Shown: piece after piece, positions 1 through 50,540 of the stretch | Layout: each line of letters opens with the position of its first letter | How positions within the stretch are numbered: position 1 is the first letter of the stretch | DNA from: Candidatus Thorarchaeota archaeon | GTDB lineage: Archaea > Asgardarchaeota > Thorarchaeia > Thorarchaeales > Thorarchaeaceae | DNA: 50,540 bases | Direction of reading: 5' to 3' | NCBI GenBank assembly: GCA_018238375.1 | Contig: JABCTJ010000129.1 | Location: 1 to 50,540, forward strand | The notes under the pieces: generated by a model | What the model was told of the DNA's origin: nothing | What the model saw: only the letters and a program-made list of their open reading frames with translations | Databases searched by the model: none | Made by a program: the position numbers and the translations under genes

Positions 1-1255
1 AGAAGACTATCTGCTCGTCTGGGTCCACCATGATAATAGCGTCTAGAGTTGAGTCTGTCACTGCTTGAAGCGCCTTCTCGGCCTTCTTCCGCTCTGAGAT
101 GTCGACGAAGCTCTCAAGTAGGTACTCTCTTTCACCAAGAGTAATTCGACTCACAGTCTTGAGAACAGGTATCTCCACCCCCTCCACAGTTCTCAGGATC
201 CTCTCTGAGTTGTCAACAGTCATTCCGAGATCTAGTATAGGGCATTTGCCCACCTCAGCTGGACATAAGTGCTTATGGCAAACTGTACCAATGAGTTCAT
301 CCCTCGTAAGTCCCATCATCTGGATTGCAGCAGGATTGGCATCGACAATCGTCTGTGTATCGACTTCAATGATCACTATCCCGGATCTCACTGAATCCAG
401 AATGCTTCTTATGCGTTCCTCACTCTCTCGCAGCGCCTGTTCCGTCTTCTTGCGCTCGGTGATGTCTCGGGCCATTCCCAGTAACGCGGTTGGCTTTCCT
501 TCCTTGTCCCTCATGATTGAGTTGTTCATGAACGTGGGAAAGGTTGTGCCATCCCTTCTTTTGTGACCTACTTCGCCTTGGTAAGCTCCTTTCTCAATGA
601 GTTTTTCATTGAAGGGAATGACATCCTGTTCAAGTTGTTCCTTGGTATGGAAGATGCTCAAGCTCTTGCCTATTAGCTCCTTAGGGTCACCGTATCCATG
701 CATCTCGGCCCAAGCGTGATTTATGTACTCAATGACTCCATCCAAGTTAGCGACAGCAATTCCATCACTTGCCTGTTCCGCCACTAGGCTTAGTTTATTC
801 AGTTCTTTCTCAGTACTATTGCGCTCTGTGATGTCCTGTCCAGAGCCGAGTATGCCGTCTATCCGCCCCTTATTGTTTTTCGTAACTGTGTTGTGCCAGG
901 ATATGATTAGCTCCTCGCCGTCCTTGGTTAAAACTGGATTTTCAAAGTACTCCACTGACTCACCCTTGCCCTTCATGAGTTTTCTGAATACATCATAGGA
1001 TTCCTTTCGAAACCTCTTTGGGAGGAAGATTTTGAACCAGTCCTTGCCAATAATTTCGCCATGATCATAGCCCAAGACCTTACGGCACTTGCGGTTGACG
1101 AACACAACAATGCCGTTCGAGTTAAGCGCGACGAACATGACTTCTGCTAGGTCCAAATACTCTCGTGCCTTAAGGAGCTCCTCAAGCTGGGGTTGCTCTG
1201 TAGAAGTTTCTTCTCTTCGAGTACTAGATATCTTCGAATCCTTGTCATCGGACAT
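1..1255 (-). CDS. multi-PAS-domain sensor protein, C-terminal part cut off by the window edge
   Basis: Open minus-strand frame from ATG (1255-1253) to position 2 with no stop in the two stretches I translated codon by codon (1255-1141 and 120-2); the middle was read only by eye. It is absent from the ORF track because it runs off the edge. My translation begins MSDDKDSKISSTRREETSTEQPQLEELLKAREYL. There are at least three PAS-like modules, each ending in the typical linker (GQDITERN, ARDITERKKTEQAL, FVDISERKKAEKAL), and a fourth starts before the edge. The plus-strand ORFs 99-566, 723-998 and 1089-1274 are its Ser/Leu-rich antisense shadows. Confidence 0.8.
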   Translation of the reverse strand, partial: MSDDKDSKISSTRREETSTEQPQLEELLKAREYLDLAEVMFVALNSNGIVVFVNRKCRKVLGYDHGEIIGKDWFKIFLPKRFRKESYDVFRKLMKGKGESVEYFENPVLTKDGEELIISWHNTVTKNNKGRIDGILGSGQDITERNSTEKELNKLSLVAEQASDGIAVANLDGVIEYINHAWAEMHGYGDPKELIGKSLSIFHTKEQLEQDVIPFNEKLIEKGAYQGEVGHKRRDGTTFPTFMNNSIMRDKEGKPTALLGMARDITERKKTEQALRESEERIRSILDSVRSGIVIIEVDTQTIVDANPAAIQMMGLTRDELIGTVCHKHLCPAEVGKCPILDLGMTVDNSERILRTVEGVEIPVLKTVSRITLGEREYLLESFVDISERKKAEKALQAVTDSTLDAIIMVDPDEQIVF

Positions 1256-1459
1256 TCAGTTCTCATTCTCCTAACAATAGAATCCATGCAGCAGCGAAAA
1301 ATGTGTGTTTCCCTCAACAATCGAATTGCGAAGTATCAGCGCCCGCATCAATGTGAAGCCTTGCTCTAGTTGCATTCAGTAACTCCACCTGCGATTCCTA
1401 TTCAGGTTGAAACCTAGATAAACAAATCCATTACTACTCCAAGCATGTATATCGCTCGC

Positions 1460-1475
1460 TGTGAGTTCACTCACA
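1460..1475. repeat. inverted repeat TGTGAGT-tc-ACTCACA (7-bp arms, 2-nt spacer)
   Basis: Read directly. It lies in the 394-bp non-coding spacer (1256-1649) upstream of the PAS sensor gene. Its function is unknown. Confidence 0.5.
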
Positions 1476-1649
1476 CACCAGCTTCCGACCAGAAATGTCA
1501 TTTTACATGCTTGGCAAGTCGCTACCACAAACTGACTCGGTTGAAGCAATGAAGAGGGCAAACATACATGAAACTTGAATCCGCTCGCAGTGCGCTATTA
1601 CTTTCTCTTGAAAAAGTAGCGGAAAGATCTGTGCACAGCATCGCCACTC

Positions 1650-2582
1650 CTAAGTAGATGATTCTGGGAATACTGCGATCAACTTCCTATTCATCGTTTC
1701 CACCAACCCTTTCTCCATGAGGGAGCTCACATGATGCTCGACCATCCATTTCTCGAATTGAAGTAGAACCAAGTCTGAGAGAGGCGGATATATGATTGGG
1801 TTGACAGAAAGTTCATCGATTGTTTCTGCTCCATCCCCTATTGAGTTGAGCACTGCTTCCTCACGTCTGTCGAAATGCTTCTCGTACTCGGAAAGAGCAT
1901 ATCTGTGATCAACAATCAGAGGTTCCTGCAGATGCCCACTGATCATTCCCTTGTAGTCACGCTTCTTCAGCATCTGTATCGATTCTCTGAACTCAGGAAT
2001 GGATGAGTTCTCGTGTCCATAGAATGGGCCAAACCTTGTGCAGTCGATATCAGATGCGAAGATGAGGTTGGGTTCGAGAAATTCTATGCACATATGATCG
2101 GGGAGATGACCTGGCGCATATAGCACGCGGAGAGTAAGGTTCCCCACCGCGAACTTGTCACCGTTTCGTAACTCTTCATCTACTTTTCCCTCCTCTAGGG
2201 CTCCGTACATGCTCCTGTTGACCAGCTCTTCCCACAGGGGTCTGATAGGATGTTCTTTGTGGAACCCAAGGAACTTCTTCATCTCCTCCTTATCATTGAA
2301 GAGCGATGCAGTCATCTCGTTGGCAGCAATTCTACACTTTGAGAGCCTGTGTAGTTTCGTTGCGTGCGTGATATGATCCGGATGAATATGAGTTAGAATG
2401 ACTGTGTCAATGTCGCGGAGCTCGTGATTGTGATTCTTCAGAAGGGATCGCAGCTCTTCGATAGGACAACCCGGGTCTATTACTACGAGTTCCTCAGAGG
2501 TGATGATTACGATAGTATTGCAGAATGGAAAGGAGCCTCCAATTACAACATGAATTCCGTTGCCAACTCCAATCGATCCCAC
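1650..2582 (-). CDS. metallo-beta-lactamase-fold hydrolase
   Basis: 310-aa ORF with a GTG start. It carries the HxHxDH zinc motif (THIHPDHITH), then downstream His (YAPGHLPDH) and Asp/His residues typical of the MBL fold. Confidence 0.85.
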   Translation of the reverse strand: MGSIGVGNGIHVVIGGSFPFCNTIVIITSEELVVIDPGCPIEELRSLLKNHNHELRDIDTVILTHIHPDHITHATKLHRLSKCRIAANEMTASLFNDKEEMKKFLGFHKEHPIRPLWEELVNRSMYGALEEGKVDEELRNGDKFAVGNLTLRVLYAPGHLPDHMCIEFLEPNLIFASDIDCTRFGPFYGHENSSIPEFRESIQMLKKRDYKGMISGHLQEPLIVDHRYALSEYEKHFDRREEAVLNSIGDGAETIDELSVNPIIYPPLSDLVLLQFEKWMVEHHVSSLMEKGLVETMNRKLIAVFPESST

Positions 2583-2659
2583 TTGAACCTAGCCTCATTT
2601 CGGGTCTGTGAAAGCGACAGGTGAGTTTCACCCGTCAATTCATCGAATGGACCAGATAT

Positions 2660-3052
2660 TTATCCGAGTGTAGTCCTCACTTTGACTTCTGCTGCGGCTC
2701 GGACTGCATGACGCCAAGTCCTGAAACTGCTTAACGTCACCGGAATCATTCCAGCTAGGATAAGAAACATCAGCAGCAGAGTGTTTACGACAGGAACTGT
2801 ATTCGCGATGGCTTCTCCAATCGCTAACAAGTCCCACCACACTCCTATCAGGAGAAGCAACGTTGCGGGGATTAAGAGAATTGTGAGTATAAAGAACGAG
2901 AAAAAGGCTCTTCCAGCTGATGCTTGTATGAACCTGGCGAACACGCCCAATTGAGGGTGCTTTTGCCAGCGGCTCCCTTCCTGCACGATCCAGAAAATGA
3001 GGAACAGCAGCACTATCATGAAAAATGGTATTAGCGACAATTCGAAGTACAT
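2660..3052 (-). CDS. small integral membrane protein (about 4 TM helices)
   Basis: 130-aa ORF with strongly hydrophobic helices (LIPFFMIVLLFLIFWIV, FFSFFILTILLIPATLLLLIGVWW, LLLMFLILAGMIPV). I preferred it over the overlapping 2640-3122 ORF, which has low-complexity non-protein-like composition. Confidence 0.5.
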   Translation of the reverse strand: MYFELSLIPFFMIVLLFLIFWIVQEGSRWQKHPQLGVFARFIQASAGRAFFSFFILTILLIPATLLLLIGVWWDLLAIGEAIANTVPVVNTLLLMFLILAGMIPVTLSSFRTWRHAVRAAAEVKVRTTLG

Positions 3053-3252
3053 TGCTGGATACTCCCTGTAGTTTGAAACTCACTGTTTTGGTCGTGCCTA
3101 TAAAGGCTATGGTTGCTAGCATTGGAAATCTTGCCCCCGTAATGGTACGCGTTTATCCATAGAATCGCATTTGGAGTTCGGTTTTCATTTGCATTGTCCT
3201 GTTCGTTAGACCTATATCCTCAGTTTCAATTGTCAAACTTGGTGTCTGATGC

Positions 3253-3837
3253 ATGAGAAGTATTTGGTTCAGCAAGAAAGCATTCTTCTATTTCGGAGGA
3301 GTGTTCATAATCATTCTAGGTGGGGCAATTGTCTATTCGGCTCCATATCATGCGATGGGTTACATAGCAATGGTCGGTAATCGAGGTTCATTCAGCATTT
3401 GGGACGAAGCTAGGTTCTACCCCCAACTTGAAGTCTGGATATCAGTGCGGCCGTTCAATACCACGCTTGTTAGCGTAGACATTACGATATTGAACAACGA
3501 TACATTTGACGTGCATACCATTAACATGACCTTAACAGCTGAGCATTACATTCCGGACACCAACCCTCCTGTTTACGAAAACACAATCGTAGTTGATCTT
3601 GATCCTGGGAACTACACACTTACACTTGACCGTCTCGATGGCGCAGGTTTTGCGGACATAGGCCTTACCCAGTTTAGTGACATGCGTAGCTGGGTTATCA
3701 CTGGAGGTACAATGAACATCGTTGGTTTCATCATGGTTGTCATTGGATTCTTCTTGTCCGGACGGATGCTTCCTACCGGGGACGAGAGTATTGTTGAGTG
3801 GGGATACGAAAGAAAGGACGAATACGTGACTTCGTGA
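3253..3837 (+). CDS. hypothetical membrane-anchored protein (N- and C-terminal TM helices, extracytoplasmic middle with NxT sequons)
   Basis: 194-aa ORF. N-terminal TM is FFYFGGVFIIILGGAIVY and C-terminal TM is IVGFIMVVIGFFL. I recognise no family. Confidence 0.6.
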   Translation: MRSIWFSKKAFFYFGGVFIIILGGAIVYSAPYHAMGYIAMVGNRGSFSIWDEARFYPQLEVWISVRPFNTTLVSVDITILNNDTFDVHTINMTLTAEHYIPDTNPPVYENTIVVDLDPGNYTLTLDRLDGAGFADIGLTQFSDMRSWVITGGTMNIVGFIMVVIGFFLSGRMLPTGDESIVEWGYERKDEYVTS

Positions 3838-3892
3838 ATTGTTATCTATCAATTGCCGATGTTATGTACCAAAATATGTGTGCGTAACAAAG

Positions 3893-3903
3893 TATATATT
3901 TAA
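3893..3903 (+). promoter_or_regulatory. putative archaeal TATA box (TATATATTTAA) for the 3931 gene
   Basis: A/T-rich element centred about 34 nt upstream of ATG 3931 and preceded by a purine-rich AACAAAG. This is consistent with a BRE/TATA promoter and a very short 5' UTR. Confidence 0.35.
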
Positions 3904-3930
3904 GCTGACGATGCTGCCTGTTGAACTGTA

Positions 3931-4275
3931 ATGCCATTCGCAAGTTTCAACCCCTCTATACATCGCGTTGGTCACATTAACGCCATGGCTCGAATTGTTA
4001 GTGAGCTTAGAAATGGCGTTCCGATGTCGATTGGAGAATTATCACAGAAGCTCGACATTGATCGACGTACTGTGGGTCGGGTAATTGATGTCCTGCTTGA
4101 TATCCAAGAGACCTTCAATTCACAATCCATTACAACGGAGAAGATAGGGCGACGGTTCCTCGTGGCTTTCAAGGAACGAGGGTCCGCGATTCGTGAGAGT
4201 CTCAAATTGGCTACTCAGGTCGTGCGAAGAAATTCACAGTTCGGTCTATGGAGCTTTCTGAAGCGCAAGGAGTGA
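3931..4275 (+). CDS. small winged-helix/HTH DNA-binding protein (putative transcriptional regulator)
   Basis: 114-aa ORF. The segment MSIGELSQKLDIDRRTVGRVIDVLLDIQE looks like a helix-turn-helix recognition unit. Confidence 0.5.
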   Translation: MPFASFNPSIHRVGHINAMARIVSELRNGVPMSIGELSQKLDIDRRTVGRVIDVLLDIQETFNSQSITTEKIGRRFLVAFKERGSAIRESLKLATQVVRRNSQFGLWSFLKRKE

Positions 4276-4280
4276 ACGCC

Positions 4281-4811
4281 ATGTCGAAGATATTTGGATA
4301 TCTACTCGCCGCCATACTTGTCGTACTTGCCGCCTCAACTACATACTTGCTTTGGACAATGGCAGGTTGGAGAGTGGGTGTGCAAATTGCTGCTATCCTG
4401 GTAGTTGGCGCCATTGGAGAACACTATATTTCGGGACAGGGGTATTACCATTATACGAAATCAAAAACCAATGGTTTCTTTGTAGGACGGGTGCCCCTAT
4501 GGATTCCGTTCATGTGGGTTTTTGCAGTTCAAGGCACATTGGTGTTTTCACTAATGATGGGGTTACCCGCAGCTGGTGCTATCTTGGGTTCTGGGCTGCT
4601 AGGGGCTGTTCTGGACCTAGTGGTAATTGAGCCAGTCCTTAGTCGGGAACGAGCTTTATGGACTTGGACTCCGGTGGAAAACGGGTATTTGGGATTCCTT
4701 CCTGCTCAGGTTGATCGATTCACTGCACCTCCAGGCAACTATCTTGTCTGGCTTCTCTTTCCTGCTGTTGCTAACTGGCTTCTATACGGATTGATGATAC
4801 TCTTCCCATGA
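4281..4811 (+). CDS. integral membrane protein (multi-TM), family not recognised
   Basis: The track ORF starts at 4248, but ATG 4281 is preceded by AAGGAG (4267-4272) and follows the upstream stop (4273-4275). It has several hydrophobic helices. It could belong to a DUF422-like carotenoid-associated membrane family, but I cannot support that. Confidence 0.6.
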   Translation: MSKIFGYLLAAILVVLAASTTYLLWTMAGWRVGVQIAAILVVGAIGEHYISGQGYYHYTKSKTNGFFVGRVPLWIPFMWVFAVQGTLVFSLMMGLPAAGAILGSGLLGAVLDLVVIEPVLSRERALWTWTPVENGYLGFLPAQVDRFTAPPGNYLVWLLFPAVANWLLYGLMILFP

Positions 4812-4943
4812 TTTGCAGACGTTAAATAGCAGCAGCCAGACGGTAGCTCAGTCATTTGTAAACCGAGTGTATGTTACCTCGGAATTGCTCCCGTCTTACA
4901 CACGCTCTTCAATGGGATTCGTTCTTCATGTTGATGAGCACTT

Positions 4944-5162
4944 ATGACGGATGAGAAGATGAAATGGCTTCTGAAGAACAAGCTTGTTTGCGACTTCAGG
5001 GGCTTTCCCATAGGGCGCGTGAAGAAAGTCTGGTATGATGAAGGAAGTGGACCGTTTGTTATCGTGGAGCGAAACAGTCGGCAGTGGGAATCAATACCGC
5101 TAAGGGCCATCCATTCCGTACAAGAAGAAATTCGTCTTAAGCCCCCCATATTCGCTGAGTGA
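4944..5162 (+). CDS. small hypothetical protein (possible PRC-barrel-like)
   Basis: 72-aa ORF with balanced composition. The segment GFPIGRVKKVWYDEGSGPFVIVE is reminiscent of PRC-barrel proteins. Support is weak. Confidence 0.4.
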   Translation: MTDEKMKWLLKNKLVCDFRGFPIGRVKKVWYDEGSGPFVIVERNSRQWESIPLRAIHSVQEEIRLKPPIFAE

Positions 5163-5280
5163 GGGACTTGCAATCATGCGGAGTTCCTATTCTTGACGGG
5201 ATTATATCATCAAAGCCGGACATCAAGCGTAGCGTCAAACTACGCAATTTGTCAATTACTGCAGTAAGGAGAATGACCAA

Positions 5281-5634
5281 ATGACACACCGAAGTCGTAC
5301 ACGGGACTGGTTGGATAATTCTCAAGTTGATAAATCCCAAACGCGCAGTAATGCAATCAAGATAACTGTCTTCACAAGTGACCACTGCGGTTTCTGTAGT
5401 CATGCAGTGGAATTAGTGAAAGAGGCGACCCGAGATTTAAGCTATGGCGCGGACATTTTTGAAGTAGTTGAATCACGAATAGAAACACATTTGGATCGTA
5501 TCGAATCTGAGAGCATTATTGCTGTGCCAACAATTGTGGTGGGCAAGTCACGCATCATCGGCATTCCTAAGATAGAAGATGTCCGCGAGCTCATTCATGG
5601 TGCCATGCTCACCCATCGTATTGATGACACTTGA
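5281..5634 (+). CDS. glutaredoxin/thioredoxin-fold protein with CxxC
   Basis: ITVFTSDHCGFCSHAVELV (CGFC active-site-like motif after a beta strand) plus the cis-Pro region AVPTIVVG, typical of small glutaredoxin-like proteins. The N-terminal 25 aa are polar, so the start is uncertain. Confidence 0.7.
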   Translation: MTHRSRTRDWLDNSQVDKSQTRSNAIKITVFTSDHCGFCSHAVELVKEATRDLSYGADIFEVVESRIETHLDRIESESIIAVPTIVVGKSRIIGIPKIEDVRELIHGAMLTHRIDDT

Positions 5635-5688
5635 AAATGGACAAGACACAGGGTTGATTCGTTAAGGCCCTGCGTGCGGCTTGGCTTA

Positions 5689-6435
5689 CTAGAGGCGCAG
5701 GATGTCCTTGGCGTTGCCTTTCGTAATGATTTGATTGGTTTCTACATTCAGGTGTATCATATTCAGCACAGCTCTTAGGTCGCCGTACTCGGTATAATGC
5801 TCTGAACCAAAAACTAGTCTCCTGACACCGATATCTTGAACAAGAGCATCAAGGAAAACCTTCAATGGTGACTCGACCAGCTTGATCAATGTCACTGACA
5901 CCTCTAGCCAGACATTGCTCCTAGCCACTAATGGCAATAACTTGGGGAAACCGAAGAGTCCACCCATATGGAGCACAACGAATCTGCCATCTGGATACAT
6001 CTGCGATGCTCGATCCAAAAATGTAATCGTATCGTTGGTCATCTCAGCATTATGCAGATAGACAGCTAGATTGGCTTCAACAGATGCCTGTAGCAGCGCG
6101 TAGGCTGCAGGATCTAGAGGGTGATACAGTCTGTCATCGAAAATGACTGCTTTGCATCCTTCATCAGCGTAGTGTGCAACCATTTTCCGTGCGTTGTTTA
6201 GTGGTCTTGGAATAATCGCACAGGCGCTCATCAGTCTATCGGGGTTCATAGAGGCAGCTGCAACATGGAGGTCATTATCGTAGTTGGGCGATGTCGGACA
6301 CACAACCGCTTTTTTGATTCCGTGTAAGTCCATGTGTCGGATGAGTTCATCAACATGGTTCTTCAATGTGTGGTCACTGACATCATCAGCTTCCATTCGT
6401 GTACTTCCCAGATGCGTGTGGATGTCGATGGTCAC
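5689..6435 (-). CDS. metal-dependent amidohydrolase (TIM-barrel, amidohydrolase_2-like)
   Basis: 248-aa ORF with a GTG start. The N-terminal IDIHTHLG motif and later VLHMGG and FGSEH segments are typical of this superfamily. Confidence 0.8.
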   Translation of the reverse strand: MTIDIHTHLGSTRMEADDVSDHTLKNHVDELIRHMDLHGIKKAVVCPTSPNYDNDLHVAAASMNPDRLMSACAIIPRPLNNARKMVAHYADEGCKAVIFDDRLYHPLDPAAYALLQASVEANLAVYLHNAEMTNDTITFLDRASQMYPDGRFVVLHMGGLFGFPKLLPLVARSNVWLEVSVTLIKLVESPLKVFLDALVQDIGVRRLVFGSEHYTEYGDLRAVLNMIHLNVETNQIITKGNAKDILRL

Positions 6436-6529
6436 CGTATAACCCCGTTGCAGTTTCGTGTGTTATGCTAATCACTTCCTGTAATATTGTTTCTTGGGTT
6501 AAACATCATCTCTAAATACTACTCCAATA

Positions 6530-7162
6530 ATGCTAGTTCGGATTACTTTGGCAGAGAAGGAGAATCGAACGAATCTGGAGTGGCACCTAAAGCAGATATC
6601 GCGCGCGGTCAATCTAGACAAGTTTATGCTCATGGAGTATTTGGGTCCGGTAGTTGATGGCTGCAGAGCGGCATTTAAGGTAAGCATTGAGCGTGCTCGC
6701 GATATTCATAAGTTGCCTGAGTCGGAATTCGAAAAACACATGAATGCAACCGAGCATTCGTTCAGAGATCTGACGATTTGCTTCAAGGCTACGGATGCTG
6801 ATGAACTCCTGTCTATTGTTTTTAATAATGGAGTAACCAGCATTCATGACGAATGCGTAGAACCAGATGTTGTTGTTTCGGGAACTATGAACCATCTGAC
6901 AGACATAATGAACATTGACTCGCGCATTTCTCCCACAGATGTCATCGGCGTATCAGTTCAAATAACTGGCGTTGAATCTGCTGACGTGGTTGAGGCCTTA
7001 GGATTTCTCTGCTTTCCTTCTCTTCTTAAGATGGCTCGATCGGGAGTTGACCCGTCCTCTCTGCTATCTGAGGATGCCGACTCGATAATAATTGCAGCAG
7101 CATCCAATCTTGTAACACAAATGGTACGCAAGTGGGTTGATGCTCAGCTGGAACAACATTGA
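6530..7162 (+). CDS. hypothetical protein (C-terminal half possibly SCP2-like)
   Basis: 210-aa ORF with protein-like composition. There is only a weak resemblance of VVVSGTMNHLTDIMN...VQITG...ALGFL to SCP2 lipid-binding domains. Confidence 0.5.
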   Translation: MLVRITLAEKENRTNLEWHLKQISRAVNLDKFMLMEYLGPVVDGCRAAFKVSIERARDIHKLPESEFEKHMNATEHSFRDLTICFKATDADELLSIVFNNGVTSIHDECVEPDVVVSGTMNHLTDIMNIDSRISPTDVIGVSVQITGVESADVVEALGFLCFPSLLKMARSGVDPSSLLSEDADSIIIAAASNLVTQMVRKWVDAQLEQH

Positions 7163-7184
7163 CCTCTACACTGCTATCCGATTT

Positions 7185-8333
7185 CTAGATGCCATGATAT
7201 GGGAAGATCAGCTCCTCGATACGTCTGAATACTCTATCAAGGTCCAGAGTGACCTGTTCCTGAGAGAAGTATTGCTGGATTACTTGCTGCTCATCCCTCA
7301 TTGTTTCCGGGAATTCATTGTATCCCCGCATTTTACATTCTTGCTTGAATTCGTCTGGCAAGTATCTTGGCACATCCTCGTCTAACATGATGGCTAGAAA
7401 AAGAGTCCAGAGTCTCGCGACATTCACAGGATGATATCCGCCCCCACCTACAGCTAGCCAACCGACATCGCAGATGTCTTCGGATAACTTCTTGATACGT
7501 TTGAGGCTGGTTTCGTATCCTTGACTAGTGTAGGCTAAGTGTGCCAATGGATCGAGGAAATGTCCGTCTACTCCAAGTTGAGTGACAAGTAGATTGGGTT
7601 GAAACGATTCAAAGAGCGGCATAACGACCTCTTCGACAATCCGTATCAGTTCAGGGGTTCCTGTTCCCGGAAGCACCGGCACGTTTACAGAATGGCCAAT
7701 GCCTTCTCCACCGCCAATTTCATACACGAAGCCTGTACCTGGGAATAGAGTCTTGCCAGTCTGATGTGCGGAGATTGTAAGAACGTCCTTCGACCTGTAG
7801 AACGCATTCTGAACCCCATCACCATGATGAGCGTCAAAAATATCGAGGTAGAGCACTCTACTTGGCTTCTTCTTTTGAAGGTACATCACTGCTGTCACAA
7901 CGTCATTGAAGATGCAGAAGCCGGAAGCCTCACTTCTATGAGCGTGATGAAGTCCGCCTGAAATGCAGAACGCATTGGATGCTCCTTTTACTATCTCCTT
8001 CATTCCATCGAGGGTTGCTCCGACATATCTTGCCCCCGCATCGTAGATTCTGGGAAATGTAGGATTATCCGCGATCCCTAAACCGTATTTTGCATTGATG
8101 CGGTCGCTTTCGCCACACTCCACAACAGCATCTATAAAATCAGGAGTATGAAACATCTCCAGGTCCGCTCTCTCTGCGACTGTAGGCTCGATTAATTGTA
8201 CCTTATCCATGAGTCCGAGCTGTTCTGATAGCAGATGAGTCAGCTTCAACCTGTCGGGCGTTAGTGGGTGTTCTTTCTTGAACTTGTATTGAAGCAAGGC
8301 ATCTGAGTACGGGTAGACAAGCTTTCCTTTCAT
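7185..8333 (-). CDS. histone deacetylase-family enzyme (AcuC/acetoin utilization-type lysine or polyamine deacetylase)
   Basis: 382 aa. Motifs seen are SGGLHHAHRSEASGFCIFND, DIFDAHHGDGVQNAF and the GGGGY glycine loop, all classical zinc-HDAC motifs. Confidence 0.9.
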   Translation of the reverse strand: MKGKLVYPYSDALLQYKFKKEHPLTPDRLKLTHLLSEQLGLMDKVQLIEPTVAERADLEMFHTPDFIDAVVECGESDRINAKYGLGIADNPTFPRIYDAGARYVGATLDGMKEIVKGASNAFCISGGLHHAHRSEASGFCIFNDVVTAVMYLQKKKPSRVLYLDIFDAHHGDGVQNAFYRSKDVLTISAHQTGKTLFPGTGFVYEIGGGEGIGHSVNVPVLPGTGTPELIRIVEEVVMPLFESFQPNLLVTQLGVDGHFLDPLAHLAYTSQGYETSLKRIKKLSEDICDVGWLAVGGGGYHPVNVARLWTLFLAIMLDEDVPRYLPDEFKQECKMRGYNEFPETMRDEQQVIQQYFSQEQVTLDLDRVFRRIEELIFPYHGI

Positions 8334-8386
8334 CGTGGTTTCCTACTAAGAGGGGTTTCGCCTATTTCTTACTAAGTAGGTGTGCT

Positions 8387-8926
8387 TCATAAGAACTCGC
8401 GAAGCAACATTCCAACTATGCTCCCCAACAATGATGCGAGAAATACGAAGAGGACATAAACTGAGGCTACAACAGTTGCACTCAGGAGGAAATCAGCGAG
8501 GCTAGCAGGTTGTAGGAAAGAGCTAGGGATTACAATGAACCCCACGATGAGCACTGTGAAGAATATGGCTGTAAGCACTGCGCCTCCTATTGCCCTTCCC
8601 GTATTTGCCATCAAAAGGCCCACAGGAATAGCAGCGAATAATGGAATGACAAACATGTAGACTGAAGATTCCTCCAGAATCCCGACTATAATCCAAGAGA
8701 AAATATTCGCATCTATAAGAGCAACAAGAAGAGGTATCATAATTAAGAGTAGATTATCCCGGCTAGTTTCTTTCATTGTCACGCCGAAAAACTTGACTAT
8801 GGGTACAGGACGTTTTCCTCTTTTCCTACGGGGTTCAGGACTGGGGGGAAGTGGCTTCATAATGCCCGGCATTACATCTTCAACTTGATCGGGGTCTTCC
8901 ACTCTATACTTCGTTTCCTCGTCCAT
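8387..8926 (-). CDS. integral membrane protein with a basic/Pro-rich cytoplasmic N-terminus
   Basis: 179 aa. The N-terminal 50 aa are polar (PPSPEPRRKRGKRP) and are followed by 4-5 hydrophobic helices. Confidence 0.6.
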   Translation of the reverse strand: MDEETKYRVEDPDQVEDVMPGIMKPLPPSPEPRRKRGKRPVPIVKFFGVTMKETSRDNLLLIMIPLLVALIDANIFSWIIVGILEESSVYMFVIPLFAAIPVGLLMANTGRAIGGAVLTAIFFTVLIVGFIVIPSSFLQPASLADFLLSATVVASVYVLFVFLASLLGSIVGMLLREFL

Positions 8927-9050
8927 TATTCTTCCTCGGGTTGAAGTTCTTGTAGCACCCAGAATAAAGTCTTCGCATCACGCAACTCGTGTGTGACCGC
9001 AAGTGCTATCAATACATTGGATAAGTTCCAAGTAGAAGGGTGTTCTTGAC

Positions 9051-10178
9051 ATGGTGCAGCATGATTCCGAAGGAAAACCATTGGGCGAAGAAGATGGTTC
9101 GGAGGCTTCTCTAACGCGTAGACGCAAGATTGAACACATCGAAATCTGTCTGGATGAGGATGTTCAGTGCAGAGCGCCCAGTATGTTTGCTGACATCGAG
9201 TTCGTGCATAATGCATTGCCCGAAATTGACAAGGATAATATCGACCTCACAACCAACCTTCTGGGACTGAAGGCTTCGGCGCCGATTATTATCGCTGCAA
9301 TGACAGGCGGCCACCCACAAACTTTGGAGATCAACCGGCGGCTTGCTCAGGCAGCCGAGGAGTTGAAGATTCCTATCGGAGTTGGGAGTCAACGTGCAGC
9401 AATTGAGGATTCAATCTTAGCAAACACATTCAAGGTGGTCCGTGAAGAAGCGCCTTCTGTACCGGTCATCGCGAATATAGGCGCTACTCACGTGAAGGCA
9501 GCTCAAGAAGCCATCGAGATGATTGATGCAGACATTATTGCGATTCATCTTAATCCACTTCAAGAGGCCGTACAACCGGAAGGCGATTGCAACTCCATTG
9601 GAGTGCTCGGACACATCAGAGCCATCGTGGATTCTGTGGACATTCCGGTTATAGTAAAAGAAACTGGGGCTGGGATTTCTGGCGAAGTCGCTCGCAGTCT
9701 TGAGGAAGTAGGCGTTGATGCAGTGGATGTTGGAGGTGTGGGAGGAACAAGTTGGGCTGCTGTAGAGTACTTCAGAGCAGTGCGGGACGGCGATGAAGTT
9801 AAAATCCAATTGGGTACTGATTTCTGGGACTGGGGGATTCCTACGGCTTTGAGTGTCATCATGGTTGCTGATGCAACTGAACTTGATGTAATAGCGACAG
9901 GCGGAATTAGAACTGGGCTTGATGTTGCTAAAGCTTTGAGTTTCGGCGCTGTTGCCGCAGGAGTAGCTCACCCACTCTTGAAACCCGCAACTCGCGGGAC
10001 AGCTGCTGAGGTTATTAATGAGGTCGAAAAGATCATCGAGGGTCTAAGAGTCGCAATGTATCTCACCGGTTGTGAAGCCCTTGAAGACTTGACAACTAAA
10101 CCATTGCGAATTACTGGTGACCTTCTGAAGCACCTACGGGCTCTTGACATCAACTATTCGAAGTATACTCGAATGTAG
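9051..10178 (+). CDS. fni: isopentenyl-diphosphate delta-isomerase, type 2 (FMN-dependent)
   Basis: RRKIEHIEICL N-terminal motif, then IAAMTGG, GVGSQR, VKETGAGIS and DVGGVGGTSWAAVE, as in IDI-2 of the archaeal mevalonate pathway. Confidence 0.9.
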   Translation: MVQHDSEGKPLGEEDGSEASLTRRRKIEHIEICLDEDVQCRAPSMFADIEFVHNALPEIDKDNIDLTTNLLGLKASAPIIIAAMTGGHPQTLEINRRLAQAAEELKIPIGVGSQRAAIEDSILANTFKVVREEAPSVPVIANIGATHVKAAQEAIEMIDADIIAIHLNPLQEAVQPEGDCNSIGVLGHIRAIVDSVDIPVIVKETGAGISGEVARSLEEVGVDAVDVGGVGGTSWAAVEYFRAVRDGDEVKIQLGTDFWDWGIPTALSVIMVADATELDVIATGGIRTGLDVAKALSFGAVAAGVAHPLLKPATRGTAAEVINEVEKIIEGLRVAMYLTGCEALEDLTTKPLRITGDLLKHLRALDINYSKYTRM

Positions 10179-10198
10179 GGAACTCCGCTCATACGCTA

Positions 10199-11605
10199 TC
10201 AAAGCTTTCCTATTTGTTGAAGAAACTTGGAGCGAACACGAATTCCATTGAGCATCTGCACTGCTTCTTCTATTGTATCGCCTACAGGAATGCCATTGAG
10301 CTCGAAGCCTCTCAGGATTACTTCATACTTGTCCAAGTATGGAACATAAGCGACGACGCATTTGTTGAATTGCTTTGTAACATTCGCTACTCTCGCTCCA
10401 ATCTGAAGTGATATTCCTGGAGCGTACGGTAGGAGCAACAGCAATGCGGAATCTATGTAGTCCAAGCCGAGCATGATCCTAAGCACTTGTTCGTAGTCGA
10501 CATCAGCTGCACTTCCCGTAAGGTCAATCGGATTTCTGAATGAGGCAATCCCTCTGTACGCAGGGGTCATCACTTCCCTCATGGCTTCTTGGTCTTCATT
10601 GCTGAACGATGGGAATTCTAGGCCATAGAATGACGCCTCATCACTGGCAATAACGCCGTGACCACCGGATACGGTCATCACTCCAACTCGAGAGCCTTTC
10701 ATCAAGCGGGGATTAAATGAGAATACTTTGGCGTAAGCCATGGTTTCATCTTCATCGACAGCTTGGATTATTCCGTATTGCTTGAAAGCGGCAGCTGCTA
10801 TAACCGAGTTCCCGGCAAGGGCTGAAGTGTGACTTTGTGTCGCTCGATGTCCGGCTTCCGAGTCTCCTCCCTTCAGAACAATCACAGGTTTTCTTGGTGC
10901 GACTTCCGCGCAAGCTTCAACGAACTCTCGTCCCTCGTTGGGACCAAAACCTTCGATATAGGCCAGAATGACTCGCACGTTCTTATCTTTGCCAAAATGC
11001 TTGATGAAGTCGGTCACGTTCGTCTGAGCCGAGTTGCCGATGGAAATCGCTGCTGCGATTCCCAAATCGCGAGACGCAAACTCCTCAAGTCGTTCAACGA
11101 GCCATCCTCCACTCTGAGAGATAATTGCCACGTTTCCCCTCAATGGTCGAGCAACTCTTTCAGAAGGCAGGAAAAACGTATCAAGCTTGTCAGGCACAAA
11201 CACGCCAATACAATTTGGCCCTACCATCGTTATTTTGTGTTTTTTGGCGACATCGATAATTTCTTTTTGCAAACCTGCACCTGCGGGACCTATTTCACTG
11301 AAGCCTCCAGACACGACTATGGCGGAAGGGATCTTCTTGCTTCCACATTGTTCAAGTATTCCGGGTACATATTTGGACGGAACTGAGATGACGGCGAGGT
11401 CGATATCATCCGGAGCTTCCAGAATCGATTTGTAAACTTTCTGTCCTTCCACCGTTCCTCCTTTCGGGTTGATTGGGAACGTAGGGATGCCATTCTCAAA
11501 ACATAATTTCCGGAAGATGACGTTTCCGGGGGAGAATGGATTCGATGTGCTAACACCAACAACTGCTGTCGCTTTAGGACTAAGCATCTTCTCTAGACCA
11601 GACAT
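10199..11605 (-). CDS. ADP-forming acetyl-CoA synthetase alpha subunit / CoA-binding acyl-CoA synthetase
   Basis: 468 aa. It has an N-terminal CoA-binding Rossmann segment (PKATAVVGVS...INPKGG), ISQSGG and a phosphohistidine-loop-like QSHTSALAG, as in archaeal ACD alpha. An 80-nt upstream gap with an A/T-rich element suggests it has its own promoter. Confidence 0.85.
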   Translation of the reverse strand: MSGLEKMLSPKATAVVGVSTSNPFSPGNVIFRKLCFENGIPTFPINPKGGTVEGQKVYKSILEAPDDIDLAVISVPSKYVPGILEQCGSKKIPSAIVVSGGFSEIGPAGAGLQKEIIDVAKKHKITMVGPNCIGVFVPDKLDTFFLPSERVARPLRGNVAIISQSGGWLVERLEEFASRDLGIAAAISIGNSAQTNVTDFIKHFGKDKNVRVILAYIEGFGPNEGREFVEACAEVAPRKPVIVLKGGDSEAGHRATQSHTSALAGNSVIAAAAFKQYGIIQAVDEDETMAYAKVFSFNPRLMKGSRVGVMTVSGGHGVIASDEASFYGLEFPSFSNEDQEAMREVMTPAYRGIASFRNPIDLTGSAADVDYEQVLRIMLGLDYIDSALLLLLPYAPGISLQIGARVANVTKQFNKCVVAYVPYLDKYEVILRGFELNGIPVGDTIEEAVQMLNGIRVRSKFLQQIGKL

Positions 11606-11685
11606 TGTCTACCCTCTCTAGGCTTAAGTCCAAATGACATGTCTTGCTTATATCAGATATGTTCACGCTGGTGGATTCACAAGCT

Positions 11686-12750
11686 CTATGGTTTTATCTG
11701 GGCAAGTATCTCTCTGAATCTGGGTTCAGCAAGGAGCGCGTGTTGTAGTTTACAGAGCAGCTTTGTGGCCTCAGCGTAGATGACTTGTTTAGCTGGGTCG
11801 GTGGCCGTTTCTGCATCATGGAGGGTTTCCTCACACCGCTGATTGAACCGCTTTATGATTCGCTTCTCCAAATCAGGTCCACCCCAATCAAAACCATCGA
11901 ATATCATCTGTGCCTCTGAAACCTTGTCTGCAGGTTTGGGAGTTGCACCACTGAGGACACCTTCGAGTCCGGAGAAGTACTTTGATACTGCTCTCTCAAC
12001 GCGCTCGGTTTCCGAAGGGTCCAAGTAGATCTCAGCAGGTCGTTTCTTGGACAGATCTTGCAGAAGTCTTGCACCTGGAGCTTCAGTCAATAGAGTCTTC
12101 ACTATCTGAGATGCAATCTTTGCAGGTATTTCAATGATCTCGCTGGCGTAAGGTGAGTTTGATTTGTACTTGTGAAGGTCTCTTACAACCTCTAGCCAGA
12201 AAGTAGGCAATAGCACGTGGCATCGCTTGGAATACTGTTTAATTAGCCGTTGAGTTTTTCCTATCAAACCCCACTCGTCGTCCTCGACCTGCACCTTTCT
12301 GAAAGGTTCTGAAGGCGCTGGAGCTGTGCCCTCAACCAAGGGGACAACATTGGATGTTCCTGTAAAAGGAGTTGAACCCCCAGCAGACCTAGTACTGTCT
12401 TCAAGGAGCGATAATATCTCTTGAGTTGGACTTCCGCGGACCTCAGCTTTCTTTGCGATAACAGAGAGCTTCGGAAGGAGGCTCTCTATCTGAGAGAGTC
12501 TTTTCACTATCAAGCCCATGATGTTTGCGGTGGAAGAGGGTATGCCTTCTGAAGTGGTAGCATCCTCCATCCATTTCCGGGTTCTCTTTAACCCTTGAGT
12601 TAGTGAGTCCACCCTGTCCGGGTCTATGCTACCTTCAATCTGGGAACTCAACAGGAAGTGAATCAGTGTGGAATTCAGTGTGGCAATTAGGAGAAGCCTA
12701 TCAACCAATTCATCCATCGGAAACGGTTCGCTCAATAGGTCACCATCCAC
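11686..12750 (-). CDS. hypothetical alpha-helical protein, third gene of the FtsZ/tubulin-like operon
   Basis: 354-aa ORF. Its GTG start (12750-12748) directly abuts the TAA stop (12753-12751) of the upstream GTPase gene. It has two helical regions separated by a Ser/Thr/Pro/Gly-rich linker (about aa 120-160), no TM segment, and no family that I recognise. Confidence 0.7.
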   Translation of the reverse strand: MDGDLLSEPFPMDELVDRLLLIATLNSTLIHFLLSSQIEGSIDPDRVDSLTQGLKRTRKWMEDATTSEGIPSSTANIMGLIVKRLSQIESLLPKLSVIAKKAEVRGSPTQEILSLLEDSTRSAGGSTPFTGTSNVVPLVEGTAPAPSEPFRKVQVEDDEWGLIGKTQRLIKQYSKRCHVLLPTFWLEVVRDLHKYKSNSPYASEIIEIPAKIASQIVKTLLTEAPGARLLQDLSKKRPAEIYLDPSETERVERAVSKYFSGLEGVLSGATPKPADKVSEAQMIFDGFDWGGPDLEKRIIKRFNQRCEETLHDAETATDPAKQVIYAEATKLLCKLQHALLAEPRFREILAQIKP

Positions 12751-14145
12751 TTACTCGATTTGCGTGGCACTGTCTCCAGGAGTCATGTAGTAGCTGAACA
12801 GTTCTCTGAAATCAGCGATTGCACTGACGAGCTCCTTACGAGTCGTACCCTTCGACCTCATGAACCAGCTCTGTTTCAACGGGGATGGTCCACTGTGGAG
12901 ATTTACTAGCTGCGTGGCCTCGTTGATAATTTTAGTGAGTTCAGGTATCTTGGGCAAGCCTAAAAGCAGTAGTAGATCGGTGGGGGGGTCCTCGATGAAA
13001 TGCTGCACATAGCAAGGAGTTATGGCGGCCCCAGGTGCAATGAACTTGTTTAATGCATCCTTGAGATGCATGCCATACTCAGCTTTTGCAACGTGTTTTG
13101 GTCCTGTTAGAACGTAGTAGACACTCTCAGCATTTGGCTCTTCTCCAATGTCGGCATAAGAGCACTCTTTGACAGCATAGTCAATCATTGTCATTAACTG
13201 CTTGGGCATGCTTCCCGCATCAGGAATCAGGCCAATATCCTTGTATAGTGCTGGCACGACAACTGGGTCCAGCTTCCTGGCATAATCCGCAAGGTCCGTA
13301 GTTGGGAACACATCCTTGTTGGCCTCATATACGCCGGGTGAAAGCATTGCTTCAATCACATCGATGGCCAGAGGGTTCACAAGCTCCACGAAGGCCTGCT
13401 CGGTCCTTACATCTAGGTCTGCGGCTTCGTCCAAGGTAGAGGGCACCATCGTTTCTATTTGATTGATGTTGGCGATATCGACGTCCAGTTCCCTCTGAAG
13501 ATAGTCCACAGTATCAGCCTTTCTTGATTGGATAATTCGCTTTAACATTGTACGATTGCTCAGGAGAATAGTAAGGTCTGCTCCTCGCTCTTGTAGTTGC
13601 GCGCGAAGGAGTTTTGAAACCGCCCAGATGGAGTTCAGAGCTTCGCTAGATTGGCCTTCAAATGGAAGAACACCGATCACGTACACGAAGATGCGACGTC
13701 CTTCTTCTTCTTGGAACCTCTGCTTCAGAGCTTCGATGATGGCCGGTGTACCACCACATCCTGTACCCCCGCCAAGACTGGTGAATATGCAGAATCCTGA
13801 TACGCCTTCAAACCCGAGGTCCGCTAGCTGATTAAAGATGATGTCCTTTGACTCCAATACTGAGTTGTATCCATCCATGAATCTTCCACCGACGCCTATC
13901 TCACTAGCGCCGTATAGGAGCGTGTTCTCCTTTGGTACACCATACTTCGAGCGGACCTTGGTGATGTCTGCTCTGTCAGTATTTATGAGCATGTAGCCTC
14001 TGACTCTTGACGGTAGCCGCTTGTCTCGACTAGTCTTCAGATATGATCCAACAATATTAGAACCACATTCGCCAATTCCAATAGCGAATACTTCTGCGGC
14101 TCGTGTTTCATCAGATTCAGCGTCCTTTCCTGTAAATCTCTGCAT
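12751..14145 (-). CDS. divergent FtsZ/tubulin-superfamily GTPase
   Basis: 464 aa. Features seen are a G-box GIGECGSN (14056-14079), LINTD, the tubulin signature GGGTGCGG (13750-13773, verified by back-translation), VLPFEGQ (FtsZ T5-like), LLSNRTML (H7-region N) and a later acidic TTDLADY. AGGAG lies about 9 nt upstream of ATG 14145. Confidence 0.8.
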   Translation of the reverse strand: MQRFTGKDAESDETRAAEVFAIGIGECGSNIVGSYLKTSRDKRLPSRVRGYMLINTDRADITKVRSKYGVPKENTLLYGASEIGVGGRFMDGYNSVLESKDIIFNQLADLGFEGVSGFCIFTSLGGGTGCGGTPAIIEALKQRFQEEEGRRIFVYVIGVLPFEGQSSEALNSIWAVSKLLRAQLQERGADLTILLSNRTMLKRIIQSRKADTVDYLQRELDVDIANINQIETMVPSTLDEAADLDVRTEQAFVELVNPLAIDVIEAMLSPGVYEANKDVFPTTDLADYARKLDPVVVPALYKDIGLIPDAGSMPKQLMTMIDYAVKECSYADIGEEPNAESVYYVLTGPKHVAKAEYGMHLKDALNKFIAPGAAITPCYVQHFIEDPPTDLLLLLGLPKIPELTKIINEATQLVNLHSGPSPLKQSWFMRSKGTTRKELVSAIADFRELFSYYMTPGDSATQIE

Positions 14146-14163
14146 GGATTCTATCTCCTGAAG

Positions 14164-16860
14164 CTATCCTCGTTTCTCAACCATTGTTTCGGCGATTTCT
14201 TTCAACGCCCAGCCGAGATAGGAACTGATGTCCTCTCTGCTGTAGGTTTCTCTAATCTTCCGAGTTGCGTCATCAATGAATTTGTTGCGGTCATCTAGAG
14301 AAGCCGCTGGACTAAAGCCAGCCATAAACATCTTCATTGATTTATGCCATTCATTCATCTTGCTTGCTTTCTCAACCCAGCCCTCTCTTAACTCAGCTAC
14401 CTTGTTGAAATGTCTAATTGCGTCGTCAAGGGTTTCAGATTCTTCCAGCTTCTTTTCTGTTTCTTGAAGTTCTTTTAGAGGGTAAATTTTCTTACTGAAA
14501 TCATCGGGATGGCTTTCATACACACGTGTTATGGTCGAGTGATATTTGCTCCTTTTCTTGAGATTCTCCACGTGATTCTCTCCATCCTTCTGAGATATCC
14601 CCTTGACAATGGAGAGCATCTCATCCTGGATTGTTGCAAGAGTGAGACACACGGTAAGTGCCTCATTCACGTGTTGAGACTCCGCAGAGAGCTGTTCCGG
14701 AACCTTCTCCAGCAGCGTTTTCAGACGTTCCACGGTTTCTGGCATCCCTTGGTCTTCAAACAACGTGACCGCACTCTTGAGTTGCTCGTATGACTCGTTG
14801 GCTCTGTCCTTTATTTTGTCTTGGACTTTTGTTGAGGTTGTGAGAGCCCTAATCCTATCGAAGTACTCAGCGGCATCCTCTAGCTCCTGAGGGGGCTTGG
14901 AGATGATCTTGTCAAGAACTTTCAGTTCCTTAGTCAGGTCAACGCCAATCGCTTCAGCGCGCCCGAAGGATGTCTTTAGCTCCACCGTTTCCGTATTGAG
15001 GGCTTCAATAACCTTCGCGGTGATCTTGTGTTCATAGAGCTCGACCATTTTACGTGCAATGGCTGGGAGACTAAACACGGTGTCAGCCGCAATGCTCACA
15101 GAGTTGAGTTCACCAATCGCTTCTTGTGCTTCCTTTGGGATGTCCACTCCTGCGCCCATCAGCTTGGCTGCCGCAAGTCTAATCTTTACACCCAAGCGAT
15201 AGCGTAGGTTCTCCAAGGCGTCCTTTGCCTTAGCTAGAATGGCTTCCTTTGTGCTTCGCATCTCAGACCGGATCTCGCCAAATTCCTCCATAACACCAAT
15301 GCGATTCTTGGCTTCGTCGAGCTCGCTGATAATAGGCATGAAAATCTCTGCGTAAGCAGGTTTGATTGTTTGCAAGTCTGATATTATCGCATCTATCTCT
15401 TGGCCTGCAGCCTCTCGGAATGTGCCAACTCCACTCTCGACAGCTTTTCTAAGGTTCGCCAAGGATTCAAGGAGAAATACGGTTCCACCTTCCAGTTCCT
15501 CGACCTTTGGAGCTTTCTTACTCAGTTGCGCGTAGTCTAGGACCTTATCTGCTGATGTTGCTAGTTCGTTGAACCTGGTGATATACGACCGGATCTGTTC
15601 TGTGATGTTCTTGTTATATTCGTCCACCATTGATTTGGCTTTGAGATGAATCTTTATCATACCGTCAATCTCGGCCCGCTTCAACTCTTTCTTGGAGTCT
15701 GCAACAAACTTACGAACCGAAATGATGTCCTTGATTCCAGCATCATCAGGGAAGTCCGTTGCTTTTTCAACGTCATTGAGGGCATCAACAACTCTGTCAT
15801 TAATGGATATCTTGACCTGTCCGCTCCATTCCACCATTTTCTGATACGCGGAAAGAAGGCTCGCGATATTATCAGCTTCAGGAACGACATCAGGGGGTAG
15901 AGGAATAACATCTGCAGTAGTAGGAATCCCTCCTTCAGCAATTTTAGCTGTGACCTCATGCTTCATGTTTATGATTCTGTCACGAAGCATATTCGACATC
16001 TTCAACCTAGCGGCATCAAGTTGATTCTCAAGGCTGATGAGCGAGGTCAAGTTGTTTGCCTTGGATGAATCCCTGGCAATCACCCGAAGCTGCTTTGTGA
16101 AATCCATCGGAAGGTCCAATCCAAGACGTGAGGCAGTTTCAACTGAGGTCTGCAGTGACTCGACTTCTGTGATGAGTGAAACACTCAGCATCTTACTGAC
16201 CTCATCCTTGCGTCCATCAAGATAGGTTTCATCCGACTTCAATTTCTCCATAATGGGGATTAGGTCAGTCATGGGTAGGTTGGCGACTTCCTCGATGGAG
16301 GACGTTGTGGACACCTCTCCTCTGTCAATGGAAATGTGTCTTTCATAGGTCTCAAGAGTCCTCTTGTTTTCGTCAAGTTTTCCCTTGACTTCTCGCACGA
16401 AATCCTGATGAAGAGTAATATAATGCTGTGAGAACGTTTTCCCGTACTTGTACAACGTTTCGAAGTCATCCAAGTCTCCTGCACCTATTGACGGAAAACT
16501 CAATGAAGCCAGCGTCTTTGCTTCGGCGGGTTTGAAATACTGAATGCGTGGCAGCATTGCAGTGAAGTCTCTCTGCTCCTTTCGAAAGATCTCTGCAAAG
16601 TCTCGGACCACTCTCATGAAATCCTCTTTGATATTCTTAGACGCCTTTTCAATCTGGCCGGCAATCTTCCTCTTCTTCAGAACGCTCAACCCTGAGGTAT
16701 CAGAGAGGTCCTTGTCTAAGCCTGTGAGCTTCGCATACACATCATATAACTGACGCACCTGTCGGTCGGTCTGTTGTTCTGTGGATGGGTTGATTGATGC
16801 TAACATTCCTTTCATTTCAGAGAGTCTATCAAGTTCGCGCCGCCATACGTGACTATCCAT
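14164..16860 (-). CDS. 898-aa coiled-coil/all-helical protein, first gene of the FtsZ/tubulin-like operon
   Basis: Long uninterrupted ORF rich in K/E/L/I with heptad-like character and no TM segment or nucleotide-binding motif. GGAGG (complement of 16868-16872) lies 7 nt upstream of ATG 16860. A short motif G-[LV]-D-[LI]-[PT] recurs. Confidence 0.8.
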   Translation of the reverse strand: MDSHVWRRELDRLSEMKGMLASINPSTEQQTDRQVRQLYDVYAKLTGLDKDLSDTSGLSVLKKRKIAGQIEKASKNIKEDFMRVVRDFAEIFRKEQRDFTAMLPRIQYFKPAEAKTLASLSFPSIGAGDLDDFETLYKYGKTFSQHYITLHQDFVREVKGKLDENKRTLETYERHISIDRGEVSTTSSIEEVANLPMTDLIPIMEKLKSDETYLDGRKDEVSKMLSVSLITEVESLQTSVETASRLGLDLPMDFTKQLRVIARDSSKANNLTSLISLENQLDAARLKMSNMLRDRIINMKHEVTAKIAEGGIPTTADVIPLPPDVVPEADNIASLLSAYQKMVEWSGQVKISINDRVVDALNDVEKATDFPDDAGIKDIISVRKFVADSKKELKRAEIDGMIKIHLKAKSMVDEYNKNITEQIRSYITRFNELATSADKVLDYAQLSKKAPKVEELEGGTVFLLESLANLRKAVESGVGTFREAAGQEIDAIISDLQTIKPAYAEIFMPIISELDEAKNRIGVMEEFGEIRSEMRSTKEAILAKAKDALENLRYRLGVKIRLAAAKLMGAGVDIPKEAQEAIGELNSVSIAADTVFSLPAIARKMVELYEHKITAKVIEALNTETVELKTSFGRAEAIGVDLTKELKVLDKIISKPPQELEDAAEYFDRIRALTTSTKVQDKIKDRANESYEQLKSAVTLFEDQGMPETVERLKTLLEKVPEQLSAESQHVNEALTVCLTLATIQDEMLSIVKGISQKDGENHVENLKKRSKYHSTITRVYESHPDDFSKKIYPLKELQETEKKLEESETLDDAIRHFNKVAELREGWVEKASKMNEWHKSMKMFMAGFSPAASLDDRNKFIDDATRKIRETYSREDISSYLGWALKEIAETMVEKRG

Positions 16861-16903
16861 AAGCCTTCCTCCAGATGAAGCGTAGCTTCAAATCGGTTTG
16901 TCG

Positions 16904-16911
16904 TTTTAAAA
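16904..16911 (-). promoter_or_regulatory. putative TATA-like element (TTTTAAAA) upstream of the coiled-coil/FtsZ-like operon
   Basis: Palindromic A/T box 44-51 nt upstream of ATG 16860, in the 210-bp divergent intergenic region shared with the WD40 gene. Confidence 0.3.
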
Positions 16912-17070
16912 CTGTTCTGCGCTCAGGCCAATTGCCCCTATCTTGTTTATACACTAATCGTGTCTGTAGGTTTCTCAAAATCCGTTCGGCATTAACAGCC
17001 AAGCTAGAAACTGCCTTAAGTCATGCTACGAGAGCTAGAATTCAGCTCAAATACGAGAGAGGCCAATAAA

Positions 17071-18987
17071 ATGTCCGGTCAACAGGACAATTCTGCGCCA
17101 GCATCATCTTCGATAACTCACGAGGAAGTGACAGTGCTCGAGGTAGACGCAGTTGACATCAGTTATGATGACCGGTTTCTCTACACTGCATGCAAGGACA
17201 AGTACGTGAGAGTGTGGTCTAAGGGTGATTGGCAGCTTGTTGCAGAACTAGGTGAAACCAGCTCTGAGCCACTAGCTGTACACGTTGACAAAGACCATGT
17301 ATACGCCACTTGTGAACGCCGAGTCTATATGTGGCGAAAGGGAACTTGGGGTATGATTGGCTGGTTCGAGCTCAGCTATCATGCGTTAACCTCTGATCTT
17401 CATGGCGACTGTTTTTACATTGGTACCCGTGAAGGGCGTCTATTGTCAATTAAGAGAGATACTAACGAAACTTCTAGCTGGCCACTTCATAAGTCGGAAA
17501 TAACGATGCTCTGGTCCAATGGCAGCGTAATATGCTCAGGGACCAAGAAGGAATCTCCAGTGGTTTGGACTCCTGACCTTGATACAGCACCAACTGAGCT
17601 CGCCGTGCTTGGAAAAACAGACCACGGTACTGCTGTAACAGGCAACTCCCAGTTTGTCATGGTAGGTCTAGCCTCGGGTGATGTGAAGCTCTGGGATCGT
17701 GTTGGATGGAACCATGTTCGGACGTTGGAATCGCAGACTGATGAGCCCTTGGTTTCAATGTGGGCTAATGATCTTTATCTCGTTACGTCTTCGACTGCAG
17801 GTTTCCTAACCATTTGGGATCTTACGAAAGATGTCCAATTGGGTCAGGTCAGGAAGAATGGGAGCAAGTACGGAATGGCTTCAGTTGACCATGACCTGAT
17901 ATATGTTGCATCCTCAGAAGGACTGGTAGTCATAGGCATTTCCCTTGAAGGGCAAGCACTGGATTTGTGCAATGCTGATAATCGAATCCAAGATGACGAC
18001 CTACTCAAAACATCGCCGTACGATGTGCTAGAGTCCGTGCTGAATCATCAACGCCAAGGCGATAATCTTCTGCAGGAACGACATTTCTCCAAGGCTATGG
18101 AGGAGTATGATACTGCATTACATCTTCTAATCGACAATGTTCACGCTCTTCAAGCAGTTCCTGAGGAACGTGAAAAGCTGACACGGGAAATCATCGACAG
18201 ACGAAGTAAAGCATCACTCCGGTCTAGGATTGAAACGATTCAAACCATCAATAAGGAGATTGAACAAATATCAGATGAGCTTGAGCTTAAGGGACAAACC
18301 TTGAGGGATGAAGCGGAGATTGGCTCTCTTTGGAGTAATGCCGAGTCAGCAATTCGAGAGTCACGTATACTCTCAGAGGACAATGCTGATGACATGCTAA
18401 GCTATCAGCTAACTTACATCACGGATAATTTACAATCTGATCTTGCAGCTGCCAAGGAGAAGCTCGCGAATTATCAGCGCAAGGTGAATCAAGCGGTTGC
18501 TCTTGTTCACGGCATGGAGAATGAGTGGCGCTGGATGGAGCAGCGAAGAACTAGTCTGTCCGAGAGAAAGGGTTTCCTTGATCGAACCATCAAGCAGCTC
18601 GAAAAGCAATTTGCCAACGCAGAGTCGGACAATGAAGTCCAGGAGATTCTCAAGGATGCTCTTGGCAAGCACAAACAACTCCATGAGCAAATAGGCCGCA
18701 TCCTGTCAGCTTCAGACGATGAGCAGGAAACAGTGCTGTCCAGCAGGGAAGACGCTCTGGCAGCAATTCATAGTCTACTTAGAATAATACCGAAGAAACG
18801 TAATGCCATGCTTGCCATCTCCGATCATTCAAAGCGCCAGAAGGAATTAGAGCGACTGACTGCTGCCCTTGAAGAGGCATTGGAATCCGCAAGACATCAC
18901 GGATTGAAAGAAGAAACTAGGTCAATCCAAAATGAAATTGAGAGTGTAGCCGCACTAAACGGGGCTGCACGTACTGAGAACACGTGA
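17071..18987 (+). CDS. WD40 beta-propeller protein with a long C-terminal coiled coil
   Basis: The track ORF starts at 17023; I prefer ATG 17071 (MSGQQDNS). The N-terminal ~300 aa contain repeated WD-like strand endings (YVRVWS, VYMWRK, VKLWD, LTIWDL). The C-terminal ~330 aa are helical and coiled-coil, with one TPR-like stretch (FSKAMEEYDTALHLL). Confidence 0.8.
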   Translation: MSGQQDNSAPASSSITHEEVTVLEVDAVDISYDDRFLYTACKDKYVRVWSKGDWQLVAELGETSSEPLAVHVDKDHVYATCERRVYMWRKGTWGMIGWFELSYHALTSDLHGDCFYIGTREGRLLSIKRDTNETSSWPLHKSEITMLWSNGSVICSGTKKESPVVWTPDLDTAPTELAVLGKTDHGTAVTGNSQFVMVGLASGDVKLWDRVGWNHVRTLESQTDEPLVSMWANDLYLVTSSTAGFLTIWDLTKDVQLGQVRKNGSKYGMASVDHDLIYVASSEGLVVIGISLEGQALDLCNADNRIQDDDLLKTSPYDVLESVLNHQRQGDNLLQERHFSKAMEEYDTALHLLIDNVHALQAVPEEREKLTREIIDRRSKASLRSRIETIQTINKEIEQISDELELKGQTLRDEAEIGSLWSNAESAIRESRILSEDNADDMLSYQLTYITDNLQSDLAAAKEKLANYQRKVNQAVALVHGMENEWRWMEQRRTSLSERKGFLDRTIKQLEKQFANAESDNEVQEILKDALGKHKQLHEQIGRILSASDDEQETVLSSREDALAAIHSLLRIIPKKRNAMLAISDHSKRQKELERLTAALEEALESARHHGLKEETRSIQNEIESVAALNGAARTENT

Positions 18988-19047
18988 AGCTCGGATTCTC
19001 TCCTTCAAATCGATAATCCCGTTCTTGAAGGAATCTTTGGTAACATA

Positions 19048-19677
19048 TCACCCGGCATCAGACTCGATGTCGAAGTCATCGTCGAACCCTAGCATCGCTT
19101 GACGCACGATGTCTATCCAATCCAATGTATCGTCTTCAAGTGTTGGATCTAGCGCAAGAGCATGATCTGCTGCGACAAGTGCGGCCTCAAAATTCTCCAA
19201 GATAAAATAGCATATGGCACAGTTGTGCCACCCCCTTGCTGAGTTAGGCTCCAATGAAAGCGCCTTGCCAAGCGCATCTAACGCGTCTTTCCATTGCTCA
19301 TTAGCCATGAAAGCGGCAGCCAATAGATGCCAGTCACGACCATTTCTAGGCTTGAGACGAAGGCTTTTGTGCAAGGCTTCCACGCCCTCACTACTTTCAT
19401 TGAGAAGTAGATGTAAGAACCCCTTCTCACCCCACGCAATCTGCGAGTTGGGCTCGATACGAATGATGTGGTTCAGGGCCTCAATCGCTTTGTCTGGTCT
19501 CTTCAACTCTAGATTGCAGGCAAAGACGCTCTCCCACATGGGTTTGTTATTGGGATCAACTGTAAGCCCCTGTTCTAATGTGACAATAGCCTGCTGATAC
19601 TGGGCATTCTTAATGAAACAAGCCGCCTGATTAAGAATGCTGCCTGAGCCTTGACATTCTTGATTTGGTTTACTCAA
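19048..19677 (-). CDS. tetratricopeptide-repeat (TPR) protein
   Basis: 209 aa with 5-6 tandem 34-aa units showing the A/L/P pattern (AIVTLEQGLTVDPNN, AIEALNHIIRIEPNS, ALHKSLRLKPRN, ALGKALSLEPNS, AADHALALDPT). Confidence 0.85.
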   Translation of the reverse strand: MSKPNQECQGSGSILNQAACFIKNAQYQQAIVTLEQGLTVDPNNKPMWESVFACNLELKRPDKAIEALNHIIRIEPNSQIAWGEKGFLHLLLNESSEGVEALHKSLRLKPRNGRDWHLLAAAFMANEQWKDALDALGKALSLEPNSARGWHNCAICYFILENFEAALVAADHALALDPTLEDDTLDWIDIVRQAMLGFDDDFDIESDAG

Positions 19678-19811
19678 CGGTTATCCCCCGACTAGACTGT
19701 ATCTGTGTTCTGCGCTTTGCATTCCAAAGAAAAACATTGTTCTTGTAGCAATTCTAGAGCGGGCTTGGATAGTTGCAGGAATGCCTAGATGAAACGTGCG
19801 ATCTCCATTTA

Positions 19812-21290
19812 CTAATCGTCCCAGCCGGTCATCTCGATTCGCACGATGTTCCCAAGAATCGAAATCTCATCCGGAACTATCAGTTTCAGCGGCCAGTCGG
19901 GTTCTTGCAAGAGCGCCCCGTTCACCCAACCAGCAACAATAATGCTTGAGTTGTACGCGAGCTGCTCTGCCGTAAAGGTGACATTGGCACCATCTCCGCT
20001 GTAGAGTGTAACATTGTAATTCTTGGAGAGAAGCGTTGCATTGAACAGATAGTGATCATCATCCCCGCCATCCATCGAGGCAATGATGGTCCAGAGCGGC
20101 ACACCAGCATGAACGCTTTCTCCAAGAGCAAGTTCTACGTGATGATGCGGACACGAAGCAAGTGAGTAGTATATGTCATGTGTCATATTCCATTCCTCTA
20201 CGCCTCGGAGTTCAAGCGACCAAGGTTCGATTTCATCAATGAGTGTTATGTTTACAACGTCCTTCGCCCAGTAATGACCGTCCGAAAGAAAACCATTTTC
20301 GCTAAGGGTCACAATCCTAAGGGGTCCGCCATGGTCCAGCGGTTCTCCTCCCTCGTGGTAGGCGAGAATCACCGTGAAGTTTCCCCTTCCAAGAGGGTCA
20401 CCTGTTTCTGCATCGTAGGCTTTGAGTGCGCCTTCCACTTCCGTTCTATTGAAGTATGTCGTGTAAAAGTCAGATGCAATTGCTTCGATAGAATACTCAA
20501 CTGGCAGTGTGCCGGTTATTTCTAGCAGATGCTGTATGGTCACGCCAGTGTAGGTGTACGGTCCAACGATGGTACCCGTAGTCTTCTTGTAGCCTCCTTC
20601 TCCTGTGACCGATGGGAGCGCAAGAAGCTCACTCATGGAATAGCCGGTCGTTTCATCGCCTACAGTGATACTGAGCACACTGGGCTCAACCTCTGTTTCT
20701 TCAGGCTCGACGATTTCGATTGTGACTACGTTTGACACGCATTGAGGTCCTGCGGCTCCTCCGAAGTATTCAGAAGGTGTTGTTGCATTAGCATCAGCGT
20801 TTGAGTAATATTCGTCTTCTGGGAGAAAGATAATTCTGAGTCCCAGCTCCCATTCTGGCGCTGTAGTCCCGTTGTACGAGTATGCCAGAATCATATCTCC
20901 TTGGAGCTCATGTATGCTCAATGAAGGGTATACTTTCTCGTATGGAAAGGTGACGCTGTAACCATCTGAGGCATTGACAACGATTAGGTCTGTACTCTCC
21001 ATACCGCCGGCCAAGTCGATGAGATCTGAAACATTGACTCCCTTGTAGGTTCCATTGCCGCGAGGGTTGCCGTAGGAGTTCTCGTAGGCCCCATAAGCCT
21101 CAACTGACTGCATGGATAGCATTTGAGAGATTGCGATTGTCTGTCGTGTACCATCCTTATTGATAACATCAATTGATGGACCTGCGGAGGGCTGCTGCAG
21201 AAGCATAATCGCCCCTATTGAAACCCCTGCAAGAACTAAAACCCCAACAAGGACTGCTATGAGTTTCCCCTGACTGCCAATTGTGACCAT
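19812..21290 (-). CDS. membrane-anchored extracytoplasmic protein with three tandem SUOX/YedY-like (molybdopterin-oxidoreductase-fold) domains
   Basis: 492 aa with an N-terminal signal anchor (LIAVLVGVLVLAGVSIGAIMLL). A module recurs three times: YKGVNVSDLIDLAGG...ASDGYSVTFP...ILAYSYNG...GLRIIF; YTGVTIQHLLEITG...ASDFYTTYF...ILAYHEGGEPL...GPLRIV; GVPLWTIIASMDGG...VAGWVNGALL...WPLKLIVP. The domain identity is inferred by eye. Confidence 0.6.
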   Translation of the reverse strand: MVTIGSQGKLIAVLVGVLVLAGVSIGAIMLLQQPSAGPSIDVINKDGTRQTIAISQMLSMQSVEAYGAYENSYGNPRGNGTYKGVNVSDLIDLAGGMESTDLIVVNASDGYSVTFPYEKVYPSLSIHELQGDMILAYSYNGTTAPEWELGLRIIFLPEDEYYSNADANATTPSEYFGGAAGPQCVSNVVTIEIVEPEETEVEPSVLSITVGDETTGYSMSELLALPSVTGEGGYKKTTGTIVGPYTYTGVTIQHLLEITGTLPVEYSIEAIASDFYTTYFNRTEVEGALKAYDAETGDPLGRGNFTVILAYHEGGEPLDHGGPLRIVTLSENGFLSDGHYWAKDVVNITLIDEIEPWSLELRGVEEWNMTHDIYYSLASCPHHHVELALGESVHAGVPLWTIIASMDGGDDDHYLFNATLLSKNYNVTLYSGDGANVTFTAEQLAYNSSIIVAGWVNGALLQEPDWPLKLIVPDEISILGNIVRIEMTGWDD

Positions 21291-21441
21291 TGTACAACAC
21301 TCGCCGATATGTACGGCTGTGCCAGTCGAGGGATGATAAATACCTTTCTGATTATCTACTGCGGGATTTGCTGACGTTCTTTAGGATCTATCTTAGCCGC
21401 TGAGGAAACGACCCTGATTCGGGGGCGCTTAGAAACGCGAC

Positions 21442-21822
21442 CTAGAGAAGCACAATCGCTTCCGCTTCGATAGCAACATCCTTTGGCAATCTTGCTACTT
21501 GAACCGCGGCTCTTGCGGGAGGAATCCCTGAGAACCACTTGGCGTATTCCGTGTTCATCTCAGCAAAGTCATTCATGTCGCGAAGGAAAACGGTAACTTT
21601 CACCACATTAGCGAGAGATGACCCCGCCTCCTCGATTACTGCTTTTAGGTTGCTCAGCACTTGATGAGTTTGCTCCGTTATTGAGCCTGTGAGGACTTCC
21701 CCTGATTCGGGAACCATTGGAATCTGCCCTGAGCAGAAAAGGAAACCATTGGCTTTGATGGCCTGTGAATAGGGGCCAACAGCTTTCGGTGCTTTTTTTG
21801 TTGAAACGACCTCTTTTGTCAT
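21442..21822 (-). CDS. ridA: RidA/YjgF/UK114-family reactive-intermediate deaminase
   Basis: 126 aa. [25 protein letters not shown] and the C-terminal [22 protein letters not shown] are characteristic of the family. Confidence 0.9.
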
Positions 21823-21874
21823 CTGTATCAGGTCAGGCTACATGGCCCTCCCCCATTAATCTAGCGGTCAAAAG

Positions 21875-22858
21875 CTAGCGACGTTCTGGGGGCGGCGGGA
21901 CGCTATGTCCTCGTACGATGCGAGTGCCTGTTTCTCCGTTCAATGCTCTTGTGATGTTTGGCGGATCTGTGATTATGGCCAGCTCACCACCATTCTTGAT
22001 GAAATCGATGCAAGATTCCACCTTTGGCAGCATGCTGCCAGGAGCGAAATGGCCCTCTTCGATGTAATTCTGAGCTTGGATGTGGTCCATCTTGTCGATT
22101 GGTGCTTCGTTTTCCTTTCCGAAATTGAGATAGGCTTTCTCTACGGACGTAGATATAATGAGGACATCGGCTCTTAGGCCTGTGGCAAGAAGACTAGATG
22201 CTCTATCCTTGTCAATGACAGCAGCGATACCCTCTAAGTCGCCATCTTCGTTTTGCACGACAGGAATCCCACCTCCCCCAACGGCATAGACAACAATGTT
22301 GTCATTAAGTAACGCGTGGATGGCTGGAAGCTCAACGATCTCTATTGGAATCGGCGAAGGAACAACTCTTCTCCATCCTCTTCCTGAGTCCTCCATGATA
22401 CTCCAGTTCTCATCCTTCTCCCGTTTCTTTGCTGTCTTCTCGTCCATGAAGGTTCCAACTGGCTTTGCAGGATTCTTGAAAGCGGGGTCTTCAGGATCCA
22501 CACGCACTTGAGTTACTAAGCTCGCTGCATGTCTGTCCATGTTCCTCTTCTGAAACTCGTTATAGAGCGCTTTCTGTATCATGTATCCAATGGCTCCTTG
22601 AGTATCTGCACCACAAGAGTCCAAAGGCACCTCGTGAAGTTCATGCGCCGCAAGTTCTGAACGTCGAAGAATGAATCCCACTTGGGGTCCGTTTCCTGAG
22701 GTGATGACGACATTCCAACCCTCTTGGATCATGTCTGCGATATGCTTGCAGGTTTCAACTGTTGCAGCATATTGATCAGGAACTGTCCTGTGTTTCTTAT
22801 CTTTTATCAGCGAATTTCCACCTATCGCTACTACAGCACTGCGAGCCATTGTAAACAC
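21875..22858 (-). CDS. arcC: carbamate kinase
   Basis: 327 aa. Motifs AIGGNSL, ITSGNGPQVG, GYMIQKAL, DPAFKNPAKPVG, DSGRGWRRVVPSP, GGGGIPV, AVIDKDRAS and EGHFAPGSMLPKV closely track known archaeal carbamate kinases. Confidence 0.92.
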   Translation of the reverse strand: MFTMARSAVVAIGGNSLIKDKKHRTVPDQYAATVETCKHIADMIQEGWNVVITSGNGPQVGFILRRSELAAHELHEVPLDSCGADTQGAIGYMIQKALYNEFQKRNMDRHAASLVTQVRVDPEDPAFKNPAKPVGTFMDEKTAKKREKDENWSIMEDSGRGWRRVVPSPIPIEIVELPAIHALLNDNIVVYAVGGGGIPVVQNEDGDLEGIAAVIDKDRASSLLATGLRADVLIISTSVEKAYLNFGKENEAPIDKMDHIQAQNYIEEGHFAPGSMLPKVESCIDFIKNGGELAIITDPPNITRALNGETGTRIVRGHSVPPPPERR

Positions 22859-22959
22859 CTACGTTTGAATAGAGGTCCTTTCTGAGACTCAATTCCTAAA
22901 AAAGAGAGCTGTTTAGAGCACTGGAAAACGGCAAGATGGAAAATGTATACATTGGGCCT

Positions 22960-23703
22960 TCAATCATTCTCTTCGAGTTCTCTCAGCCATTCATCAGTGT
23001 ACATTGTTTCAAGGACTGCTGCCTCAGCATGATCTTGGCCGGTCATCATGTCAACAAGATTTACTGTCCTCATGACGATTTTCCTATCCTTTTTGATGAT
23101 GTCTTGCACGAACTCCTCAACCTTGGACATAAGCTCATCATGAGGCACTACTCTGCTAGCGAGTCCGATTTGCAGCGCCTCCTCCGCTGAAACCAACCTT
23201 CCAGTCACAAGGATATCCTTTGTTCTCGCAGGGCCTACAAGGTCCATTAGGTTGGCTGTAGCTCCTGCGCCTGGAAATATCGCAAGTTGCACTTCTGGCA
23301 GTCGGAACGCAGCCTTCTCAGAGAAGAACCTAAAGTCACAAGCGGAAGCAATCATTGCCCCAAAACCTATTGCATAGCCGTTGATTGCAGCCACAGTTAT
23401 GCAATTTCTATTCTCTTTGATGCACCGGATTGTGCTCTCAAGGAGTTTGAAAAAGCTCGTTCGCTCATCGCCCTTCAAACCAATCACGGTTTCCATGTCG
23501 AAGCCAGCTGAGAATGCCTTCTCTCCCTCGCCAGTGAAGATGACAACCATAATCTCTGGATCGTTTGTCAACTGGTTGACTTTGTCGTCAAAAGCAACTA
23601 GCATTTCTCGTGTGACAGAGTTGAGTTTTTCTGACCGAGATATCGTCAATGTGGCTACGTGGCCCTTCCGTGTAACCTTGATTTCTCCATCCATGAGTTT
23701 CAC
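22960..23703 (-). CDS. enoyl-CoA hydratase/isomerase (crotonase) family protein
   Basis: 247 aa. VATLTISRSEKLNS, FTGEGEKAFSAGFD and AAINGYAIGFGAMIASACDFR show the oxyanion-hole architecture of crotonases. Confidence 0.9.
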   Translation of the reverse strand: MKLMDGEIKVTRKGHVATLTISRSEKLNSVTREMLVAFDDKVNQLTNDPEIMVVIFTGEGEKAFSAGFDMETVIGLKGDERTSFFKLLESTIRCIKENRNCITVAAINGYAIGFGAMIASACDFRFFSEKAAFRLPEVQLAIFPGAGATANLMDLVGPARTKDILVTGRLVSAEEALQIGLASRVVPHDELMSKVEEFVQDIIKKDRKIVMRTVNLVDMMTGQDHAEAAVLETMYTDEWLRELEEND

Positions 23704-23847
23704 CGAACTAGTCGATTACTAGGAAGTAGCTTTGTGTGAATAAAGCCTTTCTGGGAAAAATCAGGGAATTACCGCAGCTGATTCCTGACCATGGTTCTGT
23801 TCAGCGGGCGTCACAACCCTTATGCGCTTCCTCGAAAACTACCAGTC

Positions 23848-24183
23848 ATGAATGAACAAATTATCGTGGTTACAACACCTGTACTTCCAGGGCATCGAGT
23901 TGTCAAAGTATTGGGTATTGTTCACGGGCTAACAGTACGGACAAGAGGATTCGGAGGACAATTATCTGCAAGCATTCAAAGCGCATTCGGAGGTGAGGTT
24001 ACCGCCTATACTTCTGAGTGTGAAAAGGCTCGAAAGGAATCAATGCAACGACTTGTGGCGAATGCTGGTGCCATGGGCGCAAACGCCGTAATCGCCGCTG
24101 ACTTCGAAACAAGTACTATCTTTAGCGGCGCGTTATTCTCAACCTATGGAACGGCTGTTGTTGTTGAACAGACGCATGATTAG
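23848..24183 (+). CDS. YbjQ/UPF0145-family protein
   Basis: The track ORF starts at 23791, but family-typical length and the N-terminus MNEQIIVVTTPVLPG favour ATG 23848. Motifs are GIVHGLTVRTRGFGG and GANAVIAADFETS. Confidence 0.8.
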   Translation: MNEQIIVVTTPVLPGHRVVKVLGIVHGLTVRTRGFGGQLSASIQSAFGGEVTAYTSECEKARKESMQRLVANAGAMGANAVIAADFETSTIFSGALFSTYGTAVVVEQTHD

Positions 24184-24274
24184 TCTGGCTCATTGCTAGG
24201 CTTTTCGTAATCGCTCTTCACAGACGCCTTCAATCAATAGTCCTGCGCAAGCCACTTGCCGCAAAACAGCTAAC

Positions 24275-24763
24275 CTACTGGCAGGCCTTGCAGCCCTCAT
24301 GCACGCCCTCACAGTGCTCACGGTGTACGTCACAAATGACTCCGGCGTCTTTCAAGATTTCGATGAGATGGTTAACCTCTCGAGTCATAATTTCATAGAT
24401 TTCCCTGCTGTCATTCTGTTCATAAGCTTCGATAATCACGTCAGCAGCCTTTTCGATATCCACGAGAATCTTATTTGGGATGTTAACTTGGTCGCCTCGA
24501 GATCGTTTGGATTTCTTCAGCTTATATTGGGTAATCGCTGGTTCTGTGACACCAAGCATCTTGGCAATCTGTTTCTGAGGTTTCTTCTTTTTGATCATAA
24601 CGCGAGTTAGCTCTCTTCTAATTGCTGGGAGTACGTACCATACTACTACTTCTTGGGGCATCAACCATGTCCTGCGCTTTCCACGTTTCTTGCTTTTCTG
24701 TTTCGTACTTGACATTGCCGTGACCTCGAGAGAATATTCGCTATCATTAATTTCCTTATTCAC
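24275..24763 (-). CDS. HTH transcriptional regulator with a C-terminal Cys/His cluster
   Basis: 162 aa. It has a basic N-terminus, the HTH QKQIAKMLGVTEPAITQYKLKK, and the C-terminal cluster CDVHREHCEGVHEGCKACQ. It resembles the small archaeal COG2522-type regulators as I recall them. Confidence 0.6.
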   Translation of the reverse strand: MNKEINDSEYSLEVTAMSSTKQKSKKRGKRRTWLMPQEVVVWYVLPAIRRELTRVMIKKKKPQKQIAKMLGVTEPAITQYKLKKSKRSRGDQVNIPNKILVDIEKAADVIIEAYEQNDSREIYEIMTREVNHLIEILKDAGVICDVHREHCEGVHEGCKACQ

Positions 24764-24897
24764 TATTGTGAAGAATAGTCGCTAATAAGCTTGATGGAAA
24801 TTGCATTTCGTTCCAGACCAAACATACTATGTTACAGTTTGGAACTGTAGAAGCGATTGTCAGGCAAAATGAGCCATCCTTAAGAGGTGTCTATGTT

Positions 24898-25647
24898 ATG
24901 AGAGTCATTGTGTCTGACATGTTAGAAGGGGATCTCCGAGAAGCAGCAGAGTTAGTTGCAAATGCCAAGTACCTAATAGCACTGACAGGTGCAGGTGTGT
25001 CTAAGGAATCCAATGTACCAACTTTCAGAGGCGAAGACGGTCTCTGGAGGAACTATAATGCCATGGAATTAGCGACGCCGTCTGCGTTTGCAAACAACCC
25101 CAAATTGGTTTGGGAATGGTACACTTGGAGGCAGGGGTTAATTGCCAAGTGCGAGCCAAACCCCGGACACCTAACACTGGCCAAGTGGGAGGAAACTGGG
25201 CTCCTCAAATCACTAATCACTCAAAACGTCGATGGCCTTCATCGGCGTGCTGGGTCTAGCAATGTCCTTGAGGTTCACGGAAACCTCTGGGCTTTGAAGT
25301 GCACATCATGTAACTATAATGACAGACTCAGTGCCCCTGCTGAGGGGATTCCGGAATGCCCTGAGTGTGGCTCAATGCTTCGTCCTGATGTTGTGTGGTT
25401 CGGAGAGAGTCTTGATTCGGAAGTGATGGCAAGTGTATACACCAATTTGGAGAACGCCACTGTGTGTTTGATAATCGGGACCTCTGGAATAGTGCAACCG
25501 GCAGCGATGTTTCCGATCATGGTCAAGCAAAGAGGTGGAACTCTAATCGAGTTCAACGTGGAAGCATCACGATTGACTCACAGTGTCGACTATCACATTC
25601 AAGGTCCTTCAGGCGAAACCTTGCCCGCTCTGGACTCGCTGATCTGA
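24898..25647 (+). CDS. cobB: NAD-dependent protein deacylase, Sir2 family
   Basis: GAGVSKESNVPTFRGEDGLWRNY, QNVDGLH, HG and the zinc-ribbon cysteines (CTSC...CPECG) are present. The track ORF begins at 24829. ATG 24898 is preceded by AGAGGTG and gives a family-typical N-terminus; 24919 is an alternative. Confidence 0.9.
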   Translation: MRVIVSDMLEGDLREAAELVANAKYLIALTGAGVSKESNVPTFRGEDGLWRNYNAMELATPSAFANNPKLVWEWYTWRQGLIAKCEPNPGHLTLAKWEETGLLKSLITQNVDGLHRRAGSSNVLEVHGNLWALKCTSCNYNDRLSAPAEGIPECPECGSMLRPDVVWFGESLDSEVMASVYTNLENATVCLIIGTSGIVQPAAMFPIMVKQRGGTLIEFNVEASRLTHSVDYHIQGPSGETLPALDSLI

Positions 25648-25733
25648 CAGTCTATTTATCAGTGGAGTACTATTTCACGATAATAAGGAACAATTAAATG
25701 AGGGGTAAAATAAGCCCGTGAAAGGTGACCGGC

Positions 25734-26732
25734 ATGAGAGTCTTAGTGACGGGAGCAACCGGATTCATCGGTCGTAAATTCGTGGCGCGTTTGATCGAGA
25801 ACGAATTTGATGTCGTTGCGTTCGTGAGAGAAACTAGCAATACCGCTGGGCTGCCAGAGAGCGTAACCTTCGTAGAAGGCGACCTCTTCGACAAGCAGTT
25901 AATGAAGAAGACTGTGCAGAGCTGCGAGGCAGTGGTTCATTTTGCGGCCTATTTCGACTTTTTCCCCAAGGATGTTGATTTGCTGTACGAAGTGAACGTT
26001 GAAGGTACAAAGAATCTGATGAACGCTTGTGTTGGGACATCAGTTGAGCGGTTCATCTACTGTTCCACTACGGAAACAATAGGGCCTGTTAGGTTCCCTC
26101 CGGGTGATGAGGACACTGAGCTTGACCCACAGTTTGACTACTCAAAAAGCAAGATAATGGCTGAGGAGGCAATTCGGGAGATTACGAAGGACACTGGCCT
26201 GCATCACATAATCTTGCGTCCAACTGGAGTACTGGGAGAGGGCGATCTCTACACAGCGTTTGAGGCCATTGAAGCAGTGAATAAGCGTGAGTTACCTGTT
26301 CTTCCCGGTGACGGCGAGAAACGAATAATGTACACCCACGTGGATGATGTAGCTAGTGGCTTTATGGACGCCCTGTCATCGAAGCGAGCACTGAACAACA
26401 CGATTATCCTTTGCCCTGACGAACCCCTTACATACAATGAGTTCTTTGCTTTTCTGGGAGAAACTCTTGGCGTTAATCCTCCCAAGCTGAGAATACCTAC
26501 GGTTCTTGCGAAGATTGGCATTGGGCTCTTGAGTCCAATCAAGAATCGGAAGCGAACTACATTTTTGTGGCATGTGCAGTCAGTTCAGAGTATGGATGAG
26601 GATCGATGGTACTCCAACGAAAAGGCCAAGAACCTCCTCGGTTGGGAGCCACAGGTCACTATGCGTGAAGGTCTCAAGAGAGCCATTGATTGGTATTATG
26701 AGAATAACTATCTAGAGAGGATGGCTAAGTAG
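25734..26732 (+). CDS. NAD-dependent epimerase/dehydratase (extended SDR)
   Basis: It has the MRVLVTGATGFIG glycine-rich Rossmann motif and a YSKSK catalytic YxxxK. ATG 25734 is preceded by AAAGGTGA; the track starts at GTG 25725. Confidence 0.9.
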   Translation: MRVLVTGATGFIGRKFVARLIENEFDVVAFVRETSNTAGLPESVTFVEGDLFDKQLMKKTVQSCEAVVHFAAYFDFFPKDVDLLYEVNVEGTKNLMNACVGTSVERFIYCSTTETIGPVRFPPGDEDTELDPQFDYSKSKIMAEEAIREITKDTGLHHIILRPTGVLGEGDLYTAFEAIEAVNKRELPVLPGDGEKRIMYTHVDDVASGFMDALSSKRALNNTIILCPDEPLTYNEFFAFLGETLGVNPPKLRIPTVLAKIGIGLLSPIKNRKRTTFLWHVQSVQSMDEDRWYSNEKAKNLLGWEPQVTMREGLKRAIDWYYENNYLERMAK

Positions 26733-26733
26733 A

Positions 26734-28344
26734 ATGGACCCCCTCATCGGCGTAATCTTGATAGTGTTCCCCATAATTCTCGCTTTTGTATTACTGGTTT
26801 TTCTGCATAAAGCAGCGGATGTTACTGGCGTAATTGTTTGGCTTGTGACATTGGTGATTGCTATTTTCGGATTTCAGACAGATGTTGGAGTCGCACTAGT
26901 GGCTAGCCTTGCGGGAATGGTGAAGTCATTTCCGATTTCTTTGATGGTGGCGACTTCGATACTCATGATGACTTACATGCAAGAAATCGGTGCGCTCCAG
27001 AGGATTACCGTTTTCTTCAAGACCCTTGGTGGAGGTAACCGGCCTATGCAAATCCTGTTCATCAGCCTTGGTCTTGGTCTGTTCTTAGTTGGAATCGGGG
27101 CTACCCCCGTCACGATGCTACCACCTGTGATGCTAGCACTGGGGTTCTCTCCCCTTGTCGCGGTAGCATTACCTTCTATTGGCTACGATCCACTCACAAC
27201 ATTCGCTCTGTTGGCCGTTCCTGCACAGGTGTTTCAGAAAGCATTCAATGATGCGTCAGGACTCAATATTACTCTCGCGCAGTCAGGCTCTGTCTTTGCC
27301 ATGTTCATGCCAGTCATATCAACCGGAATAGCCGTATCGATGCTTTGGATTGCGGGAGGTCGACAGATGCTCAAGGATCGTGAAGCACTGTTACTGGCAG
27401 TGACATCTGGTCTAACGGCAGGCTTTGTTGCGATATTATGCAATCTCGAAGCAGTGAACATGACCCGGTTGACTAACGTATTTGCAGGAGCTGCAGTTGT
27501 ATTCGTTCTCTTCCTGTACACTAGGATTCGCAAACGCCCAATGATTGATCGTAGTCAGCTGACTGATAAGGACTTGGAGGTCGAGAAAACCATGAGCCTG
27601 GGGCGAGCAAGCATCCCATGGGTTATCCTTGTTATTCTTAGCCTCTTAACGACCCTTGTTGAACCAATCAGATTCTTGCTTGCAGAGCAGCTGAACATCG
27701 CTATTCAGCTCGGGGCATACCCTCAGATCATCAATACTAGGGCGCTCTGGCAAGCCTATACCTTGATGCTGGTTGCAACCCTAGTATCGATACCATTCTT
27801 CTCGAGAGACAGAACGATTATGAAAAATACGTTTTCCAAATTCTTAAAGCGTGCACCCCGGCCAGTGCTTGCCGCAGCCATTTTCTTTGCAATGGCTGAG
27901 GTGATGATTTACAGCGGATGGTTTGTTGGTCCTGGAGAAGTTTGGGCGTACCCGCTCGACCCATCAAATAACATGGTGCATCTCCTTGCGACTTTGACAT
28001 CTGAGAGTCTGGGTCAAGCATATCCATTGACTGCTGCTTTCTTGGGCCTTCTAGCTGGCTTTGTTTCAGGATCCGAAACGTCCTCCATAGCAATGTTCAC
28101 TGACTATCACTACCAAGCAAGTATTGCTATCGGTGCAAATGCCCACCAAGCCCAGATAATCGCTGCCTCCAGCGGCATCGGAGGAGGGCTCGCTAGTGTT
28201 CTCAGCCCAGCTAAAATTCAAAACGCAACAGCAGTCATCGATAAGATTGGCATAGAGGGGGAGGTCATCCGTTACGGCGCTGTTGTTGCTATCCTCATGA
28301 CGCTGGCAGTCGCAATCATGACATATATCTGGTTTATTATTTAG
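26734..28344 (+). CDS. L-lactate permease (LctP) family transporter
   Basis: 536 aa and highly hydrophobic, with more than 12 TM helices. The N-terminal third parallels LldP organisation (short leader, [23 protein letters not shown], then a GxGxxPVT-type segment). ATG follows the upstream stop by 1 nt. Confidence 0.65.
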
Positions 28345-28497
28345 TCGTTCAGTTCATCAATCTTGGCTGCCAGAATGAAATCATTATCGAATAAACCCTT
28401 TATCACATGCGTCCAGAGTGTCAAGGTGACCTTATTCCAAAAAGTGACAGCGCGAAAAGCGTGAGAAACCTTAACTCCTTCGAAGGGCACAAACAAG

Positions 28498-29001
28498 TTG
28501 GTGGCTGTTATGAGTTTCAAAGTGAGCCCAATAGGACTGATTCACACTCCATTCAAGACCAGTGAGAATATACCAATCCAGCCTGCTTTCTCTGATGTGG
28601 AAGGTGAGGCCATGGTTTTTTCCGAGTTCGTGGATGGACTATACTCCTTGGAAGATTTTTCACACATCATTCTCGTCTATTGGTTCCACAAAGCAAAGTC
28701 CCCCAAGTTGAAGGTCCAGCCGTATTTGGATCAGACTGAGCACGGTCTCTTTGCGACTCGTGCCCCTTCCCGGCCAAACCCCATTGGAATATCGGTTGTT
28801 AAGCTGATCAGAATCAAAGGGGACAAGATTGTGTTCAAGGGTGCTGACATGTTAGACGGAACTCCCCTTCTGGACATCAAGCCCTACGTTCCTAGCTTTG
28901 ATGGGGTTTTTAATGCAAAAGTGGGTTGGTTGGAGCGTCATCTCTCAGATTCTGAGAATGAGAGCAAAACCGCCGATTCACGATTCACAATTGACGAGTG
29001 A
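28498..29001 (+). CDS. trmO: tRNA (m6t6A37) methyltransferase TrmO / TsaA-like
   Basis: [11 protein letters not shown]...[28 protein letters not shown] and [14 protein letters not shown] are diagnostic. The start is TTG 28498 or ATG 28510. Confidence 0.85.
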
Positions 29002-29108
29002 ACAGTCAACTATATCAGATATATGGAACGAGAACGCTGACATGACTTTGAAGAAAGTCAGCGATAGAATCTGCACATGTATTAATAGCAATAACGGAGG
29101 CAACTTGG

Positions 29109-31016
29109 GTGCTCCTCCTTGAACCCGCTACAATAGGAAACCTCACTCTTGAGAATCGACTTGTATTCCTCGCGACTCATTTGGGATACTGTGAAGACGG
29201 CGTTGTATCAGACCAGCTAGTTGAGTTCTACCGGGCTAGGGCTGAGCATAGGCCGGGCTTGATAATCGTCGGCGGCTGCTATACCGAGCATTTGGGTATG
29301 AGCAGCCCCACAATGCTAGGGATCAGCAAGGATGAACACATTGAAGGGCTCTCCAGACTCGCTTCACAGATACATCAATACAAGGTGCCGGTGGCCGCTC
29401 AGCTCTATCACGCAGGTCGGTATGTACATTCGATCATGATTGGGGAACAGGCTGTATCAGCATCTGAGGTCGCGTGCAGGCTCACTCGAGAAACCCCCCG
29501 TGCTCTGGCAGAGAATGAGATTCATGAAACTGTAGAAAACTTCGGAAAGGCAGCCCGGAGGGCAAAGAAAGCCGGTTTCGACGCTGTAGAGATCATTGGC
29601 TCTGCAGGATACATCATCAATCAGTTCCTTGCAGCATGCACGAATAAGAGAACTGATGGCTATGGCGGGGACCTGAAGACTAGAGCAAGATTTGCTCTTG
29701 AGGTCGTTGAGAGTGTGAGGGCCGCTGTCGGGTCTAATTATTCCGTGATGTACAGAATCAGCGGCGAGGATTTCGTGGAAGGCGGCAATACCCTTGAGGA
29801 CAACAAGAAAGTAGTTCAGTGGCTTGAAGATGCTGGGGTTAACTGCTTCAATGTGACTGGAGGATGGCACGAAACTCGTGTACCACAGATAACAATGAAT
29901 GTGCCTCGCGGGCACTTCGCGTATCTTGCAGAAGAAATTGCAGAATCTGTTGATGTACCAGTCATCGCATGTAATCGAATAAACAGCCCAACTATTGCTG
30001 AGCGAATACTGGAACGAGGAAAAGTACAACTTATCGGTATGTCCCGGGGATTCATAGCGGATCCAGAGCTGCCTCAAAAGATACGTGCAGGTCGTTCCGG
30101 AAGTATTCGGACGTGTATCGGCTGTAACGCCTGCCTTGACCAAGTCTTCACGTTGCAACCCGTGATTTGTGCAATCAATCCAATAGCCGGCTTTGAGCTC
30201 AAGAGAAACATCGGGTCTCATGGCTTTGGAAAGATAGCGGTGATTGGAGCGGGACCGGCAGGTCTCGAAACCTCAAGAGTGCTGCGCTTACGAGGCTTTG
30301 ATGTCACCGTGTTCGAGGAACAGGCCGCACCTGGTGGACTACTTAGGTTGGCCGCGAAGATTCCCGGTCGAGGAGAATTCGCTTCCTATACCACTCACAT
30401 GTGGAGAGAGATGCGTAGACTAGGAGTAGATCTAAGGCTGAGCACAAGAGCAGACGCCAGTATGTTGATTGATATGGGATTTGATTTCATTGTTTGTGCA
30501 ACTGGAACAGTTTCGGGAGCCCCCGAGGTTGATGGGGTCGAGATGCCGCATGTGATGTCTGCGGTGGATGCAGTTGAGCTCCTACCTCAAGATCTTGGAA
30601 CAGTCGCAATAGTAGGCGGCGGCGCACTTGGATGCTACACTGCTCTACGTCTTTCATCAAATGTTGAGTCCGTGCACATATTCGAGAAAGGTAGCTCTCT
30701 AGGCAAGGACCTTGGTCGGACTTCGCGTTGGGTCATTATGAATGACCTTCGCGAGCGGGGCGTGGAGCTGCACAAGAACGTAGAGGTGAAACAAATCACA
30801 CGCGAATACGTGGTTCTAACTGAGAATGTCCAGAAGCAGCTCTTCTCCGCAGATACAGTCGTGCTGGCCACGGAGCCTTACCCTCGACTACGACTGGTGG
30901 ACAAGCTCCGAGCGAAAGGCATTAAACTTGAGCTTGTTGGCTCCGTAGAGCAAAAGATGAATCTTCTTGAAACTGTTCATCGAGCCTTTGAGTTCGCTTC
31001 AGGACTGGAGCTGTAA
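29109..31016 (+). CDS. Old-Yellow-Enzyme-type NADH:flavin oxidoreductase fused to an FAD/NAD(P)-binding domain (2,4-dienoyl-CoA reductase-like)
   Basis: 635 aa. The OYE TIM-barrel N-terminus (IGNLTLENRLV, AQLYHAGR, GFDAVEIIGSAGYIINQFL, NKRTDGYGG) is followed by a Cys cluster (CIGCNACLD...C) and a GAGPAGLE dinucleotide-binding fold. GGAGG lies 8 nt upstream of GTG 29109. Confidence 0.9.
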   Translation: MLLLEPATIGNLTLENRLVFLATHLGYCEDGVVSDQLVEFYRARAEHRPGLIIVGGCYTEHLGMSSPTMLGISKDEHIEGLSRLASQIHQYKVPVAAQLYHAGRYVHSIMIGEQAVSASEVACRLTRETPRALAENEIHETVENFGKAARRAKKAGFDAVEIIGSAGYIINQFLAACTNKRTDGYGGDLKTRARFALEVVESVRAAVGSNYSVMYRISGEDFVEGGNTLEDNKKVVQWLEDAGVNCFNVTGGWHETRVPQITMNVPRGHFAYLAEEIAESVDVPVIACNRINSPTIAERILERGKVQLIGMSRGFIADPELPQKIRAGRSGSIRTCIGCNACLDQVFTLQPVICAINPIAGFELKRNIGSHGFGKIAVIGAGPAGLETSRVLRLRGFDVTVFEEQAAPGGLLRLAAKIPGRGEFASYTTHMWREMRRLGVDLRLSTRADASMLIDMGFDFIVCATGTVSGAPEVDGVEMPHVMSAVDAVELLPQDLGTVAIVGGGALGCYTALRLSSNVESVHIFEKGSSLGKDLGRTSRWVIMNDLRERGVELHKNVEVKQITREYVVLTENVQKQLFSADTVVLATEPYPRLRLVDKLRAKGIKLELVGSVEQKMNLLETVHRAFEFASGLEL

Positions 31017-31080
31017 GTTCCGTGCCTGAGACACCAATCTTATAGGTGATTCACTCGGAGAGAAGTCATCTCGACATTCC

Positions 31081-32262
31081 TTGGAGGACACCCGTACTGT
31101 GTCAGTATCTGACGATTATCCCAGCGTTATTAGCTACCCCACATTTGGTGAACTGAGCGACGTGCTCTCAACTAGATTCGAGGTGCTGATGAGCGCGATG
31201 GAGTATGGTGCCCCCACGTTTGTGGTCCGATGGCCAAATGGAGTCGTGCCAGGACCTGAAGAGCAAGACCGCATCTTCCAAGACATACACGAGATGACGA
31301 AGAAACTCCGAGTCTGGCCCCTTGTACGTTGGAGGAATCAATCGGAGGGAGAAGTTTACATTCGTTTCGTGCCAGCTCAGAAAGCAAAGAAGTCCGACGT
31401 TAAGATCAACTACGTTCTGTTCATAGCTACCCTTGCGACCATTGCCATTGCAGGATTCATGCAGGCAACATCTCCGGTATTCCTTACCCTCTTCTATCCC
31501 AATGGCTGGACGTTTCTCGACATAGCGCTTGTAACTATTGGGTTCATGGCGGCCTTGATGGGGATTATTTTCACTCACGAGATGGGGCATTTTCTGACCG
31601 CTAAGAACAGGGGTATCGAAGCGACACTTCCCTACTTCATTCCGGGCCTTCCCCAACTAGGTGGTACTTTTGGCGCATTCATCCAACAGAAGAGCCCTCC
31701 TATGAATCGTAAAGACCTGTTTGATCTAGGGCTTGCAGGGCCTTTTGCCGGCTTCGCGGTAACGCTAGTTGTGCTCGTCATTGGCTTTTTCCTGTCCATT
31801 CCTGTGACAGCTGAACAAGTGGTTGCTCTTGATGAGGCATTCCCAGGAATGTCAGGTGAGCTTGCAGTTCCTCTTCTATTCATGTTCTTTGAAATGATAT
31901 ACTCTGATTTCATACCCGCTGGCGGAACTATATACATGCATCCTCTTGCATTTGTCGCTTGGGTTGGGATGCTGATTACCGCTCTCAACCTCTTCCCTGT
32001 TAGTCAGCTTGATGGCGGTCATGCATTGCGGTCAATTGTTGGCGAGAAGTATCACAAGTATATTGGCTGGGGCGCAATGGCTGTGATGTTCTTAATGGGT
32101 TATTACATGATGGCGATTCTCATCCTTCTCATGTCGAAAGGCGGCTCACATCCAGGCCCTCTCAATGACATTGTACCGCTCTCAAAAGCGAGAATTGCTA
32201 TCTTTCTGCTGGCGATGGTGATTCTGGTAATCTGTATTCCACCATTGTACGCCATGTTTTGA
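31081..32262 (+). CDS. site-2 protease family (M50) intramembrane zinc metalloprotease
   Basis: HEMGHFLTA (HExxH in a TM helix) plus LNLFPVSQLDGGH (NxxPxxxLDG motif), in a multi-TM protein with a TTG start. Confidence 0.85.
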   Translation: MEDTRTVSVSDDYPSVISYPTFGELSDVLSTRFEVLMSAMEYGAPTFVVRWPNGVVPGPEEQDRIFQDIHEMTKKLRVWPLVRWRNQSEGEVYIRFVPAQKAKKSDVKINYVLFIATLATIAIAGFMQATSPVFLTLFYPNGWTFLDIALVTIGFMAALMGIIFTHEMGHFLTAKNRGIEATLPYFIPGLPQLGGTFGAFIQQKSPPMNRKDLFDLGLAGPFAGFAVTLVVLVIGFFLSIPVTAEQVVALDEAFPGMSGELAVPLLFMFFEMIYSDFIPAGGTIYMHPLAFVAWVGMLITALNLFPVSQLDGGHALRSIVGEKYHKYIGWGAMAVMFLMGYYMMAILILLMSKGGSHPGPLNDIVPLSKARIAIFLLAMVILVICIPPLYAMF

Positions 32263-32542
32263 TGTCGTAGCCTCAGATTGACGCCTTGGAATTGCGTGCT
32301 GTCAGCTGATATTCAAATCATTTGTCGGTCCCGTTTTCGCCTTCTGGGACGGTCGTTAGGATTCGGTTTATGAAGAAGGTATCATCTGCATTCAAGGCTT
32401 CTTGGCTAGATACAGCTCTAAGGCGTTGTAGTGGTTCACAGGTGGAACCATGACAATGCTTTTATGCGCGTCGAAGTTTCGACCGCGCCAAGACACGCGA
32501 CGGCCTCAGAGAAGACTATCGTTAGTTTGCGAGTGTAACACC

Positions 32543-34447
32543 ATGAAAAGAGTATTTGCCCTCCTCTTTGTGCTACTGATTTTTGTCAGTACGGGAACCA
32601 CAATGCTTCACAAAGGCACAGCGATAATCGAAACCGGTCTAATAGAAACCTCGCATCTGATTGCTGACACGGATTTGGTGGTTGTTAATGAGATAATCAA
32701 TTCCGGACAGTCATTCAACGACGACGATTTCCTGTTTTATGTTTACAATTACACCTACCAGATTGCAAACGCTACTGTTACTCTTTACAACTCCAGTCAT
32801 GCATACTATGCTTCGATGGCCACTGAGGGTGGCTCTGGCTCCGCCATCTTTTACGATCTCCTCCAAGGCACTTACTTCTGGAATGTGACATTGGAGCATG
32901 CGATTGGCGACTTTGATGTGAATCTGTTTGAGAATGGCACGATGGTGTCTGATGGCCCTGAAGCATACCCGACTATTGAGGTTGGGAACTTGGATTGGGA
33001 TAACGATGACGATGACTTCAACGCCACAGTCATAGATATCGACGGCAACCCTGGAGATGGACTCAATTTTTCCATACATCATCGGGACAACAACTCCATC
33101 TGGAACCAGATAGTGCTGGGTTCCGACGGTCTGGCTGAGTTTCTCGACATTCCAATCGGCAACTTCACATGGAAAATCACTGTGGCTTCCGGAGATTACG
33201 CCAACTATGTGCTTGATGCAGGGAACTTCACAACCGATGGCACGACAATCAATGTTCATCAAATACTTGGACCCTTTGCAGGTTCTCCTGACCTCTATGA
33301 CCTAGAGGTGTTTACTTACTATGAAACCAGTGTGGCCGCGTTCCAAGGGGCACTAGTGAATGTCACATACATAAACGGAACTGTGATTGCCACCCAGACT
33401 ACTCCTGCCAATGGGACCGTACGATTCTTCGACTTGCCCATTGCTTACATCAACTGGACAGTAACTCAGAACGGTGAAACGATAGGTCCTGGCGGATACC
33501 ACAAGAATCTCACGACCATCAACACAGATATTCGCGTTCCTGTAATTACATCTCCCGGGAATCAGACGTTCCTATTTGAAGCAGAGAACATCACTGTCAT
33601 GTGGATAGTAGAAGATGAATATCCTGATGATATCCAGATGAAAGTTGATGGTGTTGTTGTGGAATACTTTGACTGGATCAACACCACTGAATACACGTAC
33701 AACTTCACTGGCTATGATATAGGCGTCTATGACCTTGTGCTTGTTGTGATGGATCAGAATGACAACATCGCGGAAGACGAGATTACTTTGACAATTCATG
33801 AAGTAGATGTGCCGGTAATAGTAGGTCCGGAGTCTGCAGAATACTACTTCACTGAAACCGGCAACACGATTCAGTGGAATATTACTGACGATTACGTAAA
33901 CATGTATACCGTATACCGTGACACTGAGGAGCTCGAAGGCGGGACTATTAATCGCGACGAACCATTTGTTATCATCAGCATTGATGGATTGGCTGTGGGT
34001 ACATATGATTACATGCTGTCTGCTAATGATACTAGTGGAAACGTTGCTACTCACAACGTGACCGTTCATGTCAATGGTGATGATGTAGTACCAGTGATTG
34101 TCTATGCCCCTGATGATATGGTCTACGCAAGGGGTGATGGTGGACTTGTTCGCAACTGGACCGTCACTGATGACTTCAAGATTCGGTATACCATTGTCGT
34201 TGATGGATTTGTGAAAGTCGACGAGGATTGGACCAGCGAAACAATCGACTTCAACTTCGCTGGACTCGACGAAGGAATCCACTGGGTCGAGTTGACTGTT
34301 TATGATATTGGAGGGAACTCAGCGAGTTCTGCAGTCATGGTAACTGTTACGCCTGCAACCACGGTCGTGTATTTAGTCATGGCTGGACTAGCAGTCGGAG
34401 CTATCATAGTATTCGTATTCGTCATCTGGTATATCCGGTACCGGTAG
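32543..34447 (+). CDS. secreted, C-terminally anchored surface protein, sequon-rich with tandem repeat domains
   Basis: I prefer ATG 32543 (MKRVFALLFVLLIFVSTG signal peptide) over the track start at 32450. The C-terminal TM is VVYLVMAGLAVGAIIVFVFVIWYI. I counted more than 20 N-x-S/T sequons by eye. Three tandem modules each start with (V)PVI. Confidence 0.75.
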   Translation: MKRVFALLFVLLIFVSTGTTMLHKGTAIIETGLIETSHLIADTDLVVVNEIINSGQSFNDDDFLFYVYNYTYQIANATVTLYNSSHAYYASMATEGGSGSAIFYDLLQGTYFWNVTLEHAIGDFDVNLFENGTMVSDGPEAYPTIEVGNLDWDNDDDDFNATVIDIDGNPGDGLNFSIHHRDNNSIWNQIVLGSDGLAEFLDIPIGNFTWKITVASGDYANYVLDAGNFTTDGTTINVHQILGPFAGSPDLYDLEVFTYYETSVAAFQGALVNVTYINGTVIATQTTPANGTVRFFDLPIAYINWTVTQNGETIGPGGYHKNLTTINTDIRVPVITSPGNQTFLFEAENITVMWIVEDEYPDDIQMKVDGVVVEYFDWINTTEYTYNFTGYDIGVYDLVLVVMDQNDNIAEDEITLTIHEVDVPVIVGPESAEYYFTETGNTIQWNITDDYVNMYTVYRDTEELEGGTINRDEPFVIISIDGLAVGTYDYMLSANDTSGNVATHNVTVHVNGDDVVPVIVYAPDDMVYARGDGGLVRNWTVTDDFKIRYTIVVDGFVKVDEDWTSETIDFNFAGLDEGIHWVELTVYDIGGNSASSAVMVTVTPATTVVYLVMAGLAVGAIIVFVFVIWYIRYR

Positions 34448-34549
34448 TGTGCGTTGACGGTTTGTTGTGGCCGTCAGCCTTTTATCCGTGTCTGGGACTT
34501 CCCAGCAGACTAACCCGTGGCGGGCAGTCACTTCCTTTATGGTGATAAA

Positions 34550-35845
34550 ATGGGATTCATCCATATACGAAATGTGCTTGAAGGTAAGACCGAGGGCGAG
34601 AAGATCATGCTTCGAGGCTGGGTTCACAGAATCCGCAAGCAGAAGAAGATGGTCTTTGTGCTCCTGCGCGACCCTTCCGGTGTCGTTCAAACAGTTGTCA
34701 AAAAAGGCGTTGTCAGTGAAGAGGAGTATGCTGACGCAGAGAAGATGCTTATCGAGTCCCTAGTAACTCTCAGTGGTACAGTCAATGCTGACTCCAGAGC
34801 TGAAGGCGGGTATGAGGTGCAGGTGGACGAGGTCAAGGTACTCCATTTTGCGGAGGAGTTCCCAATCACTGAACACCAGAGCACAGAATTTCTGAATGAC
34901 AATAGACATCTTTGGATGAGATCTCGAAAGATGACTAACGTGCTTAAGGTCAGGGACGAGGTTTTCCACTCCGCTAGAGAGTATCTAAGAAAGAAGGACT
35001 TCTATGAAACCACCTCGCCGATGTTTGTATCCACCCTTGGTGAAGAAGGTGCAGATCTCTTCGAAGTGAGTTACTTCGGACGCAAGATTTTCCTCACACA
35101 GACATCACAGATGCATCTTGAGCCGCAGCTTTTTGCGATGGAGCGTGTGTTCACTCTTGCTCCCTCCTTCAGGGCTGAAAAATCTCGGACGCGGAAACAC
35201 CTGACAGAATACTGGCATCTTGAGGCTGAAGAGGCATGGTGCGACCACGAGTGCAACTTGAAGCGGCAAGAGGAGCTCATCTCTTACATGTGTCATGCTG
35301 TTGCAGACAACAGGAGAGAGGACCTCGATGAATTGGGTGTCGACCCTGAGCGTCTCTACGGAGTTAAGCCGCCTTTTGATAGGATGACATACACTGAGGC
35401 AATCGAGGTTTGTCAGAGTGCAGGGTTGAAGATAAAATGGGGGGAAGACATCAGAACAGAGGCTGAGAAGATCCTTACTGACGAAAGAGACAAGTTCCTC
35501 TTTGTAGAGTGTTATCCAAAGGAGATCAAGAGTTTCTACATGAAGAACAATGAAGCAGACCCGCGGACTTACAAGAACAATGACCTGCTCATGCCTCAAG
35601 GCTTTGGAGAAGTAATAGGTGGTAGTCAACGCGAGGATGATGCCAGCATATTGCTTCAGAACCTTGAGCGAATTGGTGATGATCCTGCTAAGTACAAATG
35701 GTACATTGACATTCGCAGATATGGTAGTGTGGAACACTCTGGATTTGGAGTTGGCATGGACAGACTGATTACGTGGATGTTGGATTTAGAGCATATCAGA
35801 GATTGTGTGCCCTTTCCAAGAACAGTAAGCCGTGTCTACCCATAA
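34550..35845 (+). CDS. asnS: asparagine--tRNA ligase
   Basis: Class IIb synthetase with an OB-fold N-terminus (LRGWVHRIRKQKKMVFVLLRD), motif 2 region FRAEKSRTRKHLTEYWHLEAE (AsnRS-type rather than AspRS) and motif 3 YGSVEHSGFGVGMDRL. I prefer ATG 34550 over GTG 34517. Confidence 0.88.
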   Translation: MGFIHIRNVLEGKTEGEKIMLRGWVHRIRKQKKMVFVLLRDPSGVVQTVVKKGVVSEEEYADAEKMLIESLVTLSGTVNADSRAEGGYEVQVDEVKVLHFAEEFPITEHQSTEFLNDNRHLWMRSRKMTNVLKVRDEVFHSAREYLRKKDFYETTSPMFVSTLGEEGADLFEVSYFGRKIFLTQTSQMHLEPQLFAMERVFTLAPSFRAEKSRTRKHLTEYWHLEAEEAWCDHECNLKRQEELISYMCHAVADNRREDLDELGVDPERLYGVKPPFDRMTYTEAIEVCQSAGLKIKWGEDIRTEAEKILTDERDKFLFVECYPKEIKSFYMKNNEADPRTYKNNDLLMPQGFGEVIGGSQREDDASILLQNLERIGDDPAKYKWYIDIRRYGSVEHSGFGVGMDRLITWMLDLEHIRDCVPFPRTVSRVYP

Positions 35846-35883
35846 TGTTCTGTCAGCTTTACGGAGCACCAGTTCATGGATTA

Positions 35884-36126
35884 CTACCCAATCTCTTGGT
35901 GTTCTCTTTCATTCTTGTCCTCTATCAACTGCCGCTGGTGCACACGAATCATTTGAATTGAGTACAAGAGTCCCGCACCGCCTGCTACAATGCCAATGAG
36001 CCAGAGATCACTTGCCCAGGGATGTGACAAGAGATTCGTGAGAATGTATACATTCAGCGAGAAGAAGAAGATGGCAAATGTGATTAGAATCGCTGAGAAC
36101 GACCATGGCATCTTCGCTTGACTCAT
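35884..36126 (-). CDS. small two-TM membrane protein
   Basis: 80 aa with two clear hydrophobic helices. It lies 84 nt downstream of the ABC operon on the same strand. Confidence 0.45.
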   Translation of the reverse strand: MSQAKMPWSFSAILITFAIFFFSLNVYILTNLLSHPWASDLWLIGIVAGGAGLLYSIQMIRVHQRQLIEDKNEREHQEIG

Positions 36127-36210
36127 GAGGGCTCACAGCAACTTCTCTGAAGAGCGCAATATAGACCTTGTCCAAGCCTACGTAGAGTGAGGTCTGAAAA
36201 CGCAGGTCTA

Positions 36211-37101
36211 CTAGATTTCAGATATATCGTTGGGAAATTCATCAATATTCAACGGACTGACCAAGAGCCCTTCAGATGTGACTTTCAAGACCACACGCCG
36301 ACCTAAGTTCGCCAGTCTACGAACAGTTTCCGGGAGTACCATCCGCCCTTTCGCATCAATCTCGGTTATGTCACCGTACAGAGTGTGGCGCTGCCCCTCA
36401 ATGAGCCCATCTCTGATGTGAAGAATCCTGTCGGCGTATGATGACACTCTTGGATTATGAGTCACGTTTACAATGGTCGTGTCGAACTCACGGTTGCTCA
36501 TCTTTAGTGCGTTCATGACCATCTCGGTGGTTTCGGTGTCAAGCTCGCCGGTTACCTCGTCAGCTAGGAGAAGCTCAGGCTTATTGGCCAGAGCCACGCA
36601 TATCGCGACTCTTTGATTCTCGCCACCGGACATCTGATGGGGTTTGTGATTCATCCTGTGCTGCATTTCGAAGGTTGTGAGAAGCATTCTAGCTCTCTCG
36701 TCTGCGGCTCCCTTGGGTGCTCCAGCTAACCTCATGGGGAGCTTAACATTCTTCAATGCGTTCAAGCCTGGCACCAAATTCCCTGTCTGCCAGACGAATC
36801 CGACCTTCTGCCTGCGATACATCATAGATCGCTTGTCGTCGAGAAGCGTGAGGCTATGTCCGTCGAAGAGTATTTGTCCTGCGGTAGGCTTGTCAAGGGC
36901 ACCTATCATTTTCAGGAGCGTGGACTTCCCGGAACCGCTTGGGCCTACAATGGACAGGAATTCTCCTCTCTTGACTTCAAAGTCCATGCCACGAAGAGCA
37001 ATGACTTCTTTTATTCCTCGTTTGTAAACCTTCATCAGGTCTCGCACGACGACTTTGTTCTCCATCGCAATTTGTTCTAGGTCTTCTGTCATAATGTTCA
37101 C
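36211..37101 (-). CDS. ABC transporter ATP-binding protein (MacB/LolD-type) with a C-terminal AbrB/SpoVT-like domain
   Basis: Walker A GPSGSGKST, Q-loop, signature MSGGENQRV, Walker B LLLADEVTGELD and H-loop VTHN are present. About 50 extra C-terminal residues (EIDAKGRMVLPETVRRLANLGRRVVLKVTSEGLLVSP) resemble the swapped-hairpin AbrB fold. Its start overlaps the upstream permease stop by 4 nt. Confidence 0.9.
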   Translation of the reverse strand: MNIMTEDLEQIAMENKVVVRDLMKVYKRGIKEVIALRGMDFEVKRGEFLSIVGPSGSGKSTLLKMIGALDKPTAGQILFDGHSLTLLDDKRSMMYRRQKVGFVWQTGNLVPGLNALKNVKLPMRLAGAPKGAADERARMLLTTFEMQHRMNHKPHQMSGGENQRVAICVALANKPELLLADEVTGELDTETTEMVMNALKMSNREFDTTIVNVTHNPRVSSYADRILHIRDGLIEGQRHTLYGDITEIDAKGRMVLPETVRRLANLGRRVVLKVTSEGLLVSPLNIDEFPNDISEI

Positions 37102-39923
37102 TCCGCATACTGAATTTCTTCTGCGATGTTAAGACTGAGATTCCTACGTGTAACTACGTAGGTCGCTGCCAGTGCAAAAAAGAAACTGGCGCTCAGGATT
37201 GCTGTTAGCAGCAACCAGGGAACTCCCAAGATTACTGGTAACCGAGCCCAACTGAGTGTCGAAGCCATGCCGATGTAGGCCAAGGGCATGTTGATCACAA
37301 GTGCAGTAAGGGCTAAGCCAATCACCGCGCCGACTCCTGCACCGATAAGAACTCCCAATGTTGTATCTGCAAGAACAGCTAATGCAATATCGCTTGATTG
37401 CTCGCCCAATGCTCTCAAAATTGAGAGCTGTTTCCTCATCTTTCTTACCCGCACAGCTGCAACTATCGTCATACCTGCTGTGAGGTATATGAGAGTGAAG
37501 AGCACGTTTAGTGTGTAGACACCGTATAGTGACTGTGCTGCCTTGGAATCTAGTGCTTCATCTATATCATCCAACGGTGTTTTCACGCTACCGAAGCTAT
37601 TGGGTGATATAGCGTGCAGGTCCGAAACTGCTTTCGTGTAGTTGTAACCGTCTTGAAGCTTGATGAAGAACTTCGTCACATGAGTTGTATTGAGGCAACT
37701 GTGAGCGTAATCCAAATCGATTACTATGAAATTATTAGCCATGGGCTCCCCTGGGAGATAGGTTGTAGCTCCTTGGTCACTAGAGGCCATTACGTCAACG
37801 ATTGTACAATCAGTCACATTATTCCAAGCTGGACCCCTGATACTGAGAGTTATCTGATCCGAGTAGACTGGTATGGGTATCCCAAGAAAGCTGGTTACAT
37901 AGTGACTAATGGGTTTGAAGGATGTAACAACATCAGTGTTATCCGCAGACAGCAATGGGATTGACACTTGAGGTGTGTTGTATAATGTGAAGTACGACAA
38001 CATGAATGCCGACCGTACCCATTCTTCTGGCTGCACTGCGATTACGTTGATGGAGTCGTTAGCATATTCTCTGCTACCCCATTGAGTCGTATAGTAGTAT
38101 GAGGCGTATGCATTGAACTCAAGAGCAGCGCTTGAGTGTTCCACCCCTTCGATACTGGAGATGTTCTCCAGCAGACCTAGAGTCACATTTTCAAGACCTG
38201 TCTTGACATCGATGACAACGTCTGCCCCATCTTGAAACATGTAGAGGTCCGTCATGTGATTGTAACCGGTAGTGGCGGAAATTGAAGCAAAGATGCCCGC
38301 TGCGAACACCATTGCAATGAACATGGTTCCCATCGCCTCACTCTTCTTGAAGAGTTTAACAGTTCTTGACATTAGACGGACTCCCACGGTCAGTCGCGAT
38401 TTCTCCATCTTTTCTAGGAGTCCTGCCTTGATTCTAGATGTTGGACGTGACATCAAACGTGCCAGAGATATTGTGAAGATTCCAAGAAGTGGTGCTGCAA
38501 TTATCATGTATGCCATGTATGATGCTATGTAGAATCCTCCAAAGGACATCATGAGGAGGAGTGGCATCAGAACATAACCTGACAAAGCTAATGCGAGTAG
38601 TTCAATCACGGGATTGCCCATCTCTTCAGCTTCAGCAAGGACCTCCCGCTCAATAACGCTATGCGCTTCAGTAGGAGTCATTAGAAGAGCTCTGACGGCG
38701 GCAGGCAATGCGACTATCAGCCCGACAACGAATGAGAACATGAAAACAAGAACCACAGCTGTAGGTTGTAGCAGAATGGTCATGTCCGCAAGCTGGGTCA
38801 AGTCAAAGACCATGAGTATTCGTACAGTGCTGGAAAGAAGTGCAGCAAGGGCTCCAGTGAGAACCGCTCCCAAGCTGCCAACAATGCCCGTGATTATTGC
38901 GCTACTAAGAACCCATGTGAAAGCTTGCCACCCTGATGCGCCTCTTGTCTTAAGCATCCCTATGTCTTTTCGTCGTTCATCAGCCAAGAGGTTGGAATTA
39001 TACTGAATGAGCATTATGCCCATTACAATACTTGGGATGGAAAACGCGAGAGCGATAACCCTCATTGAAGTGCTCCACATCGTATATTCATAGACCCCAT
39101 TGAGTAATCCAAATCGTCCGATTCTCACAAAGGGAAGAGCCCTATTCTCAATTGTCTTTCTCAGGTTATCCAGATTTTCAAGGGCTTGTGCGGGATCGGA
39201 ACCAATCACAATGGTGTGGTCCAGATCAACCCAAATTTTCTCTTCAATAGCATCCCATCCGGAATATCCAAGAATTCCAAAGCCATCCTCAATCCCCTGG
39301 CGAGTTGTGATTAAACGCAGAGTTGTGTCCTCTGGTTGGTTCCAGATGATCTGCTCGAAGAATATATTGGATACGAACGTACTTGTTATTCGTAGGCTGT
39401 GGTTGGTCCAAATCTCAGTGCCATTCTCATCCCAATCCCACGTCGATATTGTGTAGTTGTCACCGATTTCAAGCCCCATGTGGTTCAATGTTGCATGTTC
39501 TACATAACATGTATCATTTGTTAGCCCAGGAGCTCCTTCATCCAACTCAATGGCTTGATTGAAAGTTGTGAAGAATGACTGGTTGACGCCGAGGTATGTG
39601 TTCCTCCTGTATCTCCCGTCTTCATATGACCTCCAATCGTAAGAATCCACCACAGCAATGGTTTCTTGCTGAAGCACAGCTTCCTGTTCTGACACCATTT
39701 GTTCTATCTCTTCCATGCTGATGTCATTCTGTGCATAGAATGGTGTGGTGAATAGAATCTCCATGTCAACCTCAACATCGCTTGTCATGTCTGCGAAAAC
39801 ATGTGGTCCTGCGGCATCCATATAAAATAAGATACCACCTAGAACCCCTGCTGAAAGGGAAAATACCAGCAGCGTTGTGAGTAGTTGAGGCCCCCTGGCT
39901 GCCAAGCGTGATAATAGGAACAC
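37098..39923 (-). CDS. large FtsX/MacB-type ABC transporter permease (duplicated FtsX module)
   Basis: 941 aa. It has an N-terminal TM, a large extracytoplasmic domain and a 3-TM bundle, then a second extracytoplasmic domain and a C-terminal FtsX-like bundle (ILRALGEQSSDIALAVL...). The GTG start overlaps the upstream stop by 1 nt. Confidence 0.85.
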   Translation of the reverse strand: MFLLSRLAARGPQLLTTLLVFSLSAGVLGGILFYMDAAGPHVFADMTSDVEVDMEILFTTPFYAQNDISMEEIEQMVSEQEAVLQQETIAVVDSYDWRSYEDGRYRRNTYLGVNQSFFTTFNQAIELDEGAPGLTNDTCYVEHATLNHMGLEIGDNYTISTWDWDENGTEIWTNHSLRITSTFVSNIFFEQIIWNQPEDTTLRLITTRQGIEDGFGILGYSGWDAIEEKIWVDLDHTIVIGSDPAQALENLDNLRKTIENRALPFVRIGRFGLLNGVYEYTMWSTSMRVIALAFSIPSIVMGIMLIQYNSNLLADERRKDIGMLKTRGASGWQAFTWVLSSAIITGIVGSLGAVLTGALAALLSSTVRILMVFDLTQLADMTILLQPTAVVLVFMFSFVVGLIVALPAAVRALLMTPTEAHSVIEREVLAEAEEMGNPVIELLALALSGYVLMPLLLMMSFGGFYIASYMAYMIIAAPLLGIFTISLARLMSRPTSRIKAGLLEKMEKSRLTVGVRLMSRTVKLFKKSEAMGTMFIAMVFAAGIFASISATTGYNHMTDLYMFQDGADVVIDVKTGLENVTLGLLENISSIEGVEHSSAALEFNAYASYYYTTQWGSREYANDSINVIAVQPEEWVRSAFMLSYFTLYNTPQVSIPLLSADNTDVVTSFKPISHYVTSFLGIPIPVYSDQITLSIRGPAWNNVTDCTIVDVMASSDQGATTYLPGEPMANNFIVIDLDYAHSCLNTTHVTKFFIKLQDGYNYTKAVSDLHAISPNSFGSVKTPLDDIDEALDSKAAQSLYGVYTLNVLFTLIYLTAGMTIVAAVRVRKMRKQLSILRALGEQSSDIALAVLADTTLGVLIGAGVGAVIGLALTALVINMPLAYIGMASTLSWARLPVILGVPWLLLTAILSASFFFALAATYVVTRRNLSLNIAEEIQYAE

Positions 39924-42685
39924 TAGACATCACCCCCGTAAGGCCCAGACTCTGCCCACGATGCGTTCAGCGCTTCTGAAAGATTCACTTTCGTACTGAG
40001 GAATGCGATTGTAAGCACGAATACAAGTATGGATACCAAGAAGAAGACGACAATCGTTACAAGCGTAAGCCACGGGATTACTGCAAAGATGGGAACGGGG
40101 AATATGTAATTGGTGATTTGATAGGTCAGTAGAGAATTCATTATCATGAGCGGTCCATATCCCATCAATATTCCTGTACTAACAATGGCTAGAACAAGCA
40201 TCTCAGCACCTTGAGCCTTAACCACCTGGCCTGAGCTAGCCCCCATCGCCCGCAGCAACGCAATCTCCCTTTTCCTGCCTTTGATACCTTCTACTGCGTA
40301 GACTGTGAATGCACCGAATATGATTCCTACCATAACAATGGTGAGCATCGTATCCACTGCACGGTCCATCTGGTAGGTAGTCATTCCCAGATACTCACTG
40401 ACTTCATTTGACACAGAAGCCCAGTCATCACCAACTACCAAATCGCCCCCGGAGAGGAGGGTGTCTTCTGCTATGATTGTATCATTCGCGCCGGCAATCG
40501 CCCTAACGCAGTAAACATTTCGGGCGTCTTGCTCAAGATCAATCAGGGAATCTACATACTCACGATTTATCCACAAGGTTTCTGCGCCTACAGTTCGAAG
40601 CCCCCAAAAGCTATGGCTGGTTGCTTGCAACAAGTTGTTGGAGAGTCCTTCTGCAATACCTATTATCGTGAATACCACGGTTTCTGAAACGCCTGAAACT
40701 GAGGTGGCCGCTCGAAGAGTGTCACCAACCGACACCTCATATTCGACTGCGATGTCATTTGAAATGATTGCTCCAGCAAGTGTAAGCTGAAGCTCCTTGA
40801 GCATATCACTCATATCAGACTCGTTCAATGGTCGCCCGAACTGGTCGTACCCGACTTCCAGATACTCTAGAGGTTCCATTGCCACCGCATCGACTTTGCC
40901 GCCTGTGGCTGAAAGATATAGTCTAGCCACTGAAATCAATGTTCCAGTTTGAGTCAGTTCGTGATTTGTAACATTCTCAATGAAATCGTTCCAGTCAGGG
41001 AGCGCGAATTCGTTTAGACGGAATGTGACATCTGCCCCAAAGGCGAACCTTGCGTGATTCATCTTGGTTAGCGGTATTGATGCTCCAATAACTGCGCTAT
41101 TCCATGCTAGGCTCATTGCTAAGACCAGCACGAGAGCGGCCGGTCCAGCTGAGGATGCTTCCTTTCCAATTCTTCTGATACCTACGATAGCGGGAATCTC
41201 GCCAACAACTCTTTGCAAACCCCGCGAGATGAGATCTGCTCCTCGTCTCATGCCTTTGATTGCAAGGCTAGCAACGGAGAGGAAGAGGGCTAATGGTGCA
41301 ACGGATAATACTAGAGATAGGATTGGGTCGTTCTGTACAGCGGTTCCGCCCATGTAGAGTGCCCCCAAAAGAAATGACGTAAGGATAGCAACCAGAGCAT
41401 CCCACTTGATTATCGTAAGCCCTTTCGCGAACTTAGCGAGCTTGCTTGTTTCATCCTCTTCAGATTTCTTTGTGGAATAGACCGAGCGGTAGACGATGAA
41501 TGTAGTGATTGGTAAGCATATTCCGAAGATAAGAGCTAACACAATCGATTCGATTGTGATGAGGAACGGTTCGGTCCAAAAGCGAGAGAAATCTAATTGA
41601 AAGAACCCCGTAGCTATCATTGCGACTCTGCTGACGGCAGCACCTATTCCCAAGCCCACAAACGAGCTGAGGATTGAGAGTCCCACTGTTTCCCTAAATT
41701 CAATGCTTTCAATCTTCGCCTTGGCTGCTCCCCTTGAGATTAGCATGTTTGACTCGAACCGCCTCTCGTTGATATTATGCCTGATTGCCAGGAATATCAC
41801 CATGCAGGCTAGAACCACGACTCCCGCAGCTCTCAGAACCTGCGTCAATCTCATTATTAACTGCCATGACATGAAGCCTATTATGGCATTTGAGAGACGT
41901 CCACTGACCCAGTATCGCGACCACCGGTTAGGGCTTGGATACGAGGGATCAAGCTCTCTTATCCTCTCTTCGATACTTACCACATACGCCATGGATCCTC
42001 TTGCATCAAATGGGGATATACTTGTCCTGTCAATCTCAATGTGAACCTCGATTTCATCCCATTCCTCCAATACAAGGTCAGGGTGTACGACTCCGATGCC
42101 AGAAATACTATCATATTGGTTGTAGTAGGGTTCATTCGGGTCATAGTCAAATCCTACATATACACCAACAACTGTAAGGGGCATCCCAATCGGTCCATAC
42201 TCACTCCATTCTATAGTCACGTTCACAATGGAACCGATTTCGACCTCAAGATACTCATAGGTAGTCCGCGAAAGAGCAATCTCTGATGTAATATTGGGGA
42301 AGCGTCCAGCCTCGAGATTGAATACTCCAGGAAATGTGTTCAGATAGTCACTTGTGGGTGACGGTAGCATACCCCACCATTCAAGCAGCTCATAACCCCC
42401 ATCGACAAAAAGTTGGCCATGTCGATAGGTGAGAGCGGCTACCTTCTCAACTCCTGGTATGTCACGTATGTTTTCAACTTGGTTTTCAATTCCATCGCCA
42501 TGCACTGCAATGGCTATTGGTCCGACATCAGTGAGGTTATTCCATTCGTTAACAGACTGGGAATCGACATACACTGAAATGCCCATAACCATGGCTGACG
42601 CCAGCAGGAAGCACAGCAGAGTGACGGCTTTGCGCGGCAGACTGTGGAATGCCTGATATCCGACGGGAACGGCAACCATATCCAT
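39923..42685 (-). CDS. large FtsX/MacB-type ABC transporter permease (duplicated FtsX module)
   Basis: 920 aa with the same architecture as its neighbour. The C-terminal FtsX motif region is IALLRAMGASSGQVVKAQGAEMLVLAIV. Confidence 0.85.
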   Translation of the reverse strand: MDMVAVPVGYQAFHSLPRKAVTLLCFLLASAMVMGISVYVDSQSVNEWNNLTDVGPIAIAVHGDGIENQVENIRDIPGVEKVAALTYRHGQLFVDGGYELLEWWGMLPSPTSDYLNTFPGVFNLEAGRFPNITSEIALSRTTYEYLEVEIGSIVNVTIEWSEYGPIGMPLTVVGVYVGFDYDPNEPYYNQYDSISGIGVVHPDLVLEEWDEIEVHIEIDRTSISPFDARGSMAYVVSIEERIRELDPSYPSPNRWSRYWVSGRLSNAIIGFMSWQLIMRLTQVLRAAGVVVLACMVIFLAIRHNINERRFESNMLISRGAAKAKIESIEFRETVGLSILSSFVGLGIGAAVSRVAMIATGFFQLDFSRFWTEPFLITIESIVLALIFGICLPITTFIVYRSVYSTKKSEEDETSKLAKFAKGLTIIKWDALVAILTSFLLGALYMGGTAVQNDPILSLVLSVAPLALFLSVASLAIKGMRRGADLISRGLQRVVGEIPAIVGIRRIGKEASSAGPAALVLVLAMSLAWNSAVIGASIPLTKMNHARFAFGADVTFRLNEFALPDWNDFIENVTNHELTQTGTLISVARLYLSATGGKVDAVAMEPLEYLEVGYDQFGRPLNESDMSDMLKELQLTLAGAIISNDIAVEYEVSVGDTLRAATSVSGVSETVVFTIIGIAEGLSNNLLQATSHSFWGLRTVGAETLWINREYVDSLIDLEQDARNVYCVRAIAGANDTIIAEDTLLSGGDLVVGDDWASVSNEVSEYLGMTTYQMDRAVDTMLTIVMVGIIFGAFTVYAVEGIKGRKREIALLRAMGASSGQVVKAQGAEMLVLAIVSTGILMGYGPLMIMNSLLTYQITNYIFPVPIFAVIPWLTLVTIVVFFLVSILVFVLTIAFLSTKVNLSEALNASWAESGPYGGDV

Positions 42686-42690
42686 TCCTC

Positions 42691-43410
42691 CTATACGACG
42701 CCCTCTACCTGTCCGTCTCGCATCTTGTAGACCTTATCCATCTGCTTGCCTACATCCGGATCATGGGTGACCACAATCAGAGTGCCACCCTCGCCTTTCG
42801 TTAGGTTTATCAGAATCTTCATGATGTCTTCGCCCGTTTGCTGGTCTAAATCTCCCGTTGGTTCATCCGCGAGCACAACAACGGAGCTCGCAGCACCTTC
42901 AGGCTTGGCAAGGGCACGGGCAATTGCCACACGTTGCTGTTCTCCTCCTGAGAGTTCATCCGGTCTGTGTTCAGCTCTCTCTGTGAGACCTACGAGTCCG
43001 ATAAGATGGTCTACTCGTTCCTTTCTAGCAGTTTCCTCTACTCCTGCGATGAGCAGTGGCAGCTCAACATTCTCATACGCTGAAAGTACGGGCAACAGGT
43101 TGAAGAATTGAAATACGAAGCTTATCTTGTTTCGTCGAACTGTGGTGAGTTCTTTTTCGTTCATGCTAGTTATATTGACGCCATCAATTGTAACCGTCCC
43201 CGCGGTAGGCTTGTCGAGAGCGCCGATAAGATTTAACAATGTTGTCTTGCCTGATCCTGATGGCCCCATGATTCCGATGGCCTCACCCTGCTTGACCTGC
43301 AGGCTTACGCCGCGAAGGGCTGGAACAGTGAGCTCACCCATCGTGTAAATCCGTGATACCGAATCGAGGTCTACTATGACGTACTTTTCCACAAATTCCC
43401 TCTCCGTCAC
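42691..43410 (-). CDS. ABC transporter ATP-binding protein (MacB/LolD-type)
   Basis: Walker A GPSGSGKTT, signature LSGGEQQRVAIARAL, Walker B VVLADEPTGDLD and H-loop VTHD are present. Confidence 0.92.
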   Translation of the reverse strand: MTEREFVEKYVIVDLDSVSRIYTMGELTVPALRGVSLQVKQGEAIGIMGPSGSGKTTLLNLIGALDKPTAGTVTIDGVNITSMNEKELTTVRRNKISFVFQFFNLLPVLSAYENVELPLLIAGVEETARKERVDHLIGLVGLTERAEHRPDELSGGEQQRVAIARALAKPEGAASSVVVLADEPTGDLDQQTGEDIMKILINLTKGEGGTLIVVTHDPDVGKQMDKVYKMRDGQVEGVV

Positions 43411-43526
43411 ACGTGTTGTCTGCGGAATCGAATGCCTATAATCATTTCCATCTCTGTATTATAATTTGCAAGGTTAAACAGATGTACTGAGCTTGTTGAG
43501 GCTCCGTGAATTGCGTTCAATCTCAT

Positions 43527-44543
43527 TCACAAGTCCCCTTCTCTTTCGCGATGATTTGCTAAAGTCTGCCCTGAGGTGGATGTTTTTCGGCGAATTTCGA
43601 CTAGCTTGACCAATGAAGTGCTTGCTTGGAATGCAAGGAAGAACGCGACGAAAACTAGGAGTGTATAGTGACCCCAAAACAGAAGACGCGGTCCTTCAAT
43701 GGGAATCGCAACGCCGATTGTGAAGGCGAGGCCTAATGATAAAATGAACCCTGATGAAATTAAGGTTTCAAAGGCCCTCGCTCGGTCTTTGGGTCTTGCC
43801 AAGGAGAGCAAGTTACCGAACAATCGGATTAGGACTAAGAACAGCATAATCACGCTGGCCAAACCAACCAGCTGCATCATTTGCGATGCGGTGTCTGTCC
43901 CATAATTCCACAAATACGATCGATACATTGTTGACCCCGCAGGTGCTATGCTTACCATCGCAATGAAACTAGCAAAGAAATCAACTACAATCTCTATCCA
44001 TGACCTTTCTCCGAAAATACTTGAACTCCCTATGATATTAACTAGTAATAATCTATAGAGAAAATAAACAAGTAACAATACTAGGAAGATGAAACCTAGT
44101 ATAATGACATCAAAAACGGTCTGAACATAGACTTCGTGAGTGGGCGTGACTGAATACGCAACGAGGACAATTACGAGGACGAATAATACAAACCATATCA
44201 GAATAAGCCCCATGGCAGTCCGAATCTGTTTTGGAATTTCCTTAGCGGAACCCCGAACAGATTTGGGGTCCGATTCTTCATATCTGGGTTCTTCATCAGA
44301 AACTTTGTCCTCAACATCTAGGATTGACTTGCTGTATTCTTGAGCGATCTCAGAGGGAGCTCCAAACCTCGCAATGCTTCTTCTAGCTGATTCAATCGAG
44401 ACCTGTCCATGACCTAAGTCCTGGGCCATCTCAATCAAGTAGGTGCGAATCTCATGAATGATTTCATTTGCTATCTCATTCGGTAGATGCGACCGGACGA
44501 GATCCAAGTAATTATCGATTTCTGCATAGGGATCGTTGGTCAT
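43527..44543 (-). CDS. DUF1700/HAAS-like membrane sensor partner of PadR
   Basis: 338 aa. The N-terminal soluble helical domain (YLDLVRSHLPNEIANEIIHEIRTYLIEMAQD...ARFGAPSEIAQEY) is typical of PadR-adjacent DUF1700 proteins. It is followed by an acidic linker and about 6 TM helices. Its start overlaps the padR stop by 4 nt. Confidence 0.75.
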   Translation of the reverse strand: MTNDPYAEIDNYLDLVRSHLPNEIANEIIHEIRTYLIEMAQDLGHGQVSIESARRSIARFGAPSEIAQEYSKSILDVEDKVSDEEPRYEESDPKSVRGSAKEIPKQIRTAMGLILIWFVLFVLVIVLVAYSVTPTHEVYVQTVFDVIILGFIFLVLLLVYFLYRLLLVNIIGSSSIFGERSWIEIVVDFFASFIAMVSIAPAGSTMYRSYLWNYGTDTASQMMQLVGLASVIMLFLVLIRLFGNLLSLARPKDRARAFETLISSGFILSLGLAFTIGVAIPIEGPRLLFWGHYTLLVFVAFFLAFQASTSLVKLVEIRRKTSTSGQTLANHREREGDL

Positions 44544-44917
44544 ATCAAATCAGCCTCATTCAGTAGTCTAGTGAGCTGCTCTGTCAAATCAAGCCAAGTC
44601 CTCGACATCTTTCGAAGCATCTCTTTACCTTCTTTTGTCAAGAAGTACAAGCGCTTTCTCTTTCCTTCGGCTTCAGACCATTCGGCTTCCAGCATACCAC
44701 GTTGCTCAAGTCTCCGAAGCAAAGGATAAGTTGTGCTTGGTTCTACCTGCAAATTATCATACTTCTCTCGATTCAGACGCTTCATTATGTTGTAACCATA
44801 GGATTCTCCATCCAGTATCGCCGCAAGTACTGCCAGCGTGAGCGCGCCACGGCGGGTCTGTATAAGCCACCGGTCGAACTCGATGTTGGCCTTCCTCTTG
44901 CCTGCTTCCTCTGTCAT
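44540..44917 (-). CDS. padR: PadR-family winged-helix transcriptional regulator
   Basis: 125 aa. LAVLAAILDGESYGYNIMKRL...TTYPLLRRLEQRGMLEAEWSEAEGKRKRLYFLTKEG is a textbook PadR wHTH. Confidence 0.92.
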   Translation of the reverse strand: MTEEAGKRKANIEFDRWLIQTRRGALTLAVLAAILDGESYGYNIMKRLNREKYDNLQVEPSTTYPLLRRLEQRGMLEAEWSEAEGKRKRLYFLTKEGKEMLRKMSRTWLDLTEQLTRLLNEADLI

Positions 44918-44949
44918 GGGTTTCGCCTACGCTATTACAACGCTGAAGG

Positions 44950-44982
44950 TATATCGTGTTATATAGTGTGTAATACGATATA
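44950..44982. promoter_or_regulatory. 8-bp perfect inverted repeat TATATCGT-N17-ACGATATA upstream of padR (candidate operator overlapping A/T-rich promoter)
   Basis: Read directly at 44950-44957 and 44975-44982, which is 33-65 nt upstream of the padR ATG (44917) in a 278-bp divergent intergenic region. Confidence 0.4.
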
Positions 44983-45195
44983 TAATTCTTTTGCTACTCC
45001 CATGGCAAAATACTTCCTGCTGTCCTGAGTCGATTCAGCTGACCTGCAAGAATGAAATCCTTGATACGGTCAGTAGAGATACTGAATTGCTTGTCGAAAC
45101 AGTAAGCGTAGATAACATGAAACCATTGACGTAACAATTAGATTTATCTTCAAACGTGACATATTTACTCATAGAATAGTTGAGAGTGTTTTCAC

Positions 45196-45840
45196 GTGGC
45201 AGCCGATGATGTCATCCCAATGAGGTACGAATTCTTCAGTTGGAAAGGATTCTTTGTAGGTTCAGTGAGCATCGCTGTAGCTATGGTTCTCCAGTCGATG
45301 ATTAGCTTTCCTCAGATTTGGGAGATAAGAAGCATGGGCTTCACTATCCTAATTATCGTATCTTCACTTGTTGTTGGATTTGCATCAGGCAGTGTGCTGA
45401 TATTCCTGTTCCCACCTGACCAAGACGTTATCGGTATGGCTGGACTAGGGAGTGATGATCTAACTCAACACATTGCTCTATTCTGGGTGGTTCTGGCTCT
45501 CTTGCAGCCAATGCTGTCTGGTTTCGTGTTCTTTTTTGAGTACTTTGGAACAGATCCATTCGCAATGATTTGGGTACTTGTTGGATTCGCCGCACCCAGC
45601 GCGGGCTTCGCAATAGCAATGTATGACAGAACAAATGCAATAGCAAACGACCTGAAGTTGTATTTCGCTCACAACCAGAGTCTGGACATTGTGTCACTCG
45701 ATTGGCTTCATGGACTAGGGCCTAGAACAGCGGCTTACAGAATGGGCATGCTAGAGAGTGCGGCAGAAAAAGCAGGCGGACTGAGAGTTAGAGGACATCA
45801 AATAGTTCGTATCAGTGACCCATTCCCTATCAACAACTAG
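45196..45840 (+). CDS. hypothetical integral membrane protein
   Basis: 214 aa with a GTG start, 5-6 hydrophobic helices and a soluble C-terminal ~60 aa. I recognise no family. Confidence 0.55.
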   Translation: MAADDVIPMRYEFFSWKGFFVGSVSIAVAMVLQSMISFPQIWEIRSMGFTILIIVSSLVVGFASGSVLIFLFPPDQDVIGMAGLGSDDLTQHIALFWVVLALLQPMLSGFVFFFEYFGTDPFAMIWVLVGFAAPSAGFAIAMYDRTNAIANDLKLYFAHNQSLDIVSLDWLHGLGPRTAAYRMGMLESAAEKAGGLRVRGHQIVRISDPFPINN

Positions 45841-45844
45841 GCTG

Positions 45845-46162
45845 CTAAGCAGGGTGCCTTTTTCTCATATGCGCCGCCAGTCCTTGGTCTGTCCATGCAA
45901 TCCAGTCACATCTAAGACAGCTGAGCTTATTGCTCCCTAGACCGAATCGTGGTGCGGAGCGCTCTCGAAGCTCATAAATTGTGCCGCCATAGCCCGAACT
46001 CCTTCTGGTGTGGATTTTAAATCGTTTCTTGAAGCACTCCCTGCAAATCCCGAGTGTCTTCTGTTTCTCCACTACGAAACTTTCTTCGAGCGTCTTGGCT
46101 GACCCGAATGACTCCATCATCTTCCCGCAGCTCTCGCAGAATTCCGCTATTCTAATCACCAC
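45845..46162 (-). CDS. small zinc-binding protein: N-terminal CxxC...CxxC ribbon plus C-terminal C2H2-type zinc finger
   Basis: 105 aa. CESCGK...CRECFKK is followed by CLRC-x12-H-x4-H (SCLRCDWIAWTDQGLAAHMRKRH), which matches the classical C-x2-C-x12-H-x3-5-H pattern. Confidence 0.55.
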   Translation of the reverse strand: MVIRIAEFCESCGKMMESFGSAKTLEESFVVEKQKTLGICRECFKKRFKIHTRRSSGYGGTIYELRERSAPRFGLGSNKLSCLRCDWIAWTDQGLAAHMRKRHPA

Positions 46163-46255
46163 TTGGCATGTGCACTCATATGGGCGGCGGATATGGTTGC
46201 AGCTTGACAGAGAGTGCTAGTTATATTACTTTTCACTGTGTGAATAGGATGAATC

Positions 46256-47626
46256 CTACAATCCCTTGACGTAGAGTTGTGAAGCTGTCTTGAAGACATC
46301 CTCAACTCCCTCTCCTGTCAAGCATGACGTTTCAAGGAACGCTACTGGATGAAGCCGCCCATCCTTACCAAGCTTCTTTGCCAGCTCTTCTGCAAAAATA
46401 AAAGCTTCGTCTCTGGAAATAGGTGGCTCCTCTGCGTCCTCATCGGAATCGCTTCTGAGGTCCGTCTTGTTACCCACAATGATTATCGGAGGAAGGCCCT
46501 CGATGGTAGATGATGCTTCCTTCAACCAGAATTCCAGACTCTGAAAGCTCCATCTGTCTGACGCTGAATAGACAATTATCAACGCGTCAGCTCCTTCATA
46601 GAACTCCCTTCTGGCAATATCCATCCGTACAGCCTCGTCAAACGACCAGACATTGAGCATGACCCGGTGATCGACTAGCTCGAAGAGTCTCTCGTGAATG
46701 TATTGTATAGTCTGGGGCGGTTCTGATTCCTTTTCCTCAATCATAGGCTCTAGTCCAGCCTTTTCTAGGAGGCTTCCCTTACCTACCCCATCCTCTCCAA
46801 GGATTATTGCCTTGGCCGTCACTGTAGGCGTGATTACATGCTTGGGAGTAGATACTTTCTTGGCAGCTTTTTCCTCAGGCGCTTGAGCCCATGTTATTTC
46901 TGGCTCTGCAAGTTGCTCCTCTTTGGCTTCGAGGCCCTCTGGATCAACCGGCGTTTCAGAATTGGGTGTAGAAATTACTTCTTCCGTTAGAGAGTTGAGT
47001 GGGATTACGGCTGGGGTAGTCGAGTGTGAACCTGCTGCGGCCTCAACAACTTCGCTCCCCCGTAGGCTAATGCGTATCCCCTGGGCCTTGTCCATCTTCT
47101 TGCTTTGTTTTACACTGGCGGCCATGAATGAATCACTCATGGACTCAACGACTGATAGTGCTTCTGTAATGTCCTTGAAATCATGCTTGCTCATTGTTAC
47201 TACTTCTATTTCCGGAGGTTCAATTTCAGGACTCTTGATGAATTTAGCTGCCGCTGGCTCCTCTTTCACAGTCTGTATTTCAATTGCAGGTGGTGCTTTA
47301 GGCTGAGGTTTGGGCTCCTCCTCCACCACAACTGCCCTCGTTTCCGGAACTCCTATCCGGATCATAGTATCTTTCAAGATTCCTGGAGGGAGCCTCTTGC
47401 CTAAGAATAGGAAATATTTCTGCAATTCAATTTGCATATCATTGAAGGTTTTGTCTTTCAAAGGAATCTTCTTTTTGATAATGCCTTTGTCGCGAACTTC
47501 AATGTAACTGGGAAGGAGTGTTAGCGAGATTGTTGTTCCAGGCACTATCAAGTTTCGTTGACCCTCATGTATACCGGTAATTTCCCTTTGATTGCTGAGA
47601 GATAACCTTTTCGTCGATAGAGTCAA
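46256..47626 (-). CDS. Ras/Rab-like small GTPase domain protein with a ~270-aa N-terminal extension
   Basis: 456 aa. The C-terminal domain (about 46256-46816) has a P-loop GEDGVGKGS, YEGADALIIVYS, WSFQSLEFW, G4 GNKTDL and G5 LETSCL. The N-terminal ~100-aa domain is followed by an E/P/A-rich low-complexity linker. Confidence 0.8.
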   Translation of the reverse strand: MTLSTKRLSLSNQREITGIHEGQRNLIVPGTTISLTLLPSYIEVRDKGIIKKKIPLKDKTFNDMQIELQKYFLFLGKRLPPGILKDTMIRIGVPETRAVVVEEEPKPQPKAPPAIEIQTVKEEPAAAKFIKSPEIEPPEIEVVTMSKHDFKDITEALSVVESMSDSFMAASVKQSKKMDKAQGIRISLRGSEVVEAAAGSHSTTPAVIPLNSLTEEVISTPNSETPVDPEGLEAKEEQLAEPEITWAQAPEEKAAKKVSTPKHVITPTVTAKAIILGEDGVGKGSLLEKAGLEPMIEEKESEPPQTIQYIHERLFELVDHRVMLNVWSFDEAVRMDIARREFYEGADALIIVYSASDRWSFQSLEFWLKEASSTIEGLPPIIIVGNKTDLRSDSDEDAEEPPISRDEAFIFAEELAKKLGKDGRLHPVAFLETSCLTGEGVEDVFKTASQLYVKGL

Positions 47627-47720
47627 CCATCTCTAATATACCTTGCAATAAATACCCCAATGCGGGCTGGACAGAAAGAATTATGACTGTCTTGAAGTCA
47701 GTAGGCGGCAGGTCTAGAGC

Positions 47721-48281
47721 ATGACAGACATAGATTTCCTTGAATATGTTGAAGTGATTCATGATTGGCCGGAGCAAGGCAGTGCTGTTTGTGATGTTAG
47801 TCGTTTACTTGAACATCCCAACATCTTTCATGAAGCTGTTGTTACCCTTGCGAAGCCCTTTGTTGAACTACAACCAAACAAGGTGGTAGGCATCGGACAG
47901 AGAGGAATTGCTCTTGCTAGCGCTATTGCCTATTACTTGGGCTGCGGCATAGTGCCCGCATATTCCATTAGGGATGTTCCCGAGGACTGCAGCCGAAAGA
48001 TAAAGTGGTTGCCTGCCAGTAGATTTGCAGATGCTAAGCTTGGACTGGTAGCTGAATCAATTGATCCTGGAGATAGAGTCATAATCATCGACGATTGGCT
48101 CATTAAGGGAAAAACAGTTTTTGTGGTATTGAAGACCATCAAGAATCTCAAAGCTTCGGTAGTAGGTGTTGCGTGTGTTATCAACAACCTCTCTGAAGCG
48201 AGTAGAAAGAAGCTGGGCAGACCTGAAGTGTACTCGCTCATCAAGGACCTTGAACCGCAAGCATTCAAATCCGATAAGTAG
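47721..48281 (+). CDS. apt: adenine phosphoribosyltransferase
   Basis: 186 aa. DWPEQGSAVCDVSRLLEHPNIF matches the APRT N-terminal DFPxxGIxFxDIxxLL pattern. The PRPP-binding loop is RVIIIDDWLIKGKT. Confidence 0.8.
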   Translation: MTDIDFLEYVEVIHDWPEQGSAVCDVSRLLEHPNIFHEAVVTLAKPFVELQPNKVVGIGQRGIALASAIAYYLGCGIVPAYSIRDVPEDCSRKIKWLPASRFADAKLGLVAESIDPGDRVIIIDDWLIKGKTVFVVLKTIKNLKASVVGVACVINNLSEASRKKLGRPEVYSLIKDLEPQAFKSDK

Positions 48282-48305
48282 AACGGTGTTGAAAAAAGAA
48301 GCGTA

Positions 48306-48345
48306 GGAGCTTGAGGCTGCGATTGCCTCAGCAGCTCCTATTTTT
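48306..48345 (+). terminator. hairpin plus T-tract downstream of apt
   Basis: GGAGCT(48306-11)/AGCTCC(48333-38) and GAGGC(48313-17)/GCCTC(48325-29) form a stem with a 7-nt loop, followed by TATTTTT (48339-45). Archaeal termination typically uses oligo-T tracts. The hairpin overlaps the 3' end of the convergent pseudogene. Confidence 0.35.
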
Positions 48346-48782
48346 GCTCCATTCTGTCTGGCCGCGTAGCTCCCTTCGTAGCACCTTGCCGACCATTGTC
48401 TTAGGCAGGGTGACAACAATCTTGAAGTCTGTTGGTATCTTGTAGACTGCCATCTTTTCCCTGCCAAAGTTTCGCATCTTCTTTGAAGTGAGAGTCCGAC
48501 TTGGTTCTACTACAACGAAATCTTTGACTGTTTTGCCTCTCTTCTCGTCTGGAATGCCAATGACTGCTACTTCGTGAATCTTGGGATGCTCAAAGAGGAC
48601 TTCCTCGACATCGTTGGGCCACACCTTTACGCACTGGCGTTGATGAGGTCTTTCTTTCGGTTAACAATGTACGTCCACCCATCCTCATCCATCTTTGCTA
48701 TGTCACCAGTGATTAGCCATCCGTCAGACAGACATGAGAATGCACGCGACCAGTTTAGAAATAGAGATGCCTTTCTTTGCAG
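48328..48782 (-). pseudogene. 5'-truncated, frameshifted remnant of an AMP-dependent acyl-CoA synthetase/ligase (C-terminal ~150 aa only)
   Basis: One frame reads ...[32 protein letters not shown]-stop (stop at 48627-48629). The next frame continues [41 protein letters not shown]...YKIPTDFKIVVTLPKTMVGKVLRRELRG. These are the A8-A10 core motifs of adenylate-forming enzymes. No N-terminal AMP-binding domain exists upstream. Confidence 0.7.
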
Positions 48783-48854
48783 CTAACCCGCCAGCATTTT
48801 TCTAATTCGCCCTAGCTCGTTTGACTTCACAATGCTACAGAGCTTCGAGATTGA

Positions 48855-49787
48855 CTATTCAGGTGGAGAAACGTAAACCTCAAAGACTCCAGACCATATG
48901 TCACTACTTGATTCTGGTTTGATCAATAAATCTCCGCCGAAGTTTGCACCAACTGGTTTAGCCTTGGTCTTTTTCCAAATATCTGCGAAGATGAGCGAGT
49001 GCACTTTGTTTTGGAAATCCTCGGTGACACGTGATATAGCCACATCTAGGTGAGCCGAATCGATTCCGTATTGACTGAGATCTGCAGTTGTTCTGAACAG
49101 ACGTTCCTCGTTCACGGCGCCTATGGTCTTGTCGAATGTGTATCCAATGCCTCCAGCTAAGTAAAACACTCTCATTGGAATCCGTCTTTCTTCTTCAACC
49201 ACGACAAGTTTTCGATTACTGAGCAAGATGTATTCCGGATTAGACATGGCGAACGAGATTGAGGCCGCTTCAACAGTCACATCATCCATCTTCAGGGTTT
49301 TACTCAGGAAATAGCCTATCTCGATTACTTGCTTATCGAATCTAAAGGGTTCGAAATTATCAGTATACATCACATTTCGAGCCTTGCGCAGTATGACATC
49401 AACAATCCTTTGACATTGTTTGAGGAACTGCACCCTTTCGTCCTTTCGACTAAGTATCCTTCCTATAGATATCACAACACGTAGGAAATCGAGGTTCTTG
49501 AAGTTCGAGAGAATGGTTCTACTCAGGTATGTCTTGCTGCCAGCCTCTAGGAATCCTTCTTCTCTTGCTACTTTCTCAGGTATCGGATTCCCCATGTAGA
49601 CCTGAGTCATTGCTTTCCTGCGCTTTGCCTTGAAAAAAACGCCCACATCTAGACCACGACGGGGCAAGTCGAGAAGCTGTCTCACAAAGGGGCCATCTGG
49701 AACAATCTCCCTTGCCTGCGCTTTCTGGTACATCTGCGTATACTTTGCAAATAAATCGGCTCGCGACATCCTCCAATCAACCCGCAA
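48855..49787 (-). CDS. hypothetical protein
   Basis: 310-aa ORF with normal globular composition. I recognise no motif. Confidence 0.6.
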   Translation of the reverse strand: MRVDWRMSRADLFAKYTQMYQKAQAREIVPDGPFVRQLLDLPRRGLDVGVFFKAKRRKAMTQVYMGNPIPEKVAREEGFLEAGSKTYLSRTILSNFKNLDFLRVVISIGRILSRKDERVQFLKQCQRIVDVILRKARNVMYTDNFEPFRFDKQVIEIGYFLSKTLKMDDVTVEAASISFAMSNPEYILLSNRKLVVVEEERRIPMRVFYLAGGIGYTFDKTIGAVNEERLFRTTADLSQYGIDSAHLDVAISRVTEDFQNKVHSLIFADIWKKTKAKPVGANFGGDLLIKPESSSDIWSGVFEVYVSPPE

Positions 49788-49988
49788 GTTCTACATTCTC
49801 ATGTTCAGCTTTATTATCTCTTCGGATTCTGATGCTGGCAAATCTACCGATGATTTCTACGGGTACTTTCAATAATCGACTGGACTCTTGACGGAACGTA
49901 TAAAGAGGCCAATGTATGGAGAAAGTCCCGTACTGTTCCAAACATTCCAGCCGTCCGCGGGGCTTGAAACAAGAATGAGGTAGTCCAA

Positions 49989-50291
49989 ATGGAACGAAGG
50001 ATGAAAGGGTTCTCTTTTGCAATACTAGGCATTTCGCTTTTTCTAATTTCTTTAATGCTAATGTTACAGATTCCGGACTTCTATCTCGGATCTCTACTGA
50101 CCATGTTTATCGCTGTGGTGCTTATTGGTCTTGGAGGTGCCATAGCAAAGGGGTATGACATAAAGCTTGAAACGACAGCAGAGGAATGCTACTTCTGCAA
50201 AGGCTCAGGAAGGATTGAGGTAATAGAGGGTTCTGACTTTTGCCCTAGATGTGGGGGTACAGGTAAAGCAATAACCAAGGATTCAACTTAG
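49989..50291 (+). CDS. small membrane protein with a C-terminal DnaJ-type CxxCxGxG zinc-finger pair
   Basis: 100 aa with two N-terminal TM helices, then CYFCKGSG-x11-CPRCGGTG. Confidence 0.6.
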   Translation: MERRMKGFSFAILGISLFLISLMLMLQIPDFYLGSLLTMFIAVVLIGLGGAIAKGYDIKLETTAEECYFCKGSGRIEVIEGSDFCPRCGGTGKAITKDST

Positions 50292-50353
50292 TGACTACTC
50301 CGATCTCTGGATTTCGTCACATGTGAGGTTGTTTGGATTTGAGAGAGAAACTA

Positions 50354-50540
50354 GTGATCGCACATCGTGGAGCATCTGGCTATGCACCTGAAAACACTCT
50401 GAAGGCGTTCAGAACTGCTTGGGAAATGAGCGCTGACATGTTTGAACTTGATGTGCAGGAAACCTCAGACGGTCGTCTTGTGTGCATTCACGATTTCGAG
50501 TTGCCTAGGACAACAAATGGTGAAGGTTACGTTGGAGAGC
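50354..50540 (+). CDS. glycerophosphodiester phosphodiesterase (N-terminal fragment, runs off window)
   Basis: My translation from GTG 50354 is [62 protein letters not shown], with the canonical GDPD HRG...ENT...E-D...D motifs. In-frame TTG at 50333 or 50339 are alternative starts. Confidence 0.8.

What the first reader, a model, noticed from the sequence alone, without database searches (positions are those of the whole stretch)
11686..16860. Candidate undescribed cytoskeletal module: coiled-coil giant + divergent FtsZ/tubulin GTPase + helical partner in one tightly coupled operon
Three co-directional genes have no room for internal promoters. The 898-aa gene stops at 14164, and the GTPase ATG is at 14145 with AGGAG in the 18-nt gap. 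The GTPase TAA (12753-12751) directly abuts the GTG start of the 354-aa gene (12750). The middle protein clearly carries tubulin/FtsZ nucleotide-binding motifs, but it is longer than canonical FtsZ and atypical for it. The flanking partners have no TM segments or motifs I recognise. They do not resemble known FtsZ partners (SepF, FtsA, ZapA), TubR/TubY of TubZ systems, or the membrane and ESCRT-III-like neighbours that I recall Makarova and Koonin reporting for the FtsZl-1/FtsZl-2 families. A filament-forming GTPase encoded with a very long coiled-coil protein suggests a dedicated scaffold or membrane-remodelling machine. The divergently transcribed WD40/coiled-coil gene and the TPR gene next door would fit an extended scaffold locus.
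Basis: partly seen in the sequence, partly recalled or inferred. Interest (0 to 1): 0.85.

Follow-up and report, generated by a model that had tools for sequence, protein, structure and literature searches.

The report
Asgard tubulin-like three-gene operon

Summary
Three co-directional genes (898, 464 and 349-354 aa) sit 15-18 nt apart on the minus strand of a Thorarchaeota chromosome segment.

The middle protein is a two-domain tubulin/FtsZ-superfamily GTPase. Its nucleotide-binding loops are intact and its T7 catalytic aspartates are invariant. It is not FtsZ, not CetZ proper (no CetZ_C domain) and not a bona fide tubulin. It belongs to "Asg.Tub", a clade named in 2023 from four sequences and never studied functionally.

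What is new is the module. In every locus with enough flank, about 80 in all, the same three genes occur in the same order with median gaps of 13 and 16 nt. These loci cover Thor-, Hermod-, Sif-, Borr-, Heimdall- and Baldrarchaeia and "Asgardarchaeia". The three gene trees are congruent (r = 0.93-0.98). No other neighbouring gene is shared across lineages.

Both partners are soluble and all-alpha. They have no Pfam, NCBIfam, PDB-sequence or Foldseek match.

The family is absent from the viral and plasmid collections. The neighbouring WD40 and TPR genes are only Thor-level collinearity.

Most likely this is a GTP-dependent filament system with two dedicated accessory proteins, inherited from the Asgard ancestor. 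Polymerisation, the interactions and the cellular role are all inferred, not shown.

The parts
16904..16911 (-). TATA-like A/T box (TTTTAAAA), 44-51 nt upstream of the first gene's ATG; putative archaeal promoter of the operon
   Evidence: Read from the sequence. An A/T box lies 43-58 nt upstream in the other Thor loci examined, though not at a fixed register. Promoter function is inferred.
16868..16872 (-). GGAGG Shine-Dalgarno of the 898-aa gene
   Evidence: GGAGG at -12 to -8 is the only strongly conserved upstream block in 49 Thor loci.
14164..16860 (-). Gene 1: 898-aa (101 kDa, pI 5.5) soluble all-alpha partner ('big'), with no known family
   Evidence: ORF. More than 150 homologs, none with a meaningful Pfam hit. 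Orthologs sit directly upstream of the GTPase in Heimdall, Hermod-like, Borr, 'Asgardarchaeia' and Baldr. AF2 mean pLDDT 86.7, pTM 0.39, about 33 helices. No PDB sequence hit and no Foldseek hit, best E = 0.17. No internal repeats. The C-terminal ~120 aa are the best conserved.
14155..14159 (-). AGGAG Shine-Dalgarno in the 18-nt gap before the GTPase gene
   Evidence: The median gap between the big gene's stop and the GTPase start is 13 nt in 77 loci.
12751..14145 (-). Gene 2: 464-aa tubulin/FtsZ-superfamily GTPase of the 'Asg.Tub' clade
   Evidence: PF00091 at E = 4e-19. 119 of 464 positions are invariant across 5 Asgard lineage groups. The family is sharply isolated among 1.84 billion representatives. 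Identified with published Asg.Tub through OLS26264.1 = P0113.
13540..14094 (-). N-terminal GTPase domain (residues 18-202): T1 GIGECGSN, T4 SLGGGTGCGGTP, T5 LPF, T6 N197
   Evidence: hhalign against the CetZ N-domain gives probability 99.9%, E = 3e-34.
13267..13305 (-). T7 (synergy) loop PTTDLADYARKLD (residues 281-293), with invariant D284 and D287
   Evidence: Both aspartates are invariant in 96 family members and across 5 lineage groups. The motif resembles the FtsZ NxDFAD catalytic loop (from my own knowledge of FtsZ).
12889..13221 (-). C-terminal (activation-type) domain core, residues ~309-419, remotely CetZ_C-like
   Evidence: hhalign of the C-terminal halves only gives probability 91%, E = 1e-6 over 108 columns. 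The negative control gives 0.6%. No Pfam CetZ_C, FtsZ_C or Tubulin_C hit.
12740..12744 (-). GGTGA Shine-Dalgarno-like motif, 4 nt upstream of the probable TTG start of gene 3
11686..12735 (-). Gene 3: 349-aa partner ('small'; the longest ORF starts at GTG 12750 and gives 354 aa). N-terminal helical segment, disordered linker, conserved globular all-alpha C-terminal domain.
   Evidence: ORF. Start-codon analysis. More than 190 homologs with no Pfam hit. Orthologs lie directly downstream of the GTPase in all lineages. AF2: helices at residues 12-118, pLDDT < 50 across most of residues 106-144 (helices resume at 162), and pLDDT mostly 88-97 for residues 150-354. No PDB or BFVD fold match. Conserved motifs are DxWG, LLPxFW, LLxEAPxARLLQ and F(D/N)WGxxxxEKR.

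Best explanation
This is a single transcription unit, inherited vertically from early in Asgard evolution. It encodes a self-contained tubulin-superfamily filament system.

The 464-aa Asg.Tub GTPase binds GTP through intact T1-T6 loops. Its invariant T7 aspartates (D284, D287) would complete the active site of the next subunit. It therefore most likely forms GTP-dependent, head-to-tail protofilaments, as FtsZ, CetZ and tubulin do.

The two co-translated partners are dedicated accessory proteins made in amounts matched to the GTPase. The ~100-kDa multi-helix rod would act as a scaffold, spacer or cross-linker along or between filaments. The two-domain ~39-kDa protein would use its conserved globular C-terminal domain to bind the GTPase or the rod, and its helical N-terminus and flexible linker to oligomerise or tether.

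The same genomes keep canonical FtsZ, and the operon carries no DNA-binding or membrane protein. The system most likely organises cell shape or the cell interior, a CetZ-like job, rather than driving division or DNA segregation.

Shown: gene structure, motifs, conservation, synteny, co-evolution, predicted folds and the absence of known homologs.
Inferred: polymerisation, physical interaction among the three proteins, stoichiometry and cellular role.
For: Operon:
- In the window the gaps are 18 nt and 15 nt (0 nt if the GTG start is used), each with a Shine-Dalgarno motif.
- Across loci the median gaps are 13 nt (n = 77) and 16 nt (n = 81), and stop and start codons overlap in Baldr, Borr and 'Asgardarchaeia'.
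- Upstream of gene 1 there is one conserved GGAGG plus a TATA-like box.

Module:
- The order big, GTPase, small holds in every locus with enough flank (L001-L086). These cover Thor, Hermod, Sif, Borr, Heimdall, Baldr and 'Asgardarchaeia'.
- Unbiased clustering finds only these three families shared by all five lineage groups.
- The three distance matrices correlate at r = 0.95, 0.93 and 0.98, with Mantel p <= 5e-4, and the NJ trees are congruent.

GTPase competence:
- PF00091 at E = 4e-19.
- T1, T4 and T6 motifs and T7 residues D284 and D287 are invariant.
- The C-terminal domain is homologous to the CetZ C-domain (91%).
- 119 of 464 positions are invariant across classes, while the partners keep only 16-29% identity. 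That pattern fits a polymer whose surfaces are all constrained.

Not division or partition:
- Canonical FtsZ proteins occur in the same genomes as Asg.Tub. An example is OLS21975.1 alongside OLS26264.1 in Heimdall LC-3.
- The context is chromosomal and housekeeping.
- No relatives were found in 2.9 million viral contigs or 72,556 plasmids.
- There are no iterons.
Against: - There is no experimental or structural evidence that this protein polymerises, and I could not model the GTPase or any complex.
- Conserved operon membership shows functional linkage, not physical binding.
- The partners' folds gave no functional clue.
- The 898-aa model has a low pTM (0.39), so its overall shape is uncertain.
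- A cell-shape role is argued only by exclusion and by analogy with CetZ.
- Lineage names are submitters' MAG labels, and some are plainly wrong.
Confidence: 0.58

Rival explanations
1. A membrane-remodelling or membrane-anchored scaffold. The filament plus rod would deform or support membranes, for example the long protrusions of Asgard cells.
For: Tubulin-superfamily paralogs have been repurposed for membrane remodelling in other lineages (discussed in PMC10936438). An Arf-family GTPase gene lies directly upstream of the triad in one 'Asgardarchaeia' locus and nearby in one Heimdall locus.
Against: None of the three proteins has a TM segment. No ESCRT, SepF, lipid-binding or membrane-protein gene is conserved next to the triad. 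Small-GTPase neighbours occur in only 3 distinct loci of about 80. Amphipathic membrane-targeting helices were not specifically tested.
Confidence: 0.15
2. An accessory cell-division system: a third FtsZ-like protein that works with or modulates the FtsZ1/FtsZ2 ring, with the two partners acting as lineage-specific Z-ring-associated proteins.
For: The protein belongs to the FtsZ/tubulin superfamily and has an FtsZ-like T7 motif, TTDLAD. Asgard division is uncharacterised (PMC12993045).
Against: It scores far below the FtsZ model (31.6 against 295 bits). Its nearest characterised relatives are CetZs, which the literature reports as not needed for division (PMC12583498 citing Duggin 2015). No linkage to ftsZ, sepF or PRC-barrel genes appears in any locus.
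Confidence: 0.12
3. A non-filamentous GTPase complex. The tubulin-fold protein would act as a GTP-regulated switch or dimer, for instance within an assembly or chaperone complex with the two helical proteins, and would not form a cytoskeletal polymer.
For: Both partners are of unknown function. Nothing here demonstrates polymerisation. There is a variable ~45-residue insert at residues ~205-248, between the two domains.
Against: Both T7 acidic residues are strictly conserved. In this superfamily their known role is to activate GTP hydrolysis in the neighbouring subunit of a polymer (established knowledge). The extreme sequence conservation is also typical of polymer-forming proteins.
Confidence: 0.1
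4. A TubZRC- or PhuZ-like DNA-segregation cassette of a plasmid, virus or integrated element.
For: Three-gene tubulin-like operons with novel partners are typical of TubZ systems (from my own knowledge).
Against: No relatives were found in IMG/VR viral contigs or PLSDB plasmids. The chromosomal housekeeping context is conserved. The gene trees follow Asgard classes. There are no centromere-like repeats. Neither partner has a DNA-binding domain or hit.
Confidence: 0.03

Closest known systems
'Asg.Tub' / CetZ-like Asgard group (Santana-Molina et al. 2023, PMC9871819)
   Same: It is the same protein family. Their four members include OLS26264.1 (= P0113, 51% identical to the window protein) and Thor AB-25 (= locus L038, which carries the full triad). 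Their tree also places the clade on a long branch near Halo.Tub and an Altiarchaeota sequence, outside canonical CetZ.
   Different: They had four sequences and called the group scarce. They described the context only as unknown genes with coiled-coil regions and judged it unrelated across groups. Here the family appears in 128 species-level genomes across most Asgard classes, with a fixed three-gene operon and co-evolving partners.
CetZ (archaeal cell-shape tubulin-like proteins; PDB 4b46, 4b45, 3zid)
   Same: CetZ is the closest characterised relative. PDB profile hits are at E = 2e-11 to 6e-7. hhalign gives 99.9% for the N-domain and 91% for the C-domain. Both are non-FtsZ, non-tubulin archaeal paralogs.
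   Different: The window protein has no Pfam CetZ_C hit. True CetZs score only 59-66 bits on the family profile, against 487-711 bits for members. It is about 70 aa longer and has an insert at residues ~205-248. I know of no conserved two-partner operon for CetZ.
BtubA/BtubB/BtubC operon of Prosthecobacter
   Same: A prokaryotic tubulin-superfamily filament encoded in an operon with a helical-repeat accessory protein that binds and stabilises the polymer (summarised in PMC9871819).
   Different: BtubAB are true tubulins that form heterodimers, and BtubC is a TPR protein. Here there is one GTPase and two partners with no TPR or any other known repeat. BtubABC has a narrow, probably transferred distribution. 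This triad is phylum-wide and vertically inherited.
Crenactin-arcadin cluster of Thermoproteales
   Same: The closest analogue in concept: an archaeal cytomotive filament protein encoded with several lineage-specific accessory proteins of novel sequence (mentioned in PMC10936438).
   Different: It is an actin-fold rather than a tubulin-fold polymer, the partner families are unrelated, and the archaeal lineage differs.
TubZ-TubR-tubC / PhuZ segregation systems
   Same: A tubulin-superfamily GTPase in a small operon with dedicated partners.
   Different: Those systems are carried on plasmids or phages and need a DNA-binding adaptor and a centromere. All three features were tested here and are absent.
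Asgard bona fide tubulins (OdinTubulin, AtubA/B/C)
   Same: Asgard tubulin-superfamily proteins other than FtsZ.
   Different: Similarity is only distant and confined to the N-domain (E ~2e-5), and there is no Tubulin_C domain. Those tubulins are reported in about 1% of Asgard genomes, with no synteny beyond atubAB (bioRxiv 10.64898/2026.02.15.705738). This family is widespread with fixed synteny.

Membership tests
Tubulin/FtsZ superfamily | N-terminal Rossmann-type GTPase domain (Pfam PF00091) | tested here: met
   70 bits against a 33-bit cutoff, E = 4e-19, residues 18-202.
Tubulin/FtsZ superfamily | Glycine-rich T4 signature GGGTG(S/T)G and T1/T6 nucleotide-contact residues | tested here: met
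   SLGGGTGCGGTP, GIGECGSN and N197 are invariant or nearly so in 96 sequences.
Tubulin/FtsZ superfamily | T7 loop with acidic catalytic residue(s) that activate GTP hydrolysis in the adjacent subunit | tested here: met
   In PTTDLADYARKLD, D284 and D287 are invariant across all lineages. Their catalytic function is inferred.
Tubulin/FtsZ superfamily | Second (C-terminal, activation) domain of the tubulin/FtsZ fold | tested here: inconclusive
   hhalign of the C-terminal halves against the CetZ C-domain gives 91%, E = 1e-6, with a 0.6% control. No Pfam C-domain hit. No 3-D model of this protein was made.
Tubulin/FtsZ superfamily | GTP-dependent polymerisation into protofilaments | not testable with these tools
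   Needs biochemistry and EM.
Canonical FtsZ (FtsZ1/FtsZ2) | Reaches the curated score of the FtsZ equivalog model (TIGR00065) and has the FtsZ_C domain | tested here: not met
   31.6 bits against a 295.2-bit cutoff. No PF12327 hit at E <= 1. No FtsZ among the top 60 PDB profile hits.
CetZ | CetZ C-terminal domain (Pfam PF21011) | tested here: not met
   No hit at E <= 1, whereas true CetZs P0380, P0382 and P0385 score 152-184 bits. A CetZ_C HMM I built finds 58 outgroup representatives and none of 5 family members. Only remote profile-profile similarity is seen.
CetZ | Placement inside the supported canonical CetZ node in phylogeny | tested here: not met
   The published trees place Asg.Tub outside it, next to Halo.Tub and Altiarchaeota on branches longer than 1 substitution per site. 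The profile score gap is 487 bits or more for members against 66 bits or less for CetZs. I built no maximum-likelihood tree of my own.
Bona fide tubulin (eukaryotic, Btub, Atub, OdinTubulin, artubulin) | Tubulin_C domain (PF03953) and close sequence similarity over the full length | tested here: not met
   No PF03953 hit. PDB tubulins match only residues ~68-200, at E = 2e-5 or weaker.
FtsZl-1 / FtsZl-2 (Makarova & Koonin 2010; Pfam Tubulin_2) | Tubulin_2 domain (PF13809) above threshold | tested here: not met
   16.8 bits against a 27-bit cutoff, over 84 residues only. The ESCRT-III or membrane neighbours described for those families are absent.
TubZRC-type partition system | Plasmid or phage location, a DNA-binding adaptor (TubR) and centromeric repeats (tubC) | tested here: not met
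   No viral or plasmid relatives, no DNA-binding domain in the partners and no iterons.
Asg.Tub clade (Santana-Molina 2023) | Close, full-length homology to the four founding sequences | tested here: met
   OLS26264.1 = P0113 at E = 1.9e-143, 51% identity and 95% coverage. The Thor SMTZ1-83 and AB-25 members come from genomes whose partner genes or loci are among my hits (P0186, P0297, L038).

The most novel reading that the evidence does not exclude
The triad is an ancestral Asgard cytoskeletal system, a polymer class of its own alongside FtsZ, Lokiactin, ESCRT-III and the rare true tubulins. Its filament has its own architecture. Its two partners found new families of filament-binding proteins with new folds. 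It may underlie the unusual cell architecture of Asgard archaea. Because it is far commoner in Asgard genomes than true tubulins, it could be the main tubulin-superfamily cytoskeleton of the lineage that gave rise to eukaryotes.
Probability: 0.3. Interest if true: 0.85.

Novelty: new variant of a known kind. Interest (0 to 1): 0.66.

Why it matters
[quoted passage not shown] So far attention has gone to Lokiactin, ESCRT, FtsZ1/2 and the rare true tubulins, which are reported in about 1% of Asgard genomes.

This analysis shows that a different tubulin-superfamily protein is widespread. It occurs in 128 species-level genomes from most Asgard classes and is extremely conserved. It is always encoded with the same two uncharacterised partners. 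Until now it was known from four sequences and used mainly as a phylogenetic outgroup.

That turns an orphan clade into a defined three-component system that can be cloned, co-expressed and imaged. It also adds two conserved Asgard protein families with no detectable relatives. If the system forms filaments, it is a new experimental handle on Asgard cell organisation.

Tried and rejected
1. Gamma-tubulin-complex (GCP/Spc97-98) idea for the 898-aa helical protein. No Pfam GCP hit. GCP chains appear in Foldseek only at E = 3-9 with probability 0.02 or less. Rejected.
2. Spectrin-like internal repeats in the 898-aa protein. All-against-all hhalign of seven segments gave a best probability of 13%. 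Not supported.
3. The extended locus with the WD40/helical and TPR genes. They are Thor-only neighbours, like the metabolic genes, and the WD40 protein's helical half is unrelated to the big protein (0.3%). Rejected.
4. Arf/Ras small GTPases as a fourth component. They are near the triad in only 3 distinct loci. Rejected.
5. A fourth conserved gene. Unbiased clustering found none. The only extra cluster is an antisense shadow ORF inside the GTPase gene.
6. Whether the distant sister GTPase P0364 (153 bits) carries the partners. It has no big gene, and its downstream 262-aa gene is not homologous (2%).
7. Fold searches of both partner models against the PDB, and of the small one against BFVD. 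No hit reached E <= 0.001. Whole-chain search of an elongated multi-domain model is insensitive, and I could not search individual domains.
8. Reading Liu et al. 2021 (PMC11165668) for asCOG annotation. The paper is not held.
9. I did not build a maximum-likelihood superfamily tree. No tree software or FtsZ and tubulin reference sequences were at hand. I relied on the published trees plus score gaps and domain tests.

Full report
**1. The observation**

The 18-nt spacer before the second gene contains AGGAG. The TAA of the second gene is immediately followed by GTG. ORFs of 354-898 codons cannot arise by chance in 47% G+C DNA, and each has more than 150 database homologs.

One correction concerns the third gene's start. 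In the nearest relatives the GTG is not conserved (GCG in L007). Codon 6 is TTG in the window and ATG in L006. Homologs are called from MSEPF..., and a GGTGA motif lies 4 nt upstream. The third gene therefore most likely starts at TTG 12735, giving 349 aa and a 15-nt gap. The conclusion that there is no room for internal promoters is unaffected.

Upstream of the first gene lie a GGAGG, conserved in 49 Thor loci, and a TATA-like TTTTAAAA box 44-51 nt before the ATG. No iterons or other meaningful repeats are present.

**2. The organism and context**

Homologs at 82-98% identity carry Thorarchaeota labels. The rest of the window is ordinary chromosome: aspartyl-tRNA synthetase, a type-2 IPP isomerase-like gene, an ADP-forming acetyl-CoA synthetase-like gene, a deacetylase, ABC transporters and a Ras-family GTPase.

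**3. The GTPase**

- **N-terminal domain.** Residues 18-202 match the Pfam Tubulin/FtsZ GTPase domain at E = 4e-19.
- **Motifs.** In a 96-sequence family alignment, the T1 (GIGECGSN), T4 (SLGGGTGCGGTP) and T6 (N197) elements are invariant or nearly so. The T7 loop PTTDLADYARKLD has invariant D284 and D287. In this superfamily the T7 acidic residues activate GTP hydrolysis in the neighbouring subunit of a polymer. That is established knowledge about the superfamily, not something tested here.
- **C-terminal half.** It has no Pfam hit. A profile-profile comparison restricted to the C-terminal halves aligns residues ~309-419 with the CetZ C-terminal domain at 91% probability, E = 1e-6. The negative control gives 0.6%. 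The protein is therefore a two-domain superfamily member.
- **What it is not.** It is not FtsZ: TIGR00065 gives 31.6 bits against a 295-bit cutoff. It is not CetZ proper: there is no PF21011 hit, whereas true CetZs score 150-185 bits. It is not a true tubulin: there is no Tubulin_C hit, and PDB tubulins match only part of the N-domain at E ~1e-5.
- **How isolated the family is.** An exhaustive HMM search of 1.84 billion representative proteins finds two full-length representatives (711 and 487 bits) plus fragments, and one distant sister at 153 bits. Everything else scores 73 bits or less and aligns only to the N-domain.

**4. Prior description**

The supplementary data of Santana-Molina et al. 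2023 define 'Asg.Tub' by four sequences: two from Thor and two from Heimdall. One of them, OLS26264.1, is my hit P0113. The clade was therefore already named. The paper places it on a long branch between CetZ and tubulins, calls it scarce, and says only that its neighbours are unknown genes with coiled-coil regions.

Later work uses a small CetZ-related Asgard clade, probably this one, only as a phylogenetic outgroup. A 2026 Asgard review does not mention it. Six full-text searches found no paper describing the operon or either partner.

**5. The module**

Contexts of distant homologs show the same order of large protein, GTPase, small protein in Heimdall, Hermod-like, 'Asgardarchaeia' and Baldr genomes. 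Homology of the partners is confirmed by BLASTP at E = 4e-25 to 4e-39 and by hhalign at 98.5-99.7%.

A scan of one genome per species (185,579 species) found 128 genomes encoding a relative, and all 80 listed are Asgard. HMMs of the two partners detect them beside the GTPase, on the same strand and in the same order, in every locus with enough flank. Absences occur only at contig ends. Median gaps are 13 and 16 nt, with overlapping stop and start codons in several lineages.

All-against-all clustering of every ORF within about 7 kb finds exactly three families shared by all five lineage groups. Pairwise-distance matrices of the three proteins correlate at r = 0.93-0.98 (Mantel p <= 5e-4), and the NJ trees are congruent and follow Asgard classes.

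Outside Thor, the GTPase keeps 43-61% identity to the window protein, with 119 positions invariant across the 14 sequences compared. The partners keep only 16-29%.

The distant sister P0364 lacks both partners, so the triad is coextensive with the tight clade.

**6. The partners**

Both are acidic and soluble and have no TM segment. Neither they nor their distant orthologs have a Pfam or NCBIfam family.

- **The 898-aa protein.** It is predicted with high local confidence (pLDDT 86.7) but low pTM (0.39). The model shows about 33 helices, most of 10-50 residues and none longer than 50. That describes a multi-helix rod rather than a classical coiled coil. It has no detectable internal repeats. 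Its best-conserved part is the C-terminal ~120 residues, with the motifs WHK(S/A)xR(M/V)F and ETYxRxD(I/V)xxYLxWA. The Heimdall ortholog carries a ~270-residue insertion in the loop at ~310-331.
- **The small protein.** It has three N-terminal helices, a disordered linker and a confident globular all-alpha C-terminal domain (residues 150-354). That domain is the only part conserved across classes.
- **Searches.** Neither model has a significant neighbour in the PDB. The small one also has none in BFVD. PDB sequence profiles find nothing.

**7. What is not part of the module**

The WD40/helical and TPR genes are neighbours in 43 and 41 loci, all of them Thor. The acetyl-CoA synthetase and IPP isomerase genes are similarly linked, in 60 and 51 loci, again almost all Thor. 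This is clade-level collinearity. Small GTPases are sporadic neighbours.

**8. Mechanism**

The best-supported reading is a GTP-dependent filament-forming protein with two dedicated, stoichiometrically co-produced accessory proteins, inherited vertically from early Asgard evolution (confidence 0.58).

Canonical FtsZ coexists in the same genomes. There is no DNA-binding partner, no centromere, and no viral or plasmid occurrence. A role in cell shape or internal organisation is therefore more likely than division or DNA partition.

Polymerisation, physical interaction and cellular role are inferences. The rivals are a membrane-associated scaffold (0.15), a division accessory (0.12), a non-filament GTPase complex (0.10) and a partition cassette (0.03).

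**9. Verdict**

It is less novel than claimed, because the GTPase clade was named in 2023.

The following appear to be unreported:
- the fixed three-gene module;
- its distribution across most Asgard classes;
- the co-evolution of the three genes;
- the two partner families.

I rate it a new variant of a known kind (a tubulin-superfamily filament operon) with interest 0.66.

Noticed in passing
window 17023-18987 (+) and 19048-19677 (-): A 654-aa protein (N-terminal WD40 propeller plus a ~330-aa helical C-terminal half) is transcribed divergently from the triad across a 162-nt intergenic region. A 209-aa TPR protein follows it. Both are conserved neighbours in about 40 Thor loci and in no other Asgard lineage, so co-regulation within Thor is possible but untested.
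   Followed up: partly
window 14164-16860, residues 430-451 of the 898-aa protein: The stretch FNELATSADKVLDYAQLSKKAP is nearly invariant among Thorarchaeota, yet residues ~437-460 fall in the lowest-confidence, non-helical part of the AF2 model (pLDDT 52-65). It is a candidate short linear binding motif. It is not conserved as such in distant lineages.
   Followed up: partly
L001 4480-7989 (Heimdall): The Heimdall ortholog of the big protein is 1169 aa. The extra length is a ~270-residue insertion in the loop that corresponds to window residues ~310-331. That loop also holds two of the few residues invariant across lineages (P320, P323).
   Followed up: no
L005 8001-9323 ('Asgardarchaeia' GCA_052584985): The GTPase gene here is truncated at ...LGLPKLDE (389 aa) and followed by a separate 42-aa ORF. 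This suggests a frameshift, an assembly error or a split gene in this MAG.
   Followed up: no
proteins P0528, P0529: Members of the Baldrarchaeia-type cluster of this family are deposited under the names 'Thermofilum sp. ex4484_82' and 'Candidatus Bathyarchaeota archaeon'. Several Hermod-like and Baldr-like members carry 'Odinarchaeota' labels. These are probably mis-binned or mislabelled MAGs, so lineage names in this report should be read with care.
   Followed up: no
L087 (Logan SRR7811641) 7001-8374; proteins P0364, P0375, P0374: Other orphan tubulin-superfamily groups lie just outside the family. P0364 (457 aa) sits next to DHODH and SMC/ScpA genes and overlaps an unknown 262-aa gene. P0374 is a 610-612-aa type found in 'Bathyarchaeota'/archaeon MAGs. 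None is characterised.
   Followed up: partly
window 46256-47626 (-): A 456-aa protein with a C-terminal Ras/Roc small-GTPase domain (residues 272-450) and a ~270-residue N-terminal extension that has no Pfam match. Small GTPases with added domains are typical of Asgard genomes.
   Followed up: no
window 19812-21290 (-): A 492-aa protein with an N-terminal hydrophobic segment and two stretches matching the molybdopterin-binding oxidoreductase domain (PF00174). It is a conserved neighbour in 21 Thor loci.
   Followed up: no
window 36211-43410 (-): Two tandem ABC systems. Each pairs an ATPase (296 and 239 aa) with a very large FtsX/MacB-type permease (941 and 920 aa).
   Followed up: no

What the first reader, a model, noticed from the sequence alone, without database searches (positions are those of the whole stretch)
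12751..14145. FtsZ/tubulin-superfamily protein with a mosaic of FtsZ-like and tubulin-like motifs and an apparent insertion before the T7 region
The N-terminal G-box GIGECGSN resembles tubulin GQCGNQ (Cys-Gly) more than FtsZ GGGGSN. The signature loop is GGGTGCGG, with Cys where FtsZ has T and tubulin has S. In contrast, LINTD and VLPFEGQ are FtsZ/CetZ-like. After LLSNRTML there are about 80 residues before a candidate T7-like acidic motif (TTDLADYARKL, compare FtsZ N-x-D-F-A-D), implying an insertion around helix H7. The C-terminal ~170 aa are long enough for the GTPase-activating domain plus an extra tail. This combination is not what I know from FtsZ1/2, CetZ or true tubulins.
Basis: partly seen in the sequence, partly recalled or inferred. 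Interest (0 to 1): 0.7.

Follow-up and report, generated by a model that had tools for sequence, protein, structure and literature searches.

The report
Asgard tubulin-like GTPase operon
This gene encodes a member of "Asg.Tub", a little-studied tubulin/FtsZ-like protein family found only in Asgard archaea, and it always sits between two unknown partner genes, which suggests an uncharacterised filament system in the closest archaeal relatives of eukaryotes.

Summary

An AlphaFold model (pLDDT 80.7) shows the complete two-domain tubulin/FtsZ fold plus C-terminal helices. A 35-40-residue variable insertion lies between helices H6 and H7. The motif TTDLAD sits at the T7/H8 junction, and both aspartates are invariant.

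It is not FtsZ, canonical CetZ or a true tubulin; each family's own profile fails to match it. It belongs to "Asg.Tub", a CetZ-like Asgard group published in 2023 from four sequences and never characterised.

Two things appear to be new:
- The family is widespread in Asgard archaea: more than 150 sequence clusters and 128 genome hits across Thor, Hermod, Borr, Sif, Baldr, Heimdall and Hodarchaeales.
- The gene is almost always the middle gene of a tight three-gene operon. Upstream is an 870-1170-aa low-Pro/Gly protein, probably helical. Downstream is a ~300-365-aa all-helical protein. Both are orphans by sequence, and the downstream one also has no structural relative in the PDB.

The likely mechanism, which is inferred, is a GTP-dependent filament former working with these two partners.

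It is a new member of a known but unstudied kind, of moderate interest.

The parts
12751..14145 (-). Asg.Tub gene: 464-aa tubulin/FtsZ-superfamily GTPase
   Evidence: ORF. Pfam PF00091. Family of more than 150 clusters. AF2 model pLDDT 80.7, pTM 0.82. Foldseek matches to tubulins and CetZ at E~1e-18.
13540..14094 (-). N-terminal GTPase domain (residues 18-202)
   Evidence: PF00091 match covers residues 18-202. Rossmann-like S1-S6/H1-H6 elements appear in the model.
14056..14079 (-). T1 loop GIGECGSN (residues 23-30)
   Evidence: G23, G25, E26, G28 and N30 are invariant; C27 is conserved in at least 90% of sequences.
13750..13773 (-). T4 signature GGGTGCGG (residues 125-132), with invariant Cys130
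   Evidence: Invariant columns in 33 sequences. The Cys is also kept in the Baldr/Odin representative P0121 and in the distant relative P0124.
13543..13566 (-). S6/T6 LLSNRTML (residues 194-201), with N197 invariant
   Evidence: It aligns to the DN of CetZ T6 in hhalign.
13414..13530 (-). Family-specific insertion between H6 and H7 (residues ~206-244)
   Evidence: pLDDT is 48-67, with two short helices. Columns are gapped and variable. Removing these residues makes the hhalign alignment to CetZ contiguous. T4-to-T7 spacing is 159 against 106-107 in CetZ. The insertion is absent from the distant relative P0124.
13333..13413 (-). Core helix H7 (residues 245-271, FVELVNPLA...)
   Evidence: The model has a 29-residue helix at 243-271. 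Invariant N257 aligns with the invariant H7 Asn of CetZ.
13270..13302 (-). T7 loop/H8 motif TTDLADYARKL (residues 282-292), with D284 and D287 invariant
   Evidence: In the model it lies between H7 and S7, with H8 at 287-291. The pattern matches NxDxx[D/E] as quoted in PMC12583498.
12946..13269 (-). C-terminal (GTPase-activating) domain, S7-S10 with H9 and H10 (residues 293-400)
   Evidence: Model elements. Profile-profile alignment to the CetZ C-domain. No Pfam C-domain hit.
12793..12945 (-). Three conserved C-terminal helices (residues 401-451), then a short variable tail
   Evidence: Model helices at 401-416, 422-432 and 436-451. W427, F428, K432 and G433 are invariant.
14164..16860 (-). 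Upstream partner gene: 898-aa orphan protein, probably alpha-helical
   Evidence: It lies directly upstream of the tubulin-like gene in every locus with enough flank. No Pfam, NCBIfam or PDB match. No TM segment and no internal repeats. An 18-nt spacer containing GGAG precedes the tubulin-like ATG.
11686..12750 (-). Downstream partner gene: 354-aa orphan all-helical protein
   Evidence: Its GTG start directly follows the TAA stop of the tubulin-like gene. It is conserved downstream in Thor, Hermod, Borr, Sif, Heimdall and Baldr loci. AF2 pLDDT is 79.8, and above 90 in the C-domain at residues 150-354. No Foldseek match in the PDB.
16867..16911 (-). Putative operon promoter and ribosome-binding region: TTTTAAAA at 16904-16911 and GGAGGA at 16867-16872
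   Evidence: Read directly from the sequence. Assignment as an archaeal TATA box and a Shine-Dalgarno site is inference only.

Best explanation
The ORF encodes a member of Asg.Tub. This is an Asgard-restricted, CetZ-like branch of the tubulin/FtsZ superfamily that lies outside FtsZ, canonical CetZ and true tubulins.

Shown here:
- It has the full two-domain fold.
- All nucleotide-binding loops are intact, with family-specific Glu and Cys in T1 and Cys in T4.
- It keeps an FtsZ-style T7 motif, [T/N]-T-D-[L/I]-[A/G]-D.

Inferred:
- It binds GTP and polymerises head-to-tail into protofilaments. The T7/H8 aspartates of one subunit would complete the GTPase site of the next, as in FtsZ, CetZ and tubulin.
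- It acts as the filament-forming core of a three-protein module. It is co-transcribed, and probably translationally coupled, with a large upstream probably helical protein and a downstream two-domain helical protein.
- The partners most likely bind, bundle, anchor or regulate the filament. The variable H6-H7 insertion and the conserved C-terminal helices are candidate docking surfaces.
- The cellular role is probably cytoskeletal, such as cell shape or membrane/protrusion remodelling, rather than FtsZ-type division.
For: Superfamily membership and fold:
- PF00091 scores 70 bits.
- The AF2 model has pLDDT 80.7 and pTM 0.82.
- Foldseek matches Odin, gamma and BtubA tubulins and CetZ at E~1e-18, TM 0.56-0.80.
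- hhalign to a CetZ profile gives probability 99.8%, E 1.8e-29, over 345 columns covering both domains.

Catalytic and nucleotide residues are invariant across 33 sequences from distant Asgard classes: G23, G25, E26, G28, N30, G125-G132, N197, N257, D284 and D287.

Identity with Asg.Tub:
- The supplementary alignment of PMC9871819 shows the same motifs in KXH77455.1, OLS30664.1, OLS26264.1 and PWI48967.1.
- The Thor AB_25 locus (L039) and the Heimdall LC_3 protein (P0113) are among my hits.

The family is discrete. An exhaustive profile search of 1.84 billion proteins finds two full-length 50%-identity representatives, at 718 and 489 bits. One distant relative scores 155 bits. All other full-length proteins score 74 bits or less and, with one exception (P0135), match in the GTPase domain only.

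Operon:
- The up-tub-dn order is kept in all 80+ loci with sufficient flanks, including Baldrarchaeia.
- The spacers are 18 nt and 0 nt.

Constraint typical of polymer-forming proteins. The tubulin-like protein is 82-88% identical within Thor. The partners are at about 61% and 64%, and neighbouring enzymes at about 70-75%.
Against: - No biochemical or cellular data exist for any member.
- GTP binding, hydrolysis and polymerisation are inferred from conserved motifs and a monomer model only.
- The exact register of T7 is ambiguous by three residues. The motif-based and hhalign-based alignments differ, so either D284 or D287 could be the catalytic equivalent.
- The first T7 position is Thr rather than the usual Asn.
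- Physical interaction with the partners is inferred only from gene order.
- One Hodarchaeales subclade lacks the downstream partner.
- The distant relative P0124 lacks the upstream partner.
- Neither partner has a recognisable membrane anchor or known fold, so their roles are guesses.
Confidence: 0.75

Rival explanations
1. It is simply a divergent orthologue of CetZ, the euryarchaeal cell-shape tubulin-like protein, and works exactly as CetZ does.
For: - CetZ1 is the best solved-structure match by sequence, at 48 bits with the family profile.
- hhalign gives 99.8% probability over both domains.
- One database record names the Heimdall LC_3 homologue 'Tubulin-like protein CetZ'.
- Santana-Molina et al. 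conclude the group is closer to CetZ than to tubulins.
Against: - There is no hit to Pfam CetZ_C PF21011, whereas true CetZs score 1e-26 to 1e-54.
- The T1 and T4 motifs differ at positions that are invariant in CetZ: Q to E, and S to C.
- There are about 40 extra residues before H7.
- The operon is different and strictly conserved.
- Brown & Duggin 2023 place Asgard superfamily proteins among 'non-canonical' members outside the CetZ boundary.
- The best full-length proteins outside the family score 74 bits or less, against 489-718 bits within it.
Confidence: 0.12
2. It is a close relative or ancestor-like form of true tubulin (as OdinTubulin and AtubA/B are) and forms microtubule-like tubes.
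For: - Foldseek top hits include OdinTubulin, gamma-tubulin, BtubA and AtubA, with about 490 aligned columns.
- It has C-terminal helices after the second domain.
- It has a Cys in T1, as in GQCG.
- Some published trees place Asg.Tub between CetZ and tubulins.
Against: - Identity to tubulins is only 14-17%.
- Profile scores to tubulins are 25-27 bits, lower than to CetZ.
- There is no Tubulin_C hit.
- A profile of the C-terminal helices retrieves no tubulin.
- The published authors argue against tubulin affiliation on indels and mid-point rooting.
- The Lowe/Ettema-type study uses this clade as an outgroup.
Confidence: 0.07
3. It is an extra FtsZ paralogue that takes part in Z-ring cell division.
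For: - The T7 motif D-x-x-D and the strings NTD and PFEG resemble FtsZ.
- TIGR00065 gives a weak hit at E 1e-7 over residues 11-142.
Against: - TIGR00065 scores 31.6 bits against a cutoff of 295.
- There is no FtsZ_C hit.
- FtsZ structures score about 22 bits.
- There is no long disordered linker or conserved C-terminal peptide; the tail is about 10 variable residues.
- There are no division genes in the conserved neighbourhood.
Confidence: 0.04
4. It is a non-polymerising GTPase or pseudo-enzyme that has kept the fold, with the insertion blocking the longitudinal interface.
For: - The insertion lies between H6 and H7, close to the nucleotide-side face of the subunit (inference from the fold).
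- There are unusual T1 and T4 residues (E26, C27, C130).
- The first T7 position is Thr rather than Asn.
Against: - All phosphate- and base-contacting positions and both T7 aspartates are invariant over the whole family.
- Sequence constraint is very strong, higher than for neighbouring metabolic enzymes.
- The insertion is the least conserved part, and a halophilic CetZ (P0138) tolerates a similarly long T4-to-T7 spacing.
Confidence: 0.05

Closest known systems
Asg.Tub group (Santana-Molina, del Saz-Navarro & Devos 2023, Front Microbiol, PMC9871819)
   Same: It is the same family. The four founding sequences (Thor SMTZ1-83, Thor AB_25, Heimdall LC_3, Heimdall B3-JM-08) carry GIGECGSN, GGGTGCGG, LLSNRTML and TTDLADYARKL. 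It is Asgard-restricted. The C-terminal half matches no other superfamily HMM. The neighbours are unknown, coiled-coil-like genes.
   Different: Nothing differs for the protein itself. The published description rests on four sequences and calls the group scarce. Here the family is seen in more than 150 clusters and 128 species-level genomes. It has a conserved three-gene operon and a mapped H6-H7 insertion, neither of which is described there.
CetZ (Duggin et al. 2015; structures 4B46, 4B45, 3ZID)
   Same: It is the best sequence match among solved structures. Homology extends over both domains (hhalign probability 99.8%). It has helices after the C-terminal domain. It shares GVLP...EG in T5 and NTxxxDL after S2. 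The likely role is cytoskeletal rather than in division.
   Different: There is no CetZ_C Pfam match. T1 has E-C instead of Q-A/C. T4 has Cys instead of Ser. T7 is D-x-x-D instead of D-x-x-E. There are about 40 extra residues between H6 and H7. The taxon differs (Asgard, not Euryarchaeota), and so does the conserved operon.
True tubulins of Asgard archaea and bacteria (OdinTubulin 7EVB; AtubA/B 9F6T, 9HXC; BtubA/B 2BTQ)
   Same: The overall fold, including C-terminal helices, is shared, with Foldseek E~1e-18 and TM ~0.62-0.69. It has a Cys in T1.
   Different: Identity is 14-17%. There is no Tubulin_C match. It is a single gene rather than an A/B pair. The T7 and T1 motifs differ. Published analyses use this clade as an outgroup to tubulins.
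FtsZ (FtsZ1/FtsZ2 of archaea)
   Same: The T7 pattern x-x-D-[FL]-[AS]-D and the general GTPase motifs are shared.
   Different: It fails the TIGR00065 equivalog by a wide margin. It lacks FtsZ_C, GGGGxN, GGGTGTG, the linker plus C-terminal peptide, and a division-gene context.
BtubA/B-BtubC and TubZ-TubR/TubY operons (tubulin-like filament former plus dedicated partner genes)
   Same: The organisational logic is the same: a superfamily polymer encoded next to lineage-specific partner proteins that stabilise or adapt the filament.
   Different: The partners here are unrelated in sequence. The downstream one is also unrelated in predicted fold to anything in the PDB. No TPR, DNA-binding or other known module was found.

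Membership tests
Tubulin/FtsZ superfamily | GTPase domain matching Pfam PF00091 above the gathering score | tested here: met
   70 bits against a cutoff of 33, over residues 18-202.
Tubulin/FtsZ superfamily | Glycine-rich T4 signature GGGTG[ST]G | tested here: met
   GGGTGCGG at 125-132. The glycines and Thr are invariant, and Cys replaces Ser/Thr.
Tubulin/FtsZ superfamily | Two-domain fold joined by core helix H7 | tested here: met
   AF2 model pLDDT 80.7 with H7 at 243-271. Foldseek gives probability 1.00 to tubulins and CetZ over 400-500 columns.
Tubulin/FtsZ superfamily | T7 loop/H8 acidic residues, NxDxx[D/E] | tested here: met
   TTDLAD at 282-287 lies between H7 and S7. D284 and D287 are invariant. 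The first residue is Thr, not Asn, and the register is uncertain by 3 residues.
Tubulin/FtsZ superfamily | GTP-dependent head-to-tail polymerisation | not testable with these tools
   This needs biochemistry or multimer modelling.
Asg.Tub (PMC9871819) | Sequence membership in the clade formed by KXH77455.1, OLS30664.1, OLS26264.1 and PWI48967.1 | tested here: met
   The same motif set appears in their supplementary alignment. The Thor AB_25 locus L039 is 86% identical. The Heimdall LC_3 protein P0113 is 51% identical over 95% of the query.
Asg.Tub (PMC9871819) | Restriction to Asgard archaea | tested here: met
   All named hits are Asgard lineages, except two cluster members labelled Thermofilum and Bathyarchaeota.
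CetZ | CetZ C-terminal domain, Pfam PF21011 | tested here: not met
   No hit at E<=1. Control CetZs P0137, P0138 and P0141 hit at 2e-26 to 2e-54.
CetZ | Conserved T1 GxGQ[AC]G and T4 GGGTGSG | tested here: not met
   Q10 and S113 are invariant in the CetZ alignment A5. This protein has E26 and C130, both invariant in its own family.
CetZ | Placement inside the canonical CetZ node, bounded by the Thermococcales CetZs | not tested
   No tree was built here. Published work places Asgard superfamily proteins among non-canonical members.
FtsZ | NCBIfam equivalog TIGR00065 above its cutoff | tested here: not met
   31.6 bits against 295.2.
FtsZ | FtsZ_C domain, plus a disordered linker and a conserved C-terminal peptide | tested here: not met
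   No FtsZ_C hit. The tail after the last helix is about 10 variable residues.
Tubulin (alpha/beta/gamma, Odin, Atub, Btub) | Tubulin_C domain PF03953 and the GQCGNQ T1 motif | tested here: not met
   No Tubulin_C hit. T1 is GECGSN. The family profile scores 25-27 bits against tubulin structures, with 14-17% identity.

The most novel reading that the evidence does not exclude
Asg.Tub and its two co-inherited orphan partners form a third, ancient tubulin-superfamily cytoskeletal system of Asgard archaea, alongside FtsZ and the true Asgard tubulins. On this reading it was present in the Asgard common ancestor and has dedicated filament-binding proteins, at least one of which has a fold with no PDB relative. 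With more than 150 sequences now available to break the long branch, the family could prove to be the closest sister lineage of artubulins plus tubulins, rather than a CetZ offshoot.
Probability: 0.3. Interest if true: 0.75.

Novelty: new member of a known kind. Interest (0 to 1): 0.5.

Why it matters
[quoted passage not shown] Their actins, true tubulins and FtsZs are being characterised. This separate tubulin-superfamily branch has so far only been a label on a tree.

The family turns out to be widespread in Asgard archaea, under very strong constraint, and locked into a three-gene operon with two unknown partner proteins. That makes it a concrete target for experiment:
- express the three proteins;
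- test for GTP-dependent filaments and partner binding;
- localise them in enrichment cultures.

The much larger sequence set could also help resolve the unstable position of this clade between CetZ and tubulin.

Tried and rejected
1. Partner identification by sequence gave only noise. I tried Pfam, NCBIfam and PDB profile searches, as single sequences and as family alignments.
2. Foldseek of the downstream-partner model against the PDB found no meaningful match (best E 0.047, TM <=0.2).
3. The WF..KG...EL..A motif in the last helices looked like tubulin H11'-H12. A profile of residues 396-455 retrieves no tubulin or CetZ from the PDB, and the HMMER sub-alignment to OdinTubulin scored -2.1 bits. 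I dropped the idea.
4. Plain hhalign of the family against CetZ misplaces CetZ H7/T7 onto the insertion. It was repeated with residues 206-244 removed. A 3-residue register ambiguity at T7 remains.
5. A search for a membrane anchor found none. No 19-residue window exceeds KD 1.45 in any of the three proteins.
6. Self-BLAST found no internal repeats in the 898-aa partner. A crude heptad score shows only scattered short segments, so a long continuous coiled coil is not supported.
7. I asked whether the 314-aa ORF upstream in the Hodarchaeales variant is a relocated downstream partner. There is no similarity.
8. I asked whether the WD40, TPR, acetyl-CoA-synthetase-like and IPP-isomerase-like (FMN_dh) neighbours belong to the module. 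The WD40 and TPR genes are syntenic only within Thor. The acetyl-CoA-synthetase-like gene also lies downstream in four Borr/Sif loci, and the IPP-isomerase-like gene appears in one more distant locus (L063). None of them accompanies the operon in Hermod, Heimdall or Baldr loci.
Full report

The minus-strand ORF at 12751-14145 encodes 464 aa.
- GIGECGSN, residues 23-30
- LINTD, 53-57
- GGGTGCGG, 125-132
- VLPFEGQ, 159-165
- LLSNRTML, 194-201
- TTDLADYARKL, 282-292

Eighty residues separate the last two motifs, and 172 residues follow the last one.

The gene is not a chance ORF. Pfam Tubulin/FtsZ GTPase domain PF00091 matches residues 18-202 at 70 bits against a cutoff of 33. A word-indexed search of 5.8 billion proteins returns 153 clusters; the 120 listed share 48-97% identity, nearly all over the full length. 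The window comes from a Thorarchaeota genome, since loci L007-L009 from Thorarchaeota MAGs are 97-98% identical in this gene.

**2. Anatomy**

An alignment of 33 homologues spanning distant Asgard lineages (A1) shows these positions invariant:
- T1: G23, G25, E26, G28, N30 (C27 is conserved in at least 90%).
- T3 region: G84, G86, G87.
- T4: G125-G132, including C130.
- T5 region: P161, F162, Q165, E168.
- T6: N197.
- H7: N257.
- T7/H8: D284, D287.
- C-terminal helices: W427, F428, K432, G433.

An AlphaFold2 model built on A1 has mean pLDDT 80.7 and pTM 0.82. It shows:
- the Rossmann-like S1-S6/H1-H6 GTPase domain;
- a 29-residue core helix at 243-271 (H7);
- a loop ending in TTD;
- a short helix at 287-291 (H8);
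- strand 295-301 (S7);
- a second domain (H9, S8, H10, S9, S10);
- three C-terminal helices at 401-451, then a roughly 10-residue disordered tail.

Foldseek against the PDB gives probability 1.00 and E about 1e-18 to OdinTubulin, gamma-tubulin, BtubA, AtubA and the three CetZ structures. TM scores are 0.56-0.80 and identity is 14-17%.

**3. The insertion and T7**

I measured the spacing from the start of the T4 motif to the T7 aspartate:

| Group | T4-to-T7 spacing (residues) |
|---|---|
| This protein | 159 |
| Across its family | 149-163 |
| Distant relative P0124 | 131 |
| Canonical CetZ | 106-107 |
| FtsZ | 106-118 |

About 12 of the extra residues lie before T6, in the H4-S5 and H5-S6 loops. 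About 40 lie after T6.

In the model, residues ~208-242 form two short, low-confidence helices (pLDDT 48-67) between H6 and H7. In the alignment this stretch is gapped and the most variable part of the protein. Only its first half is weakly conserved, at L216 and D223.

Plain hhalign against CetZ misaligns this region. With residues 206-244 deleted, H7 aligns contiguously, and N257 falls on the invariant H7 Asn of CetZ. The profile match to the distant relative P0124 skips exactly this segment.

TTDLAD fits the superfamily hydrolysis motif NxDxx[D/E], quoted from PMC12583498, and sits at the H7-loop/H8 junction of the model.

Two alignments differ by three residues at T7. The motif-based one puts D284 and D287 on the two acidic positions. 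The hhalign one puts D284 on the CetZ Glu. The model's H8 start at 287 favours the motif-based register. Either way an invariant Asp occupies the catalytic position.

**4. What it is not**

- FtsZ: TIGR00065 scores 31.6 bits against a cutoff of 295. There is no FtsZ_C hit, and no linker or C-terminal peptide.
- Canonical CetZ: there is no hit to Pfam CetZ_C. Three control CetZs hit it at 2e-26 to 2e-54. The CetZ-invariant Q (T1) and S (T4) are replaced by family-invariant E and C.
- True tubulin: there is no Tubulin_C hit. The family profile scores 25-27 bits against tubulin structures, 48 bits against CetZ1 and 22 bits against FtsZ.
- Even so, profile-profile comparison shows clear homology to CetZ across both domains: probability 99.8%, E 1.8e-29, 345 columns, 22% identity.

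The "mosaic" motifs are not unique. GxGQCG occurs in non-canonical CetZs, including the 3ZID protein. GGGTGCG occurs in several other unnamed archaeal superfamily groups.

**5. What it is**

An exhaustive HMMER profile search of 1.84 billion 50%-identity representatives finds:
- only two full-length representatives of the family: P0091 at 718 bits, and P0121 at 489 bits, whose cluster members are labelled Baldrarchaeota/Baldrarchaeia and Odinarchaeota;
- fragments of the same family;
- one distant relative, P0124, at 155 bits;
- then a fall to 74 bits or less for other full-length proteins, which match in the GTPase domain only apart from one 491-aa protein, P0135.

The family is therefore discrete.

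Santana-Molina et al. [quoted passage not shown] Their Asgard group, Asg.Tub, has these published properties:
- it branched unstably between CetZ and tubulins;
- its C-terminal HMM matched nothing else;
- its neighbours were unknown genes with coiled-coil regions.

Their supplementary files list Asg.Tub as four proteins: Thor SMTZ1-83, Thor AB_25, Heimdall LC_3 and Heimdall B3-JM-08. The trimmed sequences read ...GIGECGSN...GGGTGCGG...LLSNRTML...TTDLADYARKL.... This ORF is therefore a member of Asg.Tub.

Other literature treats the clade only in passing. [quoted passage not shown] Brown & Duggin 2023 file Asgard superfamily proteins under non-canonical members. Full-text searches found no paper that characterises the family or its operon.

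**6. What appears to be new here**

*(a) Breadth.* Named hits come from Thor-, Hermod-, Borr-, Sif-, Baldr-, Odin-labelled, Heimdall- and Hodarchaeales MAGs. A scan of one genome per species found 128 encoding loci.

*(b) A conserved operon.* Wherever enough flanking DNA exists in the 80+ loci, the gene order is the same. A large protein of 870-1170 aa comes first, then the tubulin-like gene, then a ~300-365-aa protein. Both partners are homologous across lineages.

In the window the spacing is tight:
- The upstream gene ends in TAG, followed by 18 nt containing GGAG and then the tubulin-like ATG.
- The tubulin-like TAA stop is followed immediately by the GTG start of the downstream gene.
- A TTTTAAAA box and a GGAGGA motif precede the first gene. 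Reading these as a promoter and a ribosome-binding site is inference.

There are two exceptions:
- One Hodarchaeales subclade lacks the downstream gene.
- The distant relative P0124 lacks the upstream gene. Its downstream neighbour has an N-terminal transmembrane helix and only marginal similarity to the usual partner.

Wider synteny (WD40, TPR, acetyl-CoA-synthetase-like and IPP-isomerase-like genes) is largely confined to Thor. Only the acetyl-CoA-synthetase-like gene recurs, in four Borr/Sif loci, and the IPP-isomerase-like gene in one more distant locus (L063).

*(c) Constraint.* Identity to the window proteins:

| Gene | Within Thor | Thor vs Heimdall |
|---|---|---|
| Tubulin-like protein | 82-88% | ~55% |
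| Upstream partner | ~61% | ~21% |
| Downstream partner | ~64% | ~30% |
| Neighbouring enzymes | ~70-75% | not compared |

This pattern is expected for a self-assembling polymer with many interfaces.

**7. The partners**

Neither partner matches Pfam, NCBIfam or PDB sequences, either alone or as family profiles. Neither has a transmembrane segment.

The downstream protein was modelled with pLDDT 79.8. It has three parts:
- an N-terminal three-helix unit at residues 12-105;
- a disordered, variable linker at ~108-150;
- an all-helical C-terminal domain at 150-354 with pLDDT above 90.

That C-terminal domain carries the invariant residues D158, Y173, H178, P182, Y195, E223-A-P225, G290, E295 and R297; R228 is conserved in at least 90% of sequences. 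Foldseek finds nothing similar in the PDB (best E 0.047, TM <=0.2).

The 898-aa upstream protein is rich in E, L, K and A (37% together) and low in Pro and Gly. It has no internal repeats and only scattered short heptad-like segments.

**8. Most likely mechanism**

Shown:
- The protein has an intact tubulin/FtsZ fold.
- The nucleotide-binding loops and T7 aspartates are invariant.
- It sits in a tight operon with two co-inherited partners.

Inferred:
- It binds GTP and assembles head-to-tail into protofilaments, with the T7/H8 Asp of one subunit activating hydrolysis in the next.
- The two partners bind the filament to bundle, anchor or regulate it. The variable H6-H7 insertion and the conserved C-terminal helices are candidate docking sites.
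- The role is a non-division cytoskeletal function, by analogy with CetZ and with partner-bearing systems such as BtubABC.

The two pocket cysteines (C27, C130) and E26 might tune nucleotide chemistry or give redox sensitivity. That is speculation and was not tested.

Rivals, each with lower support, are set out in the Rival explanations section. They are a plain CetZ orthologue, a tubulin-like microtubule former, an FtsZ division paralogue, and a non-polymerising GTPase.

**9. Verdict**

The family is already in the literature as Asg.Tub, so this ORF is a new member of a known but uncharacterised kind.

The added value is threefold: the breadth of the family, the conserved three-gene operon with two orphan partners, and the mapped insertion. 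Interest is moderate (0.5). It would rise if the module proves to be a distinct Asgard filament system, or the sister lineage of tubulins.

Noticed in passing
L088:8001-10149 (Logan SRR7811641 contig, 17 kb): P0124 is a distant relative of the family, at 155 bits. It lacks the H6-H7 insertion and the upstream partner. It has lost the T1 Cys but keeps the T4 Cys and a D-x-x-D T7 motif. Its overlapping downstream 262-aa gene has an N-terminal transmembrane helix and only marginal similarity to the usual downstream partner. SMC and ScpA genes lie about 3-7 kb upstream.
   Followed up: partly
L005:3565-17347 and L006 (Hodarchaeales-type loci): A variant operon without the downstream partner. An unrelated 314-aa ORF precedes the large partner. 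About 1 kb of AT-rich sequence full of stop codons follows the tubulin-like gene, and then an ORF of more than 2600 aa.
   Followed up: partly
window 46256-47626 (-): A 456-aa protein with a Ras/Roc small-GTPase domain at residues 272-450. It has a ~270-residue N-terminal extension with no Pfam match at E<=1e-5.
   Followed up: no
window 17023-18987 (+): A 654-aa WD40 beta-propeller protein is transcribed divergently from the operon, followed by a TPR protein at 19048-19677 (-). Both are syntenic with the operon within Thorarchaeota only.
   Followed up: partly
window 37098-42685 (-): Two tandem genes of 941 and 920 aa overlap by one base. Each has FtsX-like permease domains, so they look like a MacB-type ABC transporter pair.
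   Followed up: no
window 10199-11605 (-); L069, L079, L080, L082: A gene with CoA-binding and succinyl-CoA-ligase-like domains, resembling the alpha part of ADP-forming acetyl-CoA synthetase, lies just downstream of the operon in Thor. A 36-38% identical gene occupies the same position in Borr and Sif loci, but not in Hermod, Heimdall or Baldr loci.
   Followed up: partly
P0138 (halophilic archaeon J07HX5 CetZ, 443 aa): A genuine CetZ (CetZ_C at 4e-49) has its own enlarged T4-to-T7 spacing, 155 against the usual 106-107. Long insertions in this region therefore arise independently in the superfamily.
   Followed up: no
Remote hits P0139, P0145, P0161, P0165, P0167, P0171, P0178, P0188, P0193, P0215: A recurrent group of 400-450-aa tubulin-superfamily proteins with T4 GGGTGNG. 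Several of them have T1 G[AS]GE[AG]G[GCT]R. Those I scanned had no Pfam C-domain. They may be another unnamed family.
   Followed up: no
Cluster of P0121: Members of the Baldr/Odin-type cluster are labelled Thermofilum sp. ex4484_82 and Bathyarchaeota archaeon in GenBank. This is probably mis-binning of hydrothermal MAGs, but horizontal transfer was not excluded.
   Followed up: no

Follow-up and report, generated by a model that had tools for sequence, protein, structure and literature searches.

Does a gene whose product aligns with Rab and Ras proteins, and whose P-loop and switch II both depart from theirs, encode a GTP-driven switch, a protein that has ceased to switch, or a damaged copy of an ordinary Rab? 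We considered this question for a minus-strand open reading frame (ORF) at 46256..47626, present in the ORF list and translation of a 50,540-nt stretch of Thorarchaeota DNA that was analysed as a whole and is here called the window. An earlier note had described this ORF as a Rab/Ras-like small GTPase with degenerate motifs, and the motifs it quoted were all found in the translation where it had put them. About 120 homologues of 420-450 aa, which cover 94-95% of the query, start at MIVPGTT, that is at residue 26 of the long ORF, and the sequence GAGGG lies 9 nt upstream of a TTG codon at this point. Because homologues begin at MIVPGTT and GAGGG precedes the TTG, we take the gene to start there (Table 1), and the first 25 codons of the long ORF are probably not translated. 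In relatives that are annotated with longer N-termini, alignment showed the extra residues to be unrelated in sequence. Family members are named in databases as 'hypothetical protein', 'GTP-binding protein', 'Rab family GTPase' or 'ADP-ribosylation factor-like protein'.

Table 1. The Rab-like gene, the parts of its product and adjoining genes, with positions in the window.
Feature	Position	Strand	Basis
Gene with revised start, 431-aa three-part protein	46256..47551	-	TTG start 47551, stop TAG 46256-46258; start of homologues and GAGGG
25 in-frame codons upstream of TTG, putative 5' leader	47552..47626	-	Not conserved as protein
Basic domain at the N-terminus, residues 1-72, beta3-alpha2	47336..47551	-	AF2, invariant columns, charge
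Disordered E/P-rich linker 1, residues 73-119	47195..47335	-	pLDDT <50, composition, length variable in family
Conserved helix island in linker, residues 120-146 (DF.DI..AL..VES.SDSFMA)	47114..47194	-	AF2 helix, invariant columns
Disordered acidic linker 2, residues 147-240	46832..47113	-	pLDDT <50 at 146-162 and 178-235
G domain with Rab fold, residues 241-431; no Cys near the C-terminus	46259..46831	-	Pfam Ras, PDB Rab14, Foldseek, pLDDT >90
P-loop GEDGVGKGS; Gly in place of the Mg-binding Ser/Thr, Gly and Lys retained	46772-46798	-	Translation, alignments
WSFDEAV in place of WDTAGQE (G3/switch II)	46628-46648	-	Translation, HMMER, AF2, family alignment
G4 NKTD	46460-46471	-	Translation, family alignment
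G5 ETSC	46322-46333	-	Translation, family alignment
105-aa zinc-finger protein, co-directional, 93 nt downstream; candidate partner	45845..46162	-	Conserved adjacency
Phosphoribosyltransferase gene, divergent from the Rab-like gene	47721-48281

The C-terminal part of the protein has the fold of a Rab. Pfam Ras (PF00071) matched residues 272-450 (long-ORF numbering) with 65 bits against a cut-off of 21.6 (E 8e-18), and Pfam Roc also matched the C-terminal 180 aa. The best sequence matches in the PDB were Rab14 (E 7e-14), Rab23, Rab9, Rab7 and Rab4, and a solved Thorarchaeota Rab was matched as well. An AlphaFold2 (AF2) model of the full protein was built with a 71-sequence alignment; in this model the G domain (240-431) is confident, with pLDDT >90, and the P-loop lies between a strand (243-252) and a helix (258-264) in a Ras-like arrangement. 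When the G domain was compared with the PDB by Foldseek, the Thorarchaeota Rab (7EZD/7EZE/7EZB) ranked first, with a TM-score by target of 0.82 for 7EZD and a probability of 1.00 to Rabs. The top 50 matches were mostly of the Rab family (Sec4p, Rab2A, Rab14, Rab4B, Rab1 and others), together with several Rho-family chains (RhoA, Rho1p, Rac1, Cdc42, RhoG), and contained no Arf or Rag. By these PDB sequence and Foldseek rankings, the G domain is nearest to Rabs within the Ras superfamily, and the Rab/Ras-like assignment made from the bare sequence stands. No prenylatable Cys is present near the C-terminus, the protein ending in ...YVKGL, and a word-index search of shorter proteins for standalone relatives of the G domain gave only fragments of the same family.

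In Ras, the Mg2+ ion is held directly by Ser17 and Thr35 and, by way of a water molecule, by Asp57. The switch is driven by the amides of Thr35 and Gly60, which detect the gamma-phosphate, and the water that attacks is positioned by Gln61. In the HMMER alignment with Rab14, GEDGVGKGSLL stands opposite GDMGVGKSCLL with no insertion, placing Gly284 at the Ser position of GK[ST], and VWSFDEAVR stands opposite IWDTAGQER, so that this copy has Ser, Glu and Ala where Ras has Asp57, Gly60 and Gln61. In the AF2 model WSFDEAV is no flexible loop: it ends strand beta3 and makes a short, ordered helix (304-309), with pLDDT >90. The replacement of switch II is apparently rigid.

These states are not peculiar to this copy. 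We counted them in an alignment of 121 family members with ~45-50% identity. The P-loop residues G277, E278, V281, G282 and K283 are invariant in all 121 (pattern GExGVGK), and the position equivalent to Ser17 is Arg in 39, Glu in 34, Gly in 19, Lys in 19, Gln in 4, Ala in 3, Asn in 2 and Ser in a single member, the residue right after it being Ser or Thr in 117 of the 121. At the switch-I Thr position this copy has T306, a residue that is not conserved across the family (Val in 65, Thr in 21 and Ser in 7 of 121). W327, S328, F329, D330 and A332 of the G3 replacement are invariant, WSFD.A occurring in 121/121 and DxxG in 0/121 members; this replacement element is thus conserved as strongly as a catalytic motif. 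The Gly60-equivalent is Leu or Glu and falls inside a predicted helix, Arg321 and Arg339 are invariant, and the guanine-stacking aromatic residue of Ras and Rab aligns with aliphatic residues. The motifs for base recognition are kept, with N386 in 121, K387 in 120 and D389 in 121 of the 121 sequences for G4, and Ser434 in 118/119 for G5. The earlier note had read a P-loop of GKG-S instead of GK[ST], a G3 region with neither DxxG nor catalytic Gln and retained base-specificity motifs, and the alignments agree with it on each. Canonical GK[ST] or DxxG did not emerge on realignment, and homologues, close and distant, share the degenerate motifs, apart from the single member with Ser at the GK[ST] position. 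The motif states common to the 121 members indicate that the degenerate state is ancestral to the family and under purifying selection. The other small GTPases of the same genome all have canonical GxxxxGK[ST] and DxxG (9/9), eight of them with DxxGQ.

The family belongs to one lineage. We surveyed 400 genomes of the phylum for the N-terminal domain and found it in 74 of the 86 from one Asgard order and in 0/314 elsewhere; by family, it was present in 73/85 genomes of the family of the window and in the 1/1 genome of a sister family of the same order, and in none of the 314 across 31 other families. The source names of homologues are almost all Thorarchaeota, which together with the genome survey agrees with the Asgard setting proposed at the outset. 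With odds a little better than even, the gene is a Thorarchaeota-wide orthologue of a lineage-specific family of tethered pseudo-GTPases. Some genera carry a second paralogue group, group B, of 413-454 aa, sometimes in tandem and with the same architecture as group A; here Val or Ile stands in place of the P-loop Lys (GVNS, GINS, GVKS), G3 reads AWTF[PEN]K, and NKxD and ETS are kept. The sister-family orthologue has GEDDVGMSS and IWPLNEA, keeps NKID and has likewise lost the P-loop Lys. In a maximum-likelihood (ML) tree of G domains, groups A and B and the sister-family form made up one clade (100/100), parted by a long branch from the canonical paralogues of the genome, with group B on a further long branch. 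Loss of the P-loop Lys in group B and the sister-family form would be expected of a domain freed from catalytic constraint. Covariation of this Lys with the acidic residue 330 was also considered, and gave no clean pattern in 18 group B ORFs.

Ahead of the G domain, a ~100-aa N-terminal domain and a ~170-aa linker had been proposed. The domain and a disordered linker do exist, the linker totalling ~168 aa with one conserved helix in it, but the folded domain is shorter, at ~72 aa. Modelled alone by AF2, the N-terminal domain reached pLDDT 92 and pTM 0.79, and in the full model residues 1-70 were at ~90. Its hairpin E-x-R-D-K-G-x-x-K-K-K is invariant. The linker helix (128-143, pLDDT 70-79) has invariant D, I, A, L, E, S, D and F columns, and a related motif was found in group B and in short proteins with the N-terminal domain only. 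The family median net charge is +6 for the N-terminal domain, -22 for the linker and -13 for the G domain. Pfam and NCBIfam gave no match in residues 1-265. For the fold of the N-terminal domain, the best E-value of Foldseek against the PDB was 0.29, a wide VIA-align search gave a best Z of 5.2 with scattered ribosomal, PH-like and designed proteins, ESM Atlas gave TM-scores <=0.65 over short spans, and a feature search gave no usable match. A longin or roadblock domain had been suggested; neither was among the matches in Pfam, Foldseek or VIA-align, the ESM Atlas search lent no support either, and the topology is three strands followed by two helices. No fold of the N-terminal domain was recognised by these searches, and a new fold is suggested, although not proved, by their null outcome. 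When its profile was searched against 1.84 billion representative proteins, only 40 matches were obtained, of which nearly all belong to this family and the two weakest multi-stretch ones are to much longer proteins; short proteins of 172-182 aa carry the N-terminal domain, helix and linker motifs only.

The gene directly downstream encodes a 105-aa protein with a CxxC...CxxC ribbon, an invariant SGYGGTIYEL...PRFGLGS core and a C2H2 finger; its C2H2 matches are sub-threshold in most members, and FYVE-like matches (E 0.003-0.008) are below threshold. Almost all of its 90 homologues are named Thorarchaeota. This gene lies directly downstream of the Rab-like gene, on the same contig and strand, in ~64/69 genomes from 16 genera, with the exceptions at contig ends, and ten genomes, one of them 97% complete, have neither gene. 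In the sister-family genome the GTPase-like gene is present and the zinc-finger gene was not detected. Functional coupling of the two genes is plausible from this gene order, but because synteny across the family extends over the whole block of genes, the adjacency is a weaker sign of such a link, and since a TATA-like element occurs within the 93-nt gap, the zinc-finger gene may have a promoter of its own. Complex prediction with the full-length protein and the zinc-finger protein gave an ipSAE of 0.00 in two runs without controls, a value that speaks neither for nor against binding. Beyond the zinc-finger gene lies a convergent gene for a 214-aa membrane protein. Elsewhere in the window, a neighbouring acyl-CoA synthetase gene is truly decayed.

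Our preferred explanation, with a probability of about 0.55, is that the protein is a non-switching pseudo-GTPase adaptor which probably still binds guanine nucleotide. The fold and sequence features of pseudoGTPases (PMC12490416; see also PMC5593906) are found here, namely a G-domain fold, catalytic motifs that have been lost and conservation in that state. On a Rab fold, the G domain retains a P-loop rich in glycine, the P-loop Lys and, for guanine recognition, NKxD and ETS, and has lost, family-wide, the equivalents of Ras Ser17, Thr35, Asp57, Gly60 and Gln61, with an invariant WSFDxAV instead. Because all five residues are absent as conserved positions and the start of switch II is predicted to be ordered, a canonical GTP/GDP switch and hydrolysis cycle would most likely be impossible. 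The G domain would instead be a constitutive binding module, likely occupied by guanine nucleotide with weak or no dependence on Mg. An adaptor on a tether is suggested by the charges, basic in the head and acidic in the tether and G domain: an acidic, disordered tether of ~170 aa with one conserved helix would join the G domain to the basic N-terminal domain, which may dock on an acidic surface such as membrane lipid head groups, nucleic acid or the acidic parts of the protein itself, and the degenerate surface of the Rab domain (WSFDxAV, SDRWSFxSxxFW) would serve to hold a partner, for which the 105-aa zinc-finger protein is the leading candidate. It is quite doubtful, and offered as a long shot, that a locked pseudo-Rab, tethered by a basic domain that binds membrane or nucleic acid, recruits the C2H2/Zn-ribbon protein through WSFDxAV, as an archaeal counterpart of Rab-C2H2 pairs and the first archaeal pseudoGTPase system.

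Whether nucleotide is present at all separates this explanation from one in which the protein is a nucleotide-free scaffold, with nothing in the pocket or with the protein itself filling it, as would happen if Asp330 paired with Lys283 of the P-loop, with NKxD and ETS as structural elements and the surface serving purely for protein binding. All three Mg ligands are missing, and the guanine-stacking aromatic aligns with aliphatic residues, as such a scaffold might have it. Position 330 corresponds to Ras Ala59, which, going by Ras-Sos structures, we take to lie beside the Mg site. Moreover, group B and the sister-family orthologue keep NKxD and ETS without the P-loop Lys, so these motifs persist without a competent phosphate site; because group B retains both in this way, their retention is a weaker proof of nucleotide binding, and they may be kept for structural reasons. 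Against this, class i pseudoGTPases, to which a nucleotide-free scaffold would belong, include cases such as AAGAB that lost or displaced G4 and G5 (PMC12490416), while in this family the N, K and D of G4 and the Ser of G5 stay essentially the same across 121 sequences that are ~45% identical, and group A has an intact P-loop GxGK. The nucleotide-free scaffold is thus unlikely in our judgement. The invariance of the P-loop Lys, NKxD and the G5 Ser favours continued binding of guanine nucleotide, and within the pseudoGTPase reading an occupied G domain is somewhat the more probable state.

A second alternative keeps the protein as a working GTPase or switch with unconventional chemistry, Ser328 and Asp330 replacing Asp57 and the P-loop Ser in metal binding, and catalysis coming from Arg321 or Arg339, from dimerisation or from the zinc-finger protein in trans. 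The loss of motifs is no proof of a loss of activity, as a catalytic residue can shift to a new position or be contributed in trans by another protein. An unconventional site of this kind could be made up of Ser328, Asp330, Arg321 and Arg339, all invariant: WSFD.A and the two Arg residues are as invariant as true catalytic motifs, and Ser or Thr directly follows the lost Ser position in nearly every member. Rap with RapGAP is a GTPase without Gln61 that uses residues of its partner, but we know of no small GTPase that works without all of Ser17, Thr35, Asp57 and Gly60. MglA, with an intrinsic Arg, is a further precedent for a small GTPase lacking Gln61 (mentioned in PMC10933270). The replacement of the gamma-phosphate-sensing Gly60 by Leu or Glu within a predicted helix argues against a working switch, and paralogues go on to lose the P-loop Lys, which is not expected in a lineage of active enzymes. 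Hence we regard an unconventional GTPase as improbable. An error of sequencing or assembly, or an ordinary Rab gene in decay, can practically be dismissed as the source of this gene, and nothing was found in favour of either. The frame is open over all 431 aa, the AF2 model is confident, and many assemblies yield homologues with the same motifs, 121 in all. Independent contigs from four public metagenome runs, which belong to four studies on marine sediment and cold seep, span the gene with substitutions only and no indels; no RNA run was among the public runs listed.

Published work on small GTPases in Asgard archaea covers canonical Thor-Rab, proteins of the Arf-like and Rag-like kinds, longin and roadblock fusions and fusions to unknown domains (PMC10933270; bioRxiv 10.1101/2020.10.19.343400), and in the literature searched neither this family nor an archaeal pseudoGTPase of this architecture was found to be described. 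No other 'eukaryotic signature' proteins are as expanded in Asgard archaea as small GTPases, and those that have been studied (Thor-Rab, Arf-like) are canonical only. With the non-switching adaptor as the preferred reading, the family would show that pseudo-GTPases, so far described mainly in eukaryotes, also arose and stayed under strong selection in an Asgard lineage. Group A, group B and the sister-family form make up a natural series of progressively degenerate G domains, which could separate the motifs needed for nucleotide binding from those of the scaffold, and the family is a tractable subject for finding out what the small-GTPase-like proteins of Asgard archaea bind.

Among known systems, Rab5 is paired with the C2H2 zinc-finger effectors EEA1 and Rabenosyn-5; here a Rab-fold gene adjoins a gene for a C2H2 and Zn-ribbon protein, a likeness that is a lead only. 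Rnd/RhoH and RGK proteins are eukaryotic pseudoGTPases that keep Mg coordination, which is lost in the present family. The pseudoGTPase domains pG1 and pG2 of p190RhoGAP (PMC5593906) and psGD of AAGAB (PMC12490416) likewise have a G fold with lost catalytic motifs and act as a binding module in a larger protein, but they are eukaryotic, of separate origin and have also lost G4 and G5, which are invariant here. Asgard multidomain small GTPases, such as the longin- or roadblock-fused Rag/Arf-like proteins and the fusions to '?' domains (PMC10933270 Fig. 1f; bioRxiv 10.1101/2020.10.19.343400), share the extra fused domains and the restriction to a lineage, whereas the present family is Rab-like and degenerate, and its fused domain matched neither longin nor roadblock in the searches run. 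The closest in fold, sequence and structure are Thor-Rab (PDB 7EZB/7EZD/7EZE; PMC10933270), which also has no prenylatable C-terminal Cys, and eukaryotic Rab14, Rab2, Rab4 and Rab23, with NKxD and ETS(A/C) in common. Thor-Rab and the Rabs have canonical GK[ST], the switch-I Thr and DTAGQ and hydrolyse GTP, whereas the present family has no conserved equivalents of these motifs, is 19-30% identical to them and adds an N-terminal extension of 240 aa.

Paralogues of the pseudo-GTPase in which the P-loop lysine is replaced by valine or isoleucine (group B; 413-454 aa) were found in other Thorarchaeota genomes (loci L016-L020, L025 and L027-L034), and these proteins read AWTF[PEN]K at G3 and have a conserved C-terminal tail, NERPSMPA..H. 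Two genomes (G356 and G358) carry group B genes as tandem pairs, and a search of the window's own genome returned a single N-domain match and no group B member. The orthologue from the sister family (L024 in genome G311; 590 aa) is also without the lysine, its P-loop being GEDDVGMSS, and its linker is packed with many tandem ETKVEAP(A/T) repeats. Moreover, the N-terminal domain occurs without any G domain in stand-alone proteins of 172-182 aa (L021, L022 and L026), where it is joined to the linker helix and to the short linear motifs F.FH.EN.P and DFDWEEAP.

The zinc-finger family comprises 90 homologues, nearly all from Thorarchaeota, and with few exceptions the gene is the next one downstream from that of the pseudo-GTPase; no zinc-finger gene turned up in genome G311, which is 96% complete. 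The GTPase-like and phosphoribosyltransferase genes share a divergent intergenic region of 170 nt that holds TATATTA and TTTATT.

Features flanking the pseudo-GTPase gene in the window
Feature	Position	Strand	Remarks
Membrane protein, 214 aa	45196-45840	+	No Pfam match
Zinc-finger protein, 105 aa	45845-46162	-	CxxC..CxxC ribbon, invariant SGYGGTIYEL/PRFGLGS core, C2H2 finger
A/T-rich TATA-like element TAATATAA	within 46163-46255		~60 nt upstream of zinc-finger start
A/T-rich TATA-like elements TATATTA / TTTATT	within 47552-47720		Upstream of GTPase-like gene
AMP-binding (acyl-CoA synthetase-like) gene remnant	48328-48854		C-terminal ~98 aa only
310-aa protein	48855-49787	-	No Pfam match

In three relatives (L011, L012 and L014), the phosphoribosyltransferase gene and a 305-aa gene are separated by a complete AMP-binding gene (557 aa), one for a GGR-like flavoprotein and one of ~527 aa. 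From this comparison of sequences, ~4-5 kb appears to have been lost at the remnant in the window's genome. The 214-aa membrane protein and the 310-aa protein retain 57-58% identity and their synteny in distant Thorarchaeota genomes.
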